From IMG/VR virus record IMGVR_UViG_2531839524_000004: a DNA stretch of 64,000 bases; one strand, given 5' to 3'. The translations under genes and the position numbers were made by a program. Below the pieces are notes generated by a model. The model ran no database searches. It saw only the letters and a list, made by a program, of their open reading frames with translations, and was not told where the DNA came from. The DNA comes from a virus (lineage: Duplodnaviria > Heunggongvirae > Uroviricota > Caudoviricetes). Shown piece by piece: positions 1 to 64,000 of the stretch. The first letter of the stretch is position 1, and each line of letters starts with the position of its first letter.

Positions 1-444
1 GACGCCTACATTAATGAGGTGTCTAAAGCCGTTGGTGTAACCGCAGACATGATCATCGATCTGCATGATTACGACATTCTTCGACCTTTGGTTGAGGCAA
101 TCATTCGCCATGAGAATGGGCGAGGTCCGCTAAAAACGCTGAACACCTGGTATGCGGCAGAAGTTATTGAGGAAGGTCTGCGTCGAGCTGGCGTCGTTAA
201 GCCGGTGAAAACCGTGAAGGCTGTTCCTGTAACTAAAGAAACAGCAGGCGCAACTGTCACAGCAGGTATTGGTCTGGCGCAGCTGGCCGATGTTATGCCG
301 CAGGTTTCCGCTGCTATGGATAAAGCACAAGGTCATATCTCTAGCGGGGATACAGTACGCATCATCTTCGGTATTGCCACTATTGTTGTGGCTGGATTTA
401 TCGCCTGGTCGCAGGTAAGAAGACACCAGAAAGGGATGGTCTAA
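1..444 (+). CDS. hypothetical protein, C-terminal fragment (gene begins upstream of window); C-terminal hydrophobic helix
   Basis: Frame open from position 1 with no start in window, stop at 442-444; sits directly upstream of spanin-like pair, so possibly lysis-related. Confidence 0.4.
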   Translation, partial: DAYINEVSKAVGVTADMIIDLHDYDILRPLVEAIIRHENGRGPLKTLNTWYAAEVIEEGLRRAGVVKPVKTVKAVPVTKETAGATVTAGIGLAQLADVMPQVSAAMDKAQGHISSGDTVRIIFGIATIVVAGFIAWSQVRRHQKGMV

Positions 445-445
445 T

Positions 446-697
446 ATGCTAGGCAGCCTGATGACAAAGCTCAAAGTTGCTTTGATTACGCTGGCTGCCG
501 TTCTTTTCGTTCTGGTCGGCGCTTACACGATGGGCGGAAATGCGGCGCGACGAGCAATGGAAGAGAAGGCAAAACAGGAAGACAGGAAACGACTTCAAAG
601 CACAGTGGACGTCAAAAATGAAACACTTGATGAGTTACGGCGCAAGGATGCTTCTACTGTTCATCATGAGTTGCACAATAAGTGGTTGCGTGATTAA
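446..697 (+). CDS. putative i-spanin (Rz-like)
   Basis: 83 aa; N-terminal TM helix (KVALITLAAVLFVLVGAY) then highly charged helical region; overlapping partner ORF in another frame. Confidence 0.45.
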   Translation: MLGSLMTKLKVALITLAAVLFVLVGAYTMGGNAARRAMEEKAKQEDRKRLQSTVDVKNETLDELRRKDASTVHHELHNKWLRD

Positions 698-848
698 GCC
701 TCAATCCTCTGGTGTGCTTTTCTGCGATGCGGCTACACCGCTATACATCAGCCGTGATGATCTCATGACCGAAGAGACTGAAAGGGAAGTACTTTTTCAC
801 AATATGATAGGGGAGCGATTGTGTGGATGGGGCAGAAAAGTGCCATAA
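618..848 (+). CDS. putative o-spanin (Rz1-like) lipoprotein, overlapping the i-spanin frame
   Basis: ATG at 618 inside 446..697 in a different frame; signal peptide ending in lipobox-like ISGC; extends past i-spanin stop (overlapped architecture). Confidence 0.4.
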   Translation: MKHLMSYGARMLLLFIMSCTISGCVIKPQSSGVLFCDAATPLYISRDDLMTEETEREVLFHNMIGERLCGWGRKVP

Positions 849-1022
849 TAAAAGCGGAATTTTCTAACATAAAATTTGCATATTATTAGAGCACAAGGTA
901 GATTTGAAGCATGGATGTCAAGTAAATCATACCTTGTTTTAATAAATCGACGCATACTCGTAGCCTCTAAACCGACAAGGTCGCCGCTATGACATAAAGT
1001 TATTACCGGCTAAGGTGGAAAC

Positions 1023-1421
1023 ATGCATACTGCACTTAACGCATCTCGTTCTATTCAGACGATAAGAGACTGTACCAAGATGATCGCATCGGTTCCGTTG
1101 CGACATTGGAATGACTCGCTCCAAATTCGTGAAATGAACAAACCGGGTATGCTTAAGGATCAGCGTTTCATCGTTAACCTTAAAAGTGACGTTGAAGAAG
1201 GCAAGTTTACCATCAAATTGTTTGCAGAAATGATGGTGCTCAACAATCGGTTACGTTTTCTTGTTAAGCCAGAAAAACAGTTTCCCGATGTTGTGCGTTG
1301 TGAACAGGATGCTTTCTATGAGATTGAAAGCAAAATAGCTAAATTTATCAAAGATAAATACCGCGTAGATGTTAAAATAGCGAAACTGGATTCATCTACG
1401 GATATGCGGCTTGCTAACTAA
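1023..1421 (+). CDS. hypothetical protein
   Basis: 132 aa ORF with AAGGTGG RBS a few nt upstream of ATG. Confidence 0.5.
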   Translation: MHTALNASRSIQTIRDCTKMIASVPLRHWNDSLQIREMNKPGMLKDQRFIVNLKSDVEEGKFTIKLFAEMMVLNNRLRFLVKPEKQFPDVVRCEQDAFYEIESKIAKFIKDKYRVDVKIAKLDSSTDMRLAN

Positions 1422-2198
1422 ATGTCACCATCATTCATAGCAGAGTATTCAAAAGTACTGTCTGGTTTCCCTGAATGTGAAGCAAGAGAGAAAATCAGAG
1501 TTGGCTACATGGTTAACTCTGATTTTTCTGTTTTACGGCTCACAGAGTGGTCCTTGATCGGGTCTAATTATGATTACTGTTTGACAGTGTCATTTGTAGG
1601 CGACCCTGATGCAGATTGGCTTCAAGAACATGCAATGGATCTTGACGAGCAGGGGTATTCAGAAGCAGAGATAGTTCATAGTGTTCGTGAATTAGTTGGT
1701 GATGAGCAAGAAGATGATGACGGCATTCAGATCGCCAGGTTCGTCTACAAACGATTCCAGTTTCGCTCACAAAAAGGCTCTCATCTTGGGGTCCAGATTA
1801 AAGGGGCATTTGTAACCCCTTCAAAGGAACAAAAGGGACTTGCTAGAAGAGTTTACAATTTCCTTCTCAATTGGCATGACCATGTGGTATGTGATGACCA
1901 TCAGACGGTTTACGGTGCCAGAATTTGGGCGGTCGGTATGCTTCTGGTCGGGCGTGTCCAAATCTATGACAATTTAAACAAAGAATTTATAGATGTCCTT
2001 GTTGAAGGTGGTATTGGGCAGAATGGCGTCAAACCGTGGGACGCGCTGCTATTGAGCAGCGAGGCCCAGTTACGTCACTGGAACCCTATGGCCGTCAGCA
2101 TAGACCCATCTAGTCAGATTCTCGCCATCATCTCCAAAGAAGACCGTCACATTGAAGTGGGCGTTACAACTTTTGACGCCAGGTCTACCAACCATTAA
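1422..2198 (+). CDS. hypothetical protein
   Basis: 258 aa ORF, ATG immediately after upstream stop (coupled); followed by intrinsic terminator. Confidence 0.55.
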   Translation: MSPSFIAEYSKVLSGFPECEAREKIRVGYMVNSDFSVLRLTEWSLIGSNYDYCLTVSFVGDPDADWLQEHAMDLDEQGYSEAEIVHSVRELVGDEQEDDDGIQIARFVYKRFQFRSQKGSHLGVQIKGAFVTPSKEQKGLARRVYNFLLNWHDHVVCDDHQTVYGARIWAVGMLLVGRVQIYDNLNKEFIDVLVEGGIGQNGVKPWDALLLSSEAQLRHWNPMAVSIDPSSQILAIISKEDRHIEVGVTTFDARSTNH

Positions 2199-2203
2199 TT
2201 CCT

Positions 2204-2225
2204 AAACCCGCTTCGGCGGGTTTTT
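2204..2225 (+). terminator. rho-independent terminator
   Basis: AAACCCGC-TTCG-GCGGGTTTTT hairpin plus T-run right after stop at 2198. Confidence 0.7.
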
Positions 2226-2353
2226 GATGTTTCAGTTTCTTTATCAACCTACTAATTAACCTTTACACCGCAGCCGTAGGCATTTAGGCTATATCACATA
2301 TAAGAAAACAAGTTGTTTCAGACGATAATTATATACGCAAAGGGAACTCTCCA

Positions 2354-3022
2354 ATGACCAAGATCTTTGTGGTTGGCGGCACAAAGGGCGGGCCTGGCAA
2401 ATCCACCGTTGCCCAGCAAATTGCCGTTTGCCTGAAAGTCAAAAAGAAGAAGAAGGTTTATATCACTGATATAGATATTCAGCGCACGACAACAAGCTGG
2501 TGTGAAGACCGTCGACAGAACGAAGACCTTGAGCTGATTCCTTTTGCATACGTTCAGGATGACATCATTAAGCACCTAAAATCGCTTCAGGGTAGAGCTG
2601 AGTTTGTAGTGGTAGATGCTGGTGGCTTTGACTCCGAAATTCAGCGACAAGCGATGCTGATGGCCGACGTTATCATTATCCCGCTGCGTCCTAAGCGTCG
2701 TGATTTGAAATCTTTACGTGACATCGATCCTATTATCGACAATGTTCGTAATGTAAACGATAAAGTGAAGGTCCGCGCGGTCATGAACCAGTGCCCGGCT
2801 TTGCCATCACAAGTGTCTCGCATTTTGGCGGCTAAAGAGATTGTCGAGACGTTTGGCATCGAGTCTGCGCCAGTCAATTTATATAACCGCAACGTCTATG
2901 ATGATGCGGAAGAGTCTGGTCGTTCTATCTTTGAAATGACCGGTAGCGAGCGCGACAAAAAGGCGGAAGCCGAGTTTGAAGAATTTGTAGATTATCTGTT
3001 GAGTCTGGAGGAAGAAGAATAA
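2354..3022 (+). CDS. parA: ParA-family partition ATPase
   Basis: Deviant Walker A GGTKGGPGKST near N-terminus, about 220 aa; followed by coupled small gene. Confidence 0.75.
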   Translation: MTKIFVVGGTKGGPGKSTVAQQIAVCLKVKKKKKVYITDIDIQRTTTSWCEDRRQNEDLELIPFAYVQDDIIKHLKSLQGRAEFVVVDAGGFDSEIQRQAMLMADVIIIPLRPKRRDLKSLRDIDPIIDNVRNVNDKVKVRAVMNQCPALPSQVSRILAAKEIVETFGIESAPVNLYNRNVYDDAEESGRSIFEMTGSERDKKAEAEFEEFVDYLLSLEEEE

Positions 3023-3381
3023 TGTCCATGAAAATGGGTGACCTAGCAAAGCGCAAAGAGCCTGATGCACCGGCTAAGAACACAACTCCTTTGCGCCAAC
3101 CAGTCAGACCACAGGGACGCCCGACTCGTGGCAAAGAGAAAATTAAAAGCCGCACAATGTCACTGGAGGACGAATACTTCGAACTGCTGGAGATGATGAA
3201 GTTCATCCCTCGCTTCGAGAAGTTCACTCGTTCTGACGTGATTCGAGCAGCCATTTTCCATCTGGCAGAGAAGTCACCGCAGGAAATCGAGGACATCGTG
3301 AAATTGAATGAGGCGATCACCGCTGCCGATGTCACGATGCGTACCGATGAAATCAAACGAGAGTTGATGAAGAAAGGTTAA
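3022..3381 (+). CDS. putative partition adaptor / centromere-binding protein (ParG/ParB-like small partner)
   Basis: 119 aa, start overlaps parA stop (TAATG); basic N-terminus; position typical of ParA partner; no direct domain proof. Confidence 0.45.
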   Translation: MSMKMGDLAKRKEPDAPAKNTTPLRQPVRPQGRPTRGKEKIKSRTMSLEDEYFELLEMMKFIPRFEKFTRSDVIRAAIFHLAEKSPQEIEDIVKLNEAITAADVTMRTDEIKRELMKKG

Positions 3382-3386
3382 AAATC

Positions 3387-3417
3387 ATGCATTGGCGCGT
3401 ACATTGCGCCAATGCAT
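3387..3417 (-). terminator. perfect 12-bp inverted repeat hairpin, probable terminator for the convergent minus-strand gene
   Basis: ATGCATTGGCGC-gtacatt-GCGCCAATGCAT; on the minus strand it is followed by a T-run (complement of AAAAAT at 3381-3386). Confidence 0.5.
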
Positions 3418-3433
3418 AACTACAGTGTCAGCT

Positions 3434-4201
3434 TTATGCCGCGCTAACACTATGTTCAGTCCTAACCACCCCAACCTTCACAAAAGGGCTACCGTAGCTT
3501 GGTGGCTTCTTGATTAATTTGCCTACATACAGTTTTCTAATATGCTCATCGGCTATTCTGCCAACAAATTCATAACGTTTTGTGTCGGGGCCAAGAGCTA
3601 TATCCCTTGTAAAGTACTGCTGAGAACCGGCTTTGACCCAGCATTCAATCTGATAAACTTCCATTATCAGCCCACCATATGTAGCGTAGGCATATTTGAG
3701 ATTCTCGTCTCTTGGAACCTTTGCCCATACGCCACGCGTAGCTTCATATAATGCCAGAGCGGACATTCCTGACTTGTAGGTGCTGTTTAGCAGGAAGGCA
3801 AGACCGGCGTGCTCAGGAGCAATTTCAGTTTCCTCTTGCAGCACTAAGTGATGGTAGGCGTCCAGTGATATTCTGCCCATCATGGAACCACTTCCTCGTA
3901 CCTTATTCGTAAGCTCTCCGACCCCCATAAGGTCGATGCATGTCGCCTCAACAAGTTTGGCTGTGGTTTCATCCATACCATGACGAAGTATATCTATGCC
4001 TAATTTTTTATTAGCCAAAAGTTCTTTGATCCGCATGGATTTGGGAGAGTCATCGGGATACTTGATGTGATCGAGACAACGAGTCGATTTGCCTTTTCCT
4101 ATGTAAAACGGTCTTTTCATCTTGTCTTCTGTATCATAGAGACAGTAAACATAGTATTTAGCCTTATCCAATGATCTCGCGTATACCGATAAATCGTCCA
4201 T
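3434..4201 (-). CDS. GIY-YIG-type nuclease domain protein (possible homing-endonuclease-like)
   Basis: N-terminal YVYCLYD...FYIGKGK...R motif typical of GIY-YIG; 255 aa; isolated minus-strand gene. Confidence 0.55.
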   Translation of the reverse strand: MDDLSVYARSLDKAKYYVYCLYDTEDKMKRPFYIGKGKSTRCLDHIKYPDDSPKSMRIKELLANKKLGIDILRHGMDETTAKLVEATCIDLMGVGELTNKVRGSGSMMGRISLDAYHHLVLQEETEIAPEHAGLAFLLNSTYKSGMSALALYEATRGVWAKVPRDENLKYAYATYGGLIMEVYQIECWVKAGSQQYFTRDIALGPDTKRYEFVGRIADEHIRKLYVGKLIKKPPSYGSPFVKVGVVRTEHSVSAA

Positions 4202-4319
4202 TATTGCATCTCTTTGCTACTGACTAATGCGTTCTATTTTACACATAAGTTTTTAATCAATTTAACAGGCTCAAAGTGTAGAGCTTCTGGGCGTCTAAGA
4301 CGACAAGTTAGCCTGCTTC

Positions 4320-4380
4320 TGTATATATAAATAATAAGTAACTTATTAAATATATATACGGAAGCAGGTCTTTTAAAAGA
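4320..4380. repeat. about 60-bp near-perfect AT-rich palindrome; first of two related copies in the window
   Basis: AGCCTGCTTCTGTATATATAAATAATAAGTAACTTATTAAATATATATACGGAAGCAGGTC; left arm identical to 52709..52733. Confidence 0.6.
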
Positions 4381-4484
4381 CACCACCAGAACAACTCCCT
4401 TCCGTTTCCACTTCCAAAAACTGCCACCAGTCGCTATCATCCGCTCATTGTGATAAGTAAGTAACTACCTACCAGGTGAGCCAC

Positions 4485-5225
4485 ATGAGCCAAATCTTTT
4501 TCGATACCATCGACAACGACCAGTACGACTTCATGACAGAGTGGAATACCGCTGTTATGGACAAGTGGGTCGCTGAAAACATTGGTTTGTCGCGCTGTAA
4601 AGACGAGGCTGAACTCTTCGAGACGAAGTGGTTTGATTACCGCGACATGCATCCTCTCATGGCCACCTGTCTTTTTACGGAGGCATACAAACGTCAGTAC
4701 TCAAATATCATGCTGACGCACGGTCGCGAACACTTTGAAACAGCTCCGTTCACCACCGGGTTAAAACGCCTGCCTTATCAGGAGTTGTCGACTGCCAATA
4801 AAACGTCGCTATGGAAAGCACGCCAGTTTGCGGATCGCTATTGCTGCTCATACGACTACTTTATCTCCACCGTTCTTTCCGCAGCTGCACGACGGCTGTG
4901 GGACAAGCTGCCGCGCCCACAGCATTTGTGGCAGCCAGAACTGATTGAGATATTTGAAGAGAAATTAGCCAGACGCGCAACAACCCGTCTGGATGACTCT
5001 CTGGTTAGCTTTAAGCATATGGGAGACATGCAGTTCAACCCGATTCAGGAAAGCTATTTTGAGTGGATTCTGGAGCGTTTGCGCACCATCCCTCGCAGCA
5101 AGCGCATACGCGCAATTTTCTCCGCTATCTGGCTAATGGAAATCGTTCCAGAGCGCCTTATTTCCGCCCACTTTCCAGAAGAACTGGAAGAAGCACGGCG
5201 GTTTATTGATCCCCTATCTAATTAA
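4485..5225 (+). CDS. hypothetical protein
   Basis: ORF with AGGTGA RBS 5 nt upstream of ATG 4485 (track ORF begins at in-frame GTG 4476). Confidence 0.5.
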   Translation: MSQIFFDTIDNDQYDFMTEWNTAVMDKWVAENIGLSRCKDEAELFETKWFDYRDMHPLMATCLFTEAYKRQYSNIMLTHGREHFETAPFTTGLKRLPYQELSTANKTSLWKARQFADRYCCSYDYFISTVLSAAARRLWDKLPRPQHLWQPELIEIFEEKLARRATTRLDDSLVSFKHMGDMQFNPIQESYFEWILERLRTIPRSKRIRAIFSAIWLMEIVPERLISAHFPEELEEARRFIDPLSN

Positions 5226-5268
5226 CTAATACTAGAAAACAATTTGTTTAAAAAACAAAGGAAAGCAC

Positions 5269-6609
5269 ATGACCGAACTTTGCCATACAGGACGCGGGCT
5301 GTCCGAAGAGTTTGATGAAGATTTCCAGAACAGACTGACGGCATATTTTTGTCGTGATCACGAGTTTCTTACTCGTGCGGGAGATCTGGTTGTGCCTAGC
5401 CAATTTGCCAATGCGGCCAATGCCATATTGGTTAATATGGTTTCGGGCTATTACCGTATGTACAAGAGCGCGCCCTCTTCATCTGCAATTCTGGATATGC
5501 TTAAGCGTGCGAAACGCGATAAGACTATCCGTGAGGAACTATTCGCCGATGTTGTTGCTGCGTTTAAGCGCATTCTTGCAGAAAAATTGTCCGATACCTC
5601 GTACATGGTTGACCAGGTATCAACCTTCGCAAAAAGTGTAGCGTTTGATGATGCTCTGATTAAGGCTGCTGAACTGAAAGAGAAAGGCGACTTTCACGGG
5701 GCGATGGCAATCATGGCCAAGGTTCAGCAGATTGGATCGAACGAAGCGACCGGAATCTATGACTACTACACCTCCGCAAGTGAGCGATTGAAAGCGCGTG
5801 AATATGAGGCTTCAGAGGAGTATGTACCAAACAGTATTACAACTGGACTCCCTCTTCTCGATAGGTTGCTGTACCAAAAAGGCTGGGCAAAGCGCGAAAT
5901 GGTGCTCTTCATGGGGTTCGCTAAATCCGGTAAATCGACCGCAATGGGTGAGTTTTCCATAAACGCAACACTTGCTGGCTACAATGTTCTGTATCTCTCG
6001 CTGGAGGTTCACACCACCATTTTATCCGACCGTTTTGATGCAAGATTGTCGGAGACGGAAATGTCCAAGTTGGTGGAACGGCGCGATGAAGTTCATCGCA
6101 AGTTGGCAGAGTTGGGAGCTACGAAGGGTATTGGTAGTTTGTGGGTTGTTGAGCGTCCGTCAGGAAGTATGTCACCGGCAGATCTGGACCGTATGCTTAA
6201 CAGCATGAAAGCCAACGGCATGGTGCCTGACATGGTTGTTGTCGACTACGCAGATTTGATGCGTGCCAGTTATGACCTTCGTGATGATCGCGCCAACATT
6301 CGTAGTATCTACACCGATTTACGTGCTCTTTATGACAAGCATAACGTTGCTGGGATCACGGCATCGCAGACAAACCGTGAAGGTGGCGCGTCAGAAGTTG
6401 CCACAATGATGCACGCTGCCGACAACATCGAAAAAGTACGTATTGCTGACCTGGTAATAACGATCAACAAAACCGAAGAAGAAGAAGCGAAAGGAGAGGC
6501 TCGTCTCTACTTTGCTGGTTCACGTAACCAGCAGGGAGGGATCAGCATTCGCGTTAAACAAAACCTCGAACAAATGCGCTTCATTGAGCGAATCTTAGAC
6601 GTTACCTAA
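5269..6609 (+). CDS. DnaB-like replicative DNA helicase
   Basis: 446 aa; C-terminal RecA-like domain with Walker A GFAKSGKST and DnaB-like architecture; conserved leader AAAGGAAAGCACATG. Confidence 0.8.
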   Translation: MTELCHTGRGLSEEFDEDFQNRLTAYFCRDHEFLTRAGDLVVPSQFANAANAILVNMVSGYYRMYKSAPSSSAILDMLKRAKRDKTIREELFADVVAAFKRILAEKLSDTSYMVDQVSTFAKSVAFDDALIKAAELKEKGDFHGAMAIMAKVQQIGSNEATGIYDYYTSASERLKAREYEASEEYVPNSITTGLPLLDRLLYQKGWAKREMVLFMGFAKSGKSTAMGEFSINATLAGYNVLYLSLEVHTTILSDRFDARLSETEMSKLVERRDEVHRKLAELGATKGIGSLWVVERPSGSMSPADLDRMLNSMKANGMVPDMVVVDYADLMRASYDLRDDRANIRSIYTDLRALYDKHNVAGITASQTNREGGASEVATMMHAADNIEKVRIADLVITINKTEEEEAKGEARLYFAGSRNQQGGISIRVKQNLEQMRFIERILDVT

Positions 6610-6690
6610 AAAATAAGCGTGGAGAACACCTCCACGCTTGATTCATTGGTGAAACAACTTTTCTTTTGCCAAACCACAAAAGAAAAACAC

Positions 6691-7872
6691 ATGAGCCTTT
6701 ATGTTATATCAACATTTAGGTTGGTCACAATATTGCCTGTTAAAAGTGGAATTATCGTGAGCGAGCTGAAAGAGCTAATTACCGAATTAGATTTTGAACA
6801 ATGGTTGGATACTGAAGGTATCGTTTATCGACGTGGAGGCGTGAGTACTCGCGGTCGTGAAGTGAATATCAAGGAGTGTCCGGTATGTGGCAGCTCCAAC
6901 TGGAAGGTATATTTCAATCTGACCAGTGGCGTCGGTAAATGCTTCGCTGGTGATCATCCCGAAGAGATTCAGTTCAATAAGCTGGTCTTCCTCAAGCACT
7001 ACAGCGGCAAATCACGACGACAGTTCGAGGAATATGTGCAGAACGCCCTTCTTTCCCAGGGGTGGGCACCAAAGAAAGAAGAGCTAGTGCTTGCAAGCAC
7101 AGTCGAGTTAGAGGGGCCAGTTGCACTCCCTCGTCATTACGAGCTTCCTATAGATGGTCGTCTTCCAGACTATCTGGTTGAACGAAACATATCGCCTGAA
7201 ATGGCAAAGTATTTTGACCTACGATACTGCGTCGAAGGCAAGCACGCCTATGTAGATCCGTATACAGATCAGGTTAAAGGACAGATATTCGATATGCGAA
7301 TACTGATACCGGTTTACGATCTGGATGGGGTAATGAAGACATTTCAGGGACGAGACATTACCGGTACAGCAGAACGTCGCTACCTCTTTCCTATGCAGCT
7401 TCCAGCTTCAGGTAAGTTTCTCTACAACGGCCATAATGCAGTCGGCAAACAGACGGTAGTTGTCTGTGAGGGGGCGTTCGATGTTATGGGGGTCAAACGA
7501 GCTATTTTTGACGAAGAAACATTACGTGATTACGTGGAACCAATAGGAACGTTCGGGATGCATCTATCTGGCAACACCACTCAGGATGCAGAAGATCAGC
7601 TGGGCGCGTTCCTGACGCTCAAGGCGCGTGGATTACGTAATGTGATCATGATGTGGGATAGTGAAAAGCAAGCTATACGCAACACTATGGCCGCAGCTAG
7701 GCGACTCACAAGTATTGGCCTTAATGTCAAAGTTGCGTGTTTGGGCGAGGAAGGACTCGACCCCGGCGATGCGACACCGGGGCAGATTATCAAAGCCTAC
7801 TATTGCGCAAAACCTTATTCACGACAGCTTGAACTCTTAAGCAAGGTGAAAGGCATTGCAGCACTAGTTTGA
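6691..7872 (+). CDS. DNA primase (zinc-ribbon plus TOPRIM)
   Basis: CPVCGS...C...H zinc-binding motif and TOPRIM-like VVVCEGAFDVMG; start chosen at ATG 6691 preceded by conserved AAAGAAAAACAC leader. Confidence 0.7.
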   Translation: MSLYVISTFRLVTILPVKSGIIVSELKELITELDFEQWLDTEGIVYRRGGVSTRGREVNIKECPVCGSSNWKVYFNLTSGVGKCFAGDHPEEIQFNKLVFLKHYSGKSRRQFEEYVQNALLSQGWAPKKEELVLASTVELEGPVALPRHYELPIDGRLPDYLVERNISPEMAKYFDLRYCVEGKHAYVDPYTDQVKGQIFDMRILIPVYDLDGVMKTFQGRDITGTAERRYLFPMQLPASGKFLYNGHNAVGKQTVVVCEGAFDVMGVKRAIFDEETLRDYVEPIGTFGMHLSGNTTQDAEDQLGAFLTLKARGLRNVIMMWDSEKQAIRNTMAAARRLTSIGLNVKVACLGEEGLDPGDATPGQIIKAYYCAKPYSRQLELLSKVKGIAALV

Positions 7873-8901
7873 ACCAGTATTAGTCACGTAAACATTGACC
7901 GAAAATGATTTAACTTCTGTGTTGAAGTTGTCAGTCATTACCGCGAGGTAGGCATTCTTGGTATCTCTGAATTGCTTCAGGATGATTTGAACGTTATCGG
8001 TGCAAACAAACGAGGTAGCCAGATTGCCTCCTTTCTCTGAAAAATCCTTTAGGAAAGTGCAGTCAATTTTGCCATCATTAGCGGTGAAGGTGGCATCATC
8101 ACCCTGCCAGGTAAATGTTGCGTTAACGCCTTTATCAATGGATTTAGCAATAAGTCGCTGAGTGGAGGATTTTGCTTTAGATCTTGCTGCTGATGGTTGG
8201 TATTTACCGCTTTCTTTTAGTTCTGCAATGTAATCACAGCCATTTTTATCTTCTTTATCGCAAGCTGCCTGATAAAGCTCAGCTGCTTTTTTATAATCTT
8301 TTTTAACCCCTTCACCATACTCATACATAATGCCAAGATTCGCCAATGCAGATGCACTGCCTAGTTCGATTCCTTTTTTATAATACTCTATTGCCTTTTT
8401 GTAGCTTTTTGGCACGCCTGCGCCAACATAATATAACTGTCCTAGATATGACGCAGATTCAGGGTCGCCAGCCTCTACTGCAAGTTTGTGATATTTCAGG
8501 GAAAGTTTTTGGTCTTTCTTACCCGCAAGTCCTTTATGATAAATAACACCCAGATTGTGATAAGAGTTGCCTCCAGCTGCATCACCAGCTTTCTTAAAGA
8601 GTTCCTCTGCCTTTTTGAAATTTTTATCAACCCCATACCCAAGGGCATACATTATACCTAGAGCATTAAACGCTTCTTTGTTCCCCTTAGAAGTCGCCAG
8701 TTCAAGCCATTTTCTGGCTTCATCGTAGTTTTTTTCGACACCATGAATACCTTTCATATAGTCGATACCTAAAGCACTCTGTGACTCAACGTCGCCTGCT
8801 TTTGCCGCATCGATCAGCTTTTGTATTTCATAGGCATGTGCACTCCCCGAAACAAGTAATAGCGACAACATAAAGAAAGATATTGGTTTGAAATGTTTCA
8901 T
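7864..8901 (-). CDS. secreted Sel1-like repeat (SLR/TPR-like) protein with extra C-terminal domain
   Basis: N-terminal signal peptide MKHFKPISFFMLSLLLVSGSAHA; multiple repeats with A-G-x-x-Y-x-x-G pattern typical of Sel1 repeats. Confidence 0.7.
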   Translation of the reverse strand: MKHFKPISFFMLSLLLVSGSAHAYEIQKLIDAAKAGDVESQSALGIDYMKGIHGVEKNYDEARKWLELATSKGNKEAFNALGIMYALGYGVDKNFKKAEELFKKAGDAAGGNSYHNLGVIYHKGLAGKKDQKLSLKYHKLAVEAGDPESASYLGQLYYVGAGVPKSYKKAIEYYKKGIELGSASALANLGIMYEYGEGVKKDYKKAAELYQAACDKEDKNGCDYIAELKESGKYQPSAARSKAKSSTQRLIAKSIDKGVNATFTWQGDDATFTANDGKIDCTFLKDFSEKGGNLATSFVCTDNVQIILKQFRDTKNAYLAVMTDNFNTEVKSFSVNVYVTNTGSN

Positions 8902-9082
8902 TTTTGGATTTTCACAAGATGGTTAGGTGGTTGTGGCTACTCGGTGTAAGGCTTTGTAATCACCGATTGGTAAGGTTACTTCAATTTAGCTTAACTGTCA
9001 GCATACCCAATCGCCGAAAAGATAAGTAGATGATTACTTATTAGTGTGTAAGAATACTGCCATCTGTTAGCTAGGAGTTGGT

Positions 9083-9865
9083 ATGAAAGAAGAAATTAAG
9101 AGATTAGCCTGCAACATCATTGATAAAACTGGTTTAGAAATCAGCGAGAGCAATCGGCTAGACATCATTGAAAAAGCCGTCAATACGGCAATGGATCATA
9201 TCGCCACTCGTTTGGTCGAGATCCCGCTACCGGGGCTACCTTATCTGAAGGTTAAGTTGCGCGTATGGGGCGAACCTGCACATGCACGACGTTCTGCATT
9301 AGTTGTTTTTGTACGCAAAGAAAACTTACGAACTCTAAAAGTGCAGGTTGGGGCGTGGTTTGATGGCAGAGTCATCTATACAGATACCATTATCTGTCCT
9401 CCAGGTGACGAACATATTGAAGCCGTCATTCGAGAATCAATTCGAGCTATGCGCAGTTTAGCTTTGCTGGAAGACAAGCAAAACTTTGAAGATTACTTGC
9501 TGTCGGTAAAAGCTGAACCAACATTGTCTCTGAAAGCCGATTTCGTCACCCCGACAAATCTGTTGGAGGTTTTGATTAATAAAGGGGCTAATGATGCTGT
9601 AAACCTAATCAGGGAAAGCGAATATTCGACTCTTTGCGACATGTGCAAAAGCCAGTTGGATCTGGTGCATATCGTTATTGATGCTGGGAAGGCATGTGAT
9701 GGCGTAATGGCTGAATTTGCTGGGAAGATGGTCAGGATTGCTAACGAATTACCGATGATAGAGCAAGAGGCCAAATCATACGCCACCAATCATGTCACAG
9801 AGCTTCTTGCCCCCTATCGCTTAGAAAGCGATCAGCGCAAGATGATTAGCTGGGGAAGTTGGTAA
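9083..9865 (+). CDS. hypothetical protein
   Basis: 260 aa ORF with AGGAG RBS. Confidence 0.5.
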   Translation: MKEEIKRLACNIIDKTGLEISESNRLDIIEKAVNTAMDHIATRLVEIPLPGLPYLKVKLRVWGEPAHARRSALVVFVRKENLRTLKVQVGAWFDGRVIYTDTIICPPGDEHIEAVIRESIRAMRSLALLEDKQNFEDYLLSVKAEPTLSLKADFVTPTNLLEVLINKGANDAVNLIRESEYSTLCDMCKSQLDLVHIVIDAGKACDGVMAEFAGKMVRIANELPMIEQEAKSYATNHVTELLAPYRLESDQRKMISWGSW

Positions 9866-9932
9866 GCTCTCTGTGTGTCGTTTTTTACGCAAATAATGAT
9901 AGGTAAGCACAAGATTATTTCTGGCGGTAATT

Positions 9933-10403
9933 GTGAAAGCTGATTTGTCAAAAATCCCTTCTATTTCAGGAAATAACGGTTATTCACTTCGTTGTGAGGA
10001 AGTAAAGATAAACGGTGAGTCGGCATATTGCAGCTATTCCGTTTGCCAGCACACCATTCTTGCCTTCAAAGAAAACCGTCTTCCTCGAACTTCTTTCCAG
10101 TCGTGCGCAACCGCTATCAAAGCAGGCAAATGCAAGGCGTTAAAAATGATGGTTGAAGAGATTCGTAAAGGAGAATCTCTGTATTTCGAAGATATGACCG
10201 CGCTCATTAAGGAGGTTGAAGAACGGAATAAACAAGCCAGAACTATAAAACGAAAACGTGACAGTGTAACGATTAATAGCATGGTTAAGAAGAGCACCAC
10301 ATCACAAACAGCGATCACTGACGTGTATGCGGCGTTGCTTGAAGAAACAACAAAAGAAACACATGAGCAAATCGATCAACATATGGAGGCAAAACAACAA
10401 TGA
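9933..10403 (+). CDS. hypothetical Cys-rich protein
   Basis: ORF overlapping ligase start; several N-terminal cysteines; start codon uncertain (GTG in track). Confidence 0.4.
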   Translation: MKADLSKIPSISGNNGYSLRCEEVKINGESAYCSYSVCQHTILAFKENRLPRTSFQSCATAIKAGKCKALKMMVEEIRKGESLYFEDMTALIKEVEERNKQARTIKRKRDSVTINSMVKKSTTSQTAITDVYAALLEETTKETHEQIDQHMEAKQQ

Positions 10404-11722
10404 AAAAGTTGATCGCACTTAAGCATAAGCTGGACGAAATGAAAGCTATGGGAACCAATGCAAAAAAAGAGGCATTGGCCAACATGGATGACTTCGAGCA
10501 AAGCATGGTTTCATTGATGCTCAACCCTTTCATCCGTTTTGGGGTAAAGAAATACAAAGTGGCAGAGCCGCTTAGTGAGTCCGTCCCAAGTGACGAAAAA
10601 GCCATTGATATACTGAATAAGCTGGCCTCTCGCGAGCTGACGGGGAACGCAGCAATAGCTGCTGTTGAGTCTATCGTGGCGTCAATGTGCGCCGATGGGC
10701 AGGACGTGTTCCGTCGTTTCCTCTTAAAAGATCCGAAAGCTGGCGTTGGGATTAGCCTATGTAACAAGGTTTTTGAAAATCCCATTCCGAAATTCGAGGT
10801 GCAGCTGGCGTCACCGTATAAAGAAAAAGGCGACAAATACCCCTTCAAGCCAAATCCTAAAGCCAAATGGCCGATGATTGGCAGTCTTAAGCTCGATGGT
10901 TTGCGAGTAATTTGCGAGGTTATTGTTGACGAGGAAGAGGTTAACTTCCTTTCTCGTACTGGTAATCCAATCACGTCTCTCGATCACCTAAAGCCAGCCA
11001 TGCTCGAATTAGGCAAACTTTCAGGCCACAAACACATCTTCTTCGATGGTGAAGGAACTGCCGGTTCATTTAACCAGTCCGTATCTGCATTGCGCAAAAA
11101 GAACGTGCAGGCAATTGGCGCTATTTATCATGTTTTCGACTTCTTCCTACCGGAATGGCGAGCACAGGCTAAATCCAAAGAGTATGCAAAGACAGGTATG
11201 AAGCTGAAAGAGCGCCTGGCTATGCTGGTGGCGTTGTTCAAAAACGATCGCAGTGAAGGCTACACACAAGACATTCACCTGCATCCGTTCTATATCATCC
11301 ATAGCCACGAAGACTTCATCGAACGCTTCATGAAACGCCTGGACGATAACGAAGAAGGGGAGATGGGCAAAGATCCGAACTCTGTTTACGAGTTTAAACG
11401 TACCCGCAGCTGGTGGAAGTTAAAAGACGAAGATTCAGAAGATGGTGAAATTATCGACTTTGAGCCGGGCGACCCGGACTCTGGTTTTGCCAACACACTT
11501 GGAAAAATTGTTATTCGTCTTGAAAACGGCGTCATCGTTCGTGCGAGCGGTATTAAGCATAAATATCTGGACGAGATCTGGAACAACAAAGAGAAGTACC
11601 GTGGTCGTATTGTTGAGGTTCATTGTCACGAGAAAACACCGGATGGCAGCTTACGCCACCCCCGACTGAAATGGCCGCGTTGCTTACGCGATACAGAAGA
11701 TCGAATCGGAGATAAAGAATGA
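10400..11722 (+). CDS. ATP-dependent DNA ligase
   Basis: Adenylation motif I KLDGLR (KxDGxR) in PMIGSLKLDGLRV; length about 440 aa. Confidence 0.8.
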   Translation: MKKLIALKHKLDEMKAMGTNAKKEALANMDDFEQSMVSLMLNPFIRFGVKKYKVAEPLSESVPSDEKAIDILNKLASRELTGNAAIAAVESIVASMCADGQDVFRRFLLKDPKAGVGISLCNKVFENPIPKFEVQLASPYKEKGDKYPFKPNPKAKWPMIGSLKLDGLRVICEVIVDEEEVNFLSRTGNPITSLDHLKPAMLELGKLSGHKHIFFDGEGTAGSFNQSVSALRKKNVQAIGAIYHVFDFFLPEWRAQAKSKEYAKTGMKLKERLAMLVALFKNDRSEGYTQDIHLHPFYIIHSHEDFIERFMKRLDDNEEGEMGKDPNSVYEFKRTRSWWKLKDEDSEDGEIIDFEPGDPDSGFANTLGKIVIRLENGVIVRASGIKHKYLDEIWNNKEKYRGRIVEVHCHEKTPDGSLRHPRLKWPRCLRDTEDRIGDKE

Positions 11723-11898
11723 TGCTCGGCTGGATGATTGCATTTTTAGCAGTTGGGTTTTTCATAGGTATTGTGGTGATGTCCAGTTGCATCAATGACT
11801 ACATTAAAAGCGGTGTTATAGAAAGACGCGGTCGTATTTATCGCATTGTAGAAATAACCAACACCCTGAAGGAGATTAAGGATGATCGTATTAAGTAA
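11719..11898 (+). CDS. small membrane protein (59 aa), first of tandem paralogs
   Basis: ATG overlaps ligase stop (ATGA); N-terminal TM helix then GRIYRIVE motif shared with 12094..12246; below the ORF-track size cutoff. Confidence 0.45.
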   Translation: MMLGWMIAFLAVGFFIGIVVMSSCINDYIKSGVIERRGRIYRIVEITNTLKEIKDDRIK

Positions 11899-12097
11899 AC
11901 GGGAGAAGGAAACGCTTCATGAAATCAGTAAGTGGCCGGAGTTCCCTGAGTACTGGAAGCCTAAAACGCGAGCTAAGTTAGAGCGTTTAGGGTTGGTTGC
12001 AAACGTTTCTGAAACGTGGTGTTCGGCCAACTACCAGTTAACTGATAAAGGGAAAGTATTGCTACAGCAATTAGTAGAATCAGGAGTGTTAAAATGA
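11882..12097 (+). CDS. hypothetical protein
   Basis: 71 aa ORF, translationally coupled to flanking small genes. Confidence 0.4.
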   Translation: MIVLSKREKETLHEISKWPEFPEYWKPKTRAKLERLGLVANVSETWCSANYQLTDKGKVLLQQLVESGVLK

Positions 12098-12246
12098 TTC
12101 CATACATCTCATTAGCTTTTATGGGTGGCTTCCTTATCGGCTTCGGCATCTGTCGTGATTTAATTAAGCAGGAACTTAAAACCAAAACACTGTGCATCGG
12201 AAAGCGTGTGTATCGGGTAGTTCATGAAACAAAGGTGAAAAAATGA
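12094..12246 (+). CDS. small membrane protein (50 aa), paralog of 11719..11898
   Basis: ATGA overlap with upstream stop; TM helix FMGGFLIGFGI then KRVYRVVHE; not in ORF track (under 60 aa). Confidence 0.45.
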   Translation: MIPYISLAFMGGFLIGFGICRDLIKQELKTKTLCIGKRVYRVVHETKVKK

Positions 12247-12533
12247 GCAATTTAACTTCTTGGGAATGGTGGTTGGCCACCTATTTCTTAGCGGCCGGAG
12301 TCGCATTCGCCTTTTACGTAGGTCAGTTAGTCGTAAAACTGTTGCTGATTAAATTTGCTAGTCATAAACGTATCGATGATGGTCTGTGGCGTCTTGGCAC
12401 CCTGGTGGAAACTCGCTACGGGCAACTTAAGGAGAACGAAACCATTACTATCCAAGCGAAACGATTCACTGCCACCATTACAAGAACACCTAGTCGTAGA
12501 GTGGCCTTGATCAAAAAAGTCACAACCGAATAA
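12243..12533 (+). CDS. small membrane protein (96 aa)
   Basis: ATGA overlap with upstream gene; N-terminal TM helix YFLAAGVAFAFYVGQLV. Confidence 0.45.
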   Translation: MSNLTSWEWWLATYFLAAGVAFAFYVGQLVVKLLLIKFASHKRIDDGLWRLGTLVETRYGQLKENETITIQAKRFTATITRTPSRRVALIKKVTTE

Positions 12534-13311
12534 AAACATATTGATAAGTATTTACTTACTTATCTTTTGTGTATAAGATGACTTTGTTTTCGTTGAGACG
12601 CGACTGTTTGAACTTAAATACAAGTGCAAACGAAGAAGTCTATCTGGCAGTAGCCTAATAAGCCAAACACCAGCGAGGTCAGTTTCCAGCCTCGTTACCG
12701 AAATGGGACACACTGAGCGAGTGGGATTGCAGAACGCAGGAGGGAACATTCATGTTCCCTCCGATGAAGTAACAGAATGGGCGGTTGGTATATTTTCAAC
12801 TCCATATGACTCCCGGATTCTTAGCCACTGACCGCCCATTCTGTTACGTCATTTTGTTCAATTATGTCGTTTATACTGGGTTAAAAAGCGGCGACGTAGC
12901 CCGGCTGGTATGGTTAGCCAGCACACAACGTTGAGGCCATTACATTTTTATCAATTCTAAGGTTCTATTCACAGAGATACCGGCGAGCGTTGATATGTAA
13001 CATGTTGGGCAAACATTCAATCGGAGTAGTGGCCTCAACGTTGTGAAGACGGGATTGTTGTGTAGGTTTAACCACTGTTGCCATTGGTGCCTGTTTTCAC
13101 AACAAATGATTCCATACATCACATTGTATAAATTACAAAGTAGGTGCTGTCCTCAGAAACATCATCTACTTAAAGATTTTGCCTTCTACTATTGAGCGAA
13201 GTCGAAAGCGTCTGGCACTAACGAAAAGTGCAAGTAGCGGTGCGTTTCCTGGCAGAAACTAAACCGTCGCGATTGGCACTGTTGAGTAATAAATACTGGC
13301 AGTGCTGAATT

Positions 13312-13386
13312 GATGGTGTAGCTCAGCGGTAGAGCAGTTGGCTGTTAACCAACTGGTCGGTGGTTCGAATCCACCCACCATCGCCA
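13312..13386 (+). tRNA. tRNA-Asn (anticodon GTT)
   Basis: Hand-folded cloverleaf: acceptor GATGGTG/CACCATC, anticodon loop CTGTTAA, T-loop TTCGAAT, encoded CCA. Confidence 0.85.
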
Positions 13387-13391
13387 ATTTA

Positions 13392-13478
13392 GGGGAGTTA
13401 GTCCGTAGAGGTAGCGGTGTAGACTGTAAATCTACTGTCATGGCGACTCGGGTGGTTCGACTCCATCACTCCCCACCA
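13392..13478 (+). tRNA. tRNA-Tyr (anticodon GTA), long variable arm
   Basis: Acceptor GGGGAGT/ACTCCCC, anticodon loop CTGTAAA, long variable arm, encoded CCA. Confidence 0.8.
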
Positions 13479-13482
13479 AATT

Positions 13483-13558
13483 GCCGGTTTAGCTCAGTTG
13501 GTAGAGCGCCTGCCTTGTAAGCAGGATGTCAGCGGTTCGAGTCCGTTAACCGGCACCA
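13483..13558 (+). tRNA. tRNA-Thr (anticodon TGT)
   Basis: Acceptor GCCGGTT/AACCGGC, D-arm GCTCAGTTGGTAGAGC, anticodon loop CTTGTAA, T-loop TTCGAGT, CCA. Confidence 0.85.
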
Positions 13559-13775
13559 ACACAACAGGAAAGAGCATTGAAACCCGCCGAGACTGCCCTG
13601 TTTTAAGCGTAAGTCCGTGCAAACGTCATACAGTGCTCTTTTCGTTGTGGTTGATGCGCAGACTGATGCGCGGAAAGAAATGCCCCAGCGACACACGAGG
13701 CGAGTTCACACACTGCAATGCAGTCAGTAGCCGGGGTCGCTAAGCCGGAGATCAGTACCGGTAACCACAACAATT

Positions 13776-13862
13776 GGAGAGTAGGGAGCATGGTGCTCAA
13801 GCGGTCTTGAAAACCGTCCCATTGTGCAAACGATGATGGTTCGATTCCATTACTCTCCGCCA
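13776..13862 (+). tRNA. tRNA-Ser (anticodon TGA), long variable arm
   Basis: Acceptor GGAGAGT/ACTCTCC, anticodon loop CTTGAAA, long variable arm, T-loop TTCGATT, CCA; D-arm pairing slightly irregular. Confidence 0.7.
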
Positions 13863-14016
13863 GACACAGCGTTGAGCGGTTTGGCCTTTTAATCAACTCG
13901 ATTAAGACTCCGCTAACATAAACCAGACCGCTCAACGCTGTGATAGATAATTACGGCAGACGTTCTTAACCATAGCTTGCTAACATCCTAGCAACACTTT
14001 TTTCAGCGCAAAATTC

Positions 14017-14041
14017 AAAGGGGCTTCGGCCCCTTTTTTGT
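14017..14041 (+). terminator. rho-independent terminator closing the tRNA cluster
   Basis: GGGGC-TTCG-GCCCC followed by TTTTTT. Confidence 0.8.
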
Positions 14042-14054
14042 TGAACAGTGCAAT

Positions 14055-15317
14055 TTACTTTGCATAGTCGCCCAATTTTAATATTTCGCGCTTATATTCA
14101 TTAACCATGCTACTGGATTCAGTATAAATTCGATTTAAAAGATTATCGTTATCTTTATTTTCATTTATCTTAATTAGTGCTAATTTATATTCATAGTCAT
14201 CAAATGCCACAATTAAATGGTGGCCTGGGATTATATCTTCGTCACTCTTAAAGTATATATCTTCAAGTATGTAATCTAGTTGATTAGATTTTCTTTTCTC
14301 GATGTAATCTTCAGCCATAGCTATTACATCATTCCTGTCATTTAACCTGTTTTTTTCGGAAGGCACATCTTCGTAATGTTGCACGATTGAACAACCAATA
14401 AGGCGTGGGATGTAAACGTCAAAATGAGTAACTCTATCATTCGCGGTTTTAAGTAGTTCCTCAAAGTAGTTTCTTACATGTAAAGGCAACTTCTCAAAGT
14501 AATCATTAATTATAGGAGAACAAGGAGTTTTATAATTCATAAGAACCGACGGTACGAGCTTTGGGTGTCGAAACATCCAGTCCCTTTTAACGTCCGATGG
14601 AACATAATAACTTTTAATGATATTATCAAAATAATTTATCATTCGAGATTTGAATATTTTGTTGAATCTAAGGTTTATGAATGTATCCAGATAAGGCATA
14701 TTTGAATAAGCATCATCAAAAAATATTTCATCATTGAAAAAATCATATTTATTCAATAAACAACACAGTTTTTCCGAATTAATATGTTCACAATAATCGA
14801 TTTTTAATCCAAAGATAGCAATGATCAACTTCATCTGAGGTGGGATTTTAAAAATTAATTGTGACACATACGCTCTTTTTTCCTTGAGACATTCCCCATC
14901 AATATAAAATGAACCATCCACATACTCAAATATATTAATAATATGCTTCACATACTGTATTACCTCATGCTGTCTTACCAATGGATAATATAGTCTATGT
15001 AACTCATCGCTGTTTAAATTAATTTTGTGTTTATCGATAATTTGTTTTGCAAGAAGACATAACTCATCATGTTGATTTAATAAGGAATCAAACCATTGTT
15101 TAAATGCACTCTTTCGCATTTCGAACAATGATTCAGTTGTTAATTGAAGGGCTGAAAAAGCTGCTTTTGCACTTTTTCTCGCTTCGTAGGCATTCCATGC
15201 TGTTGCTATAAAAGCAAATGCTGTAGCCAATGTTCCAACAGTTTGACCATTTAAAACAACCCAATCCCAAAAAATGACGGTGAGCAGTAGTATAATAATG
15301 AAAATTAAAAAAGGCAT
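14055..15317 (-). CDS. membrane-anchored hypothetical protein, strongly AT-rich accessory gene
   Basis: 420 aa; two N-terminal TM helices; base composition much more AT-rich than flanking genes; isolated on minus strand. Confidence 0.6.
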   Translation of the reverse strand: MPFLIFIIILLLTVIFWDWVVLNGQTVGTLATAFAFIATAWNAYEARKSAKAAFSALQLTTESLFEMRKSAFKQWFDSLLNQHDELCLLAKQIIDKHKINLNSDELHRLYYPLVRQHEVIQYVKHIINIFEYVDGSFYIDGECLKEKRAYVSQLIFKIPPQMKLIIAIFGLKIDYCEHINSEKLCCLLNKYDFFNDEIFFDDAYSNMPYLDTFINLRFNKIFKSRMINYFDNIIKSYYVPSDVKRDWMFRHPKLVPSVLMNYKTPCSPIINDYFEKLPLHVRNYFEELLKTANDRVTHFDVYIPRLIGCSIVQHYEDVPSEKNRLNDRNDVIAMAEDYIEKRKSNQLDYILEDIYFKSDEDIIPGHHLIVAFDDYEYKLALIKINENKDNDNLLNRIYTESSSMVNEYKREILKLGDYAK

Positions 15318-15491
15318 GTATGTATTTCACTCTACTAACTATAAAATATTAGGCTAATGTTAACCAAACAATGCCTTAATTAATAGATTGATCGAGGCTT
15401 TAATAGCTTTATAATGCAGACTGTAAAGATAAGTATGCACATACCTATCTTCTTTGTAAGTAAAGTTGCATATCAATTCTATGAGGTAACA

Positions 15492-15737
15492 ATGACGATC
15501 ACTATCTACGGACGAGATAACTGCTCATACTGCAAACGTGCGGTCGAGCTGGCGAAGCAACTAAAGGGACATGGCTACGGTGATTATGAGTACATCGACA
15601 TCACCACTGCCGGTATCGACAAGGAAAAACTAAGTGAAATTGTTGGTAAACCGGTAGAGACTATCCCCCAAGTGCTGATCGATGGCCAACCGATTGGCGG
15701 ATACACAGAACTGGCTGCATACGTCAGCACCCTCTGA
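15492..15737 (+). CDS. glutaredoxin/NrdH-like redoxin
   Basis: MTITIYGRDNCSYCKRA with CxxC active-site motif; GAGG RBS 4 nt upstream of ATG 15492. Confidence 0.7.
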   Translation: MTITIYGRDNCSYCKRAVELAKQLKGHGYGDYEYIDITTAGIDKEKLSEIVGKPVETIPQVLIDGQPIGGYTELAAYVSTL

Positions 15738-15741
15738 TTTT

Positions 15742-15766
15742 AACGGCTCACAGGAGCCGTTTTTAT
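15742..15766 (+). terminator. rho-independent terminator
   Basis: AACGGCTC-acag-GAGCCGTT followed by TTTATT. Confidence 0.65.
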
Positions 15767-15947
15767 TCCCACCAAACTCACTCCCGTTTCCCTTAAAATT
15801 CAAAAAACAACGTCAAAATGATTCCATACCTACTATGTATGGAATCATTACTGAAAATGAGTTACTTTGACTCTTGATCCTATAAGAATCTATGCCTAAT
15901 ATACTGTTTACTTATACAGTGAATCGGCGTAACTCGGTGATTGTCAT

Positions 15948-17051
15948 ATGAAAAATAGCTTTGACAGAGCACGCGCTGCGGAGAACACCTCAAAAGAGGC
16001 GATTGAGTATCTCGAAAGAGCATCTCAAATGCAGGCCGTTATGATCTCGCAGGTTAGCAATGATATGAGATTCTCGGACGCATTCATGTTATTTACTCGC
16101 TTATCTCTGCTGATAACAAGACGTCGGCCGGAGATCGCTGTTCATTGTATTTTGATACATGTTTTGCCGCACATTGCTGATGTAAAAGTAAGTGACATTA
16201 ATAGGTTCATGGTGAACCAACTGGTCAACCCCCTAATACTGGATGGCAAAATTGTTATGGGCCGCCGCGTTTTCTCTCTGATGAAGCAGTTCCTTAGCTG
16301 GTGTGCCTTCCAGGGGATGATCGACGTGTCACCGTTAAACGATATGTCACTAAACAAAGTTGCCGGTGGCGCAAAGCCCACGCCTCGCGAGCGGAAGCTA
16401 ACCGACGCAGAGGTATGGGTGTTCTGGAATATATGGGACTACTTCAATGTGTGCGCTGGTACAAAATGGGCGGCCAGGCTATGTCTTGTATCCGCAAGAC
16501 GACCTGACGAAGTACTGCGGGCTAAAAAAAGTGAGTTCAACCTCCAGCGTGGGGTTTGGAATCAAGGCAAGAGAAACAAATCAGCCCGTGAGCATTCTCT
16601 GCCTTTAAGCACATTAATGCGCACATGCATTGAAGAGTTATTCGAATATGGTAAAGGCAGCCAGTGGCTTGTGCCTTCGAATAAAAAAATCGGGAAAGAT
16701 CTTCCGATGTCTAAAGTGGCAATAGCCCAGGCATTACGCCGTATCCTGGAACGACCAGAACTGATGGAGCTTGAGCCATTTACACCACGAGATTTGCGTC
16801 GTACTGCGCGTAGTTACTTCCCAGCATTAGGCATAAGCCAGGAGGTATCACGTAAAATCATGAACCACAGTCTTGAGGGGATAGATCGGGTCTACGACCG
16901 GCACGATTATATGGACGAGATGCGAGACGCCTTAGAAAGTTTCTCGACGTACATCGCATCAATCGTAGAGCAACCGGATTTAGACGAAATTGACCACAAA
17001 TTCAAGGGAGATCGTCTATCGACAGAGCTTATTCGTGTAAATTTTTCATAG
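15948..17051 (+). CDS. tyrosine recombinase / phage-type integrase
   Basis: C-terminal catalytic region with DLRRT box and NHSLEG...RVYDRHDY (His and Tyr nucleophile); first His of HxLRR appears to be Arg. Confidence 0.65.
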   Translation: MKNSFDRARAAENTSKEAIEYLERASQMQAVMISQVSNDMRFSDAFMLFTRLSLLITRRRPEIAVHCILIHVLPHIADVKVSDINRFMVNQLVNPLILDGKIVMGRRVFSLMKQFLSWCAFQGMIDVSPLNDMSLNKVAGGAKPTPRERKLTDAEVWVFWNIWDYFNVCAGTKWAARLCLVSARRPDEVLRAKKSEFNLQRGVWNQGKRNKSAREHSLPLSTLMRTCIEELFEYGKGSQWLVPSNKKIGKDLPMSKVAIAQALRRILERPELMELEPFTPRDLRRTARSYFPALGISQEVSRKIMNHSLEGIDRVYDRHDYMDEMRDALESFSTYIASIVEQPDLDEIDHKFKGDRLSTELIRVNFS

Positions 17052-17432
17052 AGACTTTATGGCCTCAACAACCTTTTGTGATGCGCCTTTCTCTTTACCG
17101 AATCGCTCGTTATATGCAGCAAGAACCTGTTTTTCGTCCTCGTTAAGAGGAGCAGTGCCTTCTTTGTATAAAAATGCTGCGAGTTCGGGTTGGCGTTCTT
17201 CCAGCACCATCATCATAAGACGACTTGGCTCAATACCCAGTGCCAGCGCCAGCGGACGAACCTTATCGATAGGCAAAGGAATTTTGCCGCTTTTAATTAA
17301 AGAAAGGTTGTTGGCGTTTTTATACCCAATTGTTTTGGCTATCTGGGCCTGGCTCATAGGTGAGGATTCAATCAACCCTGCGATAAAAGCAGCGTAGCGA
17401 CTTTCTATAAATTCAATCTTGTTGTCAGACAT
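17046..17432 (-). CDS. XRE-family helix-turn-helix transcriptional regulator
   Basis: HTH signature SQAQIAKTIGYKNANNLSLIKSGK; convergent with and overlapping recombinase 3' end. Confidence 0.7.
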   Translation of the reverse strand: MSDNKIEFIESRYAAFIAGLIESSPMSQAQIAKTIGYKNANNLSLIKSGKIPLPIDKVRPLALALGIEPSRLMMMVLEERQPELAAFLYKEGTAPLNEDEKQVLAAYNERFGKEKGASQKVVEAIKSL

Positions 17433-17684
17433 TGTTACAACCTTTGCGCGTTCAATTCTCTCTGGTAAGTGCTTACCGATATTACATCAAAGGTTAGGGT
17501 TGTAAAGCTATTATCATTTTTTTCGATAGGCACTTAAAAGACCGGTTAAAGGCCATTGCACGGAGAAAAAATTAGCCCAAAACAGGTAAGAAAATTAACT
17601 TGCATCTAATATGGATGTATTCAGTATTGATATAAATTTTAGTAGTATTCCTTACAATAGTATAAGTAAGAATGGATTGATTGA

Positions 17685-17897
17685 ATGAACACCACTATTT
17701 CCAGCCTAATAGCTCTTGAGATCGGACACGTACAAAAATTAGCTGATGAGTGTGTAGCTGACATCCTCACCGAGCTACCGAATGAGCAGATTGAGGTTGG
17801 TGTGAATGACACAACTGGCTTTATATTCGAACTTAACAACAAACGCTTCACGCTTATCAATACCGGCTCCGGGTCTTTAGCCGTCAGAACCTGTTAA
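17685..17897 (+). CDS. hypothetical small protein
   Basis: 70 aa ORF divergent from HTH regulator across an AT-rich intergenic region. Confidence 0.3.
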   Translation: MNTTISSLIALEIGHVQKLADECVADILTELPNEQIEVGVNDTTGFIFELNNKRFTLINTGSGSLAVRTC

Positions 17898-17995
17898 TCC
17901 CTCTTCTACCTGCGCGAATGGCTTAGTTCCCTGTTCGCGCAGTGCTACATTAAACACACTAGTAAATAATTTGTTTTCATAACAAAGGATTAGCC

Positions 17996-20104
17996 ATGTC
18001 TAAAAAACGTTCCATCAAAGAGGTTCAGGACTTCCGTGACAGTGTAAAACGAGTAGTCGCTCTCCTTTCAGGTAAAAACATCCCTGTTGCAGAACGAGGG
18101 GACGACGCTTATGTACGCTATAACGATGATGGAGAGCCAATTCTCGTAAACATCCCATCAATCCCGGATAACGCAACACCGGCATTGATGAATGCTGTGC
18201 GCGGATTTCTCGATCATGAGGTTGCTCACATTTTGTTTACCGATATTCGTGTGTCCAACAAAATGAGAGAAAAAGGACGCGTTCCTTCCTGGTCGCTATG
18301 GAATGCCTTAGAAGACGTGTTCATCGAGCGAAAAATGGGTCAGGTCTTTAACGGAACAAGACGTAATCTGATGGCAACTCAGCGCCTTATAATCGAAAAA
18401 GTCTTTAAACCAAAGGCTTCAGAGGCTATTGCTTATTGTGGCAAAGATCAGCGCGCGCTTTTTCTAAACTTCTTTCTCTGTCCGGTTGTAAGAGCCTGGG
18501 ATGGCCAAGCACCGTTCGTAGATTTCATGGATGAATATTGGCCTGTCATTGAGAAACCAATTTCATTATTAAAAGAACATGGTATCGATGTGGCCGTGCG
18601 TAACATGTCTTGCACCGAGGATTGTGTAAAGGTGGCTGCGACCATAGCTAAGATCCTCAAAGACACTGAAAGTGAAAGCAAAGGTAAGGAGTCAGCTCCG
18701 GGAAAAACTTCCGATCCTTCAGACGCTGACCAGACGGATGCCTCTGGAGAAAACAATGAAGACAACGAAGATCATGAGACACTCTCAGTGTTAGATAATC
18801 ACAAATCTATCAAATCAGAATCACATAGTAAGTACAAACATGATAATAACGACAGTGATGATTCAGATAATTCTGAATCATCAGAAACAATATTCGATGA
18901 TACAGAAAATGATAAAGAGGTATCAGATTCTGATGCTTCTGATAACGCGGCGTCAGAATCATTAACCGCTGACCACGAAAAAAGAAAAACGACAGAAGAC
19001 GGCTCTTCAGATATCCCAACTCCGTCAAAAATGAGTCTGGAAGAGGCTTTAGAGGAGCTGGATAGCATAGAAGATGAAGTCGGAGGCATGACAGAAGATG
19101 CTCTATCCGAAACGATTAAAAGCGAGTTAACAGAAAGCTCGAAAAGCGAATACAGGCCATACAATCGCTCATACGACTTCATCGGCTCGATTGATCAGGC
19201 AGAAGCCCATATCAAACGGCTTATTAAAACATTCTCCGATATTGATTTAGGTGGATATCCAATCAGCCGTTATCGCATCGTTCCTGAAGGCAACCAACTC
19301 TTCGACAAATATATTGAAAAGCACCTTTCGTCAGGTGTTTCGTCGACGCTGGCAAAAGACCTGGAACGTGCAATAGCAAGCAGAAACAGAGTTCAGTTTA
19401 TACCTGGCCAGCGTCGGGGGCGCATTCATGGTTCAAGTATCTACAGATTAACAATGAATGATGATCGCGTGTTTCGTAAAAAAGAAGAATCTAAAGCCGT
19501 TAACGCCTGTGTTCAACAAGTGATTGATTTATCAGGTTCAATGAGTGGTATAACGATACAATTGGCTCTTGCAAGTGCATATACCATCGCCGATGCCCTT
19601 GATCGAATAAATGTTCCCAACATTATCACCGGCTTCACTACATTTGGTAGTCATATGGCGGCAGGAGAACTTAAGGCTGTCAAGTATGAGTTCTCTCGCT
19701 TTGAATCTTTAATGCTACCTATCATCAAAAATTGGAATGAAAAGGTAAATTCTCGCGAAGTTCGCTCACGTATGGGGTGCGTAGGCTACACATTCCCACT
19801 TCTTAATAACGTGGATGGTGAAAGCATAGCCAGCCTTGCATCGTTATTTTCCGGTCGCATGGAGGACAGGAAGATCATGCTTGTTCTGAGTGATGGCGCG
19901 CCGTGGGCTGTTGGGAGAGGTTTTGACGCTCATTTGCGTTCAGTTGCGAAGCAAATTGAAACGCAGACTGATATTGATTTGATGGCAATTGGCATCATGA
20001 CTGACGCACCGGAGAGATTTTACGCAAATCATGCCCTGGTAACGAGCGTTGATAGTCTTGGTGCATCTGTAGTTACTGAACTATCTCGTATCATTTTGAA
20101 GTGA
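17996..20104 (+). CDS. VWA-domain protein (CobT-like) with acidic Ser/Asp-rich insert
   Basis: MIDAS motif in VIDLSGSMSG; long low-complexity acidic segment (residues about 230-330). Confidence 0.7.
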   Translation: MSKKRSIKEVQDFRDSVKRVVALLSGKNIPVAERGDDAYVRYNDDGEPILVNIPSIPDNATPALMNAVRGFLDHEVAHILFTDIRVSNKMREKGRVPSWSLWNALEDVFIERKMGQVFNGTRRNLMATQRLIIEKVFKPKASEAIAYCGKDQRALFLNFFLCPVVRAWDGQAPFVDFMDEYWPVIEKPISLLKEHGIDVAVRNMSCTEDCVKVAATIAKILKDTESESKGKESAPGKTSDPSDADQTDASGENNEDNEDHETLSVLDNHKSIKSESHSKYKHDNNDSDDSDNSESSETIFDDTENDKEVSDSDASDNAASESLTADHEKRKTTEDGSSDIPTPSKMSLEEALEELDSIEDEVGGMTEDALSETIKSELTESSKSEYRPYNRSYDFIGSIDQAEAHIKRLIKTFSDIDLGGYPISRYRIVPEGNQLFDKYIEKHLSSGVSSTLAKDLERAIASRNRVQFIPGQRRGRIHGSSIYRLTMNDDRVFRKKEESKAVNACVQQVIDLSGSMSGITIQLALASAYTIADALDRINVPNIITGFTTFGSHMAAGELKAVKYEFSRFESLMLPIIKNWNEKVNSREVRSRMGCVGYTFPLLNNVDGESIASLASLFSGRMEDRKIMLVLSDGAPWAVGRGFDAHLRSVAKQIETQTDIDLMAIGIMTDAPERFYANHALVTSVDSLGASVVTELSRIILK

Positions 20105-20199
20105 TTAAAACAGCCTTAATGATAAGTAACTACTTATCATAGTTAATGGTATATTTATATAAGAAATTAAACGCTCATTAGAGAACAAAGGAAAAGCGC

Positions 20200-21435
20200 A
20201 TGACTACGACTGCACTGCAAAATGATAAAAATCCTTCTGATTACCTTGTTTGCAAGTGGTGCGGCAAATCATTTCATTATTTTAAGTCCCATGTAGCCAA
20301 TGGTAATTGCGAGGGCATTCCTGAGTCAGTAAAAGATGCCGATCCTGACACTGTACTGAAAATGTACACAACGCAGTTTCCAGACGAGCCGACGCTATCA
20401 AAAAAGGCACTTGATGCAATTCAAGCCAAACGTGCCGAGCAAAAAAGCGAAATAGCCAAATCTTCTGGCGTAACCAGTAACCCAGGCTACACAGGCACAG
20501 TTGAGTACAAGACAGATCTGGTCGCAGCTCACGAACTGCTAGGTGTAACGGTGAAAGAACTCGGGACAAAACGTGGGGCGCCGCTCATGGTTAGCGTCAA
20601 CGTCAATACGCCGTTTCCAGAGTTCGTTCCAGAAGTGAAGCAGGGCTACGTATATGGCGACTTTGAACTGATCAAAGACATTTTCATGATGCTTGAACTT
20701 GGCATACCAGGCTATTTGTGGGGTCATGCGGGAACAGGCAAATCATCATTACCTACACAGCTATGTGCTTTGCTCAATCGTCCGTTAATCCGTGCCCAAC
20801 ATACAGCATCAATGGAAGAGGCTCATGTTACTGGTCAAATTCTGGCGCGTGATGGCTCTACGTATTTCGAACCTGGCTTACTTGCGCTTGCCATGAAGCA
20901 TGGCTGGGTTTACCTCGCGGATGAATACGACTTTGCGTTTCCACAAATTCTTGGCGTGTACCAGCCAGTGCTGGAAGGTGAGGCGTTGGTTATCAAAGAG
21001 GCGACTCCAGAATGGCGTCGCATTACTCCGCATGAACGATTTGCTTTCATTGGTACTGGCAACACAAACGGTTCTGGTGATGAAACCGGCTTGTACCAGG
21101 GTACAAATATCCAGAACGCCGCAAACTTTTCGCGTTTTGGCATCGTTTCGAACGTGAAATACATGAGCAAAGAGGCAGAGATCAACATGTTGATAAATGC
21201 CGGCATCGTGGATGAATACGCTGAGAAGATGGTTAAGTTTGCCGGTATCGTTCGCGATGGATACGAAGAACACAATATCAGCCAACCAATTGGGCCTCGT
21301 GAGCTTTTGTTGTCGGCCAAGATTGGAATGATGCGAGGCGACTTTGTGACAGGCATTGAGCGTTCTTTCATTAACAAACTCCCTTCAGCTTCTGCGCAAG
21401 CGGCTCGTGAAATTGTTCAGAAAATATTTGGTTAA
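20200..21435 (+). CDS. AAA+ ATPase (CobS/MoxR-like), partner of VWA protein
   Basis: Walker A GHAGTGKSS, Walker B VYLADEYD; N-terminal Cys-rich segment; adjacent to VWA gene. Confidence 0.75.
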   Translation: MTTTALQNDKNPSDYLVCKWCGKSFHYFKSHVANGNCEGIPESVKDADPDTVLKMYTTQFPDEPTLSKKALDAIQAKRAEQKSEIAKSSGVTSNPGYTGTVEYKTDLVAAHELLGVTVKELGTKRGAPLMVSVNVNTPFPEFVPEVKQGYVYGDFELIKDIFMMLELGIPGYLWGHAGTGKSSLPTQLCALLNRPLIRAQHTASMEEAHVTGQILARDGSTYFEPGLLALAMKHGWVYLADEYDFAFPQILGVYQPVLEGEALVIKEATPEWRRITPHERFAFIGTGNTNGSGDETGLYQGTNIQNAANFSRFGIVSNVKYMSKEAEINMLINAGIVDEYAEKMVKFAGIVRDGYEEHNISQPIGPRELLLSAKIGMMRGDFVTGIERSFINKLPSASAQAAREIVQKIFG

Positions 21436-21615
21436 TCGTGCGTAAAGGATGTTTCGGCTCTCTTATCGCTGCTTCTGAAACTGGTAAGGCTTGTCTGGTA
21501 TGTCCAGACAAGCCCGATTGTCACCAATCAGCAAAAGAAGTTGCGATTTCGATGTATGGGAAGTTCGTAGGCTTCCCCAATGACAAAATCAAAAAAACCA
21601 GAAAGGTAAAAACAC

Positions 21616-24600
21616 ATGAAGGCTCTAATGGTTCGAACTGACTTCTCTCTTGGGGAGTCGGCTCTAAAAGCAGAAAACGCGGGGAAGATTGCCAGAGAAG
21701 CTGGCTACACCGCTGTAATTTCGGCAGATAGCATGAATATTGCGAGTGTTATTCCACTACAACGTGCCGCTGGTGACGACATGGCGGTTATTTGTGGTGT
21801 GAAACTAAACATCGTTGATGATCCCACATACGAGCACCGGGCTAAACTTGCTAAAGAGTCTATGAGATGTATGGAATCATTAGAGCGTGGGCGGAACTAC
21901 TCGTTTACCGCTCTAATTAAAAATGAGCAAGGATATCGCGACATCTGCGAACTAATGACGGTGGCCAACACACGAGAACAATTCTACTTTGTACCGCGTC
22001 TCTCGCTCGATCAGCTGGTTTCTACATATGCCAAAGGCAACATCATCCTGCTTACTTCCGACATCGGTAGCGTGTTCCAACGCAACGATTTTGCAAAAAT
22101 CATAAGCTCACTGATTACAGCGGGTGGAAAAGACAACTTCTATAGCGTGGTTTATCCGCACCCTACCCCATTCTACGACCAGATTAACGTCCGAGCGATG
22201 AAAGTAGCTAGCGCACTGAAAATAGAGCCAGTGGCGTTCTATCCCGCTTATTACGAATCGATCGACGATGCAGACATTAAAGACATTGCGCACATGGTTA
22301 CGAACAACATCAAAATAGCCCAGCCGCATCGTCTGCGTATCCCCCACCAGCGAGATAACGCCGTCAATGGTCGCCGCCATCTCCTTGAGGCGCTTAAAGC
22401 CTTCTCCGTTCGCATGGATGTGCCGGTAACAGCTGCAATGGCCTCAACAACGCAGGACACCATTATCGAAGCCTGCACATGGCGCTGGCATGAATTGCCA
22501 CCAGCACTTCCTAAGATGGCAGACGACGAACCTGCAACACTGATGAAACTTGCTGTTGCAGGGCTGCGTAAGCGTCTTACCACAAAAGAGTTTGGCTATA
22601 TACCACCGGCTTCTGAGAACAGGGTTTATGTTGAACGACTTAAGTACGAAATGGACACGCTGACTCGCCTGGGATTCTGTGGTTACTTCCTGATGGTGCG
22701 CGATCTGATGAATCATAGTCGTGAAACTGGCATTCCCGTTGGGCCTGGTCGTGGTTCCTCTGCCGGTTCTCTGGTGGCGTGGTGCATAGGCATAACCAAC
22801 GTCGACCCAATCCGTCACGGTCTTCTGTTTGAACGTTTCATCAACCCTGAGCGTCTCGACTTGCCGGATGCGGATTTGGACTTCAGCCAGGCACGTCGCC
22901 ATGAGGTGATCGAGTATCTGAATGAACGCTACGGCGAAGATTACGTTGCAGGCATTCCGAACTTCACCTACCTGGGCGCCGCCTCTGCACTACGTGACAC
23001 TGCTCGTATTTATGGTGTGGAGTCCGCAGATATGGCGGTATCAAAAGAGCTGAAGAACGTCGAGGATGATAGCCTTCCATTGGAGGAGCTGCGCGAACAA
23101 CTGGCAAGTCTCGACAAATACGCGACAAAATACCCTGATGCATTCAATGCAGCCTGCAAGTTACAAAGCCTTATGCGTGGCTTTGGTAGGCATGCGGCTG
23201 GGATGATCGTAGCAGGTGTTCCTCTGACTGAACGTACACCGGTTGAACGTCGTGGTGACGCGCGTTGTATCGCATTTGACAAGCGTTACTGCGAGGCTAT
23301 GGGCCTAATTAAGCTGGACGTACTTGGCCTAGCAACTCTCGATTTGCTCGATAGTGCAAAACGCTATATCAAAGAGAACACGGGTGAAGATATCAACCTT
23401 GATGCCATTTCTCTTGAAGATCGCAAGGTGCTGGATGGTTTTGCTGCTGGGTACACTCAAGGTGTTTTCCAGCTTGAATCAGGCCCAATGCGCAAGCTGC
23501 TTAAGGACTTAGGTAGTGGCATTGAGCCAATGAGCTTTAAAACGGTCGTTGCTACGACTGCGCTCTTCCGACCGGGGCCAATTCAGTCAGGCATGTTGGA
23601 TGACTATGTTTCTGTCGCCAAAGGTTTTATGACGCCAGAGTCACTACACCCCGTTCTTGATGAGCTTACCGCAGAAACCAACGGTGTGATTCTCTATCAG
23701 GAGCAGACGATGAACGCGACCCGATTGCTTGCCGGCTTCACAATGGCTGAAGCTGACGGCGTTCGTAAAGCGATCGGCAAAAAAGATATGGAAAAAATGA
23801 AGAGCATGGGCGAGAAGTTCATCGTTCAGGCTCAAGCTGGCTGGATAGACGTTGAGCTGGAAGATGGCACTACACAGCGCATTCACCGTGCGGAACATTT
23901 TAAATGCGAAGACGGAACTCTGAAAACTGTCGAAGAGGCACTTGAGCACGGCGCAAAACTACCTATAAACGCAGTACGCGTGACAGCGTCACACCCAGGG
24001 CTATCAGAGATGAAAGCGAAGGAGATCTGGACCGCATTCGAAAAAAATGGTGCCTACCAGTTCAACAAATCACACTCTGTTGCTTACTCCTTAATCAGTT
24101 ATCAATCTATGTGGTTGAAAACTCATTATCCCGCAGAGTTTTTCGCTGCTGCTCTTACTATTCTTGGTGAAGATAAACACCAGGGGCTGGTTAAAGATGC
24201 GCTGACCTATGGCATTCGCGTATTGCCACCAGACGTTAATGTGTCATCTAACCGAATAGAGATCCGCACGCTTGAAGATGGCAGCCAGGTGCTGTTCGCG
24301 CCTTTCTCTGCTGTGAAGGGGTGTTCAGAGAATGGCTGCCAAGCCATCATGAGAGCGCGTGAAAAAGTTGGAGGTAAATTCGAGTCACTGGCGCAATTCG
24401 AAGAAGCTGTCGAGAAACGTGCCTGTAATAGTCGAGTACGCGAATCACTGCAAAAAGTAGGGGCGTTTGCATCCATTGAGCCTGGTAGTCTGCCAGCAAC
24501 TGATCCAGAGCGTCTCCGCGACCAAGCAGAATTGATGGGAAACCTTGTCATAGACGCAGTTAAAGCCTCACGTCCGTTTGAAATGAACCCCAAACGATCG

Positions 24601-25134
24601 GCTGAAATTAACGTGCTCATGACACGGATGGCGGCTGAAATGGGTTTAGGTGATGAACTAATCCGCCCCAGCATTGGTATTAAGCCGAAAATCATGATCA
24701 TTCTGGACAATGCGAACGGCAATGATGCTCGAACCGGTTACTTTATGGAGAACGGATACGACGATTTTAAGGCCAAGTTGCTGACGGCCGGAGATTTGCG
24801 TATGGGCGATCTCTATGTCACAGGCGTTTGCAAGAAGGTTAAAGACAAAGAAAAAGACTACACCAAAGACGAGATCGGCCAGTTCACCGACTTTATGCGT
24901 GAAGAGATCAATCTGGTGCGTCCGACCTATGTTCTGACGTGTGGTAGTCGGGCGACGTCGCTCTTCAACAACAAGAGCAAACCATCCGACCTGGTTGGAC
25001 GCAAAGAGTATCTGCCAGAGCTGGATGTGACCGTTTTCTACGGCTTTAACCCGAATATTTTGTACTTTCGTCCAGAGGAAGGCGAGAAGCTGGAAGCAAT
25101 TCTGGCAGAGGTAGCGGAGACTATTAGCAAATGA
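21616..25134 (+). CDS. DNA polymerase III alpha-like (DnaE-family C-type polymerase)
   Basis: 1172 aa; strong match to DnaE catalytic core, e.g. GPGRGSSAGSLVAWCIGIT..DP and FERFINPERLDLPDADLDF. Confidence 0.9.
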   Translation: MKALMVRTDFSLGESALKAENAGKIAREAGYTAVISADSMNIASVIPLQRAAGDDMAVICGVKLNIVDDPTYEHRAKLAKESMRCMESLERGRNYSFTALIKNEQGYRDICELMTVANTREQFYFVPRLSLDQLVSTYAKGNIILLTSDIGSVFQRNDFAKIISSLITAGGKDNFYSVVYPHPTPFYDQINVRAMKVASALKIEPVAFYPAYYESIDDADIKDIAHMVTNNIKIAQPHRLRIPHQRDNAVNGRRHLLEALKAFSVRMDVPVTAAMASTTQDTIIEACTWRWHELPPALPKMADDEPATLMKLAVAGLRKRLTTKEFGYIPPASENRVYVERLKYEMDTLTRLGFCGYFLMVRDLMNHSRETGIPVGPGRGSSAGSLVAWCIGITNVDPIRHGLLFERFINPERLDLPDADLDFSQARRHEVIEYLNERYGEDYVAGIPNFTYLGAASALRDTARIYGVESADMAVSKELKNVEDDSLPLEELREQLASLDKYATKYPDAFNAACKLQSLMRGFGRHAAGMIVAGVPLTERTPVERRGDARCIAFDKRYCEAMGLIKLDVLGLATLDLLDSAKRYIKENTGEDINLDAISLEDRKVLDGFAAGYTQGVFQLESGPMRKLLKDLGSGIEPMSFKTVVATTALFRPGPIQSGMLDDYVSVAKGFMTPESLHPVLDELTAETNGVILYQEQTMNATRLLAGFTMAEADGVRKAIGKKDMEKMKSMGEKFIVQAQAGWIDVELEDGTTQRIHRAEHFKCEDGTLKTVEEALEHGAKLPINAVRVTASHPGLSEMKAKEIWTAFEKNGAYQFNKSHSVAYSLISYQSMWLKTHYPAEFFAAALTILGEDKHQGLVKDALTYGIRVLPPDVNVSSNRIEIRTLEDGSQVLFAPFSAVKGCSENGCQAIMRAREKVGGKFESLAQFEEAVEKRACNSRVRESLQKVGAFASIEPGSLPATDPERLRDQAELMGNLVIDAVKASRPFEMNPKRSAEINVLMTRMAAEMGLGDELIRPSIGIKPKIMIILDNANGNDARTGYFMENGYDDFKAKLLTAGDLRMGDLYVTGVCKKVKDKEKDYTKDEIGQFTDFMREEINLVRPTYVLTCGSRATSLFNNKSKPSDLVGRKEYLPELDVTVFYGFNPNILYFRPEEGEKLEAILAEVAETISK

Positions 25135-25312
25135 ACAAAGAGAACACCATAAAGGTGGTCAAAGAATTTATGGAAGTGAACAGATTGGCGATGTGAGACA
25201 GTATCGGCTGAAGCGTCAAACCAGAGTAACGCGATCCAACATTTTTAGTAAGAAAGTCGCTTAATTGTAAGGCTCGCTAAGTAGCGAGCCTTAATAGCAA
25301 CAATAAGAGGAC

Positions 25313-26161
25313 TCAATATTTAACAAATATTTCATTAAGCCTAGGGTTAACTTGGTCATATTTATCTATGTCGTCTTTTAAAACTGAATGACATTTGACA
25401 CCAATTTCAAATGCTATCAATATCGAATTTATATATTGATTATAGCATTCAATCAAAGATTTAATATCAGATGATAGTTGTATCAACCGTGGATTGACTC
25501 TAAGAGCACTAATAACCTTATCATACTTGTTAAGCAACCCATTCAATTCATTAGCAAAATTATATGGATAACCATTTTGGTATGTATTTTCATCATCAGC
25601 AGGACCTAAATAATCACCAATGCACTTAAGTTTATTCTTAATGAATACAGCATCTTCAGTGGCATCTATATCATTTTTCGTTAAGAAAAGTTCTATCCAC
25701 TTGTTCTTGTCCGACTCTTTCAAAAGGTTATTTTCTTTATCAAAAGTAATACAATAGCTATCACTTTTTTTCTCGTTGGAAATACTAATCATTTCCGCCA
25801 ACTCGTCTTTACCTAAATGTTTCCAAAATATTACAGGGAGACCGTTGTCGTTTAGAAAAACGCGAACAATGACAATCGGATCATTAATACTTTGCCAATA
25901 AATTAAATTTTTAATAGGTACAGAAACTCTTAGTGAATCATCGATTTTTTTACTTGTTGTTTTAACTTGAACTCCAATAAACATACCTGTTGAATGACAG
26001 TTGTCATCATAAATCTCAACCTGAGCATCCAACCCCATGTCAATATCAAGAATTCGGCAAGGCCATACAAATTTATTTGAAATCCAATATGCGAAATAAA
26101 ACTCACCAGCATTTCCGTTAGCAACTCTTTCGATATATCTCATGCCCTGATCGTTTGCCAC
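25313..26161 (-). CDS. hypothetical protein with PD-(D/E)xK-like N-terminal motif (recalled DUF4365-like pattern); AT-rich accessory gene
   Basis: 282 aa; LDIDMGLDAQVEIY ... IGVQVKTT arrangement; isolated minus-strand AT-rich gene convergent with polymerase. Confidence 0.55.
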   Translation of the reverse strand: MANDQGMRYIERVANGNAGEFYFAYWISNKFVWPCRILDIDMGLDAQVEIYDDNCHSTGMFIGVQVKTTSKKIDDSLRVSVPIKNLIYWQSINDPIVIVRVFLNDNGLPVIFWKHLGKDELAEMISISNEKKSDSYCITFDKENNLLKESDKNKWIELFLTKNDIDATEDAVFIKNKLKCIGDYLGPADDENTYQNGYPYNFANELNGLLNKYDKVISALRVNPRLIQLSSDIKSLIECYNQYINSILIAFEIGVKCHSVLKDDIDKYDQVNPRLNEIFVKY

Positions 26162-26315
26162 TTCCGTATCCCTTGTTAAGTTATCACTGGAGCACTTTAG
26201 AGAACACTTTGATAATTAACAAGTTGCAGCCTAGTGGACAGACAAAGGCTATTGTTTGATGTAACACCAGATAGTCATATAATTGATATATAGAAATAAG
26301 TAACAGGATACATTT

Positions 26316-26747
26316 ATGAACGCCGATATTTACGAGAAAATAATGTCTGATCTCGAGTTTGACCGAGACAATCTGGAAGACGTCTGGCGTAGACAACCTC
26401 GCCTGTTGATGGAGTATGGTTCAAAGCTCGCCCATGCAGAAAGAAGTGTCGCAGAGGCAAAACTTAACCTTGAAGCTGTTGAAGCAAAGCTATACGACAC
26501 AGAGCGTAAGAACTTGAGTATGAACGGCATTAAGTTCAACGAATCTGTACTAGACGCTAAGGTTAAAACAAACCCACAGTATCTATCTAAACGGCAGAAG
26601 TTGGATGAAGCACGGCACATCGCAGACATATACAAACATGCTGTCGCCGCCTTTTCGCATCGCCGAGACATGATCGTTCAGGCGTCGAAGATGGCCATTG
26701 TTGAATTAGAGCGATTAGGCTCTGAACGCTTTATCACTCCCCGTTGA
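26316..26747 (+). CDS. hypothetical protein
   Basis: 143 aa, predicted helical; directly upstream of SSB. Confidence 0.5.
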   Translation: MNADIYEKIMSDLEFDRDNLEDVWRRQPRLLMEYGSKLAHAERSVAEAKLNLEAVEAKLYDTERKNLSMNGIKFNESVLDAKVKTNPQYLSKRQKLDEARHIADIYKHAVAAFSHRRDMIVQASKMAIVELERLGSERFITPR

Positions 26748-26864
26748 TTTTTGATAGATAATAAGTAAGTACTGATCTATCATTTAGCAGCTCGAAAGAG
26801 TCACGAATGAACGAAAGCCCAACGCGCATAGCGCCATCGGCCAAATCACAACAAGGAGAAACAC

Positions 26865-27893
26865 ATGTCTAAGACATTACTTGATTTGCTTAACAAAACT
26901 CGTGAAGACATTGCCGCCAAACGTGGTAACAACGTTGATCTGACTCGCTTAAAAGACGGCGTCAACTATATCCGCATCTTCCCGAATAAAGACGACCCAA
27001 ACGGTAAGTTCTTCCAGACTTTCGGTATGCACTACGTTAAGTATCAGAACGAGGAAGGTAAAGAAGCAACCAACGCTTATATTTGTGAGCAACATACTCA
27101 CGGTCGCGCTTGTCAGCTATGCGAAATGGTGATGGAAGGTCGCGCTCGTCACAAGGGTAACAAAGCAATGGAAGAACGCATCGGTCAAATGCGTGCCACT
27201 CCTCGCTACCTGGTCAACGGCATTCTTTCTGCTCGTGAGGATTTCGCAGATGCTGAGAAATGCCAGTTAATCGAGCTGCCGTCTACTGTATTCGATGATA
27301 TCTGCAAAGCAATCACCGAAGACATCGCTGATGATATCGGCAATCCACTGAGCAAAGAGGAAGGCTACGCATTCCTGATTAAACGTACTGGCTCTGGTCG
27401 CGATACCAAATATGACGTCTCGCCTAAGCGTAAAGTCTACAAAGGCGATATCGAAGATAAATTCTGGAACACCCAGCATGATCTGATCGCATACGCAAAT
27501 CAGGCTGATGAAACTCGTCTTCTGTCGACAGTTCGCACTATGGGTCGTCTGATTGGCATCGCTGCACCAACTGCCGCAGCATCTGCACCAGCAATTTCCT
27601 CAACCGCGAAAACATCGGCTGCGGCACTACCTGGATTTGGCTCTGTCACTGGTCATACAGAAGGAGCGACGGCTGTAGCTACCGCTCATACCCCAGCTTC
27701 TGAACCAACCAGTCTGGTTGATGAAGAAATCCTCCGTGCCGTTGAAACTGAATTTAAACCAGAAGCAAGTTCCGCTGCCGTTGCCGTATCAGTCAAAGAG
27801 TCTGAAGCAGTCGCAGCGACATCTGTAGCAGCCGCATCTGCGACGGAAGATGAAGGTCTGGATGACCTACTGAGAGAGCTGGACTCTCTGTAA
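26865..27893 (+). CDS. single-stranded DNA-binding protein (gp32-like)
   Basis: Cys/His cluster CEQHTHGRACQLCE; Ala/Ser-rich linker and acidic C-terminal tail DEGLDDLLRELDSL. Confidence 0.6.
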   Translation: MSKTLLDLLNKTREDIAAKRGNNVDLTRLKDGVNYIRIFPNKDDPNGKFFQTFGMHYVKYQNEEGKEATNAYICEQHTHGRACQLCEMVMEGRARHKGNKAMEERIGQMRATPRYLVNGILSAREDFADAEKCQLIELPSTVFDDICKAITEDIADDIGNPLSKEEGYAFLIKRTGSGRDTKYDVSPKRKVYKGDIEDKFWNTQHDLIAYANQADETRLLSTVRTMGRLIGIAAPTAAASAPAISSTAKTSAAALPGFGSVTGHTEGATAVATAHTPASEPTSLVDEEILRAVETEFKPEASSAAVAVSVKESEAVAATSVAAASATEDEGLDDLLRELDSL

Positions 27894-27909
27894 TCCCATT
27901 ACGTGACCA

Positions 27910-27938
27910 GTAAGGCGTCTACGGACGCCTTACTTTTT
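27910..27938 (+). terminator. rho-independent terminator (GGCGTC/GACGCC stem family)
   Basis: GTAAGGCGTC-tacg-GACGCCTTAC followed by TTTTT. Confidence 0.7.
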
Positions 27939-27953
27939 GGAAGGAATGTACCG

Positions 27954-28898
27954 GTGAATTATCTCTTCGTAGATGGCAATAGCCTGGGTTATTACCACCA
28001 ACAATCTGACAAATTGCACAACGGCGAAATGGAAGTACAGGCTGCTTTCGGCTTTGTTAAGAACGTCCGTCGTTATGCCTCCATCCTCCATGCCCGACCT
28101 ATGATTCTTTGGGATGGATTTAGTGACAAGCGTCGCGACTTTTACCCGGACTACAAAGCAAATCGCGACGACGATCCTGATATGAAAAAGATGAAGGAAG
28201 GCTTTGCTATCCAGAAGCCATACATCCTCAAAATGATGACCGCGCTTGGTGTTAACCAAATCATTGCAAAAGATGCAGAAGCGGATGATCTGGCCGGGCT
28301 GCTGGTATCCCGCATGGCACCGCAGCCAACCGTTGAACACATCTATCTGTTAACAGGCGATAGCGACTGGCTTCAGTTAGTTCGCGAAAACGTAAGCTGG
28401 GTAAGCCTGCGTGAAGACGCCAAAAACAAGCAGGTTAATTTTGAGCAATTTGCGGAGCTGACAGGATTCGCCACGCCTCGCGCATTTTTGGAAGCAAAAG
28501 CATTACAAGGCGATAACTCGGACAACATTAGCGGTGTTGGTGGCATTGGTGCTGGCGGTGCGAAAGAGCTGCTGCATGAATGGGGAAGTGTCGCAACGAT
28601 GGTACGCGGCATCAACGACGGCTCAATCGTGGTTAATAAAGGGCGTCATAAGACCGCCTTCAACAAACTAGCGAAGAATGCCTTCAACGAGAAAACAGGC
28701 TGTCGAATGCTCGAAGCGTTCAAGAGAAACATCACGCTAATGAACCTGATTGAGACGAAGTTTCCGCCTACCGAAATCGAAACAATCAAAGGCAATCGTG
28801 ACGTGAAAGCATTCGAGCAACTGTGCTACGAGCTGAATTTCCGTTCGTTCCTTGAAGACCTTGAAGTGTTTGTTCTTCCATTCGAAAGGTATTGCTAA
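27954..28898 (+). CDS. flap endonuclease / 5'-3' exonuclease
   Basis: LFVDGNSLGYY N-terminal motif, GDSDWLQL, H3TH-like GVGGIGAGGAKELL; start set at in-frame GTG 27954 after GGAAGG RBS. Confidence 0.75.
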   Translation: MNYLFVDGNSLGYYHQQSDKLHNGEMEVQAAFGFVKNVRRYASILHARPMILWDGFSDKRRDFYPDYKANRDDDPDMKKMKEGFAIQKPYILKMMTALGVNQIIAKDAEADDLAGLLVSRMAPQPTVEHIYLLTGDSDWLQLVRENVSWVSLREDAKNKQVNFEQFAELTGFATPRAFLEAKALQGDNSDNISGVGGIGAGGAKELLHEWGSVATMVRGINDGSIVVNKGRHKTAFNKLAKNAFNEKTGCRMLEAFKRNITLMNLIETKFPPTEIETIKGNRDVKAFEQLCYELNFRSFLEDLEVFVLPFERYC

Positions 28899-29164
28899 TG
28901 CTTAAATCGATTATCAATGGCGCTACAACCACCCCTGCCCAACTGGCAAAAGAGATTGTCTTTTATCACGGTGAGTACGCTGTCATCGCACTGCCGTCAA
29001 TTCTAGGCGCTGCCGGAATGAAAGCGACAGATCGCGAGTTTGGATTAGTCAGCGAGCAGGTCGTAAAAATCCTCGCTCGTGTATCCAGACTCCTTAACCA
29101 CGATGCGATTGTATTCGACGAATCCGCCGCTTTAAAACGAATCAACGAAACAAAAGGAGCCTGA
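28892..29164 (+). CDS. hypothetical protein
   Basis: 90 aa ORF overlapping FEN stop. Confidence 0.4.
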   Translation: MLMLKSIINGATTTPAQLAKEIVFYHGEYAVIALPSILGAAGMKATDREFGLVSEQVVKILARVSRLLNHDAIVFDESAALKRINETKGA

Positions 29165-29166
29165 TC

Positions 29167-30240
29167 ATGGCAAAAGGAAAATCCGCACTGGCACTTGCTC
29201 TGAAAAAGAAAATCGGTAGCAACGACGAAATTCAGAAAGTAACTCATTGGATTGATACAGGCTTTCCACCGTTAAACAAAGCTATTTCTGGTCGTTACGA
29301 TGGCGGCTTCCCATGTGGTCGTATCGTCGAAGGATTCGGTCCTCCAAGTGCAGGGAAAACGTTCCTTGCAACAGCAGCGATGATCTCCGCTCAAAAACAA
29401 GATGGTCTGGCGGTATTCCTCGATCATGAAAACAGTTTTGACGTTGGCCTGGCTGTAGCCAATGGCCTGAACGCAGATGAGGATGACGGTCAGTGGGTAT
29501 ACAAGCAGCCTGATACCTTCGAAGACTCTGTAGAGTTGATCGGCACAATTCTTAAATTGGTACGTGATGAAGAGCTTATTCCTGAATCAGCACCTATCTG
29601 TATCGTGGCTGACTCACTTGCGTCTATGGTTCCGAACTCCAAAGCCGAGAAGTTCGAAAAGATGGCTGAAGGCACTGCCAAAGACAAAGATCAGCTAAAC
29701 ATGAACGACAATACGGCACTGGCTCGTGCGACAAGTGCGAACTTCCCTACTCTGGCTTTGTGGGCACGCAAATACAACGCCTGCATCATCTTCTTGAATC
29801 AGGTTCGCACAAAAATCGGTGTAATGTTTGGCGACCCTACTACGTCGCCAGGTGGAGATTCACCGAAGTTCTACGCTTCTGTACGTATCCGTCTTGGTGC
29901 ATCGGTGATGAAGGATGGTAAAGAGAAGATCGGCCAGGACGTAGGCGCAGAATGCATCAAAAACAAAGTTGCACCACCGTATGGCAAATGCACCTGGAAA
30001 TTCTACTTCGATCCTACTCGTGGCCTCGACGTTATCGAATCGCTCGTCGAGTACATGCTGGAAGAAGGATACCTGCCAAAGAACGCCAGCGGGCGAGTTG
30101 AAATTGGTGACAAGAAATACACCAAATCGCAGATCGTCGAGATGTATCGGGAGAAGCCACTGGCTGAAATCATTGCGGCTTTGCAGGCAATCGACGACCG
30201 AAGAGCAAAAGACAACCCCACCGAGTCAGTAGAAGAGTAA
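29167..30240 (+). CDS. RecA-family recombinase (UvsX/Sak4-like)
   Basis: GRIVEGFGPPSAGKTFLA Walker A context closely resembling the RecA core; 357 aa. Confidence 0.8.
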   Translation: MAKGKSALALALKKKIGSNDEIQKVTHWIDTGFPPLNKAISGRYDGGFPCGRIVEGFGPPSAGKTFLATAAMISAQKQDGLAVFLDHENSFDVGLAVANGLNADEDDGQWVYKQPDTFEDSVELIGTILKLVRDEELIPESAPICIVADSLASMVPNSKAEKFEKMAEGTAKDKDQLNMNDNTALARATSANFPTLALWARKYNACIIFLNQVRTKIGVMFGDPTTSPGGDSPKFYASVRIRLGASVMKDGKEKIGQDVGAECIKNKVAPPYGKCTWKFYFDPTRGLDVIESLVEYMLEEGYLPKNASGRVEIGDKKYTKSQIVEMYREKPLAEIIAALQAIDDRRAKDNPTESVEE

Positions 30241-30245
30241 ACACA

Positions 30246-30269
30246 AGGCGTCCACAGGACGCCTTTTTT
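30246..30269 (+). terminator. rho-independent terminator (GGCGTC/GACGCC stem family)
   Basis: AGGCGTCC-aca-GGACGCCT followed by TTTTTT. Confidence 0.75.
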
Positions 30270-30332
30270 ATCTCTTGAAAATATATAAGTACTTACTTAT
30301 TATTTTCGCATAACAACCACATAGGAAAACAC

Positions 30333-30533
30333 ATGATCAAAATCTATCTATTGGCAGTAGCCACAGGCCTTTCAGTGGCTCTCATCTACGGTTTACTGGT
30401 TCCGTCGCTGATTTCTACCAAGAGTGATTTAGCCGTCATGTTTGGAGTTATCGTTGGTTTTGGTGCTCCTGTAATCGGTCTTATTGCTGGTCGTAAGTTT
30501 ATCAACTCATTAATCAAAGCAAAGGGGAAATAA
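30333..30533 (+). CDS. small two-helix membrane protein
   Basis: 66 aa, two hydrophobic helices; immediately upstream of SPFH gene. Confidence 0.5.
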   Translation: MIKIYLLAVATGLSVALIYGLLVPSLISTKSDLAVMFGVIVGFGAPVIGLIAGRKFINSLIKAKGK

Positions 30534-30536
30534 GTA

Positions 30537-31367
30537 ATGAAGAAAGGTTTACTTGCAGTTGCTCTGGCGGCTATTTGCACAATGGGTCTTACTGGCTGTG
30601 ATCGCGTGGAGCCTGGATACGTTGGCATCAAAGTAAACAAATTAGGTGAAGACAAAGGGATCGGTGAAGTGGTTGGCGTTGGTCGCCAATGGACAGGTCT
30701 TAACACCGAACTTTACGTATTCCCGACCTTCAAACAAATGAAGACCTACGACGAACCGTTCACATTCCAGATGAGTGACGGTACTGCTATTGGTCACAAA
30801 ATTGGCGTTGCGTATCTGGTTAATCGTGACAAGGTAACGACGGTGTTCCAGACCTATCGCAAAGGCGTAGACGATATCACCGAATCAGATCTGCGTCAGA
30901 AAATTGCCGACTCTCTAAACCGTTTGGCCAGCCGTATGACCACTGACTCATTTATCGACGGTGGTAAGGCGCAATTGCTGGACAACGCACTGAAAGATAT
31001 TCAGAAAGAGATGTCTCCGGTTGGTATTGAGGTACTGAGCCTGTCATGGGTTGGAAAGCCTGATTACCCAAAAACCGTCATTGAATCTATCAACGCCAAA
31101 GTAACGGCTAACCAGCGTACTCTGCAACGTCAGCAGGAAGTTGAACAGCGTAAAGCTGAGGCGAATATGCTACGTGAACAGGCTAATGGTGAAGCTGATG
31201 CTATCCGTGCTCGTGCGCAAGCAGAAGCCGACGCCATTCGTCTGCGCGGTGAAGCTCTGCGTCAAAACCCGAACGTTATGGAGCTGGAAGCCATCAATAA
31301 ATGGAATGGCCAGTTACCGCAGTACATGACTCAAGGGGCTAACACTCCTTTCATTACAGTGAAATAA
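30537..31367 (+). CDS. SPFH/band-7 domain lipoprotein
   Basis: Signal peptide with lipobox LTGC; band-7 core and C-terminal Ala/Glu/Arg-rich coiled coil. Confidence 0.7.
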   Translation: MKKGLLAVALAAICTMGLTGCDRVEPGYVGIKVNKLGEDKGIGEVVGVGRQWTGLNTELYVFPTFKQMKTYDEPFTFQMSDGTAIGHKIGVAYLVNRDKVTTVFQTYRKGVDDITESDLRQKIADSLNRLASRMTTDSFIDGGKAQLLDNALKDIQKEMSPVGIEVLSLSWVGKPDYPKTVIESINAKVTANQRTLQRQQEVEQRKAEANMLREQANGEADAIRARAQAEADAIRLRGEALRQNPNVMELEAINKWNGQLPQYMTQGANTPFITVK

Positions 31368-31385
31368 CTCTCATTAAGAAGATCA

Positions 31386-31409
31386 GGCGTCCAGTTGGAC
31401 GCCGTTTTA
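31386..31409 (+). terminator. rho-independent terminator (GGCGTC/GACGCC stem family)
   Basis: GGCGTCCA-gt-TGGACGCC followed by GTTTTA. Confidence 0.7.
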
Positions 31410-31462
31410 TTCTCGTTATTATCACACACAAGAAAACAATTTGTTAAAAGGTTAAGTTAATT

Positions 31463-32287
31463 ATGCCCAACCACATTACAAACGAAATCCGAGTCATAGG
31501 TGGTACAAATAAACAACGCTTAGATTTCATACGTGCCATAACTAACAAAAAAGGTCTAATTGACTTTAATACCATTTGCAGACGTCCGAAAAGTATAGAA
31601 ATGGAAGAAAACAATCATATCAGGCGCATGGCCTCTGCAATGGCGGGCGAAACAGTTTACGACCACATGTTCGGTGAATTAAAGACTCCAGAACAGGTCG
31701 AATTAGCTATGCGTGAATCAGGAATGACACGCAAGGAAATTCGCAAAATCAAAGAGCAGGCTCTTATGCGGCTTGAGAATTATCGTCGCTATGGCTATTA
31801 CTCATGGTTTGACTGGTCGCGAGCTAATTGGGGAACAAAATGGAATGCCTACAACATCGAAATGCCCGTAAAACGTATCCCTACACGTATTAAGTACGGC
31901 CATAATTTCCGCCATACACACGTTCGAGCATATGCAAAACGAATCTATAAAAAACGTCTTGCAAGACATGCCGCAACTGGTAGTGAGTTGGTGATTCGCT
32001 TTGAAACAGCCTGGTCTATGCCAAAACCAATTTATCAAGAGATGGCTAGAAAGTTCCCGCACCTTGAGTTTGTAATACGTTATGCAGACGAAGACTTCGG
32101 CAATAACTGCGGATTCATTTTACTTCGCAACGGCAAATGGGAATATGACTACATTGCACCGGCGAATAACAAACAATCGTCAGAAGAAAAAATCAAATGG
32201 CGCAAGTTCGCCTTTGAGTTATGTTGTCCTGGTATCACTCCACAAGAATACGGTCTAAATGAAGAATACGAATACGCCGGATATTAA
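31463..32287 (+). CDS. conserved hypothetical protein with SWFDW...NWGTKWN motif
   Basis: 274 aa; AT-rich gene; motif recalled from a plasmid/phage family (DUF1281-like), unverified. Confidence 0.5.
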   Translation: MPNHITNEIRVIGGTNKQRLDFIRAITNKKGLIDFNTICRRPKSIEMEENNHIRRMASAMAGETVYDHMFGELKTPEQVELAMRESGMTRKEIRKIKEQALMRLENYRRYGYYSWFDWSRANWGTKWNAYNIEMPVKRIPTRIKYGHNFRHTHVRAYAKRIYKKRLARHAATGSELVIRFETAWSMPKPIYQEMARKFPHLEFVIRYADEDFGNNCGFILLRNGKWEYDYIAPANNKQSSEEKIKWRKFAFELCCPGITPQEYGLNEEYEYAGY

Positions 32288-32334
32288 AAAAAATTGTCAT
32301 TTAGCTTTACGCATGAAGCATAGAGGTTAATAAG

Positions 32335-33075
32335 ATGAAAAGAAAAATTGAAGAACCAAAAACGACCCTTAATAAACATGGGGAAAAAATTCAAACACAT
32401 CCAGCGTTCGGTCTTGTGAAAACAAGCCGTGTTAGCACAACTGGCATTCGCCTATTTGATTCAGAACTGGAACATAGAGACTATATTGAAATAGGCGTTT
32501 ACGAGGCGGAACTGTCCTTAGACAATGAACGAACCCGCCCACAAAGAAGTTGCAATAGACGGCCTTTAGTTGAAATTAGACTTAGCCAGGCACAATGGGC
32601 TGCTATGGTTAGCAGTTTTGGAGTGGGCGAAGGTGTGCCATGCACTATTTCATATAAAACCATTGGAGACTCAATTAGAGTTCATGATATTGCCGAGCAA
32701 AAAAGTATTCGGCAAAAATTCAACGATCAAATAAAGGCCGCTACGAATAGTGAGATTGATCGACTTAATCAGCAAGTTTCAGAGCTAGGTGAACTTGTGA
32801 AAAAAGGAAGAGCTGGAAAACGTGACCTTGAAGAACTATATAGAAAACTAGCATCTGCTGTAGCTAACCTTCCTGAAAATCTGTGCTTTGCTACCGAATT
32901 AATGCAGGAACAAATGGATGAAATTGTCTCATCTGGAAAGGCGGAGATTGAGGCGTATGTTGCGGGCACGGTTATGCGTAAAGGGTTAGCAGCATTAGGC
33001 ACAGAATCATGCATTAACGATGATCCTACTGTCTCTATCACCAAAATGGAAAGCGGTAAAGAATTACTGCCATAA
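32335..33075 (+). CDS. hypothetical protein
   Basis: 246 aa ORF with GAGG RBS. Confidence 0.45.
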   Translation: MKRKIEEPKTTLNKHGEKIQTHPAFGLVKTSRVSTTGIRLFDSELEHRDYIEIGVYEAELSLDNERTRPQRSCNRRPLVEIRLSQAQWAAMVSSFGVGEGVPCTISYKTIGDSIRVHDIAEQKSIRQKFNDQIKAATNSEIDRLNQQVSELGELVKKGRAGKRDLEELYRKLASAVANLPENLCFATELMQEQMDEIVSSGKAEIEAYVAGTVMRKGLAALGTESCINDDPTVSITKMESGKELLP

Positions 33076-33095
33076 ATGCATCTGAGGTACTGACA

Positions 33096-33485
33096 ATGTT
33101 TTTAATTCAACCTGGGTTCGGTTTAAAGATAAAAAAAGGGCATATGTTTGGTGAGCGAGATTCCAAACGAAAAATTCTGTCTATTCGATTACCATTTATC
33201 ACCATTCATTGGTTAAACAGAGAGTCAACCGATTATTGGTATAAATGCGCAAGAGCAGCATTTAACGACCCTGACTGGTTTGTAGAAAATCACCACGCGG
33301 TTCGTCAGGCAAAAAGAAAGGCTAATACGACATATATGAAGGCATATCAGGATGCCTGGGAAGAACATCGTGGCCGATACCAAAAAAACATTGAAAAACT
33401 TGAATCAGAAAATATGGACCTAAGAAGAAAACTCGGTGAAGCACGTCGAGACATCGAAGCATATAAACGTCTTGTATCGGAGTGA
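33096..33485 (+). CDS. hypothetical protein (start uncertain)
   Basis: ORF with coiled-coil C-terminus; internal ATG possible. Confidence 0.4.
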   Translation: MFLIQPGFGLKIKKGHMFGERDSKRKILSIRLPFITIHWLNRESTDYWYKCARAAFNDPDWFVENHHAVRQAKRKANTTYMKAYQDAWEEHRGRYQKNIEKLESENMDLRRKLGEARRDIEAYKRLVSE

Positions 33486-33546
33486 ATATATCTTTGCTTT
33501 ATTTTTTCAAAGGTGATTATTTTCCTATTTATAAGGAGAAGTAAAC

Positions 33547-33972
33547 ATGGCAGCAATTAAGAAACTCTACGATGCCGCAAACGCGGCTCTGGATGTTATT
33601 GATGATGAAGTATCAAAAGGCTTTCCTGAACCTGATTGGGCGCATCAGCTACGAAACGCTATCGCAGAAATGACCCCATCAGATCCAACCCCCGACGAGA
33701 CAAACTGGCAGCGATTCATCCGTATGTACGCTCAGGAAATAGGTCCAACGCCAACGGCAGAGCAGGCAATGCTGCTGAAATACTTCAAAGAGGCGGGAGA
33801 GGATTTACCAATTGATGACTCAGCATATTGGTTCCACTGCGCATGGCGTAAGTATGACGTGATATTCACACAAGGCATGGGAAGCAAAGATATGGTTGTG
33901 TGGCATCTACTCCATATAGACACAGCCGTTGACAGAGTTATTGAACAGTTTTTCCCTAACCAAGAAGATTGA
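33547..33972 (+). CDS. hypothetical protein
   Basis: 141 aa, AAGGAGA RBS. Confidence 0.5.
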   Translation: MAAIKKLYDAANAALDVIDDEVSKGFPEPDWAHQLRNAIAEMTPSDPTPDETNWQRFIRMYAQEIGPTPTAEQAMLLKYFKEAGEDLPIDDSAYWFHCAWRKYDVIFTQGMGSKDMVVWHLLHIDTAVDRVIEQFFPNQED

Positions 33973-34027
33973 TCGCCTATTCATAACTAACAAAATAAGT
34001 AAACACTAACCACAAAAGGAAAAACAC

Positions 34028-34303
34028 ATGAGAGTTTTAGTTCGAATCGTTACCAGCACTGTCTATGACGTGTTTCCGCTTTTTATGGTCAAAGTCGATG
34101 GCCTTAACGATGAAGAAACTGACGCGCTGATCCAGCGTATTCTCGTTGAATATACAGGTCATGACGCTGATTCAGTGATGGTTGATGATGATGGTGTTTG
34201 TTGGCATAACGGCAACTGTTGGTACGTAGAAGAGACTCAACAAATCAGTGATGAAGATGCCGCACATCTTGAGCGTATTTTAAGCATCAGCACTTTTGAG
34301 TGA
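34028..34303 (+). CDS. hypothetical protein
   Basis: 91 aa; conserved leader AAAGGAAAAACACATG. Confidence 0.5.
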   Translation: MRVLVRIVTSTVYDVFPLFMVKVDGLNDEETDALIQRILVEYTGHDADSVMVDDDGVCWHNGNCWYVEETQQISDEDAAHLERILSISTFE

Positions 34304-34518
34304 GTTTACAGTAAAATTTATATAAGTTAGTATCTACCTATCATGAAGATTTTTATTGAATACTTGTTACTCATCGTTTCAATAGCTTTTGTCATCGACT
34401 GCATTTTCACCGGTGTCATTCGTAAAGTCTTTTCCCCGGTGAACGACGTAGTCATAAACGCTTTGGCTATCGTGCTCGTATTTAATTCAGCATTTGATCT
34501 AATCAAAGAGGTGGCAGC

Positions 34519-34854
34519 ATGAAGGCCATCCCATTCGCGCTGTTGTTCCTTTCTTCGATCGTTGTGGCCGACACCACTGTTTATCAGTGTGAAATGTCTG
34601 TAGCCGACGTTAAGAATGGCGCTCTTACCGACGTCATAAAAGCACCATATGGAGCGATGGTCGTAGACAGCGGCGACCAGTTCTATGTTGTGCGTGACGA
34701 TCGAGTGTTGTCATCCCCATATCTCACAAATCGTAATGGCAAATTAACCGGCGTCGGAGAAGACCACTTCGTATACAACAAATACAAGGGCTTCTATGGC
34801 GTTCACGCTTCTCAGCAAAGCTACCTTTTCGATGACTGCAAGGAGGTTGGGTAA
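34519..34854 (+). CDS. hypothetical secreted protein
   Basis: N-terminal signal peptide MKAIPFALLFLSSIVVA; GAGG RBS. Confidence 0.5.
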   Translation: MKAIPFALLFLSSIVVADTTVYQCEMSVADVKNGALTDVIKAPYGAMVVDSGDQFYVVRDDRVLSSPYLTNRNGKLTGVGEDHFVYNKYKGFYGVHASQQSYLFDDCKEVG

Positions 34855-35066
34855 TGGCATTAACACTGGCAGGTCTGGAAATCGAGAAAACAAGCGGCTA
34901 CTGGCGTGCTAAGGGTTTCAAGCAGCCTGGCATTCTTGAGCGTCTGGAACGTGAAGATGGGTATATCGTCCACCAGCGGCGTGAATGGCGTATGTACGAT
35001 CCAGAAACAGGAAAACTGACTACAAAAGCCGGAACACTTTGGGGTCTGTTGAAGAAAATACACTAA
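34854..35066 (+). CDS. hypothetical protein
   Basis: 70 aa ORF coupled to upstream gene. Confidence 0.4.
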   Translation: MALTLAGLEIEKTSGYWRAKGFKQPGILERLEREDGYIVHQRREWRMYDPETGKLTTKAGTLWGLLKKIH

Positions 35067-35112
35067 ATGCAAACTGACTGCGGCTCGTTCCGCAGTCATA
35101 TTTCATAGTCGT

Positions 35113-35646
35113 CACCGCTGACAGCATACACAATCAACTACCGCTGATAGCATATCGAGAGTCTATCTCACCGCTCACAGCATACTTTACTCGATTTTTT
35201 ACCGCTGACAGCATACTTAAGAAATTGCATGAATAATGTGTCCCAGTATGGGTATAACCAGAACAAAATTACCGCTGGCAGCATACGAATGTCTGACATA
35301 TACCATTAATTACCGCTGATAGCATATCCAAACAAAAATTCCTCAATAAAACACCGCTGACAGCATACGTTCTATCAGGGAGTAGCAGGCAATAAATGCC
35401 TTTCACTACAAGCAATCAGCGCAATAGCAATAGAATGTTAGTGAGCGCAAACCTATATGGAATGCACTCTTCGAGGTTAGTAACCACTGGGGAGGTATGA
35501 CAGAGCATTGAGTGGTGATAGATGATTTACCGCTCACAGCATACGTTCATCTCACTATACCGCTGGTAGCATATCTTTAACCGTTCACAGCATACTTTTC
35601 AGAAAAATAGCCGCTGATAGCATACATTTCACCGCTGACAGCATAT
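35113..35646. repeat. iteron array (about 12 copies of about 17 bp ACCGCTGACAGCATAC), incA-like copy-control locus
   Basis: Copies at about 35113, 35149, 35169, 35200, 35270, 35311, 35352, 35528, 35558, 35579, 35609, 35630 with minor variants; downstream of Rep gene. Confidence 0.8.
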
Positions 35647-36740
35647 CAAAGCAGTTTGAGACTATTGGAAAGGATCTCAATCATCTTGATATTTTCAGGC
35701 GTCAAATTCTGCGAAAGTTCGGTTATCTTGTTGATAATGTTCTGTTTGGCATCAATTTCCCCAGCTTTCTCATCTGGTTTTTTGGGTTCGATGTCTTCAG
35801 GTTTTGGCGGTGCGACTTTGAGTTTTGGATTGCGGCTGTGAATCTGGATATAGATCGACCGCCCACGCTTAATCTCGCTGTATTCGAGATAGCCCAAATC
35901 TTGGAGAGCTTTTAAGCCGTTACGTATAGTCTGATTCTGCGAGCTGACATTCCTGCTACTCAAATTGAGTCGCGCACGCAATCGAGCAAGCGATACCGGC
36001 GCAGGCTTGGTTGGAAGACTTTCGATGAAGGTGTACAGAGCCTGTGCTGTTTCTTTGCGTGGTAGCTTATTGATAACCTTTAACTGCAAAAGAACCTTAT
36101 GGTCAAAGCGATATAGTTCGGCCAGCTTCGGTTCTGCATAGAACACCACCGTATCTTTCTGCTCGTTGTAGTCCACGCTATTGATGAGGTGCACCATCAG
36201 AAGCGAGATCTTGTTAGAGCCGTCGACGTTCTTTTCTTCATACGTTCTCTGGAAAGACAGAGTTGTACGCATGATCTTCAAAAGACTGTTTGTAAGCCGG
36301 TCGCGGAGTGTTTTGCGGATCTGTGACGATGGATAGCCACAAAACTTAGCAAATTTCGTGATGCTTAACTCGACACGACCGTTAGGTTCGCCGTATTCTG
36401 CCAGCGAACGCACAACGCCCACCCACGTTTTGAAATCATGATCCATGTCGAGACGAGGACCGGTTATCTTGATATCGGAATAGCCTTCAGAACGGGCTAC
36501 TTCGAGCTGGACAAGCTCCTTTGAAGCATCGATCTCATTTGGCTTGTTACGTTTACTGTATTTTGTTCCCTTAAGCGTGGGGACGAACAACCCCAGTCGC
36601 ATCAACGCAATTGGTTGGACTGTATTGTTGCTATTAGGGACAAGTTCCCCTGTGTACAATTCAAGGGAACCTTCTTCAAAGTTGTCGATGTTATCTTCTA
36701 CTTCTTTGTTATTTTTACCTTTTTTATTTTTTGTGGACAT
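35646..36740 (-). CDS. plasmid-type replication initiator (Rep) protein
   Basis: Minus-strand 364 aa ORF flanked on both sides by iterons; start set at ATG (MSTKNKKGK) with AAGGTG RBS because the longer track ORF would overlap upstream iterons. Confidence 0.6.
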   Translation of the reverse strand: MSTKNKKGKNNKEVEDNIDNFEEGSLELYTGELVPNSNNTVQPIALMRLGLFVPTLKGTKYSKRNKPNEIDASKELVQLEVARSEGYSDIKITGPRLDMDHDFKTWVGVVRSLAEYGEPNGRVELSITKFAKFCGYPSSQIRKTLRDRLTNSLLKIMRTTLSFQRTYEEKNVDGSNKISLLMVHLINSVDYNEQKDTVVFYAEPKLAELYRFDHKVLLQLKVINKLPRKETAQALYTFIESLPTKPAPVSLARLRARLNLSSRNVSSQNQTIRNGLKALQDLGYLEYSEIKRGRSIYIQIHSRNPKLKVAPPKPEDIEPKKPDEKAGEIDAKQNIINKITELSQNLTPENIKMIEILSNSLKLL

Positions 36741-36759
36741 GTGGACACCTTTGTCATTC

Positions 36760-36863
36760 AACCGCTGACAGCATACTTGATTTGCCGCTGACAGAATACC
36801 AAAAACAGTTGGCAGCATACGGTGAACCGCTGACAGACTATCAATTACCGCTGACAGCATACA
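36760..36863. repeat. iteron array (5 copies) upstream of rep, origin/incC-like
   Basis: ACCGCTGACAGCATAC-type repeats at about 36760, 36783, 36805, 36825, 36845. Confidence 0.75.
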
Positions 36864-36920
36864 TGAACATGACTTCAGACCAGGCGTGGCGCGGCTTACA
36901 GCGATCGGGGATCTTATTTG

Positions 36921-36996
36921 ATCTATATAAGGATCTATCTATGGATCTCTTTATTAGGATCTATCCTGTGGATATGTGAATAATTAAAACAGGCAT
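36921..36996. promoter_or_regulatory. origin-associated GATC-rich repeat block with DnaA-box-like site
   Basis: Six GATC sites within about 65 bp, mostly as GGATCT repeats; TGTGGATAT (complement of DnaA-box-like ATATCCACA) at 36988-36996. Confidence 0.6.
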
Positions 36997-37061
36997 TTAC
37001 TACCTTCGGCGCACCTGGTGGGTTATCGTTGCCTCGGCTAACAATCACAGAAAAATGACAT

Positions 37062-37706
37062 ATGGATCTAAAACGCACGCGCTGGGTTCGTCGTCTTGAA
37101 GACGGCTCCTACACTATCGAATCAAATTCCAACCTGAATAAGCAGAAGTTGCTTTGTGACATCTGCGGTATAGCGGCGAAGTGCCCGATCTACGAAACCA
37201 GAATTAAACTTGATAAGGCTGGTGTGAATTTTCATTTAAACAGTTGCATCAGGTACGTTCCATTACTCGCATTTCGTAAACCGATCATCGGATTGGATGC
37301 TCCCTACTTCAACACACTCCGTTCAGGTGTGACGTGGCGAGATCGTTTATCACCAGACAAGCTGATTTGCCTCGTATCCGCAGACACAGGGAAAATCATC
37401 CGTTTTGGGAAAGTAGACAAGGTTTACTCAGGCCCAGTAGACGAAATGTTGCGGAAACACAGCCGGTTTAATCATCTCTGTATGGGTGGTGAGAAAATCG
37501 AGAAGGTAGAAGAAGTGATCCGCAAATCCTACGGACACTTTCTGACCAAAGATAGCCTGCTCACCGCAATCTACATCAGACATGTAAAACGTGAGTTCGA
37601 CCTCGAATACCACAGCGAAGAAGAGCTTAACCTTGTTGACCCACGTCCAAAAGCTGGCGTCATAAGCATAAACGCAGCGCGTAAAAAGCCCACTGACGCG
37701 CTGTAA
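37062..37706 (+). CDS. hypothetical protein
   Basis: 214 aa ORF. Confidence 0.5.
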   Translation: MDLKRTRWVRRLEDGSYTIESNSNLNKQKLLCDICGIAAKCPIYETRIKLDKAGVNFHLNSCIRYVPLLAFRKPIIGLDAPYFNTLRSGVTWRDRLSPDKLICLVSADTGKIIRFGKVDKVYSGPVDEMLRKHSRFNHLCMGGEKIEKVEEVIRKSYGHFLTKDSLLTAIYIRHVKREFDLEYHSEEELNLVDPRPKAGVISINAARKKPTDAL

Positions 37707-37960
37707 CCCTCCAGATCGTATATTGGCGTAGATAGAATCTACGCCTCCTCAAAATAGCTCTCATAGCGTTCTACAGTGATTCTGTCTTATTTTTAGTCAT
37801 ATAGACAAGCAAACTTGCGCCACAATAAATAGGTATATACTTACTTATAAATTTTGTATATTAAGGCGCTCGTTTCATTCCTAACATACCGTTATGCATA
37901 GTTGTTTACCTCATCATTGCTCTTAGAATTTGTATCAAAATAACCACAAAGGAAAAATAC

Positions 37961-39046
37961 ATGACTTTGCCATACGGCGTCATTTCTGACTGCCACTACC
38001 ACAAATGGGATGCGTTCTCCACGACGAACGCTGAGGGGCTTAACTCCAGACTTGAAATACAGTTGGAAGCAACGAAAGAAGCAGCCATCGCCATGAAGAA
38101 GGCCGGTTGTAAGTACATGTTGGTTGCCGGTGATACATTTCACGTCCGAGGAACTGTGTCCCCTTCTGTTTTGCATTACGTAACTGAAACGTACAAGTGG
38201 ATTATCAACGAGCTTGATCTGATAGTAGTAATGCTGGCCGGTAATCACGATCTTGAAACCAACGATTCAGTATATAGCGCCAACGCAGCAGCATCGCTGA
38301 GTTCTATCGGCGTGGTAATCGTATGTGGCAAGCGCCCACACTCAATAAAAATTGGTGATGTGACTGTCCACCTGATTAGCTGGCGTAACAATCATGCGGA
38401 GCTTATCAGCGATCTGAAAGCATTACGTAAGAGCGTAGAAGGTGATAATCATGACGTTGTTATCCATACATCCATTAACAAAGCCATTCCAACAATGCCT
38501 GACGTCGGTATCGATGCGCAGGAGTTAAAGGATATCGGCTTTCGTCTCGTGCTTAGTGGGCATTACCACAACCACAAAGAGGTCATTCCTGGAGTTATCA
38601 GTGTCGGTGCGCTGACCCATCAAAATTGGGGAGATGTTGGATCTCTGGCTGGTTACATGATCGTAAACCCGGACGGCAGTTTCAGTCACTACGAAACCAG
38701 TGCGCCTAAATTCATTAACCTGGAAGATTATGTTGCCGATGACCAAATTCGCGGCAACTACGTGCGTTTCCGCGCCGTAATCGAGAACGATGAAGAAGGC
38801 ATTAAGTACCAGAACATCCTTAAAACAATGGGTGCAAAAGGTGTTGTGTGCAACTTCATCCGTAAGTCATCAATGATGGAAGGGACAGCAAGCACAACGG
38901 AAACCAGCAAAATCGATAGCCTGGGAGAGTCGGTATCTGCTTATTGCAAGATTGTCCACGATACTGACGGCGGATTTGATCTGAGCAAGTTGGATATTTT
39001 GTGTCAGGAAATCCTCACCGAAGCGGAGAGTTCGGAGGCTGTGTGA
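37961..39046 (+). CDS. sbcD: SbcD/Mre11-like metallophosphoesterase nuclease
   Basis: Calcineurin-like motifs DCHYH, AGDTFH, GNHD; followed by SbcC-like gene. Confidence 0.75.
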   Translation: MTLPYGVISDCHYHKWDAFSTTNAEGLNSRLEIQLEATKEAAIAMKKAGCKYMLVAGDTFHVRGTVSPSVLHYVTETYKWIINELDLIVVMLAGNHDLETNDSVYSANAAASLSSIGVVIVCGKRPHSIKIGDVTVHLISWRNNHAELISDLKALRKSVEGDNHDVVIHTSINKAIPTMPDVGIDAQELKDIGFRLVLSGHYHNHKEVIPGVISVGALTHQNWGDVGSLAGYMIVNPDGSFSHYETSAPKFINLEDYVADDQIRGNYVRFRAVIENDEEGIKYQNILKTMGAKGVVCNFIRKSSMMEGTASTTETSKIDSLGESVSAYCKIVHDTDGGFDLSKLDILCQEILTEAESSEAV

Positions 39047-39275
39047 GGCAAAGTCGTTATGGGAGCTTTCGAGACTTTGCCATCACGATGAAAAGACTTG
39101 AACGAGGCCAGACGGTGATGTTTCACAAGCCCTACCCGCCACAAGGAAATCCCGTAGCGTTTTATCTTGGAAGGTTAACCAGAAAAGGCGTATTGAGGCG
39201 CAGATCCTTCCCGGCGCATACGGAGTTCAGATTGAAAGAAGGTCAAAAGCTAACACACGGTATCAAAGGTGTTAT

Positions 39276-41192
39276 ATGAAGTTTTTAAAGCTCCAGGTTG
39301 AGAATTTTATGGCTATCGCCAGCGCGGAGGTCGAGTTAGATCAGCGTGGTTTAGTGCTCATTCAGGGTGTTAATAGTGATGATAGTTCCGCATCAAGTAA
39401 TGGCTCTGGAAAGTCAACTCTAATGAATAGCCTGATGTGGTGTCTTTATGGCGAAACAGCTCATGGTGTGAAGGGGGACGATGTGTTGTCTACCGACCAT
39501 GAAAAGAACTGTCGTGTTGCAGTAACCATCGAGGATGAAGGCAAGAGATATGCGATCATTCGTCACCGTAAACACAAAGAGTTCAAAAATCGTCTTATCG
39601 TTCGTGGTGAAGACGGCGATATGACGAAAGGCAAAGATGCGCTGACGCAAGAGTTCGTCGAGCGTCTGATCGGTGCATCTAAAGAGGTTTTCATGGCTTC
39701 CATCTATGCGAGCCAAGAAGCTATGCCAGATTTACCTGGAATGTCCGACAAAAACCTCAAAACCATCGTAGAAGAAGCCGCTGGCGTTGACAGACTGACA
39801 CGCGCCTACGCTATTGCTCGTGAGCGAGCTAATGCAGCTGCCGCACGTATGGATGTGGTTAAAACCAAATTGGAGTCGACAATCTCGACCATTGAGGCAA
39901 CACAGTCAGAAATTGAGTCAGCGAAAGCCTCCTCTGAATCATGGGAGCAAGAGCGTTCTAAACGTTATGACGATGCCCTGGCTGGGCTGGCCAGTGCCGA
40001 AGTTGAGTTAACGGAAGTTGAACTTGAGATCCGCACTCTTCCCGAACAGATCCGTGATACCGAGAAGGCAATCGAAAGTGAGCGCAAAAAGTTAGCCTCA
40101 AAAGAAGAACATGACGCCAAGTTGCTCAAAGTTCGTGGTGCGATAACTGATATTCGGGCAAGCATCAAAGCTACAGAAAATAGTCAGGCTGATGCAATGA
40201 ACCGCGCGCGTAATTTTAAGACCAAAGCAGAAGAGGTTGGTACTAAAGTGGGATCACCATGCCCTACTTGTGGCAAAGCCTACTGCGAAGAAGATCTATC
40301 AACGGTGAAGGAGAATTTCATTGAACAAGCACGTCAGGAAATTGGTCAGGCGAAGACACTTGCAGAGGCAATGGCTAAACACAAAACGAATCTTGAGAAA
40401 GCGTTAAGCATTGAGTCTGCCCTTGTTAAAACGACACCTGATGTAACGGCTATCATTGCCCGGATTGAAGAGCTTACGAAACAACTCTCATCTTTGCGTC
40501 ATCGTGAGAAGGAGGTTGTTGCTATTGAGTCTCTTGTGACTCGTGCTCGTACTGAGGTCGATCGTATATCAAAAGAGATTAATCCGTTTATTGCTCTTAT
40601 CGCCAGACACGAAGATAACCTGGTATCCAGTAAGTCTACCTTCAAGTCCTTAAAAGATGAGTTGAAGGCTATTCAGGAACAAACGTTGCTATTGGAAAAA
40701 GCTCGTCAGGTCTACTCTCCTGCCGGGGTGCGTTCTCATATTTTGACGTCTGTTACGCCTTTCCTGAATACACGCACTGCCGAGTATCTCAATACGTTGT
40801 CTGACGGGAATATTACTGCTGAGTGGTCGACGATGGATGTCACTAAAAAAGGTGAGTATCGCGACAAATTCAACATTAGTGTGCAGAAGAAAGGTTCAAG
40901 TAAGTCGTTCCAGACCCTCTCTGGTGGTGAGAAGCGGAAGGTTCGCATTGCGTGTTCTTTGGCATTGCAGGATCTGGTTAGTAACCGGGCGAGTAAAAAC
41001 ATCGATTTGTTTATCGGCGACGAAATTGACGATGCACTCGATACAGCCGGTCTTGAACGCCTCATGGGTATTCTGGAGTCCAAAGCTCGCGAGCGAGGTA
41101 CTGTGCTGATTATCTCCCATAAAGAGATGAAGTCATGGTTCCGGGAAACTATTACGCTGGAAGTTAAAGAGGGGCGCAGCTATGTCGTTTAA
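39276..41192 (+). CDS. sbcC: SbcC/Rad50-like ATPase
   Basis: N-terminal Walker A NGSGKSTL, long coiled coil with CPTCG zinc hook, C-terminal signature and Walker B (LFIGDEIDDALD). Confidence 0.75.
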   Translation: MKFLKLQVENFMAIASAEVELDQRGLVLIQGVNSDDSSASSNGSGKSTLMNSLMWCLYGETAHGVKGDDVLSTDHEKNCRVAVTIEDEGKRYAIIRHRKHKEFKNRLIVRGEDGDMTKGKDALTQEFVERLIGASKEVFMASIYASQEAMPDLPGMSDKNLKTIVEEAAGVDRLTRAYAIARERANAAAARMDVVKTKLESTISTIEATQSEIESAKASSESWEQERSKRYDDALAGLASAEVELTEVELEIRTLPEQIRDTEKAIESERKKLASKEEHDAKLLKVRGAITDIRASIKATENSQADAMNRARNFKTKAEEVGTKVGSPCPTCGKAYCEEDLSTVKENFIEQARQEIGQAKTLAEAMAKHKTNLEKALSIESALVKTTPDVTAIIARIEELTKQLSSLRHREKEVVAIESLVTRARTEVDRISKEINPFIALIARHEDNLVSSKSTFKSLKDELKAIQEQTLLLEKARQVYSPAGVRSHILTSVTPFLNTRTAEYLNTLSDGNITAEWSTMDVTKKGEYRDKFNISVQKKGSSKSFQTLSGGEKRKVRIACSLALQDLVSNRASKNIDLFIGDEIDDALDTAGLERLMGILESKARERGTVLIISHKEMKSWFRETITLEVKEGRSYVV

Positions 41193-41925
41193 ATTAAGCC
41201 GCTCGCAGTTTTTGCAGGTATTTGCAGTGATGCAGTCGATAAAACTGATCAATGGGCATACTTCCAATGGTGCGGCTCCACGTATTCTGTGGGGCAGCAA
41301 CAATATTGACGGAGTACAATTCGCCGCGTTGCTTGGTCTAATATCCGAGACGCCATTGATGCAAAGTTTGAAATCACTACCACCTGGATGTATTGCGCCG
41401 ATCCTGATTAATCCTTTTGTTGAGGGGGGATATCTTCCCAACGTCGGGCCTGGGTTTATTGCATCCCATGAAACTGAAGATCTTAACATTAATAGCGAAG
41501 GGTTCTTTGGGGGAATGGGTGCGCATCACTGTATGGCTTTCACGAACCTTATTCGACTTGCCAATAAGCGGGTGGATAGTTTGGCATCGCCAGGTGATGC
41601 TTTTACTGGTTTCCTTATCCAAAGGAGGGATAAAAAGTACAGTGCGGACAAACTACAGTTTGTTGGTAAGTATGGAGAAATGGTAGAAATCGAACTTCAG
41701 CTCCCTCATGTTTTAGCAAACGATAGTGCAGACAGTCGGAGGCTGTTGGGCATCATGCGTCATTTCATAGCAAGTGGTGTTAAACATGCCGCAGATAAAC
41801 GTGTCACGCAGGAAAATGAGTATTCAGACTTTGCAAACTATCCCCAACCAACGTTGCAAACGGCAATAGTAGCCAATTCGTTGGAGGCGAGATTATTGGA
41901 AAACCCTATATGGGGAACATGGTAA
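41182..41925 (+). CDS. hypothetical protein
   Basis: 247 aa ORF overlapping sbcC stop. Confidence 0.5.
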   Translation: MSFKLSRSQFLQVFAVMQSIKLINGHTSNGAAPRILWGSNNIDGVQFAALLGLISETPLMQSLKSLPPGCIAPILINPFVEGGYLPNVGPGFIASHETEDLNINSEGFFGGMGAHHCMAFTNLIRLANKRVDSLASPGDAFTGFLIQRRDKKYSADKLQFVGKYGEMVEIELQLPHVLANDSADSRRLLGIMRHFIASGVKHAADKRVTQENEYSDFANYPQPTLQTAIVANSLEARLLENPIWGTW

Positions 41926-41934
41926 GGAGACTAT

Positions 41935-42504
41935 ATGAGTAAAAAAATCAGCGTAGTTGGTGTTGATCCCTCAATGAGCAACTTTGGGCTTGCTGTGGGC
42001 ACTTTAGACCTTGAGACGGACGAACTTGAGATTCACGGCCTTACTCTTGTTGAGACTAAAGCGGGGAGTAACAAAAAGACCGTTCGTGTGAACAGTGACG
42101 ATCTGCGCCGAGCCAGTGAAATATGGCGTGTTGCGAAGCCAATCATTGATAAGGCAAATATGGTTTTTTGTGAGCTACCGGTTGGGAGCCAAAACTCTCG
42201 TTCGCAGACGTCTTACGGTATTTGTATCGGTGTACTTGCGTGTGTGGATAAGCCATTGATCCAGGTTACTCCAAACGAAATCAAGCATTTTGTCGGCAAT
42301 AAACTTACTACATCGAAAGAAGAGATTATCCAGTGGGCTACGAAAAAACACCCTAAAGCACCGTGGCTGCGTCGTAAGCAATCTGGACAGGATGTTCTCG
42401 TGAACAAAAACGAACATTTGGCTGATGCGGTGGCTGCCATCCATACCGGTATGCAAACAGATCAGTTCCGCCAGGTGCGCGATGTTCTTAAGTCTCTCAT
42501 TTGA
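41935..42504 (+). CDS. RuvC-like Holliday junction resolvase
   Basis: VVGVDPSMSNFGLAV N-terminal motif, acidic FCELPV, C-terminal ADAVAAIHTG resembling RuvC catalytic motifs. Confidence 0.6.
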   Translation: MSKKISVVGVDPSMSNFGLAVGTLDLETDELEIHGLTLVETKAGSNKKTVRVNSDDLRRASEIWRVAKPIIDKANMVFCELPVGSQNSRSQTSYGICIGVLACVDKPLIQVTPNEIKHFVGNKLTTSKEEIIQWATKKHPKAPWLRRKQSGQDVLVNKNEHLADAVAAIHTGMQTDQFRQVRDVLKSLI

Positions 42505-42538
42505 TTTCATTGATAGGTAAGTGCTTATCTATTAACAT

Positions 42539-42569
42539 GGGCCACTATATTTAGTGGCCCTCTTTATTT
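42539..42569 (+). terminator. rho-independent terminator
   Basis: GGGCCACTA-tatt-TAGTGGCCC followed by T-rich run. Confidence 0.65.
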
Positions 42570-42577
42570 GGTGATAC

Positions 42578-44893
42578 ATGATAAGCATCGTAAAACGTAA
42601 CGGCCAAACAGAGCCGTTATCCGAAGAAAAATACAACCGCGTCGTAATGTATGGCGTAGAAGGCATTCGTGGTGTAAGCGCATCCGCTGTAGCAATGGGA
42701 GCTGCGGCCAGCATTTTTGATGGGATGACCACCAGCCAGTTGCATGAGGCTTTGGTTAAATCTGCCGCTGATTTGATCTCACCAGAAGCACCAAATTACT
42801 CACAGGTGGCTGCCCGCCTGAACATTTTTAAAATCCGCAAAGATGCCTTCGGTCGTTACGACTATCCGAACTTCTACCAACACATTGTCAAGAACGTTAA
42901 CAAGGGCGTTTATGACAAGGATTTGCTGACACATTATTCGTTTGAAGAGATCGAAGAACTCGGCAATTACATTAAGCCGAAACGTGACGATCTTTTTGGC
43001 TATGCAGCTACGGTGCAGTTGCAAAGCAAATACCTCGTTCAAAACCGTGTTACTGGTGAGATTCATGAGGGGCCGCAACATATCTATATGCTGGTAGGCA
43101 TGTGTCTGTTCCAGAATTGGGAAGACGACTGCGCTGGCAAAACACGTATGGAGATGGTCAAAGGTTTCTATGACGTTACAAGTACGTTCAAACTGTCTCT
43201 GCCCACACCAATCATGGCCGGCGTCCGTACTCCAACCCGTCAGTTCTCCAGTTGTGTGCTGATTGAGTCTGGCGATAGTCTGAAAGGGATTAGTGCAGCT
43301 TCAGCCGCAATTATCGACTACGTTTCACGTCGTGCTGGAATTGGTATTGGTTTTGGCCGTATCCGTGCGCTGGGCAGCGAGATCCGCAATGGTGAAGCCA
43401 CCCATACCGGAGTTATTCCATTCCTGAAGCATTTCCAGACGGCTGTTAAATCTTGTTCGCAAGGTGGTGTTCGTGGTGGCGCAGCAACAGCGTTTTACCC
43501 GATCTGGCATCTTGAAGTTGAAAGTCTGCTGGTGGTGAAAAATAACCGTGGTATTGATGAAAACCGCGTTCGCCATCTTGATTACGGCGTCATGAGTAAC
43601 CGTCTAATGTACCGTCGACTCGTCAGAAGCGAGAACATCACTCTGTTCAGCCCGCATGATGTGCCTGATATGTACGAAGCCTTCTTCACAGACCAGGAGC
43701 TGTTTGAAAAGCTGTACCATAAATACGAAGCCGATGATTCAATTCGCAAGAAGTCAGTACCTGCCATTGAGCTGTTCTCATCTCTGATGCAGGAACGAGC
43801 GTCCACGGGCCGAATTTATATTGCGAACGTCGATCATATTAATGAGCATGGCGCTTTCATTCCTGCTCTTGCACCTGTCCGCCAGTCAAACCTGTGCATG
43901 GAGATCACTCTACCCACTCGTCCACTGGCATTTACCGACGACCCGAACGGTGAGATCGCGCTATGCACTTTATCCGCTTTTAACCTCGGAGCCATCCGTT
44001 CACTGGAGTCTCTTAAAGAGGTGGCGTTCTATGCCGTTGCTGCACTGGATTCGTTACTGGATTATCAAGACTATCCGATGGAGGCAGCCGAAGTGCCTGC
44101 CAAAGCTCGTCGTAGCTTGGGAATTGGTGTAACCAACTTTGCTTATTACCTGGCAAAGAATGGCGTTCGTTATTCTGATACCGCTGGCAATAAACTGGTG
44201 CATGAAACGTTCGAAGCTATCCAGTATTACCTTCTTGATGCCAGCTGCCGACTTGCTGAAGCAAAAGGTGAGTGTGACTGGTTTGAGCAGACCAAATACG
44301 CAATTGGTCAGTTGCCGATCGACCATTACCGTTCTTCATTAGACGAAAGTGGCGAAACCAACTTTGAGTTAAAGATGCCGTGGGAAGAACTGCGTGAACG
44401 TATTGCAAAATACGGCCTTCGCAACTCCACACTGACGGCACAAATGCCATGCGAGACTTCCAGCCAGATCACTAATTCCACCAACGGCATCGAACCGCCT
44501 CGTGGCCCGGTGTCAGTGAAATCTTCTAAGGACGGCATCGTCAAGATGGTCGTGCCTGAGTTTGAAAAACTGAAGGAACAGTATGAATACCTGTGGGATA
44601 TGCCGGACAACCGCGGCTATCTGACAAAGGTGGCGATCATCCAGAAGTTCTTTGACCAGGCTATTTCGGCCAATACCAACTATGACCCTTCTCGCTTTGA
44701 AGGCGATAAAGTCCCAATGATGACGCTACTGTCAGATTTGCTTCTCGCCTACAAGATGGGAGTTAAAACGCTTTACTACCACAACACCAGAGATGGTGCA
44801 GGAAAGCGTGATGACGACGAACCGCAGAATCCACTGGCGCAAGCTGTAGCCGTCGAGCCAGAAGATGAGTGCGACGGAGCCTGCAAAATCTGA
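42578..44893 (+). CDS. nrdA: ribonucleotide reductase class Ia alpha subunit
   Basis: 771 aa; long identical stretches to enterobacterial NrdA (e.g. LVQNRVTGEI, SLPTPIMAGVRTPTRQFSSCVLIE, PVRQSNLCMEI); C-terminal CDGACKI. Confidence 0.9.
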   Translation: MISIVKRNGQTEPLSEEKYNRVVMYGVEGIRGVSASAVAMGAAASIFDGMTTSQLHEALVKSAADLISPEAPNYSQVAARLNIFKIRKDAFGRYDYPNFYQHIVKNVNKGVYDKDLLTHYSFEEIEELGNYIKPKRDDLFGYAATVQLQSKYLVQNRVTGEIHEGPQHIYMLVGMCLFQNWEDDCAGKTRMEMVKGFYDVTSTFKLSLPTPIMAGVRTPTRQFSSCVLIESGDSLKGISAASAAIIDYVSRRAGIGIGFGRIRALGSEIRNGEATHTGVIPFLKHFQTAVKSCSQGGVRGGAATAFYPIWHLEVESLLVVKNNRGIDENRVRHLDYGVMSNRLMYRRLVRSENITLFSPHDVPDMYEAFFTDQELFEKLYHKYEADDSIRKKSVPAIELFSSLMQERASTGRIYIANVDHINEHGAFIPALAPVRQSNLCMEITLPTRPLAFTDDPNGEIALCTLSAFNLGAIRSLESLKEVAFYAVAALDSLLDYQDYPMEAAEVPAKARRSLGIGVTNFAYYLAKNGVRYSDTAGNKLVHETFEAIQYYLLDASCRLAEAKGECDWFEQTKYAIGQLPIDHYRSSLDESGETNFELKMPWEELRERIAKYGLRNSTLTAQMPCETSSQITNSTNGIEPPRGPVSVKSSKDGIVKMVVPEFEKLKEQYEYLWDMPDNRGYLTKVAIIQKFFDQAISANTNYDPSRFEGDKVPMMTLLSDLLLAYKMGVKTLYYHNTRDGAGKRDDDEPQNPLAQAVAVEPEDECDGACKI

Positions 44894-44898
44894 CATAT

Positions 44899-44930
44899 GG
44901 TGGGGGATATCCCCACCTTCTCTTTGATTT
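44899..44930 (+). terminator. rho-independent terminator
   Basis: GGTGGGGGATATCCCCACC hairpin followed by TTCTCTTTGATTT. Confidence 0.65.
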
Positions 44931-44999
44931 GTAAGCCTTGTTTAAACACATAAGATAACAACTTGTTTAAACGCACCAAAAAAGAAAAAGGAAAAACAC

Positions 45000-46142
45000 A
45001 TGTCATATTCAACGTTCCGTTTGGGTGCTAATGATGCAACCAAAGAGCCTATGTTCCTCGGACAATCTGTCAACGTGGCACGTTACGATCAGCAAAAATA
45101 CCGTGATTTTGAAAAGTTGATTGAACGTCAATTGTCTTTCTTCTGGCGGCCGGAAGAAGTTGATATTTCGAGCGATCGTATCGACTTCAACACGAAGCTG
45201 CGGGACCACGAACGTCACATTTTTCTGAGCAATCTCCGTTATCAAACGTTACTCGATTCAGTTCAGGGACGTAGTCCAAATGCAACGCTGCTGCCGCTTA
45301 TCTCTATTCCTGAACTGGAAACGTGGGTTGAAACGTGGTCTTTCTCTGAGACTATCCATAGCCGCAGCTACACCCACATTATTCGTGGCATGGTGGACGA
45401 TCCGAGCATTGTTTTTGACGGTATTGTTACGGATGAAGAAATCATCAACCGAGCGATCAGTATCTCTGCTGAATATGACAGGCTTTATGGGATGACCTGC
45501 GAGCGCCAGTCGTTAGGTGAGAAGGAATTTGAGCGTCTGTACGTAAATGAATATGGCTGGGAGCCATACCCTTTGCATCGTCAGCTTTTCCGCACGTTGG
45601 TGTCCATTAATGCGCTTGAGGCGATCCGTTTCTACGTAAGTTTTGCATGTACGTTTGCCTTTGGTGAACGGAAGTTGCTTGAGGGTAACACCAAAATTAT
45701 GCGCTTTATTGCCCGTGATGAAGCTCTGCATTGCGAAGGAACTGAACGCATGATCCGCTTCATGCGTACCGGTCGCGAAGGTTTATTGTGGAAAGAGATT
45801 GCTGCTGATGAAGAAAACGTCATTTACGACACCATGAAATCAGTCGCCGAACAAGAAATGAACTGGGCAGACTATCTCTTCAAAGACGGTTCGATGATTG
45901 GTTTAAACGCGGATATTCTCAAAACCTATGTAAAATACCGCACCAATCTGGCTATGAATCGTCTTGGCCTGAAGGCTTTATTTCCAGAAGTTACCACAGA
46001 TCCGCTGGTCTGGATGAACAAGTGGTTGTTAACCGACACACTGCAAATTGCACCACAAGAGGCAGAGCAAAGCACATATCTGGTAGGTCAGATCGATTCT
46101 ACCGTGGATAAGGCTTCTCTAAGCCAGTTTGCAGACCTGTAA
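45000..46142 (+). CDS. nrdB: ribonucleotide reductase class Ia beta subunit
   Basis: 380 aa; near-identity to enterobacterial NrdB in blocks such as FFWRPEEVD and [33 protein letters not shown]. Confidence 0.9.
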
Positions 46143-46219
46143 ACCGATACAAAGCATTATGTGGCCTGGCAACGCTGGGCCACAATGGATCACAAGAATT
46201 AAGAAGGAACAAAACTAGC

Positions 46220-47089
46220 ATGAACTTTACCAAACTGACTGACCCCCTGAAACTTGCCACCGATCGTCTCATTGGATTTAAGCCAGAACCATATGAGTTG
46301 CATGAAGGTCATGGTGTAGCTACTGAAAGTATTTACAAGATGGTCGATCAGTTTCATGAACTCTTCCAGCATCCGAGACGCGTTATGCCGACACCAGAGC
46401 TGCTTCGTCTCCGTGCAAGCCTGATTCATGAAGAAGCTGTAGTGGAAGGTATTCCAGCCGCAATGAATGGGGATATTGAGCAACTGCTGGATGCAATGGC
46501 CGACTTTTTATACGTTGGTGTTGGTACGATGGTCGCCATCAAAGGTGGTATTTCTACCGGCATGACCTATTACACGCAGGAACAGAGCATTGATCGCTTT
46601 ATGCAGACAATTTTTGTGCCCGGTAACACTGTTTTCGATGATATGGCAATGCCATTTCAGGAAGCTCGTGAGGCGTCATATATGCTCGAAGAGCTGGCAG
46701 ATAAACTTGAGAACAAGACTGTTAAGGATTCTGAGCTGATTCAGGAACTGCGCCGTGTCATGAACAAAATCTATGTGGCGTGCATGATGACCTATCGACT
46801 GGCTGATTTCCTCGGTATCAATGTAGTCGAGCTGGTTGGCGAAATTCATCGGTCTAACATGACAAAATTATGGCCTGCTGATGTCGAGGAACGTCGCCAG
46901 GCTGTGGCCAACTGCAAATACGACTCTTCAGACCTGGGATTTCGCCATGCTGATGGTACCGATAAGATGATCGGTTTTCGAATTTCCGATGGAAAGATTC
47001 TGAAGTCTCCAACCTATAGTGATGTCGATTTATCCTCCTTTGTTGAGCAAGCTAAAGCCTCAGCAATGTACGGAATGATCAAAAAATAA
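46220..47089 (+). CDS. putative MazG-like nucleoside triphosphate pyrophosphohydrolase
   Basis: All-alpha candidate with acidic EEAVVEG...DIEQLLDAMADFLY pattern reminiscent of MazG/HisE; weak, by eye. Confidence 0.35.
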   Translation: MNFTKLTDPLKLATDRLIGFKPEPYELHEGHGVATESIYKMVDQFHELFQHPRRVMPTPELLRLRASLIHEEAVVEGIPAAMNGDIEQLLDAMADFLYVGVGTMVAIKGGISTGMTYYTQEQSIDRFMQTIFVPGNTVFDDMAMPFQEAREASYMLEELADKLENKTVKDSELIQELRRVMNKIYVACMMTYRLADFLGINVVELVGEIHRSNMTKLWPADVEERRQAVANCKYDSSDLGFRHADGTDKMIGFRISDGKILKSPTYSDVDLSSFVEQAKASAMYGMIKK

Positions 47090-47156
47090 TTGTAGGTAGT
47101 TATCTATCTATGTATATTGTGTTAGCGCGTTAAATTCCTGAAACAACTATTCGTTT

Positions 47157-47182
47157 TGGTGGCCTATGGCCACCATTTTTTT
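47157..47182 (+). terminator. rho-independent terminator
   Basis: TGGTGGCC-tat-GGCCACCA followed by TTTTTTT. Confidence 0.75.
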
Positions 47183-47259
47183 ATCTATCTGGCCTTGTTC
47201 CCTCAATAAATGTAAACTCACGCAATGAATAAGTGATTACTTATCTTTGTGAGGTTTTT

Positions 47260-48363
47260 GTGTCACTCCTTTTGAATCGTGAGCATACGAACGGTCAGGT
47301 AACAAACGCATCGTATGCAAAAGTTATTGAGACGGTGCTTAAAAGCGGCGTGCAGGCTGATGATCGCACAGGCACTGGTACTTTAAGCACCTGCTACGTT
47401 CCCTCTTACTACATGCTTACTGGTGGGACTGTGCCGCTTATTTCTGGAAAGGCGGTAAATCTTAAGCCACTGCTTGTCGAACTTGAGTGGTATCTGAAAG
47501 GCACGGGCAACATCCAATTTCTCAAGGATAACGGCGTTAAGATTTGGGATGCATGGGCCGATGAGAATGGCGATTTGGGGCCAGTTTACGGTAAGCAGTG
47601 GCGTCGATGGGAAGATACCCGCATCGTGAGCCATAGTGAATATCTGAGCAAGATCGCTACTTTCCGTGAACGCGGGTACAAAGTCGAGGGATACCTAGGT
47701 ATCAGTGAAGATCGCGTAGTGCTGTCCCGTGAAATCGATCAGCTACAGCGTATTGTCGATACACTGCGCACGAACCCTACCGATCGTCGCATCATGCTTA
47801 ACGCATGGAACGTAGGCGAGCTTGAGGATATGAAACTGCCACCTTGCCACTTTGTCTTCTCTTTGTGGAGTCGTGAGCTTGATTTTGAAACCCGTTTAAC
47901 GATGGCAACTGACATTGGTCTTCAACACAGTCGCCTCGGTTACGAGTCTATCTACACCAAGATGCTATACGATCTGGAGATGGACGGCAGTGTTACTGAA
48001 GCTGAACTGGATGAACTTGGAATCCCCAAACGCATCCTCAACTCCTGCCTCGTACAGCGTAGCGTAGACACTTTTGTTGGTATGCCATTCAATATTGCTG
48101 GCTATGGCATTCTCACTCATTTTCTCGCGAAGATTACGGGTCACATGGCCGGTGCATTTGTGCATTTTGGCTTTGACGTGCATTTGTACAATAACCACAT
48201 GGAAAGTGTGCGTGAGCTAATGCAACGACAGGCTCCAGAGCATTCAGATCCGGTCGTTATATTCCCTAATGAATGGTCTGAGCTGGATGATTTCAAATGG
48301 GACGAGATTCTTATTCTTGGCTATGCCCCTCTACCGTGGATCAAGGTTCCAGTGGCGGTGTGA
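47260..48363 (+). CDS. thyA: thymidylate synthase (ThyA) with two in-frame insertions
   Basis: DRTGTGT, WADENGDLGPVYGKQWR, catalytic LPPCH, MPFNIA motifs; GTG start at 47260 after GAGG RBS; about 100 aa longer than E. coli ThyA. Confidence 0.85.
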   Translation: MSLLLNREHTNGQVTNASYAKVIETVLKSGVQADDRTGTGTLSTCYVPSYYMLTGGTVPLISGKAVNLKPLLVELEWYLKGTGNIQFLKDNGVKIWDAWADENGDLGPVYGKQWRRWEDTRIVSHSEYLSKIATFRERGYKVEGYLGISEDRVVLSREIDQLQRIVDTLRTNPTDRRIMLNAWNVGELEDMKLPPCHFVFSLWSRELDFETRLTMATDIGLQHSRLGYESIYTKMLYDLEMDGSVTEAELDELGIPKRILNSCLVQRSVDTFVGMPFNIAGYGILTHFLAKITGHMAGAFVHFGFDVHLYNNHMESVRELMQRQAPEHSDPVVIFPNEWSELDDFKWDEILILGYAPLPWIKVPVAV

Positions 48364-48364
48364 T

Positions 48365-48778
48365 ATGGCAAGAGGTATGTATGTCTTATGCGAAATTGAA
48401 GGTGTGCTGGCAAATACCAGCCATCGTAAATCTGTATCTGACTCGGATGCAGGCCAATTCATTGCCGGTGATGAACTCATTTTCCCCACCAGCCGTATGT
48501 TGCGTGGTTTTGCTCGCTCAGGGGCTGAAGTGGTGCTTATCAGTAGCCGCTCTGAAACTCTTGAAGCGCCCACTAAACGATGGCTGAAAGATTTTGGTGT
48601 TGATTACGACTGGCTTCATCTCGTACCGAATAGCACTAGTTATGAGAAGCATATTAAGCGCACATTAGCGGAGCATAAAGGCGATCTGCTTATCGCTGCG
48701 CTGGTGCACGATCCTCGACTCCGTGCCGCTTTAGCTGACTCTCATCATAGACCGGTCATCTATGAGGTGAGCAAATGA
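48365..48778 (+). CDS. hypothetical protein
   Basis: 137 aa ORF between thyA and DHFR, translationally coupled. Confidence 0.45.
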   Translation: MARGMYVLCEIEGVLANTSHRKSVSDSDAGQFIAGDELIFPTSRMLRGFARSGAEVVLISSRSETLEAPTKRWLKDFGVDYDWLHLVPNSTSYEKHIKRTLAEHKGDLLIAALVHDPRLRAALADSHHRPVIYEVSK

Positions 48779-49251
48779 AGATGATAGCTGCTGTTGGCCG
48801 TAACTATGAGATCGGCATAGCGAACGAACTGCCCTGGCGTTGTTCTACCGATCTGAAGCTATTTAAGAGACTCACCAAAAACGCCACTGTCGTTATGGGG
48901 CGTAAAACGATGGAAAGTCTCAAACGCCCTCTTCCAGAGAGTCATAACCTCGTTTTGACGCGCTCTCATGGCTTTGTACCAAATGGATTCTACCCTGCTG
49001 GTGTGGATGATGTGTTGCGATTACCAGAGCCTGTGTGGGTGATTGGCGGGGAACAAATTTACTCGCTATTCATGCCGCATGTTGAAGAGATTTGGCTCTC
49101 CCACATCGGCGTTGATGTGCCAAACGCCGATGCATTCTTCCCGGCAAGCATGATGCGTAATTTAGGCTTTGTGCCTGTTGAAACAGCTTATACCCAACGA
49201 GCCAGCGAGGAAGAGCCTGGCTTTTCGCAGATCGTATACAGAAGGTCGTAA
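48775..49251 (+). CDS. folA: dihydrofolate reductase
   Basis: MKMIAAVGRNYEIGIANELPWR N-terminus and overall DHFR-like length/pattern (VMGRKT, VIGGEQIY). Confidence 0.75.
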   Translation: MKMIAAVGRNYEIGIANELPWRCSTDLKLFKRLTKNATVVMGRKTMESLKRPLPESHNLVLTRSHGFVPNGFYPAGVDDVLRLPEPVWVIGGEQIYSLFMPHVEEIWLSHIGVDVPNADAFFPASMMRNLGFVPVETAYTQRASEEEPGFSQIVYRRS

Positions 49252-49895
49252 TGGATTACCGGATTGGGATCACTGGTGCTCAGGGCAGTGGGAAAACAAC
49301 CCTGGCTAAATATATCGACAAACATTACGGAATCCCTTACGTGGATGCTGGTGTCGGAAGTTTGATGAGCCGCCTCGGTGTTCGAGTAGGTGATTCTATG
49401 CCTCTATATGAGCGGCTTCAGATTCAAATGGAAATAGCAAAGCATATAGAGCTACTTACGCGTGGTGTTGAAGGCTTTGTTATCGATCGCACACCTGCTG
49501 ATGTTATGGCCTACACGTTGGATTTGGTCGGCCATACAAATGAAGATCGGTGTATTGAGTTAGCCCTCGATATCGAAAAGTTTTGCCACAAAACTGCTAT
49601 TTCAAACTTTAACGCCATTGCTGGCCTACGCCCGGGGGTCGCTCTCTCAGAGCGAGATTACTTGCGGTCACAACGAGCATCATTAGACCGTCTGTATGTC
49701 GCTCGTATTGATGCGTTGATGTGCGGGGAACTGACAAAAATTCACCTGCATCCGCAAAGGGGAGATCTGCAAACCTTCGTCGTTTCCAACCGGTATCGCA
49801 CAGTTGAAGCAAGAGCCAGATCAGTGATGAGAATGCTAGATAACGCTGTAGAAAAGATAGAAAACCGCTTCTGTGGCCGAGTAACCGTTCATTAG
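49251..49895 (+). CDS. deoxynucleoside monophosphate kinase-like P-loop kinase
   Basis: P-loop GAQGSGKTT at N-terminus; 214 aa; nucleotide-metabolism context. Confidence 0.6.
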   Translation: MDYRIGITGAQGSGKTTLAKYIDKHYGIPYVDAGVGSLMSRLGVRVGDSMPLYERLQIQMEIAKHIELLTRGVEGFVIDRTPADVMAYTLDLVGHTNEDRCIELALDIEKFCHKTAISNFNAIAGLRPGVALSERDYLRSQRASLDRLYVARIDALMCGELTKIHLHPQRGDLQTFVVSNRYRTVEARARSVMRMLDNAVEKIENRFCGRVTVH

Positions 49896-49956
49896 AAATT
49901 GTTCGCCTCTTCGACATTGCGACAATAAAACTCTCAAAATGGGTTAAGGATAAAAA

Positions 49957-50376
49957 ATGTTTAGTGAAATGTTGCTTGAAGATGAACTGGATCGGAAAAC
50001 AACAGAGGCTTTGATTCGTGTAGCGGACGAACATTCCCGGTCGCTTATGAGCGATCGAGAGGCTCGTCTGGCTATTCGTGCCATATTCGAAACTGCGCAG
50101 GGGCTTGTTGGTACACAAGTGGGTGAAGCCATTAACATCGCCATGTCTCAGTTCAGTGAAGGCAGTAAAAAGCCTCTGTTTCCTATGCATTTGATGCTGG
50201 CTGGTGGCACGGTGCTTTATATCTCTGTTTGTCTGGATAGCAACCAAATCAATATTCTCAACACTGTGTCAGGTAAGTGGAAAGATCCGATTGTCTGTGA
50301 AACCAGTGAAGAAACTTTGAAAAAAGCGGCTCAATTTGTACGTAGCGCACTACTTAAGGGCGCTAAGAAGTTGTAA
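49957..50376 (+). CDS. hypothetical protein
   Basis: 139 aa ORF. Confidence 0.45.
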   Translation: MFSEMLLEDELDRKTTEALIRVADEHSRSLMSDREARLAIRAIFETAQGLVGTQVGEAINIAMSQFSEGSKKPLFPMHLMLAGGTVLYISVCLDSNQINILNTVSGKWKDPIVCETSEETLKKAAQFVRSALLKGAKKL

Positions 50377-50385
50377 GGAGTTCTG

Positions 50386-50943
50386 ATGACAACGATTGTT
50401 GCAGGCATCGATATCGAGTCTACGGGACTGGATTTCCTTGCTGGTCATAAAATTATTGAAATCGCAATTACCCGCTATGAACTGGAGACACAGAGACATA
50501 TTGATAGTCTGGAGATGCGTTTTAACCCTCGCAGAAACATAGATCCGAAAGCTCAAGCCGTTCATGGCATTTCATTGGAACAGCTCGCAGCTGAACCTTT
50601 GTTGTCAAATCATGCCAGCGAAATTGGCGCTTATATGGGGGCATGTAGTGTGTGGGTTGCTCATAACGGCGAAGCATTTGATATACCATTTATTCGACAC
50701 GAGTTTTCAGGGTATGGAGTAAGACTGCCAGAAGTTCCTGTTATAGATACTATGTTATCGGGATTGTGGGCCACAGAAGACGGCAAACGTCCCCGCCTTG
50801 AAGAGTTGGCCTTCTCTCTTGGCTATATATACGATCATGCCAAAGCACATAGTGCCTTATATGACACAAACTTAATGATGCAATGCTTCTTTAAGGCACG
50901 TAATAAGTACGGATTTTTTAAATTACCCTCTGAAATTGTGTAA
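50386..50943 (+). CDS. DnaQ-like DEDDh 3'-5' exonuclease (candidate proofreading subunit)
   Basis: Exo I GIDIESTG, Exo II HNGEAFDIPF, Exo III HSALYDTNL. Confidence 0.75.
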   Translation: MTTIVAGIDIESTGLDFLAGHKIIEIAITRYELETQRHIDSLEMRFNPRRNIDPKAQAVHGISLEQLAAEPLLSNHASEIGAYMGACSVWVAHNGEAFDIPFIRHEFSGYGVRLPEVPVIDTMLSGLWATEDGKRPRLEELAFSLGYIYDHAKAHSALYDTNLMMQCFFKARNKYGFFKLPSEIV

Positions 50944-50947
50944 AACA

Positions 50948-50986
50948 AAAGCCTACTTTAAAAAGTTTAAAGTAGGCTTTCTTTTA
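50948..50986 (+). terminator. rho-independent terminator
   Basis: AAAGCCTACTTTAAA-aag-TTTAAAGTAGGCTTT followed by CTTTT. Confidence 0.7.
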
Positions 50987-51101
50987 AAGAACAGTAGCCT
51001 TTCAATCATTTCCTGCCTGTATTTAATACTTTTCCGCCTGATAGGTTTAGTCAAAATGCAGCCATCGAAACGCAAATGTAACCAAACAGAAGGAGACTTA
51101 C

Positions 51102-51911
51102 ATGAGTTCGGTTGAAAATGTAATGACAAATGATGATCTGGACGAGCTGACAGCCATGTTGCAATCACTTGATGAACCAGTAAAAAAAGCTGCACAGGTT
51201 GAAAATACTGATGATATTGACGATCTGCTGCTCGGCCTAGATGCTGGCGTAGCCATGAGTTCTGATGATGTTGCCGAAGAACTGTTCAATGAAGAAAAAG
51301 CAGGTGATTTCAGCTCTGCTTTAAATGAGTTGGAGTTAGCGCATGAGCCTATAAACGTAATTAACGCTGAAAGTGTTGAAGCTGCCGAAAACGAGCCAGA
51401 ACAATTGGGATTTATTGAGGTTGAAGAGTGTGTTGAGGTTAATGATGAATTAAAAGTTCAACAGTCAAATGATAGCAATACAAATAAAAAAGCTCGTACT
51501 GCAAGAGGTCCTCGTTTTACTTTAAGTGATAAAGATGATTCGTTTTTCAATAAAGCGGGCTTAGAAAAAGATATTTTCTTAGACGCTTACGATAACGCGC
51601 CTGTCAAAGCAAAGGATAAGATATTAAACCTTCTTAATTGGTTTAGCGGAGGTCCAGATATTAGTGTTTACACGGTAATTTCCATGAGACACCTTCTCAC
51701 AGAAAAGAAGGCTACAAGTAATAGTATTAAGATTGCTTTAATGAGCAATCCAGAAAAACCGTATCCGCTTAATACTGCGTCAACTCAGGCTGGGCAAATG
51801 ATGGCTGTATTTCCAGCGACAGGAATTGCCGTTAGAGACGGTGGAAATCTAACATTGAACGAAGAATCACCGATCGTTAAGAAGTTTGTCGCGGAGTACA
51901 CTATTGGATGA
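51102..51911 (+). CDS. hypothetical acidic protein
   Basis: 269 aa; highly acidic N-terminal half; GGAGA RBS. Confidence 0.5.
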   Translation: MSSVENVMTNDDLDELTAMLQSLDEPVKKAAQVENTDDIDDLLLGLDAGVAMSSDDVAEELFNEEKAGDFSSALNELELAHEPINVINAESVEAAENEPEQLGFIEVEECVEVNDELKVQQSNDSNTNKKARTARGPRFTLSDKDDSFFNKAGLEKDIFLDAYDNAPVKAKDKILNLLNWFSGGPDISVYTVISMRHLLTEKKATSNSIKIALMSNPEKPYPLNTASTQAGQMMAVFPATGIAVRDGGNLTLNEESPIVKKFVAEYTIG

Positions 51912-52094
51912 CGTTCCCCTACTTAAAATAAAGCCCATAGAGAGCTTTATAGTACTGGGTAAGCCAATCACATACCCAGCACCACAAAAACGCGCCAGAG
52001 AGCTTCTCGTTTGCATTTCTGGCGCGTTTTATTTGATTGCCAGACATAAAATCAAATGCAAAAATAGGTATATACTTACCTATCGAGAAAGAAG

Positions 52095-52688
52095 ATGATT
52101 GCAGCCGAAAAAATCAAACAGCGAAAGCGCGACAACTCTCTTCGTGACCTCTGGAGAACACCTGACTGGCTGTTTTCTGCCATTCAACGTTATCTTGGAG
52201 TGACATTTGATGTTGACGTTGCCTGCAACAAGGACAATGCAAAGCTGCCTAATTTCATAGGCGTTGAGCGTGATGCTTTGAAATCTGAATGGGGACAGCC
52301 AGGTACAATTGCCTTCCTCAATCCACCCTACTCCAAAATCTCCCCCTGGATTGATGCGGCTATACGTGAGCAGGCTCCCGGAGTTACAACAGTGATGCTA
52401 ATTCCTCAATCCCTAGATACAAAGTGGTATGAGCGTGCAACAGAGTGTGCGAATGAGACGATTATTCTGTCTGGTGGCCGCGTAGCGTTTGTCGAGCCTG
52501 ACGTAAATCTGGGTCAGGTAGAAGTAAACATCAACCCAGGTGGCAGTATGCTCGTTGTTTTTCGAGGATTCTGTCAGGACGCTGGGCACTCTATAAGCAA
52601 GATCCCTTTGGACGTCATGAAAAGTCTGGGAGGGTATGATCCTGCGAATGTGATCAGGAAAAAAAGACCATCAAAGAAGGCTGCTTAG
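52095..52688 (+). CDS. phage-type N6-adenine DNA methyltransferase (Dam-like)
   Basis: Catalytic motif FLNPPYS (DPPY/NPPY class) and small size (197 aa) typical of phage Dam family. Confidence 0.7.
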   Translation: MIAAEKIKQRKRDNSLRDLWRTPDWLFSAIQRYLGVTFDVDVACNKDNAKLPNFIGVERDALKSEWGQPGTIAFLNPPYSKISPWIDAAIREQAPGVTTVMLIPQSLDTKWYERATECANETIILSGGRVAFVEPDVNLGQVEVNINPGGSMLVVFRGFCQDAGHSISKIPLDVMKSLGGYDPANVIRKKRPSKKAA

Positions 52689-52708
52689 TTTGTTCTGGTG
52701 TCTGTAAT

Positions 52709-52768
52709 TAGCCTGCTTCTGTATATATAAATAACTACATATTAATTATTAATATACGGAAGAAGGCT
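52709..52768. repeat. second copy of AT-rich palindromic element
   Basis: AGCCTGCTTCTGTATATATAAATAA identical to 4320..4344; partner arm TTAATATACGGAAGAAGGCTG degenerate. Confidence 0.55.
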
Positions 52769-52873
52769 GTTTTGTATCAGAGACTCCAGACCTGAACATC
52801 ACTACAGAATCCACTAGAACCCCTTCCCAGACGCTTTAAAATCGATTTTATGAACCACTTTAAGGAAACCAAC

Positions 52874-53104
52874 ATGTCATACCCGACTAATGTCGTTGCG
52901 CTCGTAGAGAGCGATTTTCTGGCCCAGGCTCGTGAAATGATGAAAGATCGTGAGCAGGCTTTCAACTTGTACGAATGGGCAATTAAGTGCTTGCATCTTG
53001 GCGAGCATCGCGAACTTGTTGAACAGCTTTTAGGTGAGTTGATCAATGAGGTGTTTGCCTTGAATGTTCAACTACATGGTAGAGAAAATAATCAATCACA
53101 ATGA
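52874..53104 (+). CDS. hypothetical small protein
   Basis: 76 aa from ATG 52874 with AAGGAAACC RBS. Confidence 0.35.
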   Translation: MSYPTNVVALVESDFLAQAREMMKDREQAFNLYEWAIKCLHLGEHRELVEQLLGELINEVFALNVQLHGRENNQSQ

Positions 53105-53686
53105 TAGATAAGTACAAACTATTCATAAAGTGAATTGTAAGTGCTAAGATCTGATAGTTTCCAGTCGTAGACTGGAGACTCGACCTGATGGGTGGGGGTA
53201 AGCGTCACTGGCGTCAGGTTTAAAAAAGCTCACTACCAGCGTAGAACTGGTGCCGTTTAGGTGTCGGGGAAGGGGGAACCAAAGTGAGCAGAGACAAGGG
53301 TCACTTTATGATTGTCGAGTCTGGGGTGTTTCGAGAGGTTGAATCCAGTACTCCCCTTCATAAAGTGTGGGAAGATCTCGGTTCTGGGGTGCTGTCATCC
53401 ATAACTTCCCAAGTCTAAGCTGGCAGTAGACTTAGACCATAACTTTTCAGGTTATGAAACGACCAGGTTGGTGAGAGATTTTTATACTCACCTCCCTGGG
53501 AGAGTATTACCTGAAAAGACAACCTCTCACTTCGTTCGAGGTGAACTTCACTCACTTCGTTCGTTCAGTTCAGGTTTATAAAAACCTGTTCTGGGAAGTA
53601 ATTTGTTTATTTTAATAATTATTAACACGCACGCGTGTGCGCACGCGCGAGGAAAAATCGGCGCGGCGCTTGATTCAGGAGTTTAT

Positions 53687-54277
53687 ATGACGACGAAGAC
53701 ACCAGCCCGATCGCAAGCAAAAACTCGCAAAAAAGCCAAAAACAAAAATTCCCCCCGCACCAATCCCACAACGCCTGTCGTAGAGTTCAATCCCCAGCTT
53801 AAAACCGTGAAAATCTTTAGTGATGGCTCTTGCCTTAAAAATCCGGGTGGCCCGGGCGGTTACGGTATCGTTCTCCAGTATCGTGGTGAGGAACGCGAGT
53901 TCTCAGATGGTTTTCATAGCACCACCAATAACCGCATGGAGATGATGGGGGCACTTATCGGGCTGGAGCGTTTGAAATATCCATGCAACGTTATTTTGCA
54001 CTCTGATAGCCAGTATCTGAAAAACGGCATGACACAGTGGATGAAATGGTGGAAACGCAATGGATGGATGACTTCTGACAAAAAACCGGTAAAGAATGTT
54101 GATCTGTGGAAGCGTCTGGATGAGGCCGCAAGTCGACATAATGTTCGCTGGAAGTGGGTTAAAGGCCACGCCGGGCATCGTGAGAATGAAATATGCGATC
54201 GACTCGCGAAGATCGCAGCTTTTTCAGCAGCAGATATGCCTCACAAGAAAGATATTGGTTTTGTTTATAATAAGTAG
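53687..54277 (+). CDS. rnhA: ribonuclease HI with basic N-terminal extension
   Basis: [57 protein letters not shown] closely match RNase HI. Confidence 0.85.
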
Positions 54278-54425
54278 TAAGTAAGTGTTTACCTATCATT
54301 TTAAATCATGTATCTTATCGGCGTCAGGATGACAATGTGTCGGTAAGACACAGTTCCAGGATGGAACGAGAAAGGCGGCTGGCAATCGCCAGCCGCAACT
54401 CTTTCTGACACTGGATGGGGTCCAC

Positions 54426-54920
54426 ATGGCACGTCAAACCTATTTCACTTCTGCAACTAAACGTCCTCGTTCTTTACGTCAAATTTTGGCCGAATTATTT
54501 AGCGGTCGTGTTATGTCACGTCTTGATGAACTAGAGACTACCGTTCGGTTGCTGAATGAACGTTTAGATAATCAAGCGTCAGTTGTTGCGAACGTGGGGG
54601 CGATTGTTGCCTCTGGTTCTTCACGCGAAGCGAAAAGTACACGGCCTTTAGTGAAGGAGAAAAACAACAAGGACAGTTCGAATGGAAAATTTTCAAAGAA
54701 AGAGGCTGAAACCAATGGCCTACGTTCTCATTATAGTTTCACTGGCGACGGTAGCCGTTCCAGCCGGCCAGAGCCTTTTGATGCCGGATTCATCCATCAC
54801 CACACCTTCGTCGACGACAATTACCACCACTCCAGTGGAGCGTCCTGTCACTCTGGATGGGATGGCGGTGGATGCGATACCTCAAGTTCATCCAGTTACT
54901 CAGGATCATGCTGTGACTAA
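54426..54920 (+). CDS. hypothetical protein; 3' half frame-ambiguous with overlapping ORF 54715..54933
   Basis: N-terminal 85 aa look protein-like; C-terminal low-complexity Ser/Cys/Gly tail overlaps an alternative frame encoding a signal-peptide-like protein. Confidence 0.3.
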   Translation: MARQTYFTSATKRPRSLRQILAELFSGRVMSRLDELETTVRLLNERLDNQASVVANVGAIVASGSSREAKSTRPLVKEKNNKDSSNGKFSKKEAETNGLRSHYSFTGDGSRSSRPEPFDAGFIHHHTFVDDNYHHSSGASCHSGWDGGGCDTSSSSSYSGSCCD

Positions 54921-54929
54921 GGCGGTTGT

Positions 54930-55118
54930 ATGAACTGGTTTTCAAATCACTTTGGAAAAATTTGGCTGGCAATTCTTGCCCTTATGGTCGCCGGTTGGGT
55001 ATCGAACATTATAAAACTTGTTTGCTCTGGCGATCTCCAGTTTCAGGCTGGCATGACCTTGGCTCGTGTAGTTGGGATTTTTGTTTTTCCAGTTGGTTCG
55101 GTACTTGGTTATTTCTGA
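54930..55118 (+). CDS. small two-helix membrane protein
   Basis: 62 aa, two hydrophobic helices; ATGA overlap with upstream frame. Confidence 0.4.
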   Translation: MNWFSNHFGKIWLAILALMVAGWVSNIIKLVCSGDLQFQAGMTLARVVGIFVFPVGSVLGYF

Positions 55119-55211
55119 CGGCTGTTAGTGCATATGCATTGACCATCTCTGCGTAAGCAATTTATGTAATTAGAAAACAACTTGTTTTGACAAATAATAA
55201 AAGGAAAGCAC

Positions 55212-55637
55212 ATGTTAGGTTTCTTCAAAAAGAAAACTCGTAAAGCTGTTATCGAAGTCAAAAAAATGGAGAACCGTGATGCGGTTGAGGCCACCGTGTG
55301 GGGCGCGTACATGATCTCCTATGCCGACGGCACATGTGACGCAAAAGAAATTGCCATTCTTGAGAAGACAATTGCAGCTCTGCCTGCGTTTTCTCCGTTT
55401 GCTGGTGAAATTGCCCAAATGAGCGCCAATATCCGTGCTCGTTACGAAGCGTCCCCTCGTTCTGCTAATGCACAGGCTATTCGTGAGCTGTCTGATATTG
55501 CGGGTACTCCAGAGGCGGTCGATGTTCTGTGTCTGTGCCTTGATATTGCCGATCAGGACGGCATTGGTGAACAAGAAGAGCAGGCACTGAAAAAGATCGC
55601 CCAGGCGCTTCAGTTGTCACTGGATGCTTATCTCTAA
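55212..55637 (+). CDS. TerB-like domain protein
   Basis: By-eye resemblance to TerB tellurite-resistance domain (SYADGTCDAKEIAILE...DIADQDGIGEQEEQALKKIA); conserved leader upstream. Confidence 0.5.
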   Translation: MLGFFKKKTRKAVIEVKKMENRDAVEATVWGAYMISYADGTCDAKEIAILEKTIAALPAFSPFAGEIAQMSANIRARYEASPRSANAQAIRELSDIAGTPEAVDVLCLCLDIADQDGIGEQEEQALKKIAQALQLSLDAYL

Positions 55638-55796
55638 TGCTTGAGAGATTCCGGCTTGTGATCGTCATTGCTCTTCTGGTGATGGCGGGGTTGGTGGATT
55701 TTACGGGAAAGATGATGTCTGTCATTTCTGATGGCGTCCTCATTGGTTTGGCGATCTACTTCGCTTATCCGTTAGTTCGTAAAGCAAAGTGTTAAT
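55638..55796 (+). CDS. small membrane peptide (52 aa)
   Basis: ATG overlaps TerB-like stop (TAATG); hydrophobic sequence; followed by strong terminator; not in ORF track (under 60 aa). Confidence 0.4.
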
Positions 55797-55798
55797 GA

Positions 55799-55828
55799 CA
55801 AGGGCCAAATGGCCCTTGTGTTTCGTTG
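55799..55828 (+). terminator. rho-independent terminator
   Basis: ACAAGGGCC-aaat-GGCCCTTGT followed by GTTTCGTT. Confidence 0.7.
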
Positions 55829-55934
55829 ACCGAAATAGAGAGTTTGCACCTTTACGTTTAGCTTGCTCCCCTTTTATGCCACATCACAATAAAGCCAATA
55901 AGAAAACAACTTGTTTAAGCATTAGGAAAAACAC

Positions 55935-56504
55935 ATGTGCAAGAAATGCAAAGCGATAGCTGATGAACAAAACGCCTTATTCGAAGAAATGGATGCTAAT
56001 GAACTGGTCAAAATGTTAGCCATTCTTCGAGGAATAGAAGACGTTTCCATATTTGAGAGAGTGGTTACAGCACTTAATTTTGAGTCCACCTTTGAAGAGC
56101 CAACTCAGGTTGTAGCTTTAGCACATCATTTCGGTGTTCATTATCTTGCTGAAAAAGAGCGCGCTGATAAGTTGCAGGCGACTTTGGATATGGTGAGCGA
56201 GACTCAACGAACTGATGACACTAACAAGAGTGAGGCGATTATTGCCAGCAAAGATCGTGAAATTGCTGGGCTTAAATCCTCTCTAACGATGTTGATGTCT
56301 GCGTTCAATCTTATGTCTTCTCAGGCGGGTTATAAAATGCCATCACTAAACAGCGATGATCCGATGGCCGTTCGTCAGCTTTTGGGAGCAATGGCCGACC
56401 AACTCGACGACACAAAGAGTCGGCTTGAAGACATGATGCGTGAGTTAAGCCATCGACATAACCTCGCAACACAGCCACACAAAGCCTTTCAAAGCTCTAA
56501 TTGA
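55935..56504 (+). CDS. hypothetical protein
   Basis: 189 aa; conserved leader GGAAAAACACATG. Confidence 0.5.
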   Translation: MCKKCKAIADEQNALFEEMDANELVKMLAILRGIEDVSIFERVVTALNFESTFEEPTQVVALAHHFGVHYLAEKERADKLQATLDMVSETQRTDDTNKSEAIIASKDREIAGLKSSLTMLMSAFNLMSSQAGYKMPSLNSDDPMAVRQLLGAMADQLDDTKSRLEDMMRELSHRHNLATQPHKAFQSSN

Positions 56505-56559
56505 TCTGATATGGCCGCATGATCGGCCATATTGTGTTGATAAAAAACAAGGATGAAAA

Positions 56560-56841
56560 ATGGCATACGGTACAGGGATTTACAACAATAAAGGAATTAA
56601 CGTTACTGGCTTCCTTACTCCTATTTTTTTTCTTGATCGATTTACTGCGTCATCAGGCTCTAAGACGTACTCCAATCCGCCACCGGGTAAATCGCTACAT
56701 GCCGTGTGGTCATTGATGCCTCTTAACAACGACAACTACATTAATTTACCTGTTCCAACAGTTACTATTAATGGAAATACGGTTAGTTGGTCAAATTTAT
56801 ATACGGGGCTTGGTTCTTACATATACACATACTGGGGATAA
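56560..56841 (+). CDS. hypothetical protein (AT-rich cassette)
   Basis: 93 aa; Gly/Asn/Thr/Tyr-rich. Confidence 0.4.
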   Translation: MAYGTGIYNNKGINVTGFLTPIFFLDRFTASSGSKTYSNPPPGKSLHAVWSLMPLNNDNYINLPVPTVTINGNTVSWSNLYTGLGSYIYTYWG

Positions 56842-56843
56842 TT

Positions 56844-57458
56844 ATGTTCGGGATGTCAATTACTCAATCAGATGGAAGTTTGTGGATGAGTCCAGAATTT
56901 ACTCCGCAAAATCTGATTAATAAAGGGACAATGTCTACATCTAAAGGTTCTGTTTTTCAAACATCAATCCCATCAAACAAATCATGCTTTTTCTTCATAA
57001 AAAGCAGTAATAAGGCGAACATGATGTTTATTCATGAGCATAGTAACGGATACAATGCTCTCAGATTGCATCAGGTAAATGGTAGCCCCGGAACAATAAC
57101 AGTTTATGCTTTTTCTGATATGGTGTTACCACATTCTGGCTATGGCATTGCCATGTATAACAGCGCAGGCGCAATGGTGTATCACGGTGAGATGATGCCC
57201 CTTGATGCGAAACTTATCACTATTTCGGACCCTCAATTTACCATAGATGTGGGGTATCCGTGTGCGGTAATGCCTGCTATGGTTGGGGTTTATAACTATA
57301 GACGAACCGATTACGACAGACCTGTCTATGTAACTATGACCGGTGCAACTGGAAACCAAGTATATAACGGTCAATGGTATTCCGGTAATGTCACATGGGA
57401 TATTAAGAAGATTTATACAAACAAAATCCTGGTTATAAATACCTCAAAGTATGATTAG
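56844..57458 (+). CDS. hypothetical protein (AT-rich cassette)
   Basis: ATG 56844 directly after upstream stop; 204 aa; Gly/Asn/Tyr-rich. Confidence 0.45.
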   Translation: MFGMSITQSDGSLWMSPEFTPQNLINKGTMSTSKGSVFQTSIPSNKSCFFFIKSSNKANMMFIHEHSNGYNALRLHQVNGSPGTITVYAFSDMVLPHSGYGIAMYNSAGAMVYHGEMMPLDAKLITISDPQFTIDVGYPCAVMPAMVGVYNYRRTDYDRPVYVTMTGATGNQVYNGQWYSGNVTWDIKKIYTNKILVINTSKYD

Positions 57459-57561
57459 CAAATACCTTTATTTAAAGGATTGCCTGTTAATTTCTATTTA
57501 GCACCTTTTCATTTTTGAAATAATTGCACCATTAAACAAATCTTTTCTTAATGGTGCAATT

Positions 57562-59247
57562 ATGAATACAGCTCTTTCCATCATCGACGATGCCAACTCA
57601 AACACTGCTATCGATTATCGTCAGGAAATGAACGTCATCCACGAAATTGTGGCCGAGTGCGAGAAGGAGATCGCCTTCATGTATCAGGTTCACGACTTCG
57701 TTTATGGAGACGAACGCCACAACATGATTAATCGCCTGCTGCAACTGAACCACCGACCAGATGAAGAACGCTCACGTTTGAATCGAGCTTGGCTGGATAA
57801 AGTCGATCTGGAATGGGTGAAACAGAATATTTGGGCCGAGTACTGGAGGAAGGTCACGGATATGACTAACGTTCTGCTGATCATGCCAGCTTCCCGTCGC
57901 GACGAGTGGCGTGAGCAGTTTATCGAGGGTAAGCAGGAAGTCATCAAAACTGACAGAACCGGCTATCAGATGAAGGTAAAAGAGTTCGTTGGTGTACCGG
58001 AGTTCAAAGCAGAAACGGTCATACCCACGATGCTTAATTTGCTGAATGACAGGCACAAATATCTCTCTGAGCGCGTGTATGGCTTGTTTAAGGCGCTGAG
58101 TCCTGCGCACAAGACAAATAAGACAAACGGTTTCAGCGAACGTCTGATAATCGCTGACTGCATTTCTGATTTCTGGCGGGACAGCGTTAGTGTGAACTAT
58201 CGCAAAGAGGACTATATCGACGATCTGCGTGTCTTGCTTCATTTCTTCGCGCACAAAGAATTTATTACCATCAACCGCACTGCTGAGGTGCTATCAGCTG
58301 CGTATCGGGCAAACGACTGCCGGACCGGTGACTGGATGAACGTCGATGGAAATCTGATGCGCGTGAAGATGTTCAAGAACGGCAACGTTCACTTTGAAAT
58401 ACATCCTGACGTGGCCTGGAAGTTGAATGAGGGGCTGGCTTACAGTATGCCTGCTGCAATCCCCGCGCCATGTCGCACCGCGCCAAAAACACGGGCACCA
58501 AAGCAGTTCGGGTTAATCCAGAAGACGATCTCCGTGCCGGTTCGCACTGCGCTTCGTGACGGGCGATTGAGCAAAGACAAAGGCGTATGGTACTTCTCTG
58601 ATTCAGCTCTCCAGAAGTCGCAGGTGGAAGAGCTTGAGCGCACACTGAGCTTCATTGGCGGCGTGCAGGAGAAAAAGCACTGGCAGTTCCCGTATGACAT
58701 CGTCCATACGCTAAATACGATTGTGGCTACCGGTTTAATACCGGATACAAAATCACACCAGTTCTACCCTCCCCCACGCTTGATTGCTGAGTACGTTGCC
58801 AGAGCCACTGAATTGAAGTCTGGTGAGAAGCTGCTGGAGCCTCAAGCCGGACGTGGGGATCTTCTGGCCTATATTAACGCCGATCTGGAAGATGTTACCT
58901 GCATAGAAATCGCACCTCTCTTCGCTGATATCCTGCGTGGAAAAGGGTATACGAACACGATTTGCTGCGACTTCATAAAGTGGTCTGAGGACAACGTAGG
59001 TTATCAGTTCGACAAAATCGTTATGAACCCGCCGTATTCGCTTGGTCGTCATAGAGAGCACACGCTGGCTGCGCTGGGGCATCTGAAAGTCGGCGGGCGT
59101 CTTGTAGCAGTATTGCCGGGCACTGCGCCAATACTGGACTGGATGACGATGGATAATTACGTTTATGCCAGAGGGAAGTCGTTTACCAACGAGTTTGAAG
59201 ACACAGGGATCACAGTCAGCGTATACGTTTTCAAACGCGTTAAATGA
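57562..59247 (+). CDS. large protein with C-terminal amino-methyltransferase domain (gamma-class, NPPY)
   Basis: C-terminal motif I-like LLEPQAGRGDLL and motif IV IVMNPPYS; N-terminal about 400 aa without recognisable motifs. Confidence 0.65.
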   Translation: MNTALSIIDDANSNTAIDYRQEMNVIHEIVAECEKEIAFMYQVHDFVYGDERHNMINRLLQLNHRPDEERSRLNRAWLDKVDLEWVKQNIWAEYWRKVTDMTNVLLIMPASRRDEWREQFIEGKQEVIKTDRTGYQMKVKEFVGVPEFKAETVIPTMLNLLNDRHKYLSERVYGLFKALSPAHKTNKTNGFSERLIIADCISDFWRDSVSVNYRKEDYIDDLRVLLHFFAHKEFITINRTAEVLSAAYRANDCRTGDWMNVDGNLMRVKMFKNGNVHFEIHPDVAWKLNEGLAYSMPAAIPAPCRTAPKTRAPKQFGLIQKTISVPVRTALRDGRLSKDKGVWYFSDSALQKSQVEELERTLSFIGGVQEKKHWQFPYDIVHTLNTIVATGLIPDTKSHQFYPPPRLIAEYVARATELKSGEKLLEPQAGRGDLLAYINADLEDVTCIEIAPLFADILRGKGYTNTICCDFIKWSEDNVGYQFDKIVMNPPYSLGRHREHTLAALGHLKVGGRLVAVLPGTAPILDWMTMDNYVYARGKSFTNEFEDTGITVSVYVFKRVK

Positions 59248-59308
59248 TAGGTAAATACTTACCTAATTTGTGTAAGAATGTAGTTACTAAACGATAAGAG
59301 AAAAACAC

Positions 59309-60013
59309 ATGAACAACCTCCAGTTAGAGCATTTTAACGTCACAGGCCATTCTGATTTTCCTTTCAAGTTTACATTGAAAGGTTATGCAGAGGATGCGGT
59401 AGGCCAGATCATTATTGATAAAGGCATCGTTAAGTTTGAGGGGGATTTTGATGAATCCGCGAAAACATTCATAGACTTCGTTGCCAAACGTTGGAGCGAG
59501 CAATGGAAAAACCTGGAAAAGCGCGCCAATGAGTTTGATCGGTTCATGGATGCAATGGATACAGCAAAAGAGGCTCTTGATGCCGGGACTCCGTTAGATC
59601 TGGAGTCACTTTTCAACGGCGAAGTGGCCTCTGCGATGTTTGCCACCATGTTCGCGGGTGAGTTCGTCCGCAGCGGTGCCAAAAACTACCTTGAGCTGGA
59701 TTACAACGTCCCTGCAATTGGCGATTTCGTCGTTACCATCCAACGCAAAGAAGGTAAGACGCCAGGTGAACGCGTCGCAGAGCTTGAGGCCGTTGTGGAT
59801 CAGCGTAACGGAGAGTGTGACCGTTTGATCAACGAGCTTCATGCACTTCGGGAAGAAAGAATATGTGCGGGTAGCAATACACGTAATGCAGCGGATATCT
59901 ACTTCCAGTTAGTTGAGGAATGCCAGATTCCACCAGGTGGCTCTCTTGTCGATTACGTCAGACATTTAATGGCGGAAGTTAACTCCAGCCATAAAGATGG
60001 TGAGGTGCGCTGA
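59309..60013 (+). CDS. hypothetical protein
   Basis: 234 aa; conserved leader AGAAAAACACATG. Confidence 0.5.
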   Translation: MNNLQLEHFNVTGHSDFPFKFTLKGYAEDAVGQIIIDKGIVKFEGDFDESAKTFIDFVAKRWSEQWKNLEKRANEFDRFMDAMDTAKEALDAGTPLDLESLFNGEVASAMFATMFAGEFVRSGAKNYLELDYNVPAIGDFVVTIQRKEGKTPGERVAELEAVVDQRNGECDRLINELHALREERICAGSNTRNAADIYFQLVEECQIPPGGSLVDYVRHLMAEVNSSHKDGEVR

Positions 60014-60393
60014 TGTTTGGCATTGACGCACAGCGTATAGCCGCTTTTGCAAAAAGCCCTCTTGATAATCCCTTGTCTCGTAGTGAGCAAATGGAGCTGG
60101 CAAGGCTTTTTCTTCACATTCAAAAACAGGCAGACATTTTCAATAACATGCCTAATCAACCTATTCTGGATGGTCACATCCAGATGGTCATTAACAGTCA
60201 TGAGAAAGGCTGGGCTGCAATCGTCCCCTGCACAATTACATACAAGTTGGCGAAAGAGGTTCAAGAGTTTCGAAAAGCCAGTGTCGAATCGGAGTCTACC
60301 AAAGCCGCAATAAACACTCTTATTCGCATGGGGTTCACATGGACCGGTGGAGCCTACTGGCAAGCACCTCACCCCATTTTATCCGGCAATTAG
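60013..60393 (+). CDS. hypothetical protein
   Basis: 126 aa, ATGA-coupled to upstream gene. Confidence 0.5.
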   Translation: MFGIDAQRIAAFAKSPLDNPLSRSEQMELARLFLHIQKQADIFNNMPNQPILDGHIQMVINSHEKGWAAIVPCTITYKLAKEVQEFRKASVESESTKAAINTLIRMGFTWTGGAYWQAPHPILSGN

Positions 60394-60423
60394 ACGCTAC
60401 AAATCCTTCGGCATGAATAAATA

Positions 60424-60460
60424 AAGGCCATAAGTTGTGGCCTTAAATAAATTGTTTTCT
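60424..60460 (+). terminator. putative terminator
   Basis: AAGGCCA-taagttg-TGGCCTT hairpin followed by A/T-rich tract ending in TTTTCT. Confidence 0.4.
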
Positions 60461-60512
60461 ACCTTTTCTTATTTGTGAAAATAACCACAACTAGAAAACA
60501 ACGGAGTTAAGA

Positions 60513-61154
60513 ATGTCTAGTATTTCCGAAGCTCATATGTTCGCCGCTGGCGCTCATGGTGGCGTTGGTCAGAAAAGAAAATATACCGGCGAAGACTACA
60601 TCAACCACCCGGTTGCTGTCCGAGAGATTGTTGCATTGCATGACGGAACCGTGGAGATGCAAATCGCGGCGCTTCTGCATGATGTGGTCGAAGACACCCA
60701 TGTAACCATAGAGATGGTTCGTGATCACTTCGGTGAGCGCGTAGCTGAAATGGTTCAGGCTCTGACCAACATTGCAAGGCCAGAAGACGGCAATCGAATA
60801 CAGCGTTTCATCATCAATGTCCGGGAGCTGGAGCAAAATCTCGACATGCAGACGCGCATGATCAAGCTGGCTGACCTGCTCGACAATACCTCTTCTATCG
60901 TGAGTCGCGATCCCGAGTTTTCAGCTGTCTACCTCGCAGAGAAAGAACTGATGCTGGACGTACTCTTTCACGGCAAAGAGATTGGTGCCAATGCTGATGT
61001 TGTCGAGTACATGGAGAGGATCGGTATAGAACACCCGTTGCTATTAAGCGCAATGGCGAAAGTCACTGAAGGTATTGCGCTTCTGAAACCGGTACACATC
61101 AAACGTTATGAAAAACACAAATCGCTGATCTGGAGCGCGTGGGAGGCTGCATGA
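60513..61154 (+). CDS. RelA/SpoT-type HD-domain hydrolase (small alarmone hydrolase-like)
   Basis: HPVAV...AALLHDVVEDT...FGERVAEMV...IKLADLLDN matches the (p)ppGpp hydrolase HD domain motifs. Confidence 0.75.
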   Translation: MSSISEAHMFAAGAHGGVGQKRKYTGEDYINHPVAVREIVALHDGTVEMQIAALLHDVVEDTHVTIEMVRDHFGERVAEMVQALTNIARPEDGNRIQRFIINVRELEQNLDMQTRMIKLADLLDNTSSIVSRDPEFSAVYLAEKELMLDVLFHGKEIGANADVVEYMERIGIEHPLLLSAMAKVTEGIALLKPVHIKRYEKHKSLIWSAWEAA

Positions 61155-61693
61155 AGGTCGAAAAAATAGATGTTCTTTCCTTTGTGCTGACGGATCTGGA
61201 ACGCCTCGATCCGGTTCGAGTAATGATTGAAAACTACGAACCTGGTAAGGGAAGAATCACCATCATCTGCTACGGAAAAGCGTGGACTGCGGCTTGGTTT
61301 GCTATGGGCGGTGATGATGTGCAGACGTTCATTAAGCGGGTCAGCAACGAGTATCTAATCGGCTATTTCGACTCTCAACTGCGAAGCACGGTCGACGATG
61401 ACAACGATGCAAATCTGCTTTTCGTGAAGTCAGAAATCATAAAGTTACGAAGAGAGAGAGAAATAGACGCCGTACTGGCTCGCGAAATGTGGGACGAGGC
61501 GGAAAACGCCGATGACGTAAAAGAAAGCTGCTGTTGTTTCGGCGTCGGTAACAAACTGCTGAATCTCTTTGGTGATGATCCGTGGTATGCCGACTGGCCA
61601 ACGGTACCAAACCCGAAATACCAGTATCTGGAACGCATTGTGAACGCGGTACGTGAAGGGCTGAAAGAGTTAGATAAGTTAGAGGCATCGTAA
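61151..61693 (+). CDS. hypothetical protein
   Basis: ATG 61151 after GGGAGG RBS; overlaps HD hydrolase 3' end. Confidence 0.45.
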   Translation: MKVEKIDVLSFVLTDLERLDPVRVMIENYEPGKGRITIICYGKAWTAAWFAMGGDDVQTFIKRVSNEYLIGYFDSQLRSTVDDDNDANLLFVKSEIIKLRREREIDAVLAREMWDEAENADDVKESCCCFGVGNKLLNLFGDDPWYADWPTVPNPKYQYLERIVNAVREGLKELDKLEAS

Positions 61694-62115
61694 TGAGAGA
61701 GAAAATCAAGAACCCGGTCGTCGTATTGTATAAACGGGAAACCAGCGATTCTTATGCGGTATCCATCACTGATGGAAGCCAGAACATGCACGATGGTCTG
61801 CTAATGGCCTCCGTATCTCCTGATGATTCTGACTACCCTTTCGCCACTTTCGCTATGGTTGGTTACTACATGGCTGCCGAAATTGAGAAGTTGCGTGTTG
61901 AGCTGGAGACCGTTAAACAGCGGGAAAAGGATCTGTTTATGGAAAATGTTCGACTTAAGTCAGGTATAGCCGGTCTGATACACCTCGGTATTCGATATGC
62001 GGATGTTGAGGTCATGAAAATTGCTGGAGATGCCCAGCTTTCTACTCCATGCACTGACAGCATCATAAACAGCATTGCAGCAGGCATTTTCACCAAAGAG
62101 GGGGCAGCACGATGA
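61693..62115 (+). CDS. hypothetical protein
   Basis: 140 aa, coupled. Confidence 0.45.
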   Translation: MREKIKNPVVVLYKRETSDSYAVSITDGSQNMHDGLLMASVSPDDSDYPFATFAMVGYYMAAEIEKLRVELETVKQREKDLFMENVRLKSGIAGLIHLGIRYADVEVMKIAGDAQLSTPCTDSIINSIAAGIFTKEGAAR

Positions 62116-62297
62116 GAACACTAGAGGTTCGCGCTGAAGACGTAATCCCTGGTGATGTGCTCATAACATCTAAAGGTCAACAATGTGCGGTTAAATCTTT
62201 TTGGATGGAAAATGACAAAGTGACTCTGTTCGGTACGGATGGTTCCGAAACTGATTATGACTACGACGAATTGCTTGTTGTTGAGAGAGCTGCCTAA
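62112..62297 (+). CDS. hypothetical small protein
   Basis: 61 aa, coupled. Confidence 0.35.
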   Translation: MRTLEVRAEDVIPGDVLITSKGQQCAVKSFWMENDKVTLFGTDGSETDYDYDELLVVERAA

Positions 62298-62950
62298 TGA
62301 CCACCGTTAACAATAAGAAATGCTACCCAAGCGAGAAATATCTTAATGAGCTGATCACCAACATTGAGTTTGCTGCAAAGGCACCAGTTGAAGTCGTGAG
62401 AGCGATTGCAGCAGAGCTACAGAAGCACCGTAAGGCCTATGCCAATACAGCCGCATCTAAGGATGGTTGGATAAGCTGTAGTGAGCGAATGCCTGTAATT
62501 GGCGAGCTAAATTGGAGAACTAGTTTTCCTTTACTGGTTATGTGTGAGATCGGCGTTATACCTGCTTATTACGGCTTTGTGAGCGTTAATGGTGATAGGC
62601 ATTATGGCTTTATGGAGAGTCTTAAATACGGAGACGATAACGGCAACCATCCTCAAACTAATGAATATGGTCTGATTAGCAATGTCACACACTGGATGCC
62701 ACTACCAGAACGCCGCAGGAGTCGAACAGTGAATAATGCAGAGTTATTTCAGAAAATATCGGCTCTCGCGACTGAATGCCACGCTATAGCATCTGAGCTT
62801 GATGTTGGCGATGAACGAACCGAGATGTTCGAAATATACAGTGTGCTGCGCAATCTCTGTCGGCGTGGCTACGCCACTCAAGTAGGGCGAATGACTAACC
62901 CACTACTCTCATCCTGTGATGAGGATGACTCGGATGAGGATGACGAATGA
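62297..62950 (+). CDS. hypothetical protein (possible DUF551-like phage protein)
   Basis: 217 aa; WISCSERMP pattern recalled from a phage protein family, unverified. Confidence 0.4.
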   Translation: MTTVNNKKCYPSEKYLNELITNIEFAAKAPVEVVRAIAAELQKHRKAYANTAASKDGWISCSERMPVIGELNWRTSFPLLVMCEIGVIPAYYGFVSVNGDRHYGFMESLKYGDDNGNHPQTNEYGLISNVTHWMPLPERRRSRTVNNAELFQKISALATECHAIASELDVGDERTEMFEIYSVLRNLCRRGYATQVGRMTNPLLSSCDEDDSDEDDE

Positions 62951-63330
62951 TGCATAAATCAGTAGCCGGTGAGTTTCAGAAGGAAGTCGATAATACCACT
63001 GATCTATTGGACGATATTTTAAGCATTCTCGCGCTGCTTGAGGCTGGCGATTGGTCAGAACATTGCACTCAAACAGAGCTAGGCGGTCGGCTTGAAAGAG
63101 AGATTACACGACTGATTAGCGATGCCCAAAATGATTTGTCACCTGAGCATCTCCCCTGCGATGTAGTTCTTGTGCCAGGGATGAGGATACACGAAGGCGT
63201 CAGAACGAAAACATTATTAACCGCATTACAGAGAAGAGCCGAACTAAGCTCGCGGATAAAGTTGATGCCATCCAAAATATTTGATGTCGTCAAATTTACG
63301 CCATCGCAACATACTGAGAGAGATAAATGA
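62947..63330 (+). CDS. hypothetical protein
   Basis: 127 aa, coupled. Confidence 0.4.
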   Translation: MMHKSVAGEFQKEVDNTTDLLDDILSILALLEAGDWSEHCTQTELGGRLEREITRLISDAQNDLSPEHLPCDVVLVPGMRIHEGVRTKTLLTALQRRAELSSRIKLMPSKIFDVVKFTPSQHTERDK

Positions 63331-63707
63331 GCACGGTAGCGAAAGATCTCACAGAAGATATTCTCAATGAAATTATTGCTGGTGCAAATACCTCGCTTGA
63401 GCAACTTCTTGCGTTAGCACTGAGAGCCGAACGTCGAGACAGAAATCGTTTTTATGAGCGATTACCAGGGAAGCGACCAGATAGATCGGATGAAGAAGGT
63501 TGCGATATAGACTACATGGAGCCTTCAGAGATTTATCAACTTGGTAAAGATGACGGCTGGAACGCTTATCACGATGCTGTGATGAAGTTGGATGAAAAAG
63601 TTAAACCTCTTTCTCGACCGGTAGATCACGGTTTCCGCGATAACTGCGAATGCTCTAGTTGCCAGACCACGGCCCGTATTTGTTCCGAATTGACAGATAA
63701 GTCGTAA
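63327..63707 (+). CDS. hypothetical protein; stop codon lies inside the IS terminal sequence
   Basis: 126 aa; TAA at 63705-63707 is part of GTAAGCG at the putative IS end. Confidence 0.4.
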   Translation: MSTVAKDLTEDILNEIIAGANTSLEQLLALALRAERRDRNRFYERLPGKRPDRSDEEGCDIDYMEPSEIYQLGKDDGWNAYHDAVMKLDEKVKPLSRPVDHGFRDNCECSSCQTTARICSELTDKS

Positions 63708-64000
63708 GCGTAAACTGACCGCCGTATGTAGCCATCAGACGAGAATTGGTAACTTAGACGCCCATCTGATATAGACGGACATCTAAGTATGGAATTACAG
63801 GACTGGCGAAAAGAACCTCGTAAAAACTATTCGAATGAATTCAAACTTCGTATGGTGGAACTGGCATCACAACCTGGAGCTTGTGTTGCACAGATTGCAC
63901 GTGAAAATGGCGTCAATGATAATGTTATTTTCAAATGGCTCAGGCTCTGGCAGAACGAAGGGCGTGTTTCGCGGCGTCTTCCGGTAACGACCTCTTCTGA
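63704..64000 (+). mobile_element. left end of an insertion sequence (IS66-family-like), truncated by window edge
   Basis: GTAAGCG terminus recalled as typical of IS66-family inverted repeats; HTH transposase-accessory ORF starts about 85 bp inside. Confidence 0.45.
63789..64000 (+). CDS. IS transposase accessory protein (TnpA/OrfA-type HTH), 5' partial at window end
   Basis: MELQDWRKEPRKNYSNEFKLRMVELASQPGACVAQIARENGVNDNVIFKWLRLWQ is a typical IS HTH OrfA pattern; no stop before 64000. Confidence 0.5.
   Translation, partial: MELQDWRKEPRKNYSNEFKLRMVELASQPGACVAQIARENGVNDNVIFKWLRLWQNEGRVSRRLPVTTSS

Follow-up and report, generated by a model that had tools for sequence, protein, structure and literature searches.

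A probable AbiC-type defence gene as exchangeable cargo of an Escherichia coli SSU5-like phage-plasmid

The window analysed here, a stretch of 64,000 nucleotides of viral DNA (IMG/VR record IMGVR_UViG_2531839524_000004), is an E. coli SSU5-like phage-plasmid. One gene on its minus strand encodes a 420-residue protein that, as judged by profile comparison, is a remote, highly diverged homologue of the putAbiC/AbiC family. The reading we favour, with a probability of roughly 0.55, is that this gene specifies a single-protein, membrane-anchored anti-phage factor of the AbiC/AbiP (putAbiC) type, carried as exchangeable cargo of SSU5-like elements. A defence function of the gene appears likely, and it is probably a single-gene abortive-infection defence and no new kind of system. 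Work on AbiC/AbiP-type proteins of dairy lactococci goes back three decades, AbiC having been described in 1992. An unannotated E. coli phage-plasmid gene can now be linked to them, which gives the AbiC family a member in a host whose phage panels and genetics are excellent.

The gene and its exchangeable slot

The features of the region, with positions in the window, are:

13312-13862, plus strand: tRNA-Asn, -Tyr, -Thr and -Ser cluster of the phage-plasmid backbone (ARAGORN, Rfam)
14017-14036, no strand assigned: G+C-rich hairpin and T-run, AAAGGGGCTTCGGCCCCTTTTTTT (terminator scan), at the left junction, 18 nt past the stop codon of the AbiC-like gene
14041-15480, no strand assigned: exchangeable cassette, comprising the gene and its upstream region; the backbone on both sides is conserved in all relatives
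14055-15317, minus strand: coding sequence of the AbiC-like membrane protein, 420 aa (list of open reading frames), with its stop codon at 14055-14057
15318-15480, minus strand: AT-rich non-coding upstream region, part of the cassette; homology to sister elements restarts only at 15480-15503
15492-15737, plus strand: GrxA-family glutaredoxin, 81 aa (Pfam Glutaredoxin, 6.6e-11)
15948-17051, plus strand: tyrosine recombinase/integrase of the backbone (Pfam Phage_integrase)

The reading frame at 14055-15317 starts with ATG, and its length and opposite-strand orientation are exactly those given in an earlier note on this DNA. That note also called the gene strikingly AT-rich, and computation bears this out. 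Its GC is 0.314 compared with 0.451 window-wide, making this the lowest-GC stretch of 1263 bp in the 64 kb (z = -4.2 relative to every window of that length), and GC3 is 0.28 compared with 0.39-0.55 in the neighbouring genes. Every homologue of the AbiC-like gene, in all genera including Lactococcus, lies 10-19 GC points under its own surroundings. Because the dip is common to all homologues, it is no evidence of recent acquisition, and the idea that low GC proves a recent transfer was rejected.

The earlier note placed the gene between the tRNA cluster and a recombinase. Four tRNA genes and a tyrosine recombinase are indeed close by, but gene and recombinase do not directly abut, since the glutaredoxin gene lies in between. 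A 107-aa version of the glutaredoxin frame, starting at 15414, is an over-extension; annotated homologues measure 246 nt. The hairpin at 14017-14036 is likely to be the terminator of the tRNA operon and, on the other strand, of the AbiC-like gene; we infer that it is used in both directions. On the minus strand, a promoter scan upstream of the AbiC-like gene gave no convincing sigma-70 site and no strong sigma-70 consensus, so that its own promoter, together with a ribosome-binding site, is presumed to lie within 15318-15480.

The junctions of the cassette, obtained by blastn against eight related loci, fall at 14037-14042 on the left and at 15480-15503 on the right. No att-like direct repeats were found flanking the cassette, and no second open reading frame, RNA family (Rfam) or ToxI-like repeat array was found inside it. 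The interval from the tRNA-Ser terminator to grx varies in its cargo among SSU5-like phage-plasmids. Some sister elements have very divergent alleles of the AbiC-like gene there; in others the slot holds AbiGi (AbiG-like) with a partner, Gp49, DUF6645 or a PhoH remnant, and a second variable site just beyond grx holds a YafO toxin. The backbone integrase meanwhile has 99% amino-acid identity between elements with different cargo. Defence islands and cargo hotspots are recognised by conserved flanks around content that varies and includes defence or toxin genes, and this cassette has both; a sharply bounded slot for the exchange of such genes is thus defined in a clinically widespread phage-plasmid lineage. 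The idea of horizontally acquired cargo in a hotspot consequently holds as far as the varying slot content is concerned, but not as a conclusion from low GC.

Of 211 E. coli genomes with the same flanks, 39 have the AbiC-like gene; among E. coli SSU5-like phage-plasmids, about one in five carries it. Most sister elements do without it, so neither replication, lysis nor maintenance can depend on it. A role in the virion or in replication was rejected, given that the gene is only variably present and has no homology to virion or replication proteins; such homology, or a GC dip that vanished on computation, was what the earlier note said would count against its reading, and the dip is real. Relatives are found on 138 plasmids, whose hosts include Escherichia, Klebsiella, Enterobacter and Salmonella. 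The family has been kept in the SSU5 slot across four genera, elements of Escherichia, Klebsiella and Salmonella included, and is a long-term resident there.

Homologues also occur in chromosomes, where a locus search with a 15-sequence alignment provided neighbour evidence at three loci. The homologue in Lelliottia adjoins AriA/AriB (PARIS), and that in Siccibacter adjoins bSEFIR. Neighbours differ at every locus examined, with no conserved partner gene.

The gene is under purifying selection (dN/dS 0.21-0.32), although it is far less constrained than the backbone. Constraint is uneven along the protein, with dN/dS of 0.29-0.45 for residues 201-420 compared with 0.11 for residues 1-100. Synonymous divergence between alleles of the one slot is saturated (dS 1.5-2.5), whereas in the flanking integrase dS is 0.14; the alleles therefore do not stem from divergence in place, and rapid in-place divergence was rejected as their source. 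Alleles P0005 and P0007 are respectively 55% and 32% identical to that of the window.

These results bear on whether the gene serves defence at all. It might instead encode an accessory membrane protein (for plasmid addiction or toxicity, lysis timing or envelope physiology), or be an H-NS-silenced passenger under weak selection. Xenogeneically silenced DNA in Enterobacteria is typically AT-rich, and the composition of this gene would fit, as would the failure to find a clear upstream sigma-70 promoter; the ‘abortive infection’ label of PF16872, the Pfam putAbiC family, is itself marked ‘putative’. Against a non-defence role stand purifying selection across alleles with saturated synonymous divergence, persistence of the family in its slot across four genera and the absence of the gene from most sister elements. 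The other slot occupants are Abi or toxin-type genes, and defence systems adjoin homologues at independent chromosomal sites. We consider a non-defence role unlikely.

Remote homology to the AbiC family

Direct scans say little about the protein. Pfam, PADLOC (including its AbiC and AbiP models) and NCBIfam give zero direct matches, and PF16872, whose gathering score is 22 bits, does not match it even at E <= 10. PHROGs returned a single significant match, to PHROG 18168 (E 2e-217), a group of unknown function; the other two were at E 0.015 and 0.2. A tblastn search of 50,697 phage records found no match to the window protein.

The relationship emerges through relatives. An exhaustive profile search over 1.84 billion representatives yielded 66 of them, and all those identified are Enterobacterales. 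PF16872 is matched by 38 of the 54 relatives scanned, and in individual scans 12 of 20 scored at or above the 22-bit gathering threshold, the highest at 45 bits. The PADLOC AbiC model is matched by 7 of the 54 (best E 1.3e-6) and the AbiP model by 4. When the window subfamily (alignment A1) was compared by hhalign with members that pass the Pfam cut-off (A3), the match had 99.94% probability and E 8e-37 over 326 columns; hmmsearch gave E 5e-26 for one relative (P0029). With tblastn, the window protein finds a Pantoea gene annotated as ‘putative phage abortive infection protein’ at E 3e-7, and the reciprocal hits are at 2e-8 to 4e-9.

The same NCBI name is carried by proteins of Pantoea agglomerans (WP_161569778.1), Cedecea (WP_336819259.1) and Pectobacterium (WP_104212255.1). 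These are true homologues over about 320 residues, with hairpin, stalk and core in the same order (profile E 5e-26 for the Pantoea type, 5.7e-12 for the Cedecea type and 2.5e-08 for the Pectobacterium type), at 18-24% identity to the window protein. Unlike the SSU5-slot clade, they score above the Pfam cut-off. Members of that clade fall below it or at most just at threshold, as with the syntenic allele P0007 (18 bits) and with P0009 (22.0 bits), and are annotated everywhere as ‘hypothetical protein’. Polar residues that are conserved in the wider family (SPYMR, YH, RS, ND, FEHA) are replaced in the clade of the window protein. Current Pfam, PADLOC or DefenseFinder-type models thus under-count the family in screens of phage-plasmids for defence genes.

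The comparison with lactococci was made with the AbiC-like protein of p275A (itself 32 bits on PF16872) and not with the founding AbiC of pTN20. Here the broad family profile gave 55% probability and E 1.2e-4, over 59 columns only, and the close-subfamily profile gave nothing. The earlier statement that the protein lacks recognisable motifs therefore stands for direct scans of Pfam, PADLOC and NCBIfam and fails at the level of profile comparison, where putAbiC appears. Its suggestion of an architecture common among abortive-infection and superinfection-exclusion proteins agrees with this remote homology (38 of 54 relatives on PF16872, 99.9% by hhalign); the defence function is predicted.

Names need some care. 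The name ‘putAbiC’ was not found in the literature searched, and some mentions of ‘AbiC’ there were set aside as irrelevant, concerning instead the Abi_C domain (PF14355), the HEPN C-terminal domain of AbiJ and SadR. This unrelated HEPN RNase family shares only its name with putAbiC, lacks a membrane hairpin and has no match to the window protein.

Architecture of the protein

The protein can be divided into four regions, all on the minus strand:

15186-15317: two-helix membrane hairpin, residues 1-44 (hydropathy, invariant residues in alignment A4, AlphaFold helices)
15018-15185: juxtamembrane stalk helix, residues 45-100, continuous with the second membrane helix (low entropy, AlphaFold helix)
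14718-14984: equivalent of the putAbiC (PF16872) core, 80 positions, residues 112-200 (PF16872 in relatives maps to the aligned positions)
14058-14717: variable C-terminal half, residues 201-420, with helices and a small three-stranded sheet (AlphaFold)

The AlphaFold model used was built with the 54-sequence alignment (pLDDT 85.5, compared with 61.6 when a 7-sequence alignment was supplied). It places helices at residues 2-22 and 24-96, with pLDDT lowest at 31-60. Two N-terminal transmembrane helices, as previously proposed, are thus supported by both hydropathy and the model. TM1 (residues 2-22) is strongly hydrophobic and is followed by the loop N23-Q25. TM2 (about 26-42) is only moderately hydrophobic in the window protein (Kyte-Doolittle 1.59) and more so in relatives, yet it is highly conserved: in alignment A4 it carries the near-invariant motif T32..A35 F36..T39 A40 W41, whereas TM1 is not nearly invariant. 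Since such near-invariance is unnecessary for a mere anchor, TM2 appears to do more than anchor the protein. The stalk, with the motif YEARKSAKAA...SL.E.RK..F..W...LL.QH, is among the lowest-entropy parts of the family alignment, and conservation over residues 28-80 recurs every 3.4-3.6 residues, as in a helix (p 0.008-0.035 by permutation).

The core stretch is covered by the hhalign comparison of A1 with A3 and also by that of alignment A2 with the lactococcal AbiC-like protein. Residues Y122, F193 and F194 in it are invariant throughout the family, which has no invariant polar (catalytic-looking) residues. In the C-terminal half, column entropy rises to 2.9-3.4 bits, compared with 1.7-2.7 bits in the N-terminal half, and we propose that residues 201-420 are the specificity or sensor part. 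Acidic residues predominate in the soluble part (pI 6.0; 57 Asp and Glu, 50 Lys and Arg), and only the stalk is basic. On comparison of the AlphaFold model, the helical extra-membrane domain had no solved structural relative.

The positive charges R47, K48 and K51 come after TM2, so the C-terminal domain is predicted to be cytoplasmic. This matters for another reading, superinfection exclusion, in which an inner-membrane protein of the resident phage-plasmid would block DNA entry, possibly that of related SSU5-like elements. Exclusion of such elements would account for very divergent alleles at a single locus. Extreme allele diversity at a fixed place on near-identical backbones, variable presence (the 39 of 211 genomes above), the membrane anchor, the opposite strand and a moron-like position near a recombinase and repressor module would all suit it. 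Known exclusion proteins are small, however (T4 Imm and Sp, P22 SieA, lactococcal Sie2009), whereas about 375 residues of the window protein make up a domain predicted to face the cytoplasm. Searches of PHROGs and Pfam gave it no match to described exclusion families, chromosomal defence islands away from any phage-plasmid contain homologues too, and related lactococcal systems act after DNA entry (PMC13064643). Exclusion is in our estimate improbable.

An AbiC-type protein, the favoured reading, would look much like this one. AbiC consists of two transmembrane helices and an extra-membrane helical domain whose fold does not point to a function (PMC13064643), and in the window protein, too, an N-terminal pair of membrane helices is predicted to lead into an all-helical domain outside the membrane. 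Lactococcus lactis AbiC (Prf)/PF16872 also resembles it in being a single gene, carried by a mobile element and AT-rich relative to its surroundings, and the AbiC core of about 80 residues is shared through transitive profile homology. The differences lie in length (420 aa, compared with 338 aa in the lactococcal AbiC-like protein), in the position of the core (112-200 compared with 190-245) and in host and carrier, which here are Enterobacterales and a phage-plasmid.

Possible modes of action

AbiC is reported to lower production of the major capsid protein; DNA replication is unaffected and no membrane damage has been reported (PMC13064643). AbiP, grouped structurally with AbiC as the ‘AbiC/P group’ in a 2026 FEMS review, binds RNA in preference to ssDNA and requires its membrane anchor (PMC13064643). 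In another study, a relative of the lactococcal AbiC-like protein did not protect against the phages used (PMC11381338).

In the mechanism we propose, the AbiC-like protein would protect the host cell, and hence the resident phage-plasmid, from other phages. The hairpin of two membrane helices would hold the large domain at the cytoplasmic face of the inner membrane, as the positive-inside rule suggests. TM2 and the Ala/Ser/Thr-rich stalk (residues 26-100) could form a homo-oligomeric module, which with the putAbiC core (about 112-200) would make up the conserved ‘business end’, and the fast-diverging residues 201-420 would decide which phage product is recognised. On sensing infection, the protein would stop phage development, most plausibly by acting on the membrane, for instance through lost integrity or potential, with an abortive-infection phenotype as the outcome. 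The division into sensor and effector is one that we infer. The membrane-directed step is tentative, and it is without precedent within the family, since AbiC is reported to lower capsid protein and not to damage membranes.

A route closer to what is known of AbiC and AbiP is conceivable but doubtful. The protein would bind phage RNA, ssDNA or protein and thereby derail the early-to-late switch or late (capsid) synthesis, with the hairpin serving only to localise it. The preference of AbiP for RNA, its need for an anchor and the effect of AbiC on capsid protein (PMC13064643) support such a role, and so do the PADLOC AbiP matches in 4 of the 54 relatives. The absence of invariant polar residues in the family also fits binding rather than an enzymatic role. 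AbiP is, like the window protein, a membrane-anchored single-protein Abi system, but it combines one membrane helix with a sequence-independent RNA/ssDNA-binding domain, whereas in the window protein a hairpin of two helices precedes a soluble part that is acidic and in which only the stalk is basic. The AbiP model does not match the window protein directly, and the near-invariance of TM2 relative to TM1 makes the membrane segment look like more than an anchor.

A bolder version of the membrane-directed mechanism, about which we are sceptical, would apply to the SSU5-slot clade specifically: the near-invariant TM2 and the Ala/Ser/Thr stalk would assemble, when triggered by phage, into a lesion in the membrane, and the hypervariable C-terminal half would act as an exchangeable sensor, so that replacing the allele at this locus would retune which phages or rival phage-plasmids are excluded. 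If this were true, the clade would be a distinct enterobacterial defence clade missed by current detectors, and AbiC-type action could for the first time be studied in an E. coli model open to genetics. The proposed mechanism has counterparts in two-transmembrane defence effectors (SLATT, CARF_TM, Cap15-like) and in RexB-type membrane effectors, in which a small membrane module is triggered to collapse the membrane during abortive infection. Neither sequence nor fold shows significant similarity to these effectors, and the likeness is one of analogy, not membership; the SLATT and CARF_TM models do not match the window protein, and in single relatives they give isolated hits below threshold (SLATT_1 at E 0.23, CARF_TM at E 0.001-0.002).

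The gene and the slot it occupies

The gene is read from the opposite strand and lies among the following features:

13312-13862: four tRNA genes (Asn, Tyr, Thr, Ser)
14017-14036: G+C-rich hairpin with a T-run, directly before the left junction of the slot and 18 nt from the gene's stop codon
14055-15317, minus strand: 420-residue open reading frame with an ATG start, from the ORF list
15492-15737, plus strand: glutaredoxin gene (grx) from its true start; annotated homologues are 81 aa
15738-15815: second variable site, between grx and the recombinase, empty here save for a terminator-like hairpin (15742-15761)
15948-17051: tyrosine recombinase, on the other side of the gene from the tRNAs, beyond glutaredoxin
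17046-17432, minus strand: HTH repressor-like gene

The earlier note described the gene as markedly more AT-rich than its surroundings, and windowed composition bears this out. In sliding 1263-bp windows, the gene (GC 0.314 versus 0.451 for the window) is the lowest-GC stretch of that length in the 64 kb, 4.2 SD under the mean of all such windows (z -4.2), and its GC3 is 0.28 versus 0.39-0.55 in flanking genes. The siting described there is correct as to the tRNAs on one side and the recombinase on the other, but the gene is not in direct contact with the recombinase, since glutaredoxin lies between. The longest reading frame for glutaredoxin (107 aa, from 15414, plus strand) is an over-extension, as its homologues are 81 aa and backbone homology begins at ~15480.

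Comparison with eight related loci by blastn places the left junction of the cassette at 14037-14042 and the right junction at 15480-15503, at the start of grx. Between these fixed flanks, sister elements carry an AbiGi-family gene and its 403-aa partner, a member of the Gp49 family, a pair of hypothetical genes with a PhoH remnant, a 637-aa DUF6645 protein, or alleles of the AbiC-like gene that are ~54-55% or 32% identical, as would be expected of the horizontally exchanged hotspot cargo first proposed. The dS of the slot alleles is saturated (1.55 and 2.5), versus 0.14 for the adjacent recombinase, whose protein is 99.5% identical; this rules out divergence in place, and thus the alleles are far older than the carrier backbones and were swapped in. 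With a dN/dS of 0.21-0.32, the gene shows purifying selection and is therefore functional. Since no direct repeats were found flanking the cassette, homologous recombination in the conserved flanks would be the simplest reading of the exchange. No Rfam family or repeat array was found within the cassette.

In relatives, the second variable site holds a YafO toxin gene with a 202-aa gene, or a 184-aa gene. A near-perfect 33-bp palindrome at 15817-15849 (AATGATTCCATACCTA/TATGTATGGAATCATT), ~100 bp upstream of the recombinase gene, is conserved in 8/8 related loci and is possibly a regulatory or recombination site. The tRNA cluster also differs among close relatives: phage Cyrano has Asn-Thr-Ser, without the tRNA-Tyr found at 13392-13478 in the window, and the spacing ahead of tRNA-Ser varies in other related elements. 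Directly after tRNA-Ser and upstream of the terminator hairpin is a 20-nt inverted repeat (13865-13942; 95% complementary, 38-nt loop).

The carrier and the distribution of the gene

The window is an SSU5-like phage-plasmid of E. coli, as judged from its phage and plasmid identities and its SSU5-type backbone genes (DNA ligase, a CobT/AAA pair and DnaE). Positions 12000-18000 are 94-98% identical to Escherichia phages Cyrano and CMS-2020a, with Salmonella phage SSU5 more distant, and the gene region is 99.9% identical to ~110-kb E. coli plasmids typed as non-mobilizable. The gene is missing from the closest phage records, and tblastn against 50,697 phage records gave no match. Among complete E. 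coli genomes it is exclusively plasmid-borne: plasmids sharing the flanks occur in 211 genomes, of which 39 have the gene, and it is on no chromosome.

A word-indexed search of 5.8 billion proteins returned only seven clusters, with identities of 98, 89, 89, 88, 83, 54 and 32%, one of the two 89% clusters being a partial protein (235 residues, 56% query coverage). All clusters that could be located occupy the same site, from the tRNA cluster to grx of an SSU5-like element, including truncated 62-kb E. albertii plasmids. In a tblastn search of 72,556 plasmids, relatives were found on 138 (Escherichia 71, Klebsiella 37, Enterobacter 18, Salmonella 6, Pantoea 3, Citrobacter 2). The Klebsiella and Salmonella SSU5-like plasmids examined carry ~34-36% identical homologues on the opposite strand at the equivalent position, beside phoH-gp49-grx. 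The E. albertii plasmids (e.g. NZ_CP034165.1, 63.8 kb) are SSU5-type but only 62-64 kb, versus ~110 kb; they retain the replication module and the AbiC-like gene, and bear hdeA/hdeB acid-chaperone genes and a GNAT/DUF1778 toxin-antitoxin pair.

Relationship to the putAbiC family

The absence of recognisable motifs reported earlier holds for direct scans and fails on profile comparison. Directly, the window protein matches nothing in PADLOC or NCBIfam, nor in Pfam with the threshold relaxed to E <= 10, and its sole significant PHROGs match is to the uncharacterised family 18168. When 1.84 billion representatives were searched exhaustively with an HMMER profile, however, this found 66 proteins at E <= 1e-3, 21 of them at E <= 1e-30. 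The named sources are Enterobacter, Serratia (chromosomal), Cedecea, Pectobacterium, Pantoea, Lelliottia and Siccibacter. Among the near-full-length relatives, 38/54 have a hit to the Pfam family PF16872 ('putAbiC, putative phage abortive infection protein'), 7/54 to the PADLOC model for AbiC and 4/54 to that for AbiP. Distant relatives exceed the PF16872 gathering score of 22 bits (e.g. P0029, 45 bits); another relative, P0009, scores 22.0, and the same-slot 32%-identical allele 18. The 80-position core of PF16872 corresponds to approximately residues 112-200 of the window protein. When the window subfamily is compared by hhalign with eleven cut-off-passing members, the probability is 99.94% (E 8e-37) across 326 columns, covering residues 14-349. 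Pairwise, the window protein matches a Pantoea agglomerans plasmid gene, named 'putative phage abortive infection protein' by NCBI, with E 3e-7; reciprocally, the Pantoea protein matches the window's alleles with E 2e-8 to 4e-9. Together, these matches identify the window protein as a divergent, enterobacterial member of the putAbiC superfamily.

The link to Lactococcus is weaker than the enterobacterial one. The comparison used the AbiC-like protein of Lactococcus plasmid p275A (338 aa; PF16872, 32 bits); it aligned with the broad family profile over 59 columns only (55% probability, E 1.2e-4) and gave no alignment with the close-subfamily profile. The core and general layout appear to be common to lactococcal AbiC and the window protein. 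The name AbiC (PF16872, putAbiC) is in places confused with Abi_C (PF14355), which denotes the HEPN domain found in AbiJ and SadR, and one paper gives 'AbiC (pfam14355)'; text-mining for AbiC thus yields unrelated systems.

The putAbiC family is already known, as is the idea that hotspots of prophages or plasmids carry Abi genes. New here are the placement of a 'hypothetical protein' clade in that family, and the fixed slot of this clade across genera in SSU5-like phage-plasmids.

Predicted architecture, genomic context and function

Of the two N-terminal transmembrane helices previously proposed, hydropathy clearly supports the first (residues 2-22, very hydrophobic); the second (TM2) is a weaker, Ala/Thr/Phe-rich hydrophobic segment (26-42). 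The AlphaFold model from the 54-sequence alignment (mean pLDDT 85.5, pTM 0.73) predicts a helix at 2-22, a single long helix at 24-96 that takes in both TM2 and a stalk, then a bundle of helices to approximately residue 306, and a small three-stranded sheet with flanking helices up to residue 413. The soluble part is acidic (pI 6.0), and the positive charges straight after TM2 indicate, by the positive-inside rule, that the large domain should be cytoplasmic.

Invariant positions, among relatives at 27-34% identity and one ~55%-identical allele, concentrate in TM2 and the stalk (T32, A35, F36, T39, A40, W41, A43, A46, S49, A53, A56, T60, L64, E66, K69, F72, W75), and only hydrophobicity is conserved in TM1. 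Between residues 28 and 80, conservation recurs every 3.4-3.6 residues (permutation p 0.008-0.035), which implies one conserved helical face. Confidence in the monomer model is lowest at residues 31-60, as would fit a helix needing a partner. Column entropy is 1.7-2.7 bits over residues 1-200 and 2.9-3.4 bits over 201-420; in comparison with the E. albertii allele, dN/dS is 0.11 in residues 1-100 but 0.29-0.45 past residue 200. This pattern, also new, suggests that the functional core lies in the membrane helix and stalk. Residues invariant family-wide are aromatic or hydrophobic (Y122, F193, F194) and the window's clade lacks the polar motifs of the wider family; thus, these invariants and motifs give no sign of a catalytic site.

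Homologues at three loci, chromosomal or on large contigs, each form an AT-rich island:

L009 (Lelliottia locus), 7746-9777: beside PARIS, adjoining AriA/AriB (PADLOC E 6.6e-40 and 6.6e-23)
L010 (Siccibacter locus), 4037-5506: adjoining bSEFIR (E 8.8e-111)
Pantoea locus: DNA methylase on one side, UmuC-like gene on the other

No conserved partner gene was found among the loci examined. All homologues examined, including the lactococcal one, have GC 10-19 points under their surroundings; thus, AT-richness is a standing trait of the family, and low GC is ruled out as a marker of acquisition date.

The architecture that had suggested an abortive-infection protein, two membrane helices followed by a large cytoplasmic domain, is now joined by putAbiC homology. 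The reading with the best support is that the gene is exchangeable cargo and encodes a membrane-anchored defence protein of the AbiC/P kind, an abortive-infection-type system of one gene. In the division of labour proposed here, the hairpin, stalk and core, all conserved, would serve as an effector or scaffold that is probably oligomeric, the variable C-terminal half would set specificity, and the output would most likely be exerted at the membrane. A serious rival to membrane output is action in the style of AbiC, for which lower capsid protein production is reported, or of AbiP, reported to bind RNA and block the early-to-late switch. Superinfection exclusion or a non-defence role is possible, but either would be a poorer fit to the pattern of selection, to the neighbours in defence islands and to the large predicted cytoplasmic domain. 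The AbiC-like gene would offer a tractable E. coli entry to an unsolved family, and would be no surprise to a specialist.

A DefenseFinder-based survey of 1,227 SSU5 contigs reports AbiH, PrrC, PD-T4-3 and others (bioRxiv 10.1101/2025.09.12.675607); AbiC is not among the systems named in the available part of its text, which fits a clade evading current models. After that of the AbiC-like gene, the deepest fall in GC within the window (GC 0.34, GC3 0.27) is at 25313-26161 on the minus strand, a 282-aa reading frame on the opposite strand just past dnaE. Its product has a DUF4365 nuclease-like domain (Pfam, 1.1e-13) and a PADLOC match to the REase domain of Argonaute-associated effectors (1.5e-13), and it is probably a further defence-type cargo gene of the phage-plasmid.

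What the first reader, a model, noticed from the sequence alone, without database searches (positions are those of the whole stretch)
15948..17432. Tyrosine recombinase with atypical catalytic box, paired with a convergent XRE regulator
The recombinase has the Tyr nucleophile context (NHSLEG...RVYDRHDY) but the box that normally reads HxLRR appears to read RDLRR, so the first catalytic His may be replaced. It overlaps tail-to-tail with an HTH regulator. In a plasmid-like prophage this could be the dimer-resolution or integration recombinase under local repressor control, or a degenerate relic next to the tRNA hotspot.
Basis: partly seen in the sequence, partly recalled or inferred. Interest (0 to 1): 0.45.

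Follow-up and report, generated by a model that had tools for sequence, protein, structure and literature searches.

The report
Plasmid recombinase with its lox-like site
This gene in an E. coli phage-plasmid encodes an intact tyrosine recombinase in which one catalytic histidine is always arginine, and next to it lies a previously undescribed 33-bp target site, so it most likely keeps the plasmid monomeric the way Cre/loxP does for phage P1.

Summary
ORF 15948-17051 (+, 367 aa) is a tyrosine recombinase that reads RDLRR where HxLRR is expected. It overlaps a 128-aa HTH gene (17046-17432, -) tail-to-tail by 6 nt.

It is not a relic. Arg281 is invariant in about 110 homologue clusters down to 45% identity, the other catalytic residues (R185, K211, R284, Y316) are also invariant, and dN/dS is 0.03-0.05.

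The protein is a P4-type integrase derivative that has lost the arm-binding domain. A perfect 13-7-13 palindrome (15817-15849) lies 98 bp upstream. A palindrome of this design precedes the gene in 63 of 64 species loci, and its two arms change together.

In 5,426 complete E. coli genomes the site region occurs 208 times. Every copy is on a plasmid and there is one per genome.

Best reading: a Cre/loxP-like multimer-resolution system, which may also mediate exchange between plasmids.

In phage-plasmids its promoter carries the window's only LexA box. The HTH gene is more likely the prophage repressor than an int-specific regulator: only 8 of 64 loci have it.

Three lone copies of the arm near the site are unexplained. 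No activity has been tested.

The parts
15948..17051 (+). int: arm-less tyrosine recombinase, 367 aa. Catalytic set is R185, K211, R281 (in place of the first His), R284, H307, Y316.
   Evidence: ORF. Pfam PF00589 above cut-off. AF2 model has pLDDT 83 and its best PDB match is lambda Int. Residue mapping. Invariance. dN/dS 0.03-0.05.
15817..15849 (.). Candidate recombination site, 33 bp: AATGATTCCATAC (15817-15829), spacer CTACTAT (15830-15836), GTATGGAATCATT (15837-15849).
   Evidence: Unique perfect palindrome in the window, against 0 expected. A 13-7-13 palindrome precedes int in 63 of 64 loci, versus 8-9 of 13 matches in control regions. Both arms change together at positions 6 and 11. Homology among relatives with different cargo starts exactly at its left edge.
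15874..15902 (+). Inferred int promoter: -35 TTGATC (15874-15879), 17-nt spacer, -10 TAATAT (15897-15902).
   Evidence: Read from the sequence. Both hexamers are conserved in pMT1, Salmonella and Klebsiella relatives. It scores 8 of 12, one short of the 9 of 12 the scan tool requires, so the tool did not list it. Inference only.
15902..15921 (+). LexA-box-like sequence TACTGTTTACTTATACAGTG (CTGT-N8-ACAG), abutting the -10.
   Evidence: It is the only CTGT-N8-ACAG in the 64-kb window. The stricter form ACTGT-N8-ACAGT is expected 0.09 times. CTGT and ACAG are conserved while the centre varies in pMT1, Salmonella, Kluyvera and Klebsiella relatives. It is one of only two good boxes in the whole of Cyrano. 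LexA binding was not tested.
17046..17432 (-). HTH (XRE-like) gene, 128 aa, convergent with int and overlapping it by 6 nt. Probably the prophage repressor.
   Evidence: ORF. Pfam HTH hits are below cut-off. PHROG phrog_8 'transcriptional regulator', E = 1.3e-11. The orthologue CYRAN_45 is listed as putative repressor and is expressed in lysogeny. Found next to int in only 8 of 64 loci.
12093..12105 (-). Lone copy of the site arm (GAT-GTATGGAATCATT). It overlaps the start codon of small ORF 12094..12246.
   Evidence: Exact 13-mer. Syntenic copies occur in Cyrano, Salmonella pAR-0407-3 and SSU5. Function unknown.
13105..13117 (-). Lone copy of the site arm, non-coding, about 200 bp upstream of the tRNA cluster.
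   Evidence: Exact 13-mer. The only lone arm found in the Klebsiella relative, which is not shown to lie at the matching position, carries the same ATT-to-ACA change as that plasmid's core-site arms.
21869..21881 (+). Lone copy of the site arm inside the dnaE-like ORF 21616..25134.
   Evidence: Exact 13-mer. Conserved at the same place in pMT1, Salmonella and SSU5 dnaE.
14041..15816 (.). Variable cargo region abutting the site. Slot A (about 14041-15480) holds a 420-aa ORF (14055-15317, -). The grx gene (about 15492-15737) follows. Slot B (about 15738-15816) is empty in this window.
   Evidence: Breakpoints against six E. coli relatives. Other cargo found in relatives: AbiGi, a YafO toxin-antitoxin pair, Gp49 and a strongly expressed hypothetical gene. 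In pMT1 the caf1 operon lies here.

Best explanation
Int is an active 'simple' tyrosine recombinase. It descends from P4-type integrases but has lost the arm-binding domain. Its catalytic set is R-K-R-R-H-Y instead of R-K-H-R-H-Y.

Proposed mechanism: one monomer binds each 13-bp arm of the 33-bp site that lies 98 bp upstream of its own gene. Tyr316 cleaves on either side of the asymmetric 7-bp spacer. Two sites in direct repeat on a plasmid dimer are then recombined back to monomers. That would keep a low-copy phage-plasmid heritable (Cyrano has about 5.5 copies per cell), even though the element encodes a T4-like homologous-recombination machinery.

Because related plasmids carry identical sites, the same reaction between co-resident plasmids would swap the DNA to the left of the site. 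This would explain why the accessory-gene slot ends exactly at the site.

In the phage-plasmid lineage the gene is read from a promoter overlapped by a LexA box. That predicts basal expression in lysogeny and a rise during the SOS response.

Shown here: the gene, its conservation, the residue mapping, the site and its co-variation, the plasmid-only distribution, and the LexA-box sequence. Inferred: DNA binding, cleavage, resolution, LexA control, and exchange between plasmids.
For: **Enzyme**
- Pfam PF00589 scores above its cut-off.
- The AF2 model has pLDDT 83 and pTM 0.71. Its best PDB matches are lambda Int (TM about 0.6), Tn1549 Int and Xer proteins.
- R185, K211, R281, R284 and Y316 are invariant in a 26-sequence alignment spanning 43-87% identity.
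- All family members at 44% identity or more that were full-length through the box read RDLRR, apart from P0074 (RELRI), which also diverges at nearby conserved positions; P0106, read out of frame there, was not counted.
- dN/dS is 0.03-0.05.
- The arm-binding domain is absent: there is no PF13356, and NCBIfam PRK09692 matches only model positions 137-393. The N-terminus is entirely helical in the model.
- Substitutions at this His are known in active recombinases: SSV1-type KxxR and pNOB8-type YxxR (PMC8371274), and IntDes Tyr and IntBPP-1 (PMC8138268).

**Site**
- It is a unique perfect 13-7-13 palindrome in the window.
- In 63 of 64 species loci a palindrome with at least 11 of 13 matches lies within -400 to +50 of int. 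Control regions give mostly 8-9 of 13.
- Across 38 distinct sites, arm positions 3-13 are symmetric in 36-38 of 38. Paired changes occur at position 6 (T:A to C:G) and position 11 (T:A to G:C).
- The site travels with int where no XRE gene is present.

**Function**
- The site region occurs in 208 of 5,426 complete E. coli genomes, always on a plasmid, once per genome, never on a chromosome.
- Of 1,081 plasmid records with a homologue, 990 are typed non-mobilizable.
- The family also occurs on large Pantoea plasmids (253-613 kb) and a 562-kb Rahnella plasmid that show no phage genes next to int.
- Int is the only site-specific recombinase annotated in the 108-kb Cyrano genome, which encodes UvsX/RecA, UvsY, gp32, SbcCD, RuvC and UvsW homologues.
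- The spacer occurs in both orientations relative to int among close relatives. This is expected for a self-contained site with no flanking accessory arms.
- Phage SSU5, which lacks the whole int/XRE block, is listed only as a phage genome with S. Typhimurium LT2 as host, so the block appears not to be needed for lytic growth.

**Exchange between plasmids**
- Homology among E. coli relatives with different cargo begins at the first base of the left arm.
- L005 is the closest relative to the right of the site (99.7%) but the most divergent to the left (92.6%).

**LexA control**
- The box is unique in the window and conserved.
- Cyrano int RNA rises from log2 5.6 in LB to 10.3 inside macrophages (PMC9928086 S1 Table). 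I recall, without having checked it here, that LF82 induces its SOS response in that setting.
Against: - No recombination, DNA binding or plasmid-stability phenotype has been tested here or in any paper I could find.
- A resolvase under LexA repression is unusual. One would expect it to be needed in uninduced cells, although Cyrano int is expressed in LB at about half the repressor's level.
- The nearest sequence relatives are integrases, not resolvases.
- The cargo slots have other boundaries that are not Int sites (14040, 15480, about 15718). Much of the mosaicism is therefore not made by Int.
- The three lone arms near the site are not explained by a simple Cre/lox model.
- The rise of int RNA in macrophages is shared by neighbouring genes: CYRAN_46 rises from 4.3 to 10.8. 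It may reflect partial prophage induction rather than LexA.
The His position nevertheless agrees with the database-derived alignment.
Confidence: 0.6

Rival explanations
1. It is a true integrase. The 33-bp site is an attP, and the element can insert into a chromosomal or plasmid attB.
For: The closest sequence relatives are P4/CP4-57-type integrases. The gene lies beside a tRNA cluster. Databases annotate it as 'site-specific integrase'.
Against: All 208 copies of the site region in 5,426 complete E. coli genomes are on plasmids, and none is on a chromosome. The arm-binding domain that P4-type integrases use at attP arm sites is missing. No excisionase-like gene is nearby. The site is a symmetric, self-contained palindrome whose polarity relative to int flips among relatives. 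The tRNAs belong to the element and are not a chromosomal target.
Confidence: 0.07
2. It is a decaying or catalytically dead recombinase gene that persists only as a DNA-binding protein or as junk.
For: The first catalytic His is missing. Lone arm copies suggest DNA binding without recombination.
Against: dN/dS is 0.03-0.05. Every orthologue examined has an intact full-length ORF. R185, K211, R284 and the nucleophile Y316 are invariant, as is the replacing Arg. The two-armed site with a 7-bp spacer is conserved. Other active recombinases carry Lys or Tyr at this position.
Confidence: 0.04
3. Its main role is integron-like: it captures or exchanges accessory genes at the site, which creates the cargo hotspot upstream.
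For: The variable DNA stops exactly at the outer edge of the left arm in several independent variants. The cargo includes defence genes, toxin-antitoxin genes and, in pMT1, the caf1 capsule operon. Like integron integrases, the gene has a LexA box.
Against: No second full site flanks any cargo block, and each replicon has a single site. The other slot boundaries (14040, 15480, about 15718) are not arm sequences. The lone arms do not coincide with those breakpoints.
Confidence: 0.1
4. It circularises the infecting linear phage genome, as Cre can for P1, rather than resolving plasmid dimers.
For: The element is a phage-plasmid that makes virions (PMC9928086). The Cre precedent rests on my own background knowledge.
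Against: The site is roughly 40 kb from the terminase genes in Cyrano, so it would seldom lie in a terminal redundancy. The same int-plus-site unit occurs on large Pantoea and Rahnella plasmids with no phage genes next to int. SSU5 lacks the unit entirely yet is held as a phage genome with an S. Typhimurium host.
Confidence: 0.05

Closest known systems
Cre/loxP of phage-plasmid P1, and the Cre-type systems Dre/rox, Vika/vox, Nigri/nox and Panto/pox
   Same: A single recombinase without an arm-binding domain. Its target site lies just upstream of its own gene. The site consists of 13-bp inverted repeats around a short asymmetric spacer. It is carried by a low-copy phage-plasmid or large plasmid. 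The expected role is dimer resolution.
   Different: It is not a sequence relative of Cre. phmmer finds no PDB hit. Cre first appears at rank 34 in Foldseek (E = 0.012), whereas lambda Int scores E = 8e-7. The spacer is 7 bp, not 8. Published Cre-type discovery pipelines required 8 bp and so would miss it (PMC4957104, PMC10250229). The first catalytic His is Arg. The promoter carries a LexA box. Panto is a different protein, 41% identical to Cre.
P4 / CP4-57-type (DUF4102-bearing) phage and island integrases
   Same: These are the nearest sequence relatives, sharing the ...DLRRT... and NH...VYDRHDY motifs. They also share a SAM-like core-binding domain plus catalytic domain.
   Different: The N-terminal arm-binding domain (PF13356) is absent. 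NCBIfam PRK09692 scores 33.6 bits against a cut-off of 434. It reads RDLRR rather than HDLRR. It is found only on plasmids and never integrated.
TnpI/IRS of Tn4430
   Same: A tyrosine recombinase that acts as a resolvase. It binds extra copies of its arm motif outside the core site (PMC2847244 is listed; the detail comes from my own background knowledge).
   Different: TnpI's accessory repeats lie within about 100 bp of the core. Here the lone arms are 2-6 kb away, and no role for them has been shown.
SSV1-type (R..KxxR..Y) and pNOB8-type (R..YxxR..Y) archaeal integrases; IntDes
   Same: The first His of the catalytic pentad is naturally replaced, in SSV1 by a basic residue, in enzymes known to be active (PMC8371274, PMC8138268).
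   Different: These are unrelated lineages. They are integrative rather than plasmid-maintenance enzymes, and the replacing residue is Lys or Tyr, not Arg.
Integron integrase IntI
   Same: It is under LexA control, and variable genes lie upstream of the gene beyond the site (my own background knowledge).
   Different: There are no attC-like sites flanking the cargo, only one site per replicon, and it is not an IntI relative (IntI4, 2a3v, ranks 18th).

Membership tests
Tyrosine recombinase superfamily (Pfam PF00589) | Catalytic-domain profile match above the curated threshold | tested here: met
   39.5 bits against a cut-off of 27.1, residues 172-320.
Tyrosine recombinase superfamily (Pfam PF00589) | Two-domain fold of core-binding plus catalytic domains | tested here: met
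   AF2 model with pLDDT 83. Foldseek hits to lambda Int, Tn1549 Int, XerH/XerA/XerD, IntI4 and Cre, all with probability 1.00.
Tyrosine recombinase superfamily (Pfam PF00589) | Catalytic R-K-H-R-H/W plus the Tyr nucleophile | tested here: not met
   Five of the six residues are present (R185, K211, R284, H307, Y316). The first His is Arg281 in the whole clade. This position is known to vary in active members, so the departure does not exclude activity.
Tyrosine recombinase superfamily (Pfam PF00589) | Covalent 3'-phosphotyrosyl cleavage and strand exchange | not testable with these tools
   Needs biochemistry or an in vivo reporter assay.
P4 / CP4-57-type integrases (NCBIfam PRK09692; PF13356 + PF22022 + PF00589) | N-terminal arm-type DNA-binding domain (DUF4102, PF13356) | tested here: not met
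   The query has no PF13356 hit. None of the 113 clade clusters listed carries it, whereas outgroups P0114-P0120 do. The N-terminus is entirely helical in the model.
P4 / CP4-57-type integrases (NCBIfam PRK09692; PF13356 + PF22022 + PF00589) | Full-length match above the NCBIfam cut-off | tested here: not met
   33.6 bits against a cut-off of 434, and only model positions 137-393 of 413 are matched.
P4 / CP4-57-type integrases (NCBIfam PRK09692; PF13356 + PF22022 + PF00589) | Found integrated in chromosomes at an attB, often a tRNA gene | tested here: not met
   0 chromosomal copies against 208 plasmid copies in complete E. coli genomes.
Cre/lox-type simple recombination systems (functional class) | Self-contained site of two inverted 13-bp arms around an asymmetric spacer, next to the recombinase gene | tested here: met
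   13-7-13 at 15817-15849, 98 bp from the ATG. Conserved and co-varying in 63 of 64 loci. The spacer is 7 bp rather than 8.
Cre/lox-type simple recombination systems (functional class) | Sequence homology to Cre | tested here: not met
   No phmmer hit to any PDB chain. The family profile hits only XerH and CB-domain fragments weakly. Cre ranks 34th by Foldseek.
Plasmid multimer-resolution systems (functional class) | Loss of the system causes multimer accumulation and plasmid instability in rec+ hosts | not testable with these tools
   Only indirect support: plasmid-only distribution, a single copy per replicon, and Int being the only site-specific recombinase annotated in Cyrano.
LexA (SOS) regulon | CTGT-N8-ACAG box overlapping the promoter | tested here: met
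   TACTGTTTACTTATACAGTG at 15902-15921 matches 16 of 20 positions of the E. coli consensus as I recall it. It abuts the inferred -10. It is unique in 64 kb and conserved in four other lineages.
LexA (SOS) regulon | LexA binding and DNA-damage induction | tested here: inconclusive
   Binding cannot be tested here. Published RNA-seq shows int rising about 25-fold in macrophages, but neighbouring genes rise too.
CI-like prophage repressor (for the XRE gene) | HTH DNA-binding domain | tested here: inconclusive
   Pfam HTH_19, HTH_37 and HTH_3 all score below their cut-offs. PHROG phrog_8 'transcriptional regulator' gives E = 1.3e-11.
CI-like prophage repressor (for the XRE gene) | RecA-stimulated self-cleavage domain (peptidase S24) | tested here: not met
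   The protein is 128 aa and has no S24 match.
Integron (IntI + attI + attC cassettes) | Cassettes bounded by repeated recombination sites | tested here: not met
   Each replicon has one full site, and none flanks the cargo.

The most novel reading that the evidence does not exclude
In SSU5-like phage-plasmids the int promoter may act as the SOS sensor for prophage induction.

The reasoning has four steps.
- The putative master repressor has no self-cleavage domain.
- Cyrano has only two good LexA boxes, and neither precedes an anti-repressor gene. One is at the int promoter and the other precedes a UmuD-like gene.
- int converges on the repressor gene with a conserved overlap of 6-11 nt, and no terminator lies at the junction (a weak terminator-like stem sits about 220 nt further on).
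- LexA cleavage would therefore send int transcription antisense through the repressor gene. Transcriptional interference or antisense RNA would then lower repressor levels.

Int bound to the lone arms, which cluster around the site and face it, could add a further layer of control.
Probability: 0.12. Interest if true: 0.7.

Novelty: new variant of a known kind. Interest (0 to 1): 0.45.

Why it matters
- The work defines a widespread and apparently uncharacterised recombinase-plus-site pair. It occurs on 1,081 records in the plasmid collection, on the Y. pestis pMT1 plasmid, and on large Pantoea and Rahnella plasmids.
- The clade shows that Arg can permanently replace the first catalytic His of a bacterial tyrosine recombinase.
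- The site has a 7-bp spacer, which published searches for Cre-like genome-engineering tools were not designed to find.
- It gives a testable explanation for how these phage-plasmids stay monomeric despite carrying their own recombination machinery.
- It may also explain why their accessory-gene hotspot ends at a fixed point. That hotspot holds defence genes and toxin-antitoxin genes in the relatives examined, and the F1 capsule operon in pMT1.
- The LexA box links the system to the SOS response, which is relevant to how these elements are induced.

Tried and rejected
- **Direct sequence search against PDB.** The single protein gave nothing. The family profile gave only weak partial hits, including spurious ribosomal eL28. 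I used fold search and hhalign instead.
- **Literature search for the arm sequences.** Searches for ATGATTCCATAC and GACTCCAGAC returned only unrelated papers.
- **Panto/pox as a possible identity for the Pantoea relatives.** Rejected. Panto is 41% identical to Cre and pox resembles rox.
- **Lone arms as halves of degenerate full sites.** The sequence 7-8 bp away shows no arm similarity (inspection of the flanks).
- **Lone arms as boundaries of the variable cargo.** Rejected. The breakpoints among E. coli relatives are at 14040, 15480, about 15718 and 15816, not at 12093 or 13105.
- **A copy of the arm inside int itself** (GAT-GTATGGAATCA in pMT1, Salmonella and Klebsiella). It encodes the conserved DVWNQG motif and is probably a coding coincidence. 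The window has GTTTGGAATCA there.
- **XRE operator near the int promoter.** The palindrome GGTAAGTGCTTACC beside the XRE gene has no good copy between the site and int.
- **Promoter scan.** The tool did not report the int promoter because it scores 8 of 12, below its 9-of-12 threshold. The promoter is inferred from conservation.
- **PADLOC and Pfam on the 420-aa cargo ORF and the small ORFs.** No informative hits.
- **Model coordinates.** They were not available to scripts, so I could not measure active-site geometry around R281.
Full report
**1. What is there**

The window is an SSU5-like phage-plasmid of E. coli. The 2.5 kb around the finding is 91-98% identical to phage Cyrano (= pLF82) and three related E. 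coli phage records. The Int protein is 100% identical to that of pLF82/Cyrano.

Their ends overlap by 6 nt, and each gene's stop codon is the complement of the other's last sense codon. The motifs PRDLRR, NHSLEG and RVYDRHDY are all present.

**2. The catalytic box**

- Pfam calls the protein a Phage_integrase: 39.5 bits against a cut-off of 27.1.
- An AlphaFold model built on 26 homologues has mean pLDDT 83. Its best PDB match is lambda integrase (TM about 0.6), followed by Tn1549 Int, Xer proteins, IntI4 and, further down, Cre.
- I aligned 114 database homologues of at least 300 residues. Every clade member that is full-length through the box reads RDLRR, except P0074 (RELRI), which also diverges at nearby conserved positions. 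The clade spans 44-99% identity.
- The nearest outgroups carry the DUF4102/PF13356 arm domain. Six of them (P0114-P0119) read HDLRR at the same column. One arm-bearing outgroup, P0120, also reads RDLRR.
- Profile alignment to lambda Int and XerD gives R185 = XerD R148, K211 = K172, R281 = lambda H308 / XerD H244, R284 = R311/R247, H307 = H333/H270 and Y316 = Y279.

So the first His of the R-K-H-R-H pentad really is Arg.

It is not decay. R185, K211, R281, R284 and Y316 are invariant in a 26-sequence alignment spanning 43-87% identity. dN/dS against the pMT1, Salmonella and Klebsiella orthologues is 0.03-0.05. The literature shows that this position varies in active recombinases: SSV1-type KxxR, pNOB8-type YxxR, IntDes Tyr, and weak conservation in IntBPP-1 (PMC8371274 and PMC8138268).

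**3. Domain make-up**

The protein matches only positions 137-393 of the 413-position P4/CP4-57-type model PRK09692, at 33.6 bits against a cut-off of 434. It has no PF13356 arm-binding domain. Residues 1-70 are predicted to be helical. It is therefore a P4-type integrase derivative that has become a 'simple' recombinase with two domains.

**4. The site**

A perfect palindrome lies 98 bp upstream of the ATG, at 15817-15849: AATGATTCCATAC-CTACTAT-GTATGGAATCATT. It is unique in the window, and none is expected by chance.

I fetched the gene's surroundings from one genome per species. In 63 of 64 loci a 13-7-13 palindrome with at least 11 of 13 matches lies within -400 to +50 of int. Control regions of the same loci mostly reach only 8-9 of 13.

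There are two arm families:
- ATGATTCCATAC in SSU5-like elements and Chimaeribacter.
- TGACTCCAGAC in Pantoea, Rahnella, Erwinia, Ewingella, Xenorhabdus, Photorhabdus, Morganella and Hafnia.

Across 38 distinct sites, arm positions 3-13 stay symmetric in 36-38 of 38. Paired changes occur at position 6 (T:A to C:G) and position 11 (T:A to G:C). A Klebsiella lineage with a 59%-identical Int changed the outer arm bases on both sides, from AAT..ATT to TGT..ACA.

In the 9-kb locus windows, 56 of the 64 loci show no homologue of the XRE gene, yet they keep the site. In L011 the downstream gene is pagP rather than an XRE gene. The site therefore co-evolves with Int.

The spacer is usually TTAATAG or its reverse complement CTATTAA. 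Both orientations relative to int occur among close relatives. That is expected for a self-contained lox-like site but not for an attP with flanking arm sites.

**5. Distribution**

- The site region occurs in 208 of 5,426 complete E. coli genomes. Every copy is on a plasmid, there is exactly one per genome, and none is on a chromosome.
- tblastn finds the protein on 1,081 plasmid records, of which 990 are typed non-mobilizable. These include Y. pestis pMT1, Salmonella, Klebsiella, Enterobacter and Citrobacter phage-plasmids, and Pantoea and Rahnella plasmids of 268-613 kb.
- In the fully annotated Cyrano genome, Int is the only site-specific recombinase. The element also encodes UvsX/RecA, UvsY, gp32-like SSB, SbcCD, RuvC and UvsW homologues, so it should generate multimers readily.
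- Phage SSU5 itself lacks the whole block from just after tRNA-Asn to just before cobT. That block comprises the remaining tRNAs, the cargo, grx, the site, int, the XRE gene and a 70-aa ORF. The block therefore belongs to the lysogenic plasmid state and appears not to be needed for lytic growth.

**6. Best explanation**

These facts fit a Cre/loxP-like plasmid multimer-resolution system. It is a functional analogue of Cre, not a relative of it.

The site also marks the exact right-hand limit of a variable accessory-gene region. In Cyrano, pEC16-2 and a Tanzanian plasmid (L005), different genes lie between grx and int. In each case homology to the window resumes at the first base of the left arm. 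Partial matches in other E. coli plasmids start at window 15816/15817. L005 is the closest relative to the right of the site (99.7%) but the most divergent to the left (92.6%).

Int-mediated recombination between co-resident related plasmids would produce this pattern. This is an inference. Other slot boundaries (14040, 15480, about 15718) are not Int sites, and no cargo block is flanked by two sites. An integron-like capture role is therefore weakly supported.

**7. Regulation**

Between the site and the ATG lie a conserved -35 TTGATC (15874-15879) and -10 TAATAT (15897-15902). Immediately after them comes TACTGTTTACTTATACAGTG (15902-15921).

- This is the only CTGT-N8-ACAG in the 64-kb window.
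- It is one of two good boxes in the whole of Cyrano. The other precedes a UmuD-like gene.
- Its CTGT and ACAG halves are conserved in pMT1, Salmonella, Kluyvera and Klebsiella relatives while the centre varies.
- It is absent from the Pantoea-type loci.

In published RNA-seq, Cyrano int reads at 49.5 normalised counts in LB, compared with 95.8 for the repressor and 7.8 for cobT. It rises from log2 5.6 to 10.3 at 6 h inside macrophages (PMC9928086 S1 Table). Neighbouring genes rise too, so this is consistent with LexA control but does not prove it.

**8. The XRE gene**

It is convergent with int in all SSU5-like loci examined, with overlaps of 6-11 nt. Among species loci, however, it accompanies int in only 8 of 64. 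Five of those eight, the ones whose 9-kb window reaches that far, also carry cobT.

It lies divergent from the early genes (a 70-aa ORF, cobT, cobS, dnaE). The Cyrano authors list its orthologue as the putative lysogeny repressor, expressed in lysogeny. It has no peptidase S24 domain. A palindrome beside it, GGTAAGTGCTTACC at 17464-17477, has no copy in the int promoter.

I therefore read it as the prophage repressor that happens to abut int, not as a dedicated int regulator.

The conserved convergent overlap, the LexA box on int and the lack of any LexA-controlled anti-repressor together leave open a more novel idea. SOS-driven int transcription could run antisense into the repressor gene and help trigger induction. 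I put this at about 0.12.

**9. Unexplained**

The exact 13-mer arm also occurs as three lone copies: 12093-12105 (-), 13105-13117 (-) and 21869-21881 (+). Each is preceded by GAT.

- Cyrano has exactly these three and no others in 108 kb. All lie within -3.2 to +6.0 kb of the core site.
- Each has its spacer-side end facing the core site.
- Syntenic copies exist in Salmonella pAR-0407-3, pMT1 (in dnaE) and SSU5.
- The Klebsiella lone arm carries the same ATT-to-ACA change as that plasmid's core arms.
- Two of the three overlap coding sequence, which confounds the conservation argument.

Int probably binds them. What that achieves is unknown.

**10. Comparison and novelty**

The system works like Cre/loxP. 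It descends from P4-type integrases. It carries an R-K-R-R-H-Y catalytic set and a 7-bp spacer.

I found no paper that describes the site or assigns a role to this protein. Published searches for Cre-type recombinases required 8-bp spacers.

I class it as a new variant of a known kind. The enzyme being functional, and the site being its target, are well supported. The resolution role and LexA control are inferred and untested.

Noticed in passing
window 12093-12105 (-), 13105-13117 (-), 21869-21881 (+): Three exact lone copies of the 13-bp site arm, each preceded by GAT. They are the only ones in the 108-kb Cyrano genome. All lie within -3.2 to +6.0 kb of the core site, and each faces it. Syntenic copies occur in Salmonella, pMT1 and SSU5, and a Klebsiella copy co-varies with that plasmid's core arms. 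Function unknown.
   Followed up: partly
L007 / L079 (Y. pestis pMT, NZ_CP009841.1 22691-28482): In pMT1 the F1 capsule operon caf1R-caf1M-caf1A-caf1 occupies the accessory-gene slot that ends at the left edge of the Int site. IS elements lie further left.
   Followed up: partly
L080 (phage SSU5, NC_018843.1 42525-42761): The name-giving phage SSU5 lacks the whole block from after tRNA-Asn to before cobT, and so has no site, no int and no XRE repressor. It looks like a deletion derivative without the lysogeny module. Its one non-coding lone arm has picked up a mismatch.
   Followed up: yes
L008 (K. pneumoniae pKPHS1, locus 2961-5001): A retA-type reverse-transcriptase gene (annotated retA; I did not check whether it is a group II intron) sits between the site and int. 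The insertion replaces the left half of the LexA box and the promoter, leaving only ...CATACAGTG before the int ATG.
   Followed up: no
Cyrano OV696614.1 89277-89296 (just beyond or at the end of the window): A second strong LexA box, TACTGTATGTGTATACAGTA, lies directly upstream of CYRAN_98, a 129-aa LexA-like/UmuD-like peptidase S24 gene.
   Followed up: no
proteins P0016, P0017, P0019, P0020 (Nissabacter/Serratia-type relatives): In this subgroup the second catalytic His (H307, motif NHS) is Gln (NQS), in addition to the Arg at the first His. These enzymes would therefore have neither His of the pentad.
   Followed up: no
L013/L014 versus L015; L034 versus L038 and others: The 7-bp spacer (TTAATAG or CTATTAA) occurs in both orientations relative to int, even among relatives 85-86% identical to the query. 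The tally is 17 spacers starting with C against 47 ending with G. The spacer frame xTAxTAx is itself partly self-complementary.
   Followed up: partly
window 14055-15317 (-): The accessory slot between the tRNAs and grx holds a 420-aa ORF of unknown function. It matches PHROG phrog_18168 and has no Pfam or PADLOC hit. Relatives carry AbiGi-like, Gp49 or other genes there.
   Followed up: partly
window 13312-13862: The tRNA cluster here is Asn-Tyr-Thr-Ser. Cyrano has Asn-Thr-Ser and SSU5 has Asn only, so the tRNA set itself varies among close relatives.
   Followed up: no
window 17464-17477: The palindrome GGTAAG-TG-CTTACC, with a partial second copy at 17523-17541, lies in the divergent region between the XRE gene and the 70-aa ORF. 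It is a candidate repressor operator. Looser copies in the window number 14 against 4 expected.
   Followed up: partly
L016-L018 versus L063, L066, L070 (Chimaeribacter spp.): The same genomes carry two paralogous int-plus-site systems with different arms: AATGATTCCATAC, and TGTGACGCCAGAC / GTATGGAGTCACA. This suggests the two specificities do not cross-react.
   Followed up: no
Cyrano CYRAN_43 (slot between grx and int; absent from this window): The gene that fills the grx-int slot in Cyrano is expressed about 723-fold above the prophage background in lysogeny (PMC9928086). It is transcribed away from the site.
   Followed up: no

Follow-up and report, generated by a model that had tools for sequence, protein, structure and literature searches.

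The two adjacent genes of this element, one cobT-like and one cobS-like, are known and widely annotated genes, and here they represent a variant of the CobST kind. We regard it as almost an even prospect that their products form a CobST-type motor-adaptor remodeller that would act on a client other than CobN during phage replication, and not in cobalt chelation. The pair probably does not serve B12 synthesis, because the adaptor carries a protease-like metal site, the third chelatase subunit is missing, and the neighbouring genes are those of DNA replication. The positions of the features within the window, i.e., the whole stretch of 64,000 nt that was analysed, are listed in Table 1.

Table 1. 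Features of the cobT-like/cobS-like locus (nucleotide positions in the window; residue numbers refer to the encoded protein).
Feature	Position	Strand	Description
HTH repressor-like gene	17046..17432	-	Divergent, upstream of the block; HTH_19, E 8e-4
cobT-like gene	17996..20104	+	702 aa; putative adaptor subunit; Pfam CobT_C, CobT; phrog_1576
N-domain of CobT-like protein	17996..18637	+	Residues 1-214; homologous to the M48C-peptidase-like CobT_N
HEVAH, zincin HExxH motif	18215..18229	+	H74-E75-x-x-H78
N103..E106-D107..I110-E111 motif	18302..18328	+	Candidate third metal ligand, located on the following helix
Acidic Ser/Asp/Glu-rich disordered linker	18638..19150	+	Residues 215-385
Predicted shaft	19382..19510	+	Residues ~463-505; aligns to Q373-R413 of solved CobT; would enter the ATPase ring pore
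VWA domain with MIDAS	19511..20104	+	D511, S513, S515, N605, D633
cobS-like gene	20200..21435	+	411 aa; putative MoxR-class AAA+ motor; AAA_5; phrog_249
Zinc-finger-like motif	20251..20292	+	C18-x2-C21-x4-H26-x4-H31
AAA+ module	20620..21435	+	Residues 141-411; Walker A, Walker B, sensor-1, Arg finger, sensor-2
orf67	21438..21641	+	67-aa ORF separating cobS and dnaE; phrog_6337, E 3e-46
DnaE-type polymerase	21616..25134	+	C-terminal UDG family-4-like domain; downstream in the same gene block

The element that hosts the pair is an SSU5-type Escherichia phage-plasmid, ~97% identical to phage Cyrano, and it was near-identical in DNA and gene order to known SSU5-type phage-plasmids. The block containing the pair was 97% identical over 100% of its length in Cyrano, PhiR41_1, CMS-2020a and in ~190 Escherichia plasmids, and its identity to SSU5 was ~80% over the cobS-to-dnaE part (32% of the query). 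Both reading frames were intact at exactly the coordinates that the initial annotation had given. The element carries RepA and ParA and is a low-copy plasmid in lysogeny, and its ribonucleotide reductase belongs to class I (NrdA and NrdB).

The two genes lie on the same strand with a gap of 95 nt, and the spacing of the genes in the block was operon-like. The pair had been placed immediately upstream of the DnaE-type polymerase; the polymerase does follow, and a 67-aa ORF lies in between. This small ORF has a GTG start 2 nt after the cobS stop codon, overlaps the start of dnaE by 26 nt and showed a pN/pS of 0.53. Every folded segment of both proteins was under purifying selection, as judged by pN/pS. 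On the other side of the block, the counterpart of the divergent HTH gene in Cyrano is annotated as a putative repressor and is transcribed in the lysogen. The repressor is among the listed transcribed genes of this lysogen, and cobT, cobS and dnaE are not among them. The same arrangement of a divergent repressor-like gene beside the block was found in L171.

Comparisons of sequence and structure place the CobS-like protein among the MoxR-class AAA+ ATPases, with all of the catalytic residues present (AAA_5, E 2e-15; phrog_249, E 3e-106; PDB CobS 9ujv_A, E 2.8e-26), so that the original description of a CobS/MoxR-like ATPase paired with a CobT-like protein was borne out. The residue equivalences were taken from the alignment to the solved CobS, and the roles follow a preprint (bioRxiv 10.64898/2026.07.21.739949): Walker A is GHAGTGKS (175-182), Walker B comprises D241 and E242, sensor-1 is N288, the Arg finger is R312, and sensor-2 is R367. 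Residues G175, G178, G180, K181, D241, E242, N288, R312, and R367 were invariant in 9 sequences including authentic CobS, and the pN/pS of the AAA+ module was 0.04. In Foldseek, the AF2 model of the protein (pLDDT 84) matched NorQ and CbbQ (TMt 0.83-0.89, E 1e-15 to 1e-16), although their sequence similarity (E 1.7e-6 and 8e-4) was far weaker than that to CobS.

Unlike authentic CobS, the phage protein has an extra N-terminal module of ~140 residues with a CCHH motif. This part had been described as Cys-rich, which overstated the case: three cysteines (18, 21, and 37) are present, and only C18, C21, H26, and H31 are conserved. The motif was invariant or nearly so in 21 homologues with 45-77% identity, and its region was ordered in the AF2 model and matched no Pfam family. 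Nickie and BUCTxx99 have it (the latter with changed distances between the cysteines), RHEph10 has a degenerate form, and ICP2, T4-like phages and authentic CobS lack it. The conserved C-x2-C-x4-H-x4-H module is specific to the group of phages with a DnaE-type polymerase.

The CobT-like protein aligns with the full plan of an authentic CobT adaptor, in which the N-domain is followed by an acidic disordered linker, then by a conserved shaft segment, and finally by the VWA/MIDAS domain (Pfam CobT_C/VWA, E 1.6e-82; Pfam CobT, E 2.3e-25; phrog_1576, E 7e-300; PDB CobT 9uka_G, E 1e-16). Domain and structure searches, which the initial annotation had proposed as a check, agreed on this assignment and on that of its partner (CobT/CobT_C, AAA_5, PDB CobS/CobT, Foldseek NorQ/CbbQ). 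The N-domain and its conserved HExxH had been missed in the initial annotation. The N-domain matched authentic CobT_N with an hhalign probability of 86%. In the structure model, H74-E75-x-x-H78 lies on helix 62-81, which follows strands 31-52, and E106 and E111 lie on helix 99-117. The HExxH motif was intact in 143 of 146 diverse representative homologues and in none of 78 authentic CobTs, where S-M-x-x-R takes its place. E106, D107, and E111 were conserved in 145, 144, and all of the 146 representatives, respectively; both glutamates are also kept in authentic CobT, which is devoid of the histidines. The HExxH motif is the clearest difference between phage-type CobT-like proteins and authentic CobT. 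The N-domain probably binds zinc, because the zincin HExxH(+Glu) site has been kept in the phage version. Compared with M48 zinc metalloproteases (Ste24 and ZMPSTE24), the domain gave a low structural score, and there was neither a Foldseek hit nor a hit to a Pfam peptidase family. The motif was intact in six of eight phage lineages, and both histidines were gone in nickie and BUCTxx99. There the pair was retained in place despite this loss, so that a peptidase or zinc site cannot be a universal requirement.

The acidic segment had been described as an insert of about 100 residues. It is real and acidic; however, it is longer (residues 215-357 when delimited by hydrophobicity in a sliding window, or ~215-385 when extended to where the next block of conservation starts), and it is not an insert but the canonical disordered linker of CobT. 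Residues 215-385 are poor in hydrophobic residues; S makes up 18% of them and D and E 15% each, and the net charge is -35. Authentic CobT, all phage lineages examined and the 146 representatives have a linker in this place, and the copy in the window falls below the family median in both length and acidity. Close relatives differed in length only within the linker, and its pN/pS was 0.41. No meaningful tandem repeat was found in the tract at the DNA level. A sequencing artefact was ruled out, since 193 independent plasmid records and four phage records contain the whole 3.6-kb block (full coverage, 95-99% identity). Acidic low-complexity linkers ahead of a MIDAS/VWA domain also occur in Midasin/Rea1 and in the Mg-chelatase subunit BchD/ChlD. 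The AAA_5 module is similar to the AAA domains of Midasin (E 1e-11). In contrast to the phage pair, these proteins combine motor and MIDAS in one polypeptide without a zincin-like domain, and their clients (ribosome assembly factors and ChlH) are different. In authentic CobT, the equivalent linker has ~90 disordered residues (bioRxiv 10.64898/2026.07.21.739949). Downstream of the linker, the middle region and shaft had the lowest pN/pS of the protein (0.05), and G475 of the shaft was invariant across eight lineages. The MIDAS residues, assigned by alignment to solved CobT, were all present, as the initial annotation had stated, and DxSxS was found in all 146 representatives.

The aerobic cobaltochelatase CobS/CobT (CobSTN; PDB 9ujv-9ukl, 21vt, and 21vu) was the best sequence relative of both phage proteins and has the same AAA+ catalytic residues and the same CobT domain plan. 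The gene order was T then S in the phage and S then T in the one authentic locus that was read. Unlike authentic CobSTN, the pair is found in a replication context rather than a metabolic one. NorQ/NorD and CbbQ/CbbO function in cofactor insertion into NO reductase and in Rubisco activation, respectively. Like the phage pair, each consists of a MoxR motor and a VWA-MIDAS adaptor encoded by two genes; the AAA_5 fold together with an adjacent VWA gene with intact MIDAS places the pair in this MoxR class. To our knowledge, including the discussion in the preprint, the NorD and CbbO adaptors have not been described with a CobT-type N-domain or HExxH. The solved CobSTN is a motor-adaptor-effector complex with the shaft inserted in the ring and CobN on the MIDAS side, and NorQ/NorD and CbbQ/CbbO share the motor-adaptor-effector model (bioRxiv 10.64898/2026.07.21.739949).

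The family is large (~5,000 clusters at 50% identity). The pair is carried by SSU5/pHCM2/pMT1 phage-plasmids of E. coli, Salmonella Typhi, Klebsiella, and Yersinia pestis, and "cobS" is a core gene in marine cyanomyoviruses. Hosts of the carriers range from Alpha- to Gammaproteobacteria and also include cyanobacteria. In seven of eight annotated phage lineages sampled, the pair was located inside a replication/recombination module regardless of the polymerase family. The order helicase-primase-ligase-cobT-cobS-dnaE, with small genes ahead of dnaE, was found in nickie, RHEph10, and BUCTxx99 (~30-40% identity) and in three uncultured elements. In ICP2 the pair adjoins primase, helicase and PolA, and in P-SSM2 and HTVC008M it is located between gp46/47 and gp45/44/43. 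The exception was Roseobacter phage CRP-810, in which the pair is near denV and an integrase and not near the replisome. The "CobS" and "peptidase" genes of T4-like cyanophages and pelagiphages (e.g., PSSM2_154 and PSSM2_150 of P-SSM2) belong to the same family as the window pair and likewise sit in a replication/recombination cluster. The cyanophage "peptidase" aligned over its full length with the CobT-like protein and carries HEVGH and DWSGSM; however, these proteins were only ~19-25% identical to the window pair, and their CobS had no CCHH motif. In P-SSM2, a few small genes separate the two, and the polymerase is of the T4 gp43 type. The shared synteny of the DnaE-type phages may reflect only the inheritance of one ancestral module. 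Replication genes of T4-like phages are interspersed with metabolic genes, and thus the position of the pair there is only suggestive.

If the pair works like the solved CobSTN, NorQD, and CbbQO complexes, six CobS-like subunits would assemble into a ring whose pore grips the shaft of a single CobT-like subunit, and the N-domain of this subunit would rest on an ATPase lid. A client protein would then be held between the N-domain and the MIDAS face, which is the place of CobN in the chelatase, and ATP-driven movement of the adaptor would remodel it. The putative zincin site may serve to cut the client or to supply it with metal. Judging from the genomic context, the pair would open a rightward operon beside the repressor-like gene and appears to be co-expressed with DnaE and the replication/recombination genes. 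Because of this position and apparent co-expression, the most likely client would be a component of phage replication or recombination, or a host factor remodelled for lytic replication. The role of the pair had been called not established, which agrees with the literature on viral cobS/cobT: only speculation that the genes boost cobalamin synthesis was found (PMC1079782, PMC2984593, PMC8651126).

Four other explanations were weighed. The first, which we consider rather unlikely, is counter-defence or host takeover: the motor and its adaptor with the zincin site would capture, inactivate or degrade a host protein early in the lytic cycle, e.g., a defence factor, a nucleoid protein or a component of the host replisome, and not the replication proteins of the phage. 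The pair comes first among the large genes of the operon that diverges from the repressor-like gene, which is an early-gene position, and the protease-like site is conserved. Its occurrence with three polymerase families argues against a polymerase-specific client, and variable defence and toxin-antitoxin genes were found near the pair. However, there was no similarity to known defence-related models: among the PADLOC models, the CobT-like protein had only a 15-bit match to DrmE (E 0.0014) and the CobS-like protein had none. High conservation from Alpha- to Gammaproteobacteria and in cyanobacteria also fits a phage-internal client better than fast-evolving host targets.

Somewhat less likely again is that the pair is a metal-insertion chaperone, which would open a phage metalloenzyme and load its metal as NorQD does with Fe or CobST with Co; the HExxH would then handle metal and would not act as a protease. 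Insertion of metal cofactors is the typical function of MoxR/VWA pairs (bioRxiv 10.64898/2026.07.21.739949; PMC13036017, PMC9976466), and NorQ and CbbQ were the best fold matches of the ATPase model. Candidate clients would be the PHP domain of DnaE, the di-iron NrdB and the Mre11-like nuclease (the window encodes PHP-DnaE, NrdB, and a Metallophos nuclease), or the 2OG-Fe(II) oxygenases, whose genes flank cobS in P-SSM2 and HTVC008M. However, no candidate metalloenzyme was common to all carriers, ICP2 has none adjoining the pair, and the histidines are missing in nickie and BUCTxx99.

The published view is that these are auxiliary metabolic genes, i.e., that viral CobS and CobT hijack the CobN of the host and thereby increase cobalt insertion and cobalamin supply. 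CobS and CobT are indeed the closest characterised homologues, and all CobT-CobS coupling elements are conserved. Nevertheless, we consider this improbable for the pair. Both proteins scored far under the equivalog cut-offs: the CobS-like protein had 87.2 bits against TIGR01650 (cut-off 558.55), and the CobT-like protein had 66.7 bits against TIGR01651 (cut-off 759.05), with only residues 295-697 aligned. Neither CobN nor any further cob gene turned up in the window, whose only ORFs of at least 700 aa were the cobT-like gene, dnaE, and nrdA, and none was annotated in the first 93 kb of the 108-kb Cyrano genome. Phages or elements of E. coli, Salmonella, Klebsiella, V. cholerae, and Pelagibacter carry the pair. 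Of these hosts, E. coli is not known to have CobN or the aerobic pathway to corrins, Salmonella and Klebsiella use the anaerobic CbiK route, and V. cholerae and Pelagibacter are not known to synthesise B12 de novo. The conserved HExxH and the zinc-finger-like module do not occur in the authentic proteins, and the attribution arose in part because two Salmonella enzymes bear the same names, CobS and CobT. The first authors already saw that the cobalamin story did not fit, because phage ribonucleotide reductases are class I (PMC1079782). A chelatase role is possible in hosts with CobN, such as cyanobacteria, since the closest characterised sequence relatives are still CobS and CobT.

Finally, a function of the pair in replicating or partitioning the prophage-plasmid, and not in the lytic cycle, is very improbable: the low-copy plasmid state with RepA and ParA would fit, but the pair also occurs in the non-plasmid phages ICP2, nickie, T4-like cyanophages, and HTVC008M, and in the Cyrano lysogen it is missing from the set of genes with above-background transcription.

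Returning to the remodeller, we also put forward, more tentatively, a wider proposal for the viral "cobS/cobT" genes, including the core "cobS" of marine T4-like cyanophages and the pair of SSU5/pHCM2/pMT1. They may be no B12 genes but a distinct phage branch of CobST that has kept an active zincin metalloprotease site on its adaptor, and they may encode an ATP-driven, MIDAS-targeted remodeller or protease of a protein client that the phage needs to replicate its DNA or to take over the host. In that case, authentic CobT would derive from such a protein, its peptidase site having decayed into a surface on which CobN docks. With the new CobSTN structures and the residues mapped here (H74/E75/H78, MIDAS D511/S513/S515, shaft 463-505, K181/E242, and the CCHH motif), the hypothesis can be tested directly in E. 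coli phage-plasmids, which are tractable. Since 2005, phage "cobS" has appeared in lists of cobalamin auxiliary metabolic genes, and it is counted as such in viral ecology and metabolic models. Should the pair prove to be a remodeller or protease linked to replication, many of these annotations would be wrong, phage replication or takeover would have an accessory factor that has so far gone unrecognised, and the CobT adaptor of the B12 chelatase would gain an evolutionary origin.

The pair is a complete motor and adaptor of the CobST type (MoxR/VWA class) that is maintained under selection. It comprises a cobT-like gene for the VWA adaptor and a cobS-like gene for the MoxR-class AAA+ ATPase, which were found on the same strand at exactly the positions given in the initial annotation. 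In PHROGs, they belonged to phrog_1576 (unknown function) and phrog_249 ("porphyrin biosynthesis"), respectively. The pair was already known and widely annotated, and its earlier description was correct; its role was said not to be established, and no functional study of the phage cobT/cobS-like pair was found in the literature.

Coordinates of the pair and of other features discussed in the text
Feature	Position	Strand	Length and matches
Four tRNA genes	13312-13862		
Low-GC stretch	14001-16000		GC 0.35 vs ~0.45 elsewhere
420-aa ORF	14055-15317	-	no Pfam or PADLOC match
cobT-like ORF	17996-20104	+	702 aa; Pfam CobT_C/VWA, E 1.6e-82; Pfam CobT, E 2.3e-25
cobT-cobS spacer	20105-20199		
cobS-like ORF	20200-21435	+	411 aa; AAA_5, E 2e-15
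orf67	21438-21641	+	67 aa; phrog_6337
DnaE-type polymerase	21616-25134	+	1172 aa
DUF4365 ORF	25313-26161	-	PADLOC Aga_REase-PNTD1-PNTD2 Class I, E 1.5e-13

Along its entire length, the 3.6-kb block with the pair shared 97% identity with Escherichia phages PhiR41_1, Cyrano, and CMS-2020a and with some 190 plasmids of ~110 kb from Escherichia. In Salmonella phage SSU5, the match ran from cobS to dnaE, which is 32% of the query, at ~80% identity, and more distant copies were present in plasmids of Yersinia, Salmonella, Enterobacter, Klebsiella, and Cronobacter. These matches to phages and plasmids placed the window in a phage-plasmid of the SSU5/pHCM2/pMT1 type. Cyrano is a functional phage-plasmid, which is inducible by ciprofloxacin and present at ~5.5 copies per cell (PMC9928086). 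A scan of viral contigs with a CobS alignment returned only close SSU5-group loci, which were of no use for distant context and were reused in the selection tests.

The aerobic cobaltochelatase CobSTN provides the reference for the two proteins, and its cryo-EM and crystal structures were described in a July 2026 preprint (bioRxiv 10.64898/2026.07.21.739949). There, CobS forms a hexameric ring, and CobT has three parts: an M48C-peptidase-like N-domain that docks on the lid subdomain of CobS, a linker of ~90 disordered residues, and a C-terminal part whose "shaft" (Q373-R413) enters the ring pore upon nucleotide binding. CobN occupies the far side of CobT, in the space that separates CobT_N from the MIDAS face. 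The same plan of CobS and CobT parts was reproduced by the window's proteins, which scored far below the NCBIfam cobaltochelatase equivalog cut-offs (87 vs. 558 bits for the CobS-like and 67 vs. 759 bits for the CobT-like protein).

The ATPase of the initial annotation was borne out by its Walker A (residues 175–182) and Walker B (D241, E242) motifs. Residues 142–411 aligned to solved CobS (E 2.8e-26), which placed sensor-1 at N288, the Arg finger at R312, and sensor-2 at R367; the named residues of all five elements were invariant in nine sequences, including an authentic CobS. The predicted model (pLDDT 84) superposed best on NorQ and CbbQ, which are also MoxR-class motors paired with VWA adaptors. 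The N-terminus had ~140 extra residues that were ordered in the predicted model and had no Pfam match. The "Cys-rich" segment noted there reduces to a conserved C18-x2-C21-x4-H26-x4-H31 motif, since C37 was not conserved. This CCHH module existed in the DnaE-type phage group and was absent from ICP2, T4-like phages, and authentic CobS. In Roseobacter phage CRP-810 (locus L086, 1827-3680), where the gene order is cobS then cobT, the CobS homologue was 617 aa long, and its N-terminal extension was of another kind and far longer; thus, the motor N-terminus appears to be a lineage-specific, swappable module.

In the CobT-like protein, residues 440–697 aligned to solved CobT (E 1e-16), and this alignment placed the predicted shaft at residues ~463–505, in a block that held the invariant G475 and the lowest pN/pS of the adaptor. 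The MIDAS, which had been described as intact, was confirmed in the same way (D511, S513, S515, N605, and D633). Selection was measured as pN/pS in a pooled comparison with 24 distinct relatives of ~97% identity, which replaced dN/dS against relatives of 77–85% identity because synonymous sites were saturated in the latter. The pN/pS values were 0.11 for the N-domain of the adaptor, 0.41 for its linker, 0.05 for the middle and shaft, and 0.20 for the VWA domain, and they were 0.19 for the N-terminal module and 0.04 for the AAA+ module of the motor. The small orf67 was under weak constraint (0.53).

An exhaustive homologue search for the adaptor yielded 4,989 representative clusters at E <= 1e-3 and 507 at E <= 1e-30; a third large search, with a diverse CobT alignment, was swamped by enterobacterial variants. 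Conservation was counted in the 146 full-length proteins among the best 150. The HExxH motif of the N-domain (H74-E75-V-A-H78), which in the predicted model and the sequence sits on the first helix after the sheet, was intact in 143 of them. On the next helix there was a conserved N103..E106-D107..E111 motif, with E106 kept in 145, D107 in 144, and E111 in all 146, as was DxSxS. Authentic CobT has no HExxH, whereas the phage type does: the motif was found in none of 78 alphaproteobacterial sequences, whose consensus was RG[LIH][GA]DS[MI]AL[RK], and profile alignment put their S, M, and R opposite H74, E75, and H78. HExxH was also present in ICP2, CRP-810, and RHEph10, and in the ~740–780-aa "peptidase" genes of P-SSM2 and HTVC008M, which on this ground we newly identify as the CobT counterparts. 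Two lineages had lost it, nickie (SEISK) and BUCTxx99 (REVST). As judged from these alignments, a zincin motif missing from authentic CobT has been retained almost universally by the phage-type adaptor, which is a new point, and the conservation suggests a functional zincin-type metal site, with a role that may be catalytic or metal-handling.

The N-domain alone matched Pfam CobT (E 1.8e-21). Neither the single phage N-domain sequence nor its profile retrieved authentic CobT_N from the PDB sequences, and the link required a profile-profile comparison (86% probability, E 5e-6, 124 columns). The AlphaFold model (pLDDT 82) comprised helix a1, a three-stranded sheet, and then a helix bundle, a predicted topology that matches the one described for authentic CobT_N, and Foldseek found no match to the N-domain in the PDB. 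The putative peptidase fold is an indirect assignment. A borderline profile match to the anti-CRISPR AcrIIA26 (PDB 9zq6_B; E 0.02, 49 residues) covered the N..ED..IE motif (18302-18328 region, residues ~92–140); it is probably due to chance and was treated as such.

The acidic tract, previously estimated at about 100 residues, was real and longer: it spanned residues 215–357 by a hydrophobicity criterion, or 215–385 up to the next conserved block, and the latter segment contained 18% S, 15% D, and 15% E with a net charge of -35. An acidic, hydrophobic-poor tract began at residue ~180–220 in every CobT-type protein examined, namely, authentic alphaproteobacterial CobT and those of phages of Pseudomonas, Rhizobium, Stenotrophomonas, Vibrio, Roseobacter, Prochlorococcus, and Pelagibacter, with 72–330 residues and net charges from -15 to -133. 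Among the 146 representatives, the median tract had 174 residues, 37% D+E, and a net charge of -49; the window's tract was below the median in length and acidity, and its Ser/Thr content (26%) was at the top of the distribution. The CobT-like proteins of close relatives varied from 684 to 790 aa, and the variation was confined to the tract. The term "insert" should be dropped because the tract is family-wide and takes up all length variation; the comparison indicates that it is the canonical linker of the CobT family, which is also new. Repeat expansion and assembly artefact were ruled out as its origin, because no DNA tandem repeats lay under the linker. A sequencing artefact, which the initial annotation had considered, was likewise rejected, as hundreds of independent assemblies contained the same block.

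A T4-style replication and recombination gene set surrounded the pair. The order in the window was ParA, DnaB-like helicase, primase, and ligase; tRNAs and an accessory island; glutaredoxin, integrase, and a divergent HTH repressor-like gene; cobT, cobS, orf67, and DnaE fused to a UDG-like domain; a DUF4365 gene, a UvsY-like gene, gp32 SSB, 5'-3' exonuclease, and RecA; and then a Rep3 initiator, Mre11/Rad50-like proteins, and class I RNR (NrdA with an ATP cone plus NrdB). In nickie (Pseudomonas), RHEph10 (Rhizobium), and BUCTxx99 (Stenotrophomonas), the genes were again arranged as helicase-primase-(ligase)-cobT-cobS-(1–3 small genes)-dnaE, at ~30–40% protein identity, and three uncultured elements shared the cobT-cobS-dnaE...gp32-exonuclease-RecA block, one of them repeating the integrase and divergent-HTH arrangement. 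The DnaE-type phages may share this synteny because they inherited a single module from a common ancestor. In ICP2, the pair was followed by primase, helicase, and a family A polymerase; in P-SSM2 and HTVC008M, it lay between gp46/gp47 and the clamp, clamp loader, and gp43 genes; and in CRP-810 it was near denV and an integrase. The pair is thus embedded in replication modules across three polymerase families, which had not been noted before.

The polymerase does follow the pair, as had been claimed, with orf67 in between rather than immediately. The gaps were 95 nt between cobT and cobS and 2 nt between cobS and orf67, and orf67 overlapped dnaE by 26 nt, which is operon-like; scans for consensus promoters and terminators gave no more than expected from shuffling and were uninformative, so the operon structure is read from gene spacing only. 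Just past the cobT stop, the spacer contained a 9-bp AU-rich hairpin (AUGAUAAGU/ACUUAUCAU) without a U-run, and the folding energy of the region was not unusual (z -0.59). In the Cyrano lysogen, the repressor was listed as transcribed above the prophage background, and cobT, cobS, and dnaE were not listed; this fits a repressed lytic operon, absence from the table being weak evidence.

Several neighbouring features were also observed. The orf67 product contained C5, C19, C22, C28, and H29, and its gene was apparently translationally coupled to cobS and dnaE; elsewhere, the slot held unrelated small genes, including a sigma-70-like gene in RHEph10 and one uncultured element (L171). The UDG family-4-like domain of the polymerase (residues ~1050–1170; TIGR00758, E 1e-7; phrog_4335, phrog_13175) was also fused to DnaE in RHEph10 and two of the three uncultured relatives (Pfam UDG in L171 and L172, not in L173). 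Between dnaE and the UvsY-like gene, the DUF4365 ORF occupies the slot held by HicA/HicB in the 97%-identical Cyrano; therefore, the replication module seems to contain, at this slot, a variable hotspot for defence or toxin-antitoxin genes. PADLOC returned no match for the pair. The low-GC stretch, in which the 420-aa ORF is flanked by the tRNA genes and the glutaredoxin gene and where the Cyrano genes differ, is probably an accessory island. In Xanthomonas phage JGB6 (L083, 8327-11079), the cobT/cobS/dnaE region was split into many short CDSs, and the fragments matching cobT and cobS were labelled "DNA polymerase III subunit alpha," which probably reflects annotation transfer onto an assembly rich in frameshifts.

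For the function of the pair, we tentatively favour a machine that is made together with replication and recombination proteins and acts on a client other than CobN. By analogy with the solved homologues, a hexameric CobS-like ring would grip the CobT-like shaft, the N-domain would dock on the ATPase lid, and the client would be held at the place of CobN in the chelatase and remodelled by ATP-driven motion; the conserved metal site of the adaptor could add its catalytic or metal-handling role. The gene context suggests that production would fall at the start of lytic development. DnaE as the specific client was considered and not accepted as the only reading, because polymerases of families A and B also accompany the pair. 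A protease or remodeller for host takeover or counter-defence seems unlikely, and a metal-insertion chaperone for a phage metalloenzyme is more doubtful still.

The published proposal that viral cobS/cobT boosts host cobalamin synthesis is very improbable for this element. No cob gene or CobN-sized ORF existed in the window, and neither a cob gene nor CobN was annotated in the inspected 93 kb of Cyrano; E. coli is not known to have CobN or the aerobic corrin pathway; the element's RNR belongs to class I; and HExxH and CCHH, which are specific to the family, play no part in the chelatase. The 2005 cyanophage paper assigned phage cobS to the "final step in cobalamin biosynthesis" (PMC1079782). 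In Cyrano (L170, 38-3477; OV696614.1, 43137-46576), the cobT-like gene was labelled "dimethylbenzimidazole phosphoribosyltransferase" and the cobS-like gene "cobalamin synthetase." These names belong to unrelated enzymes of Salmonella that are also called CobT and CobS, so the labels are misannotations by name collision, which accounts for some of the attribution in the literature and some of the annotation in databases. A plasmid-maintenance role can hardly be entertained.

The authentic genes may themselves do more than chelation. Some alphaproteobacteria keep cobS and cobT without B12 synthesis. The one authentic locus read, in Phyllobacterium sp. (L089, 3230-6864), had the order cobS-cobT, compared with cobT-cobS in the window, and its upstream gene encoded a J-domain protein with an HPD motif rather than cobalamin functions. 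Because of this retention and this neighbour, even the authentic pair may have a second client. For the phage pair, the residues for testing the motor-adaptor mechanism are now mapped.
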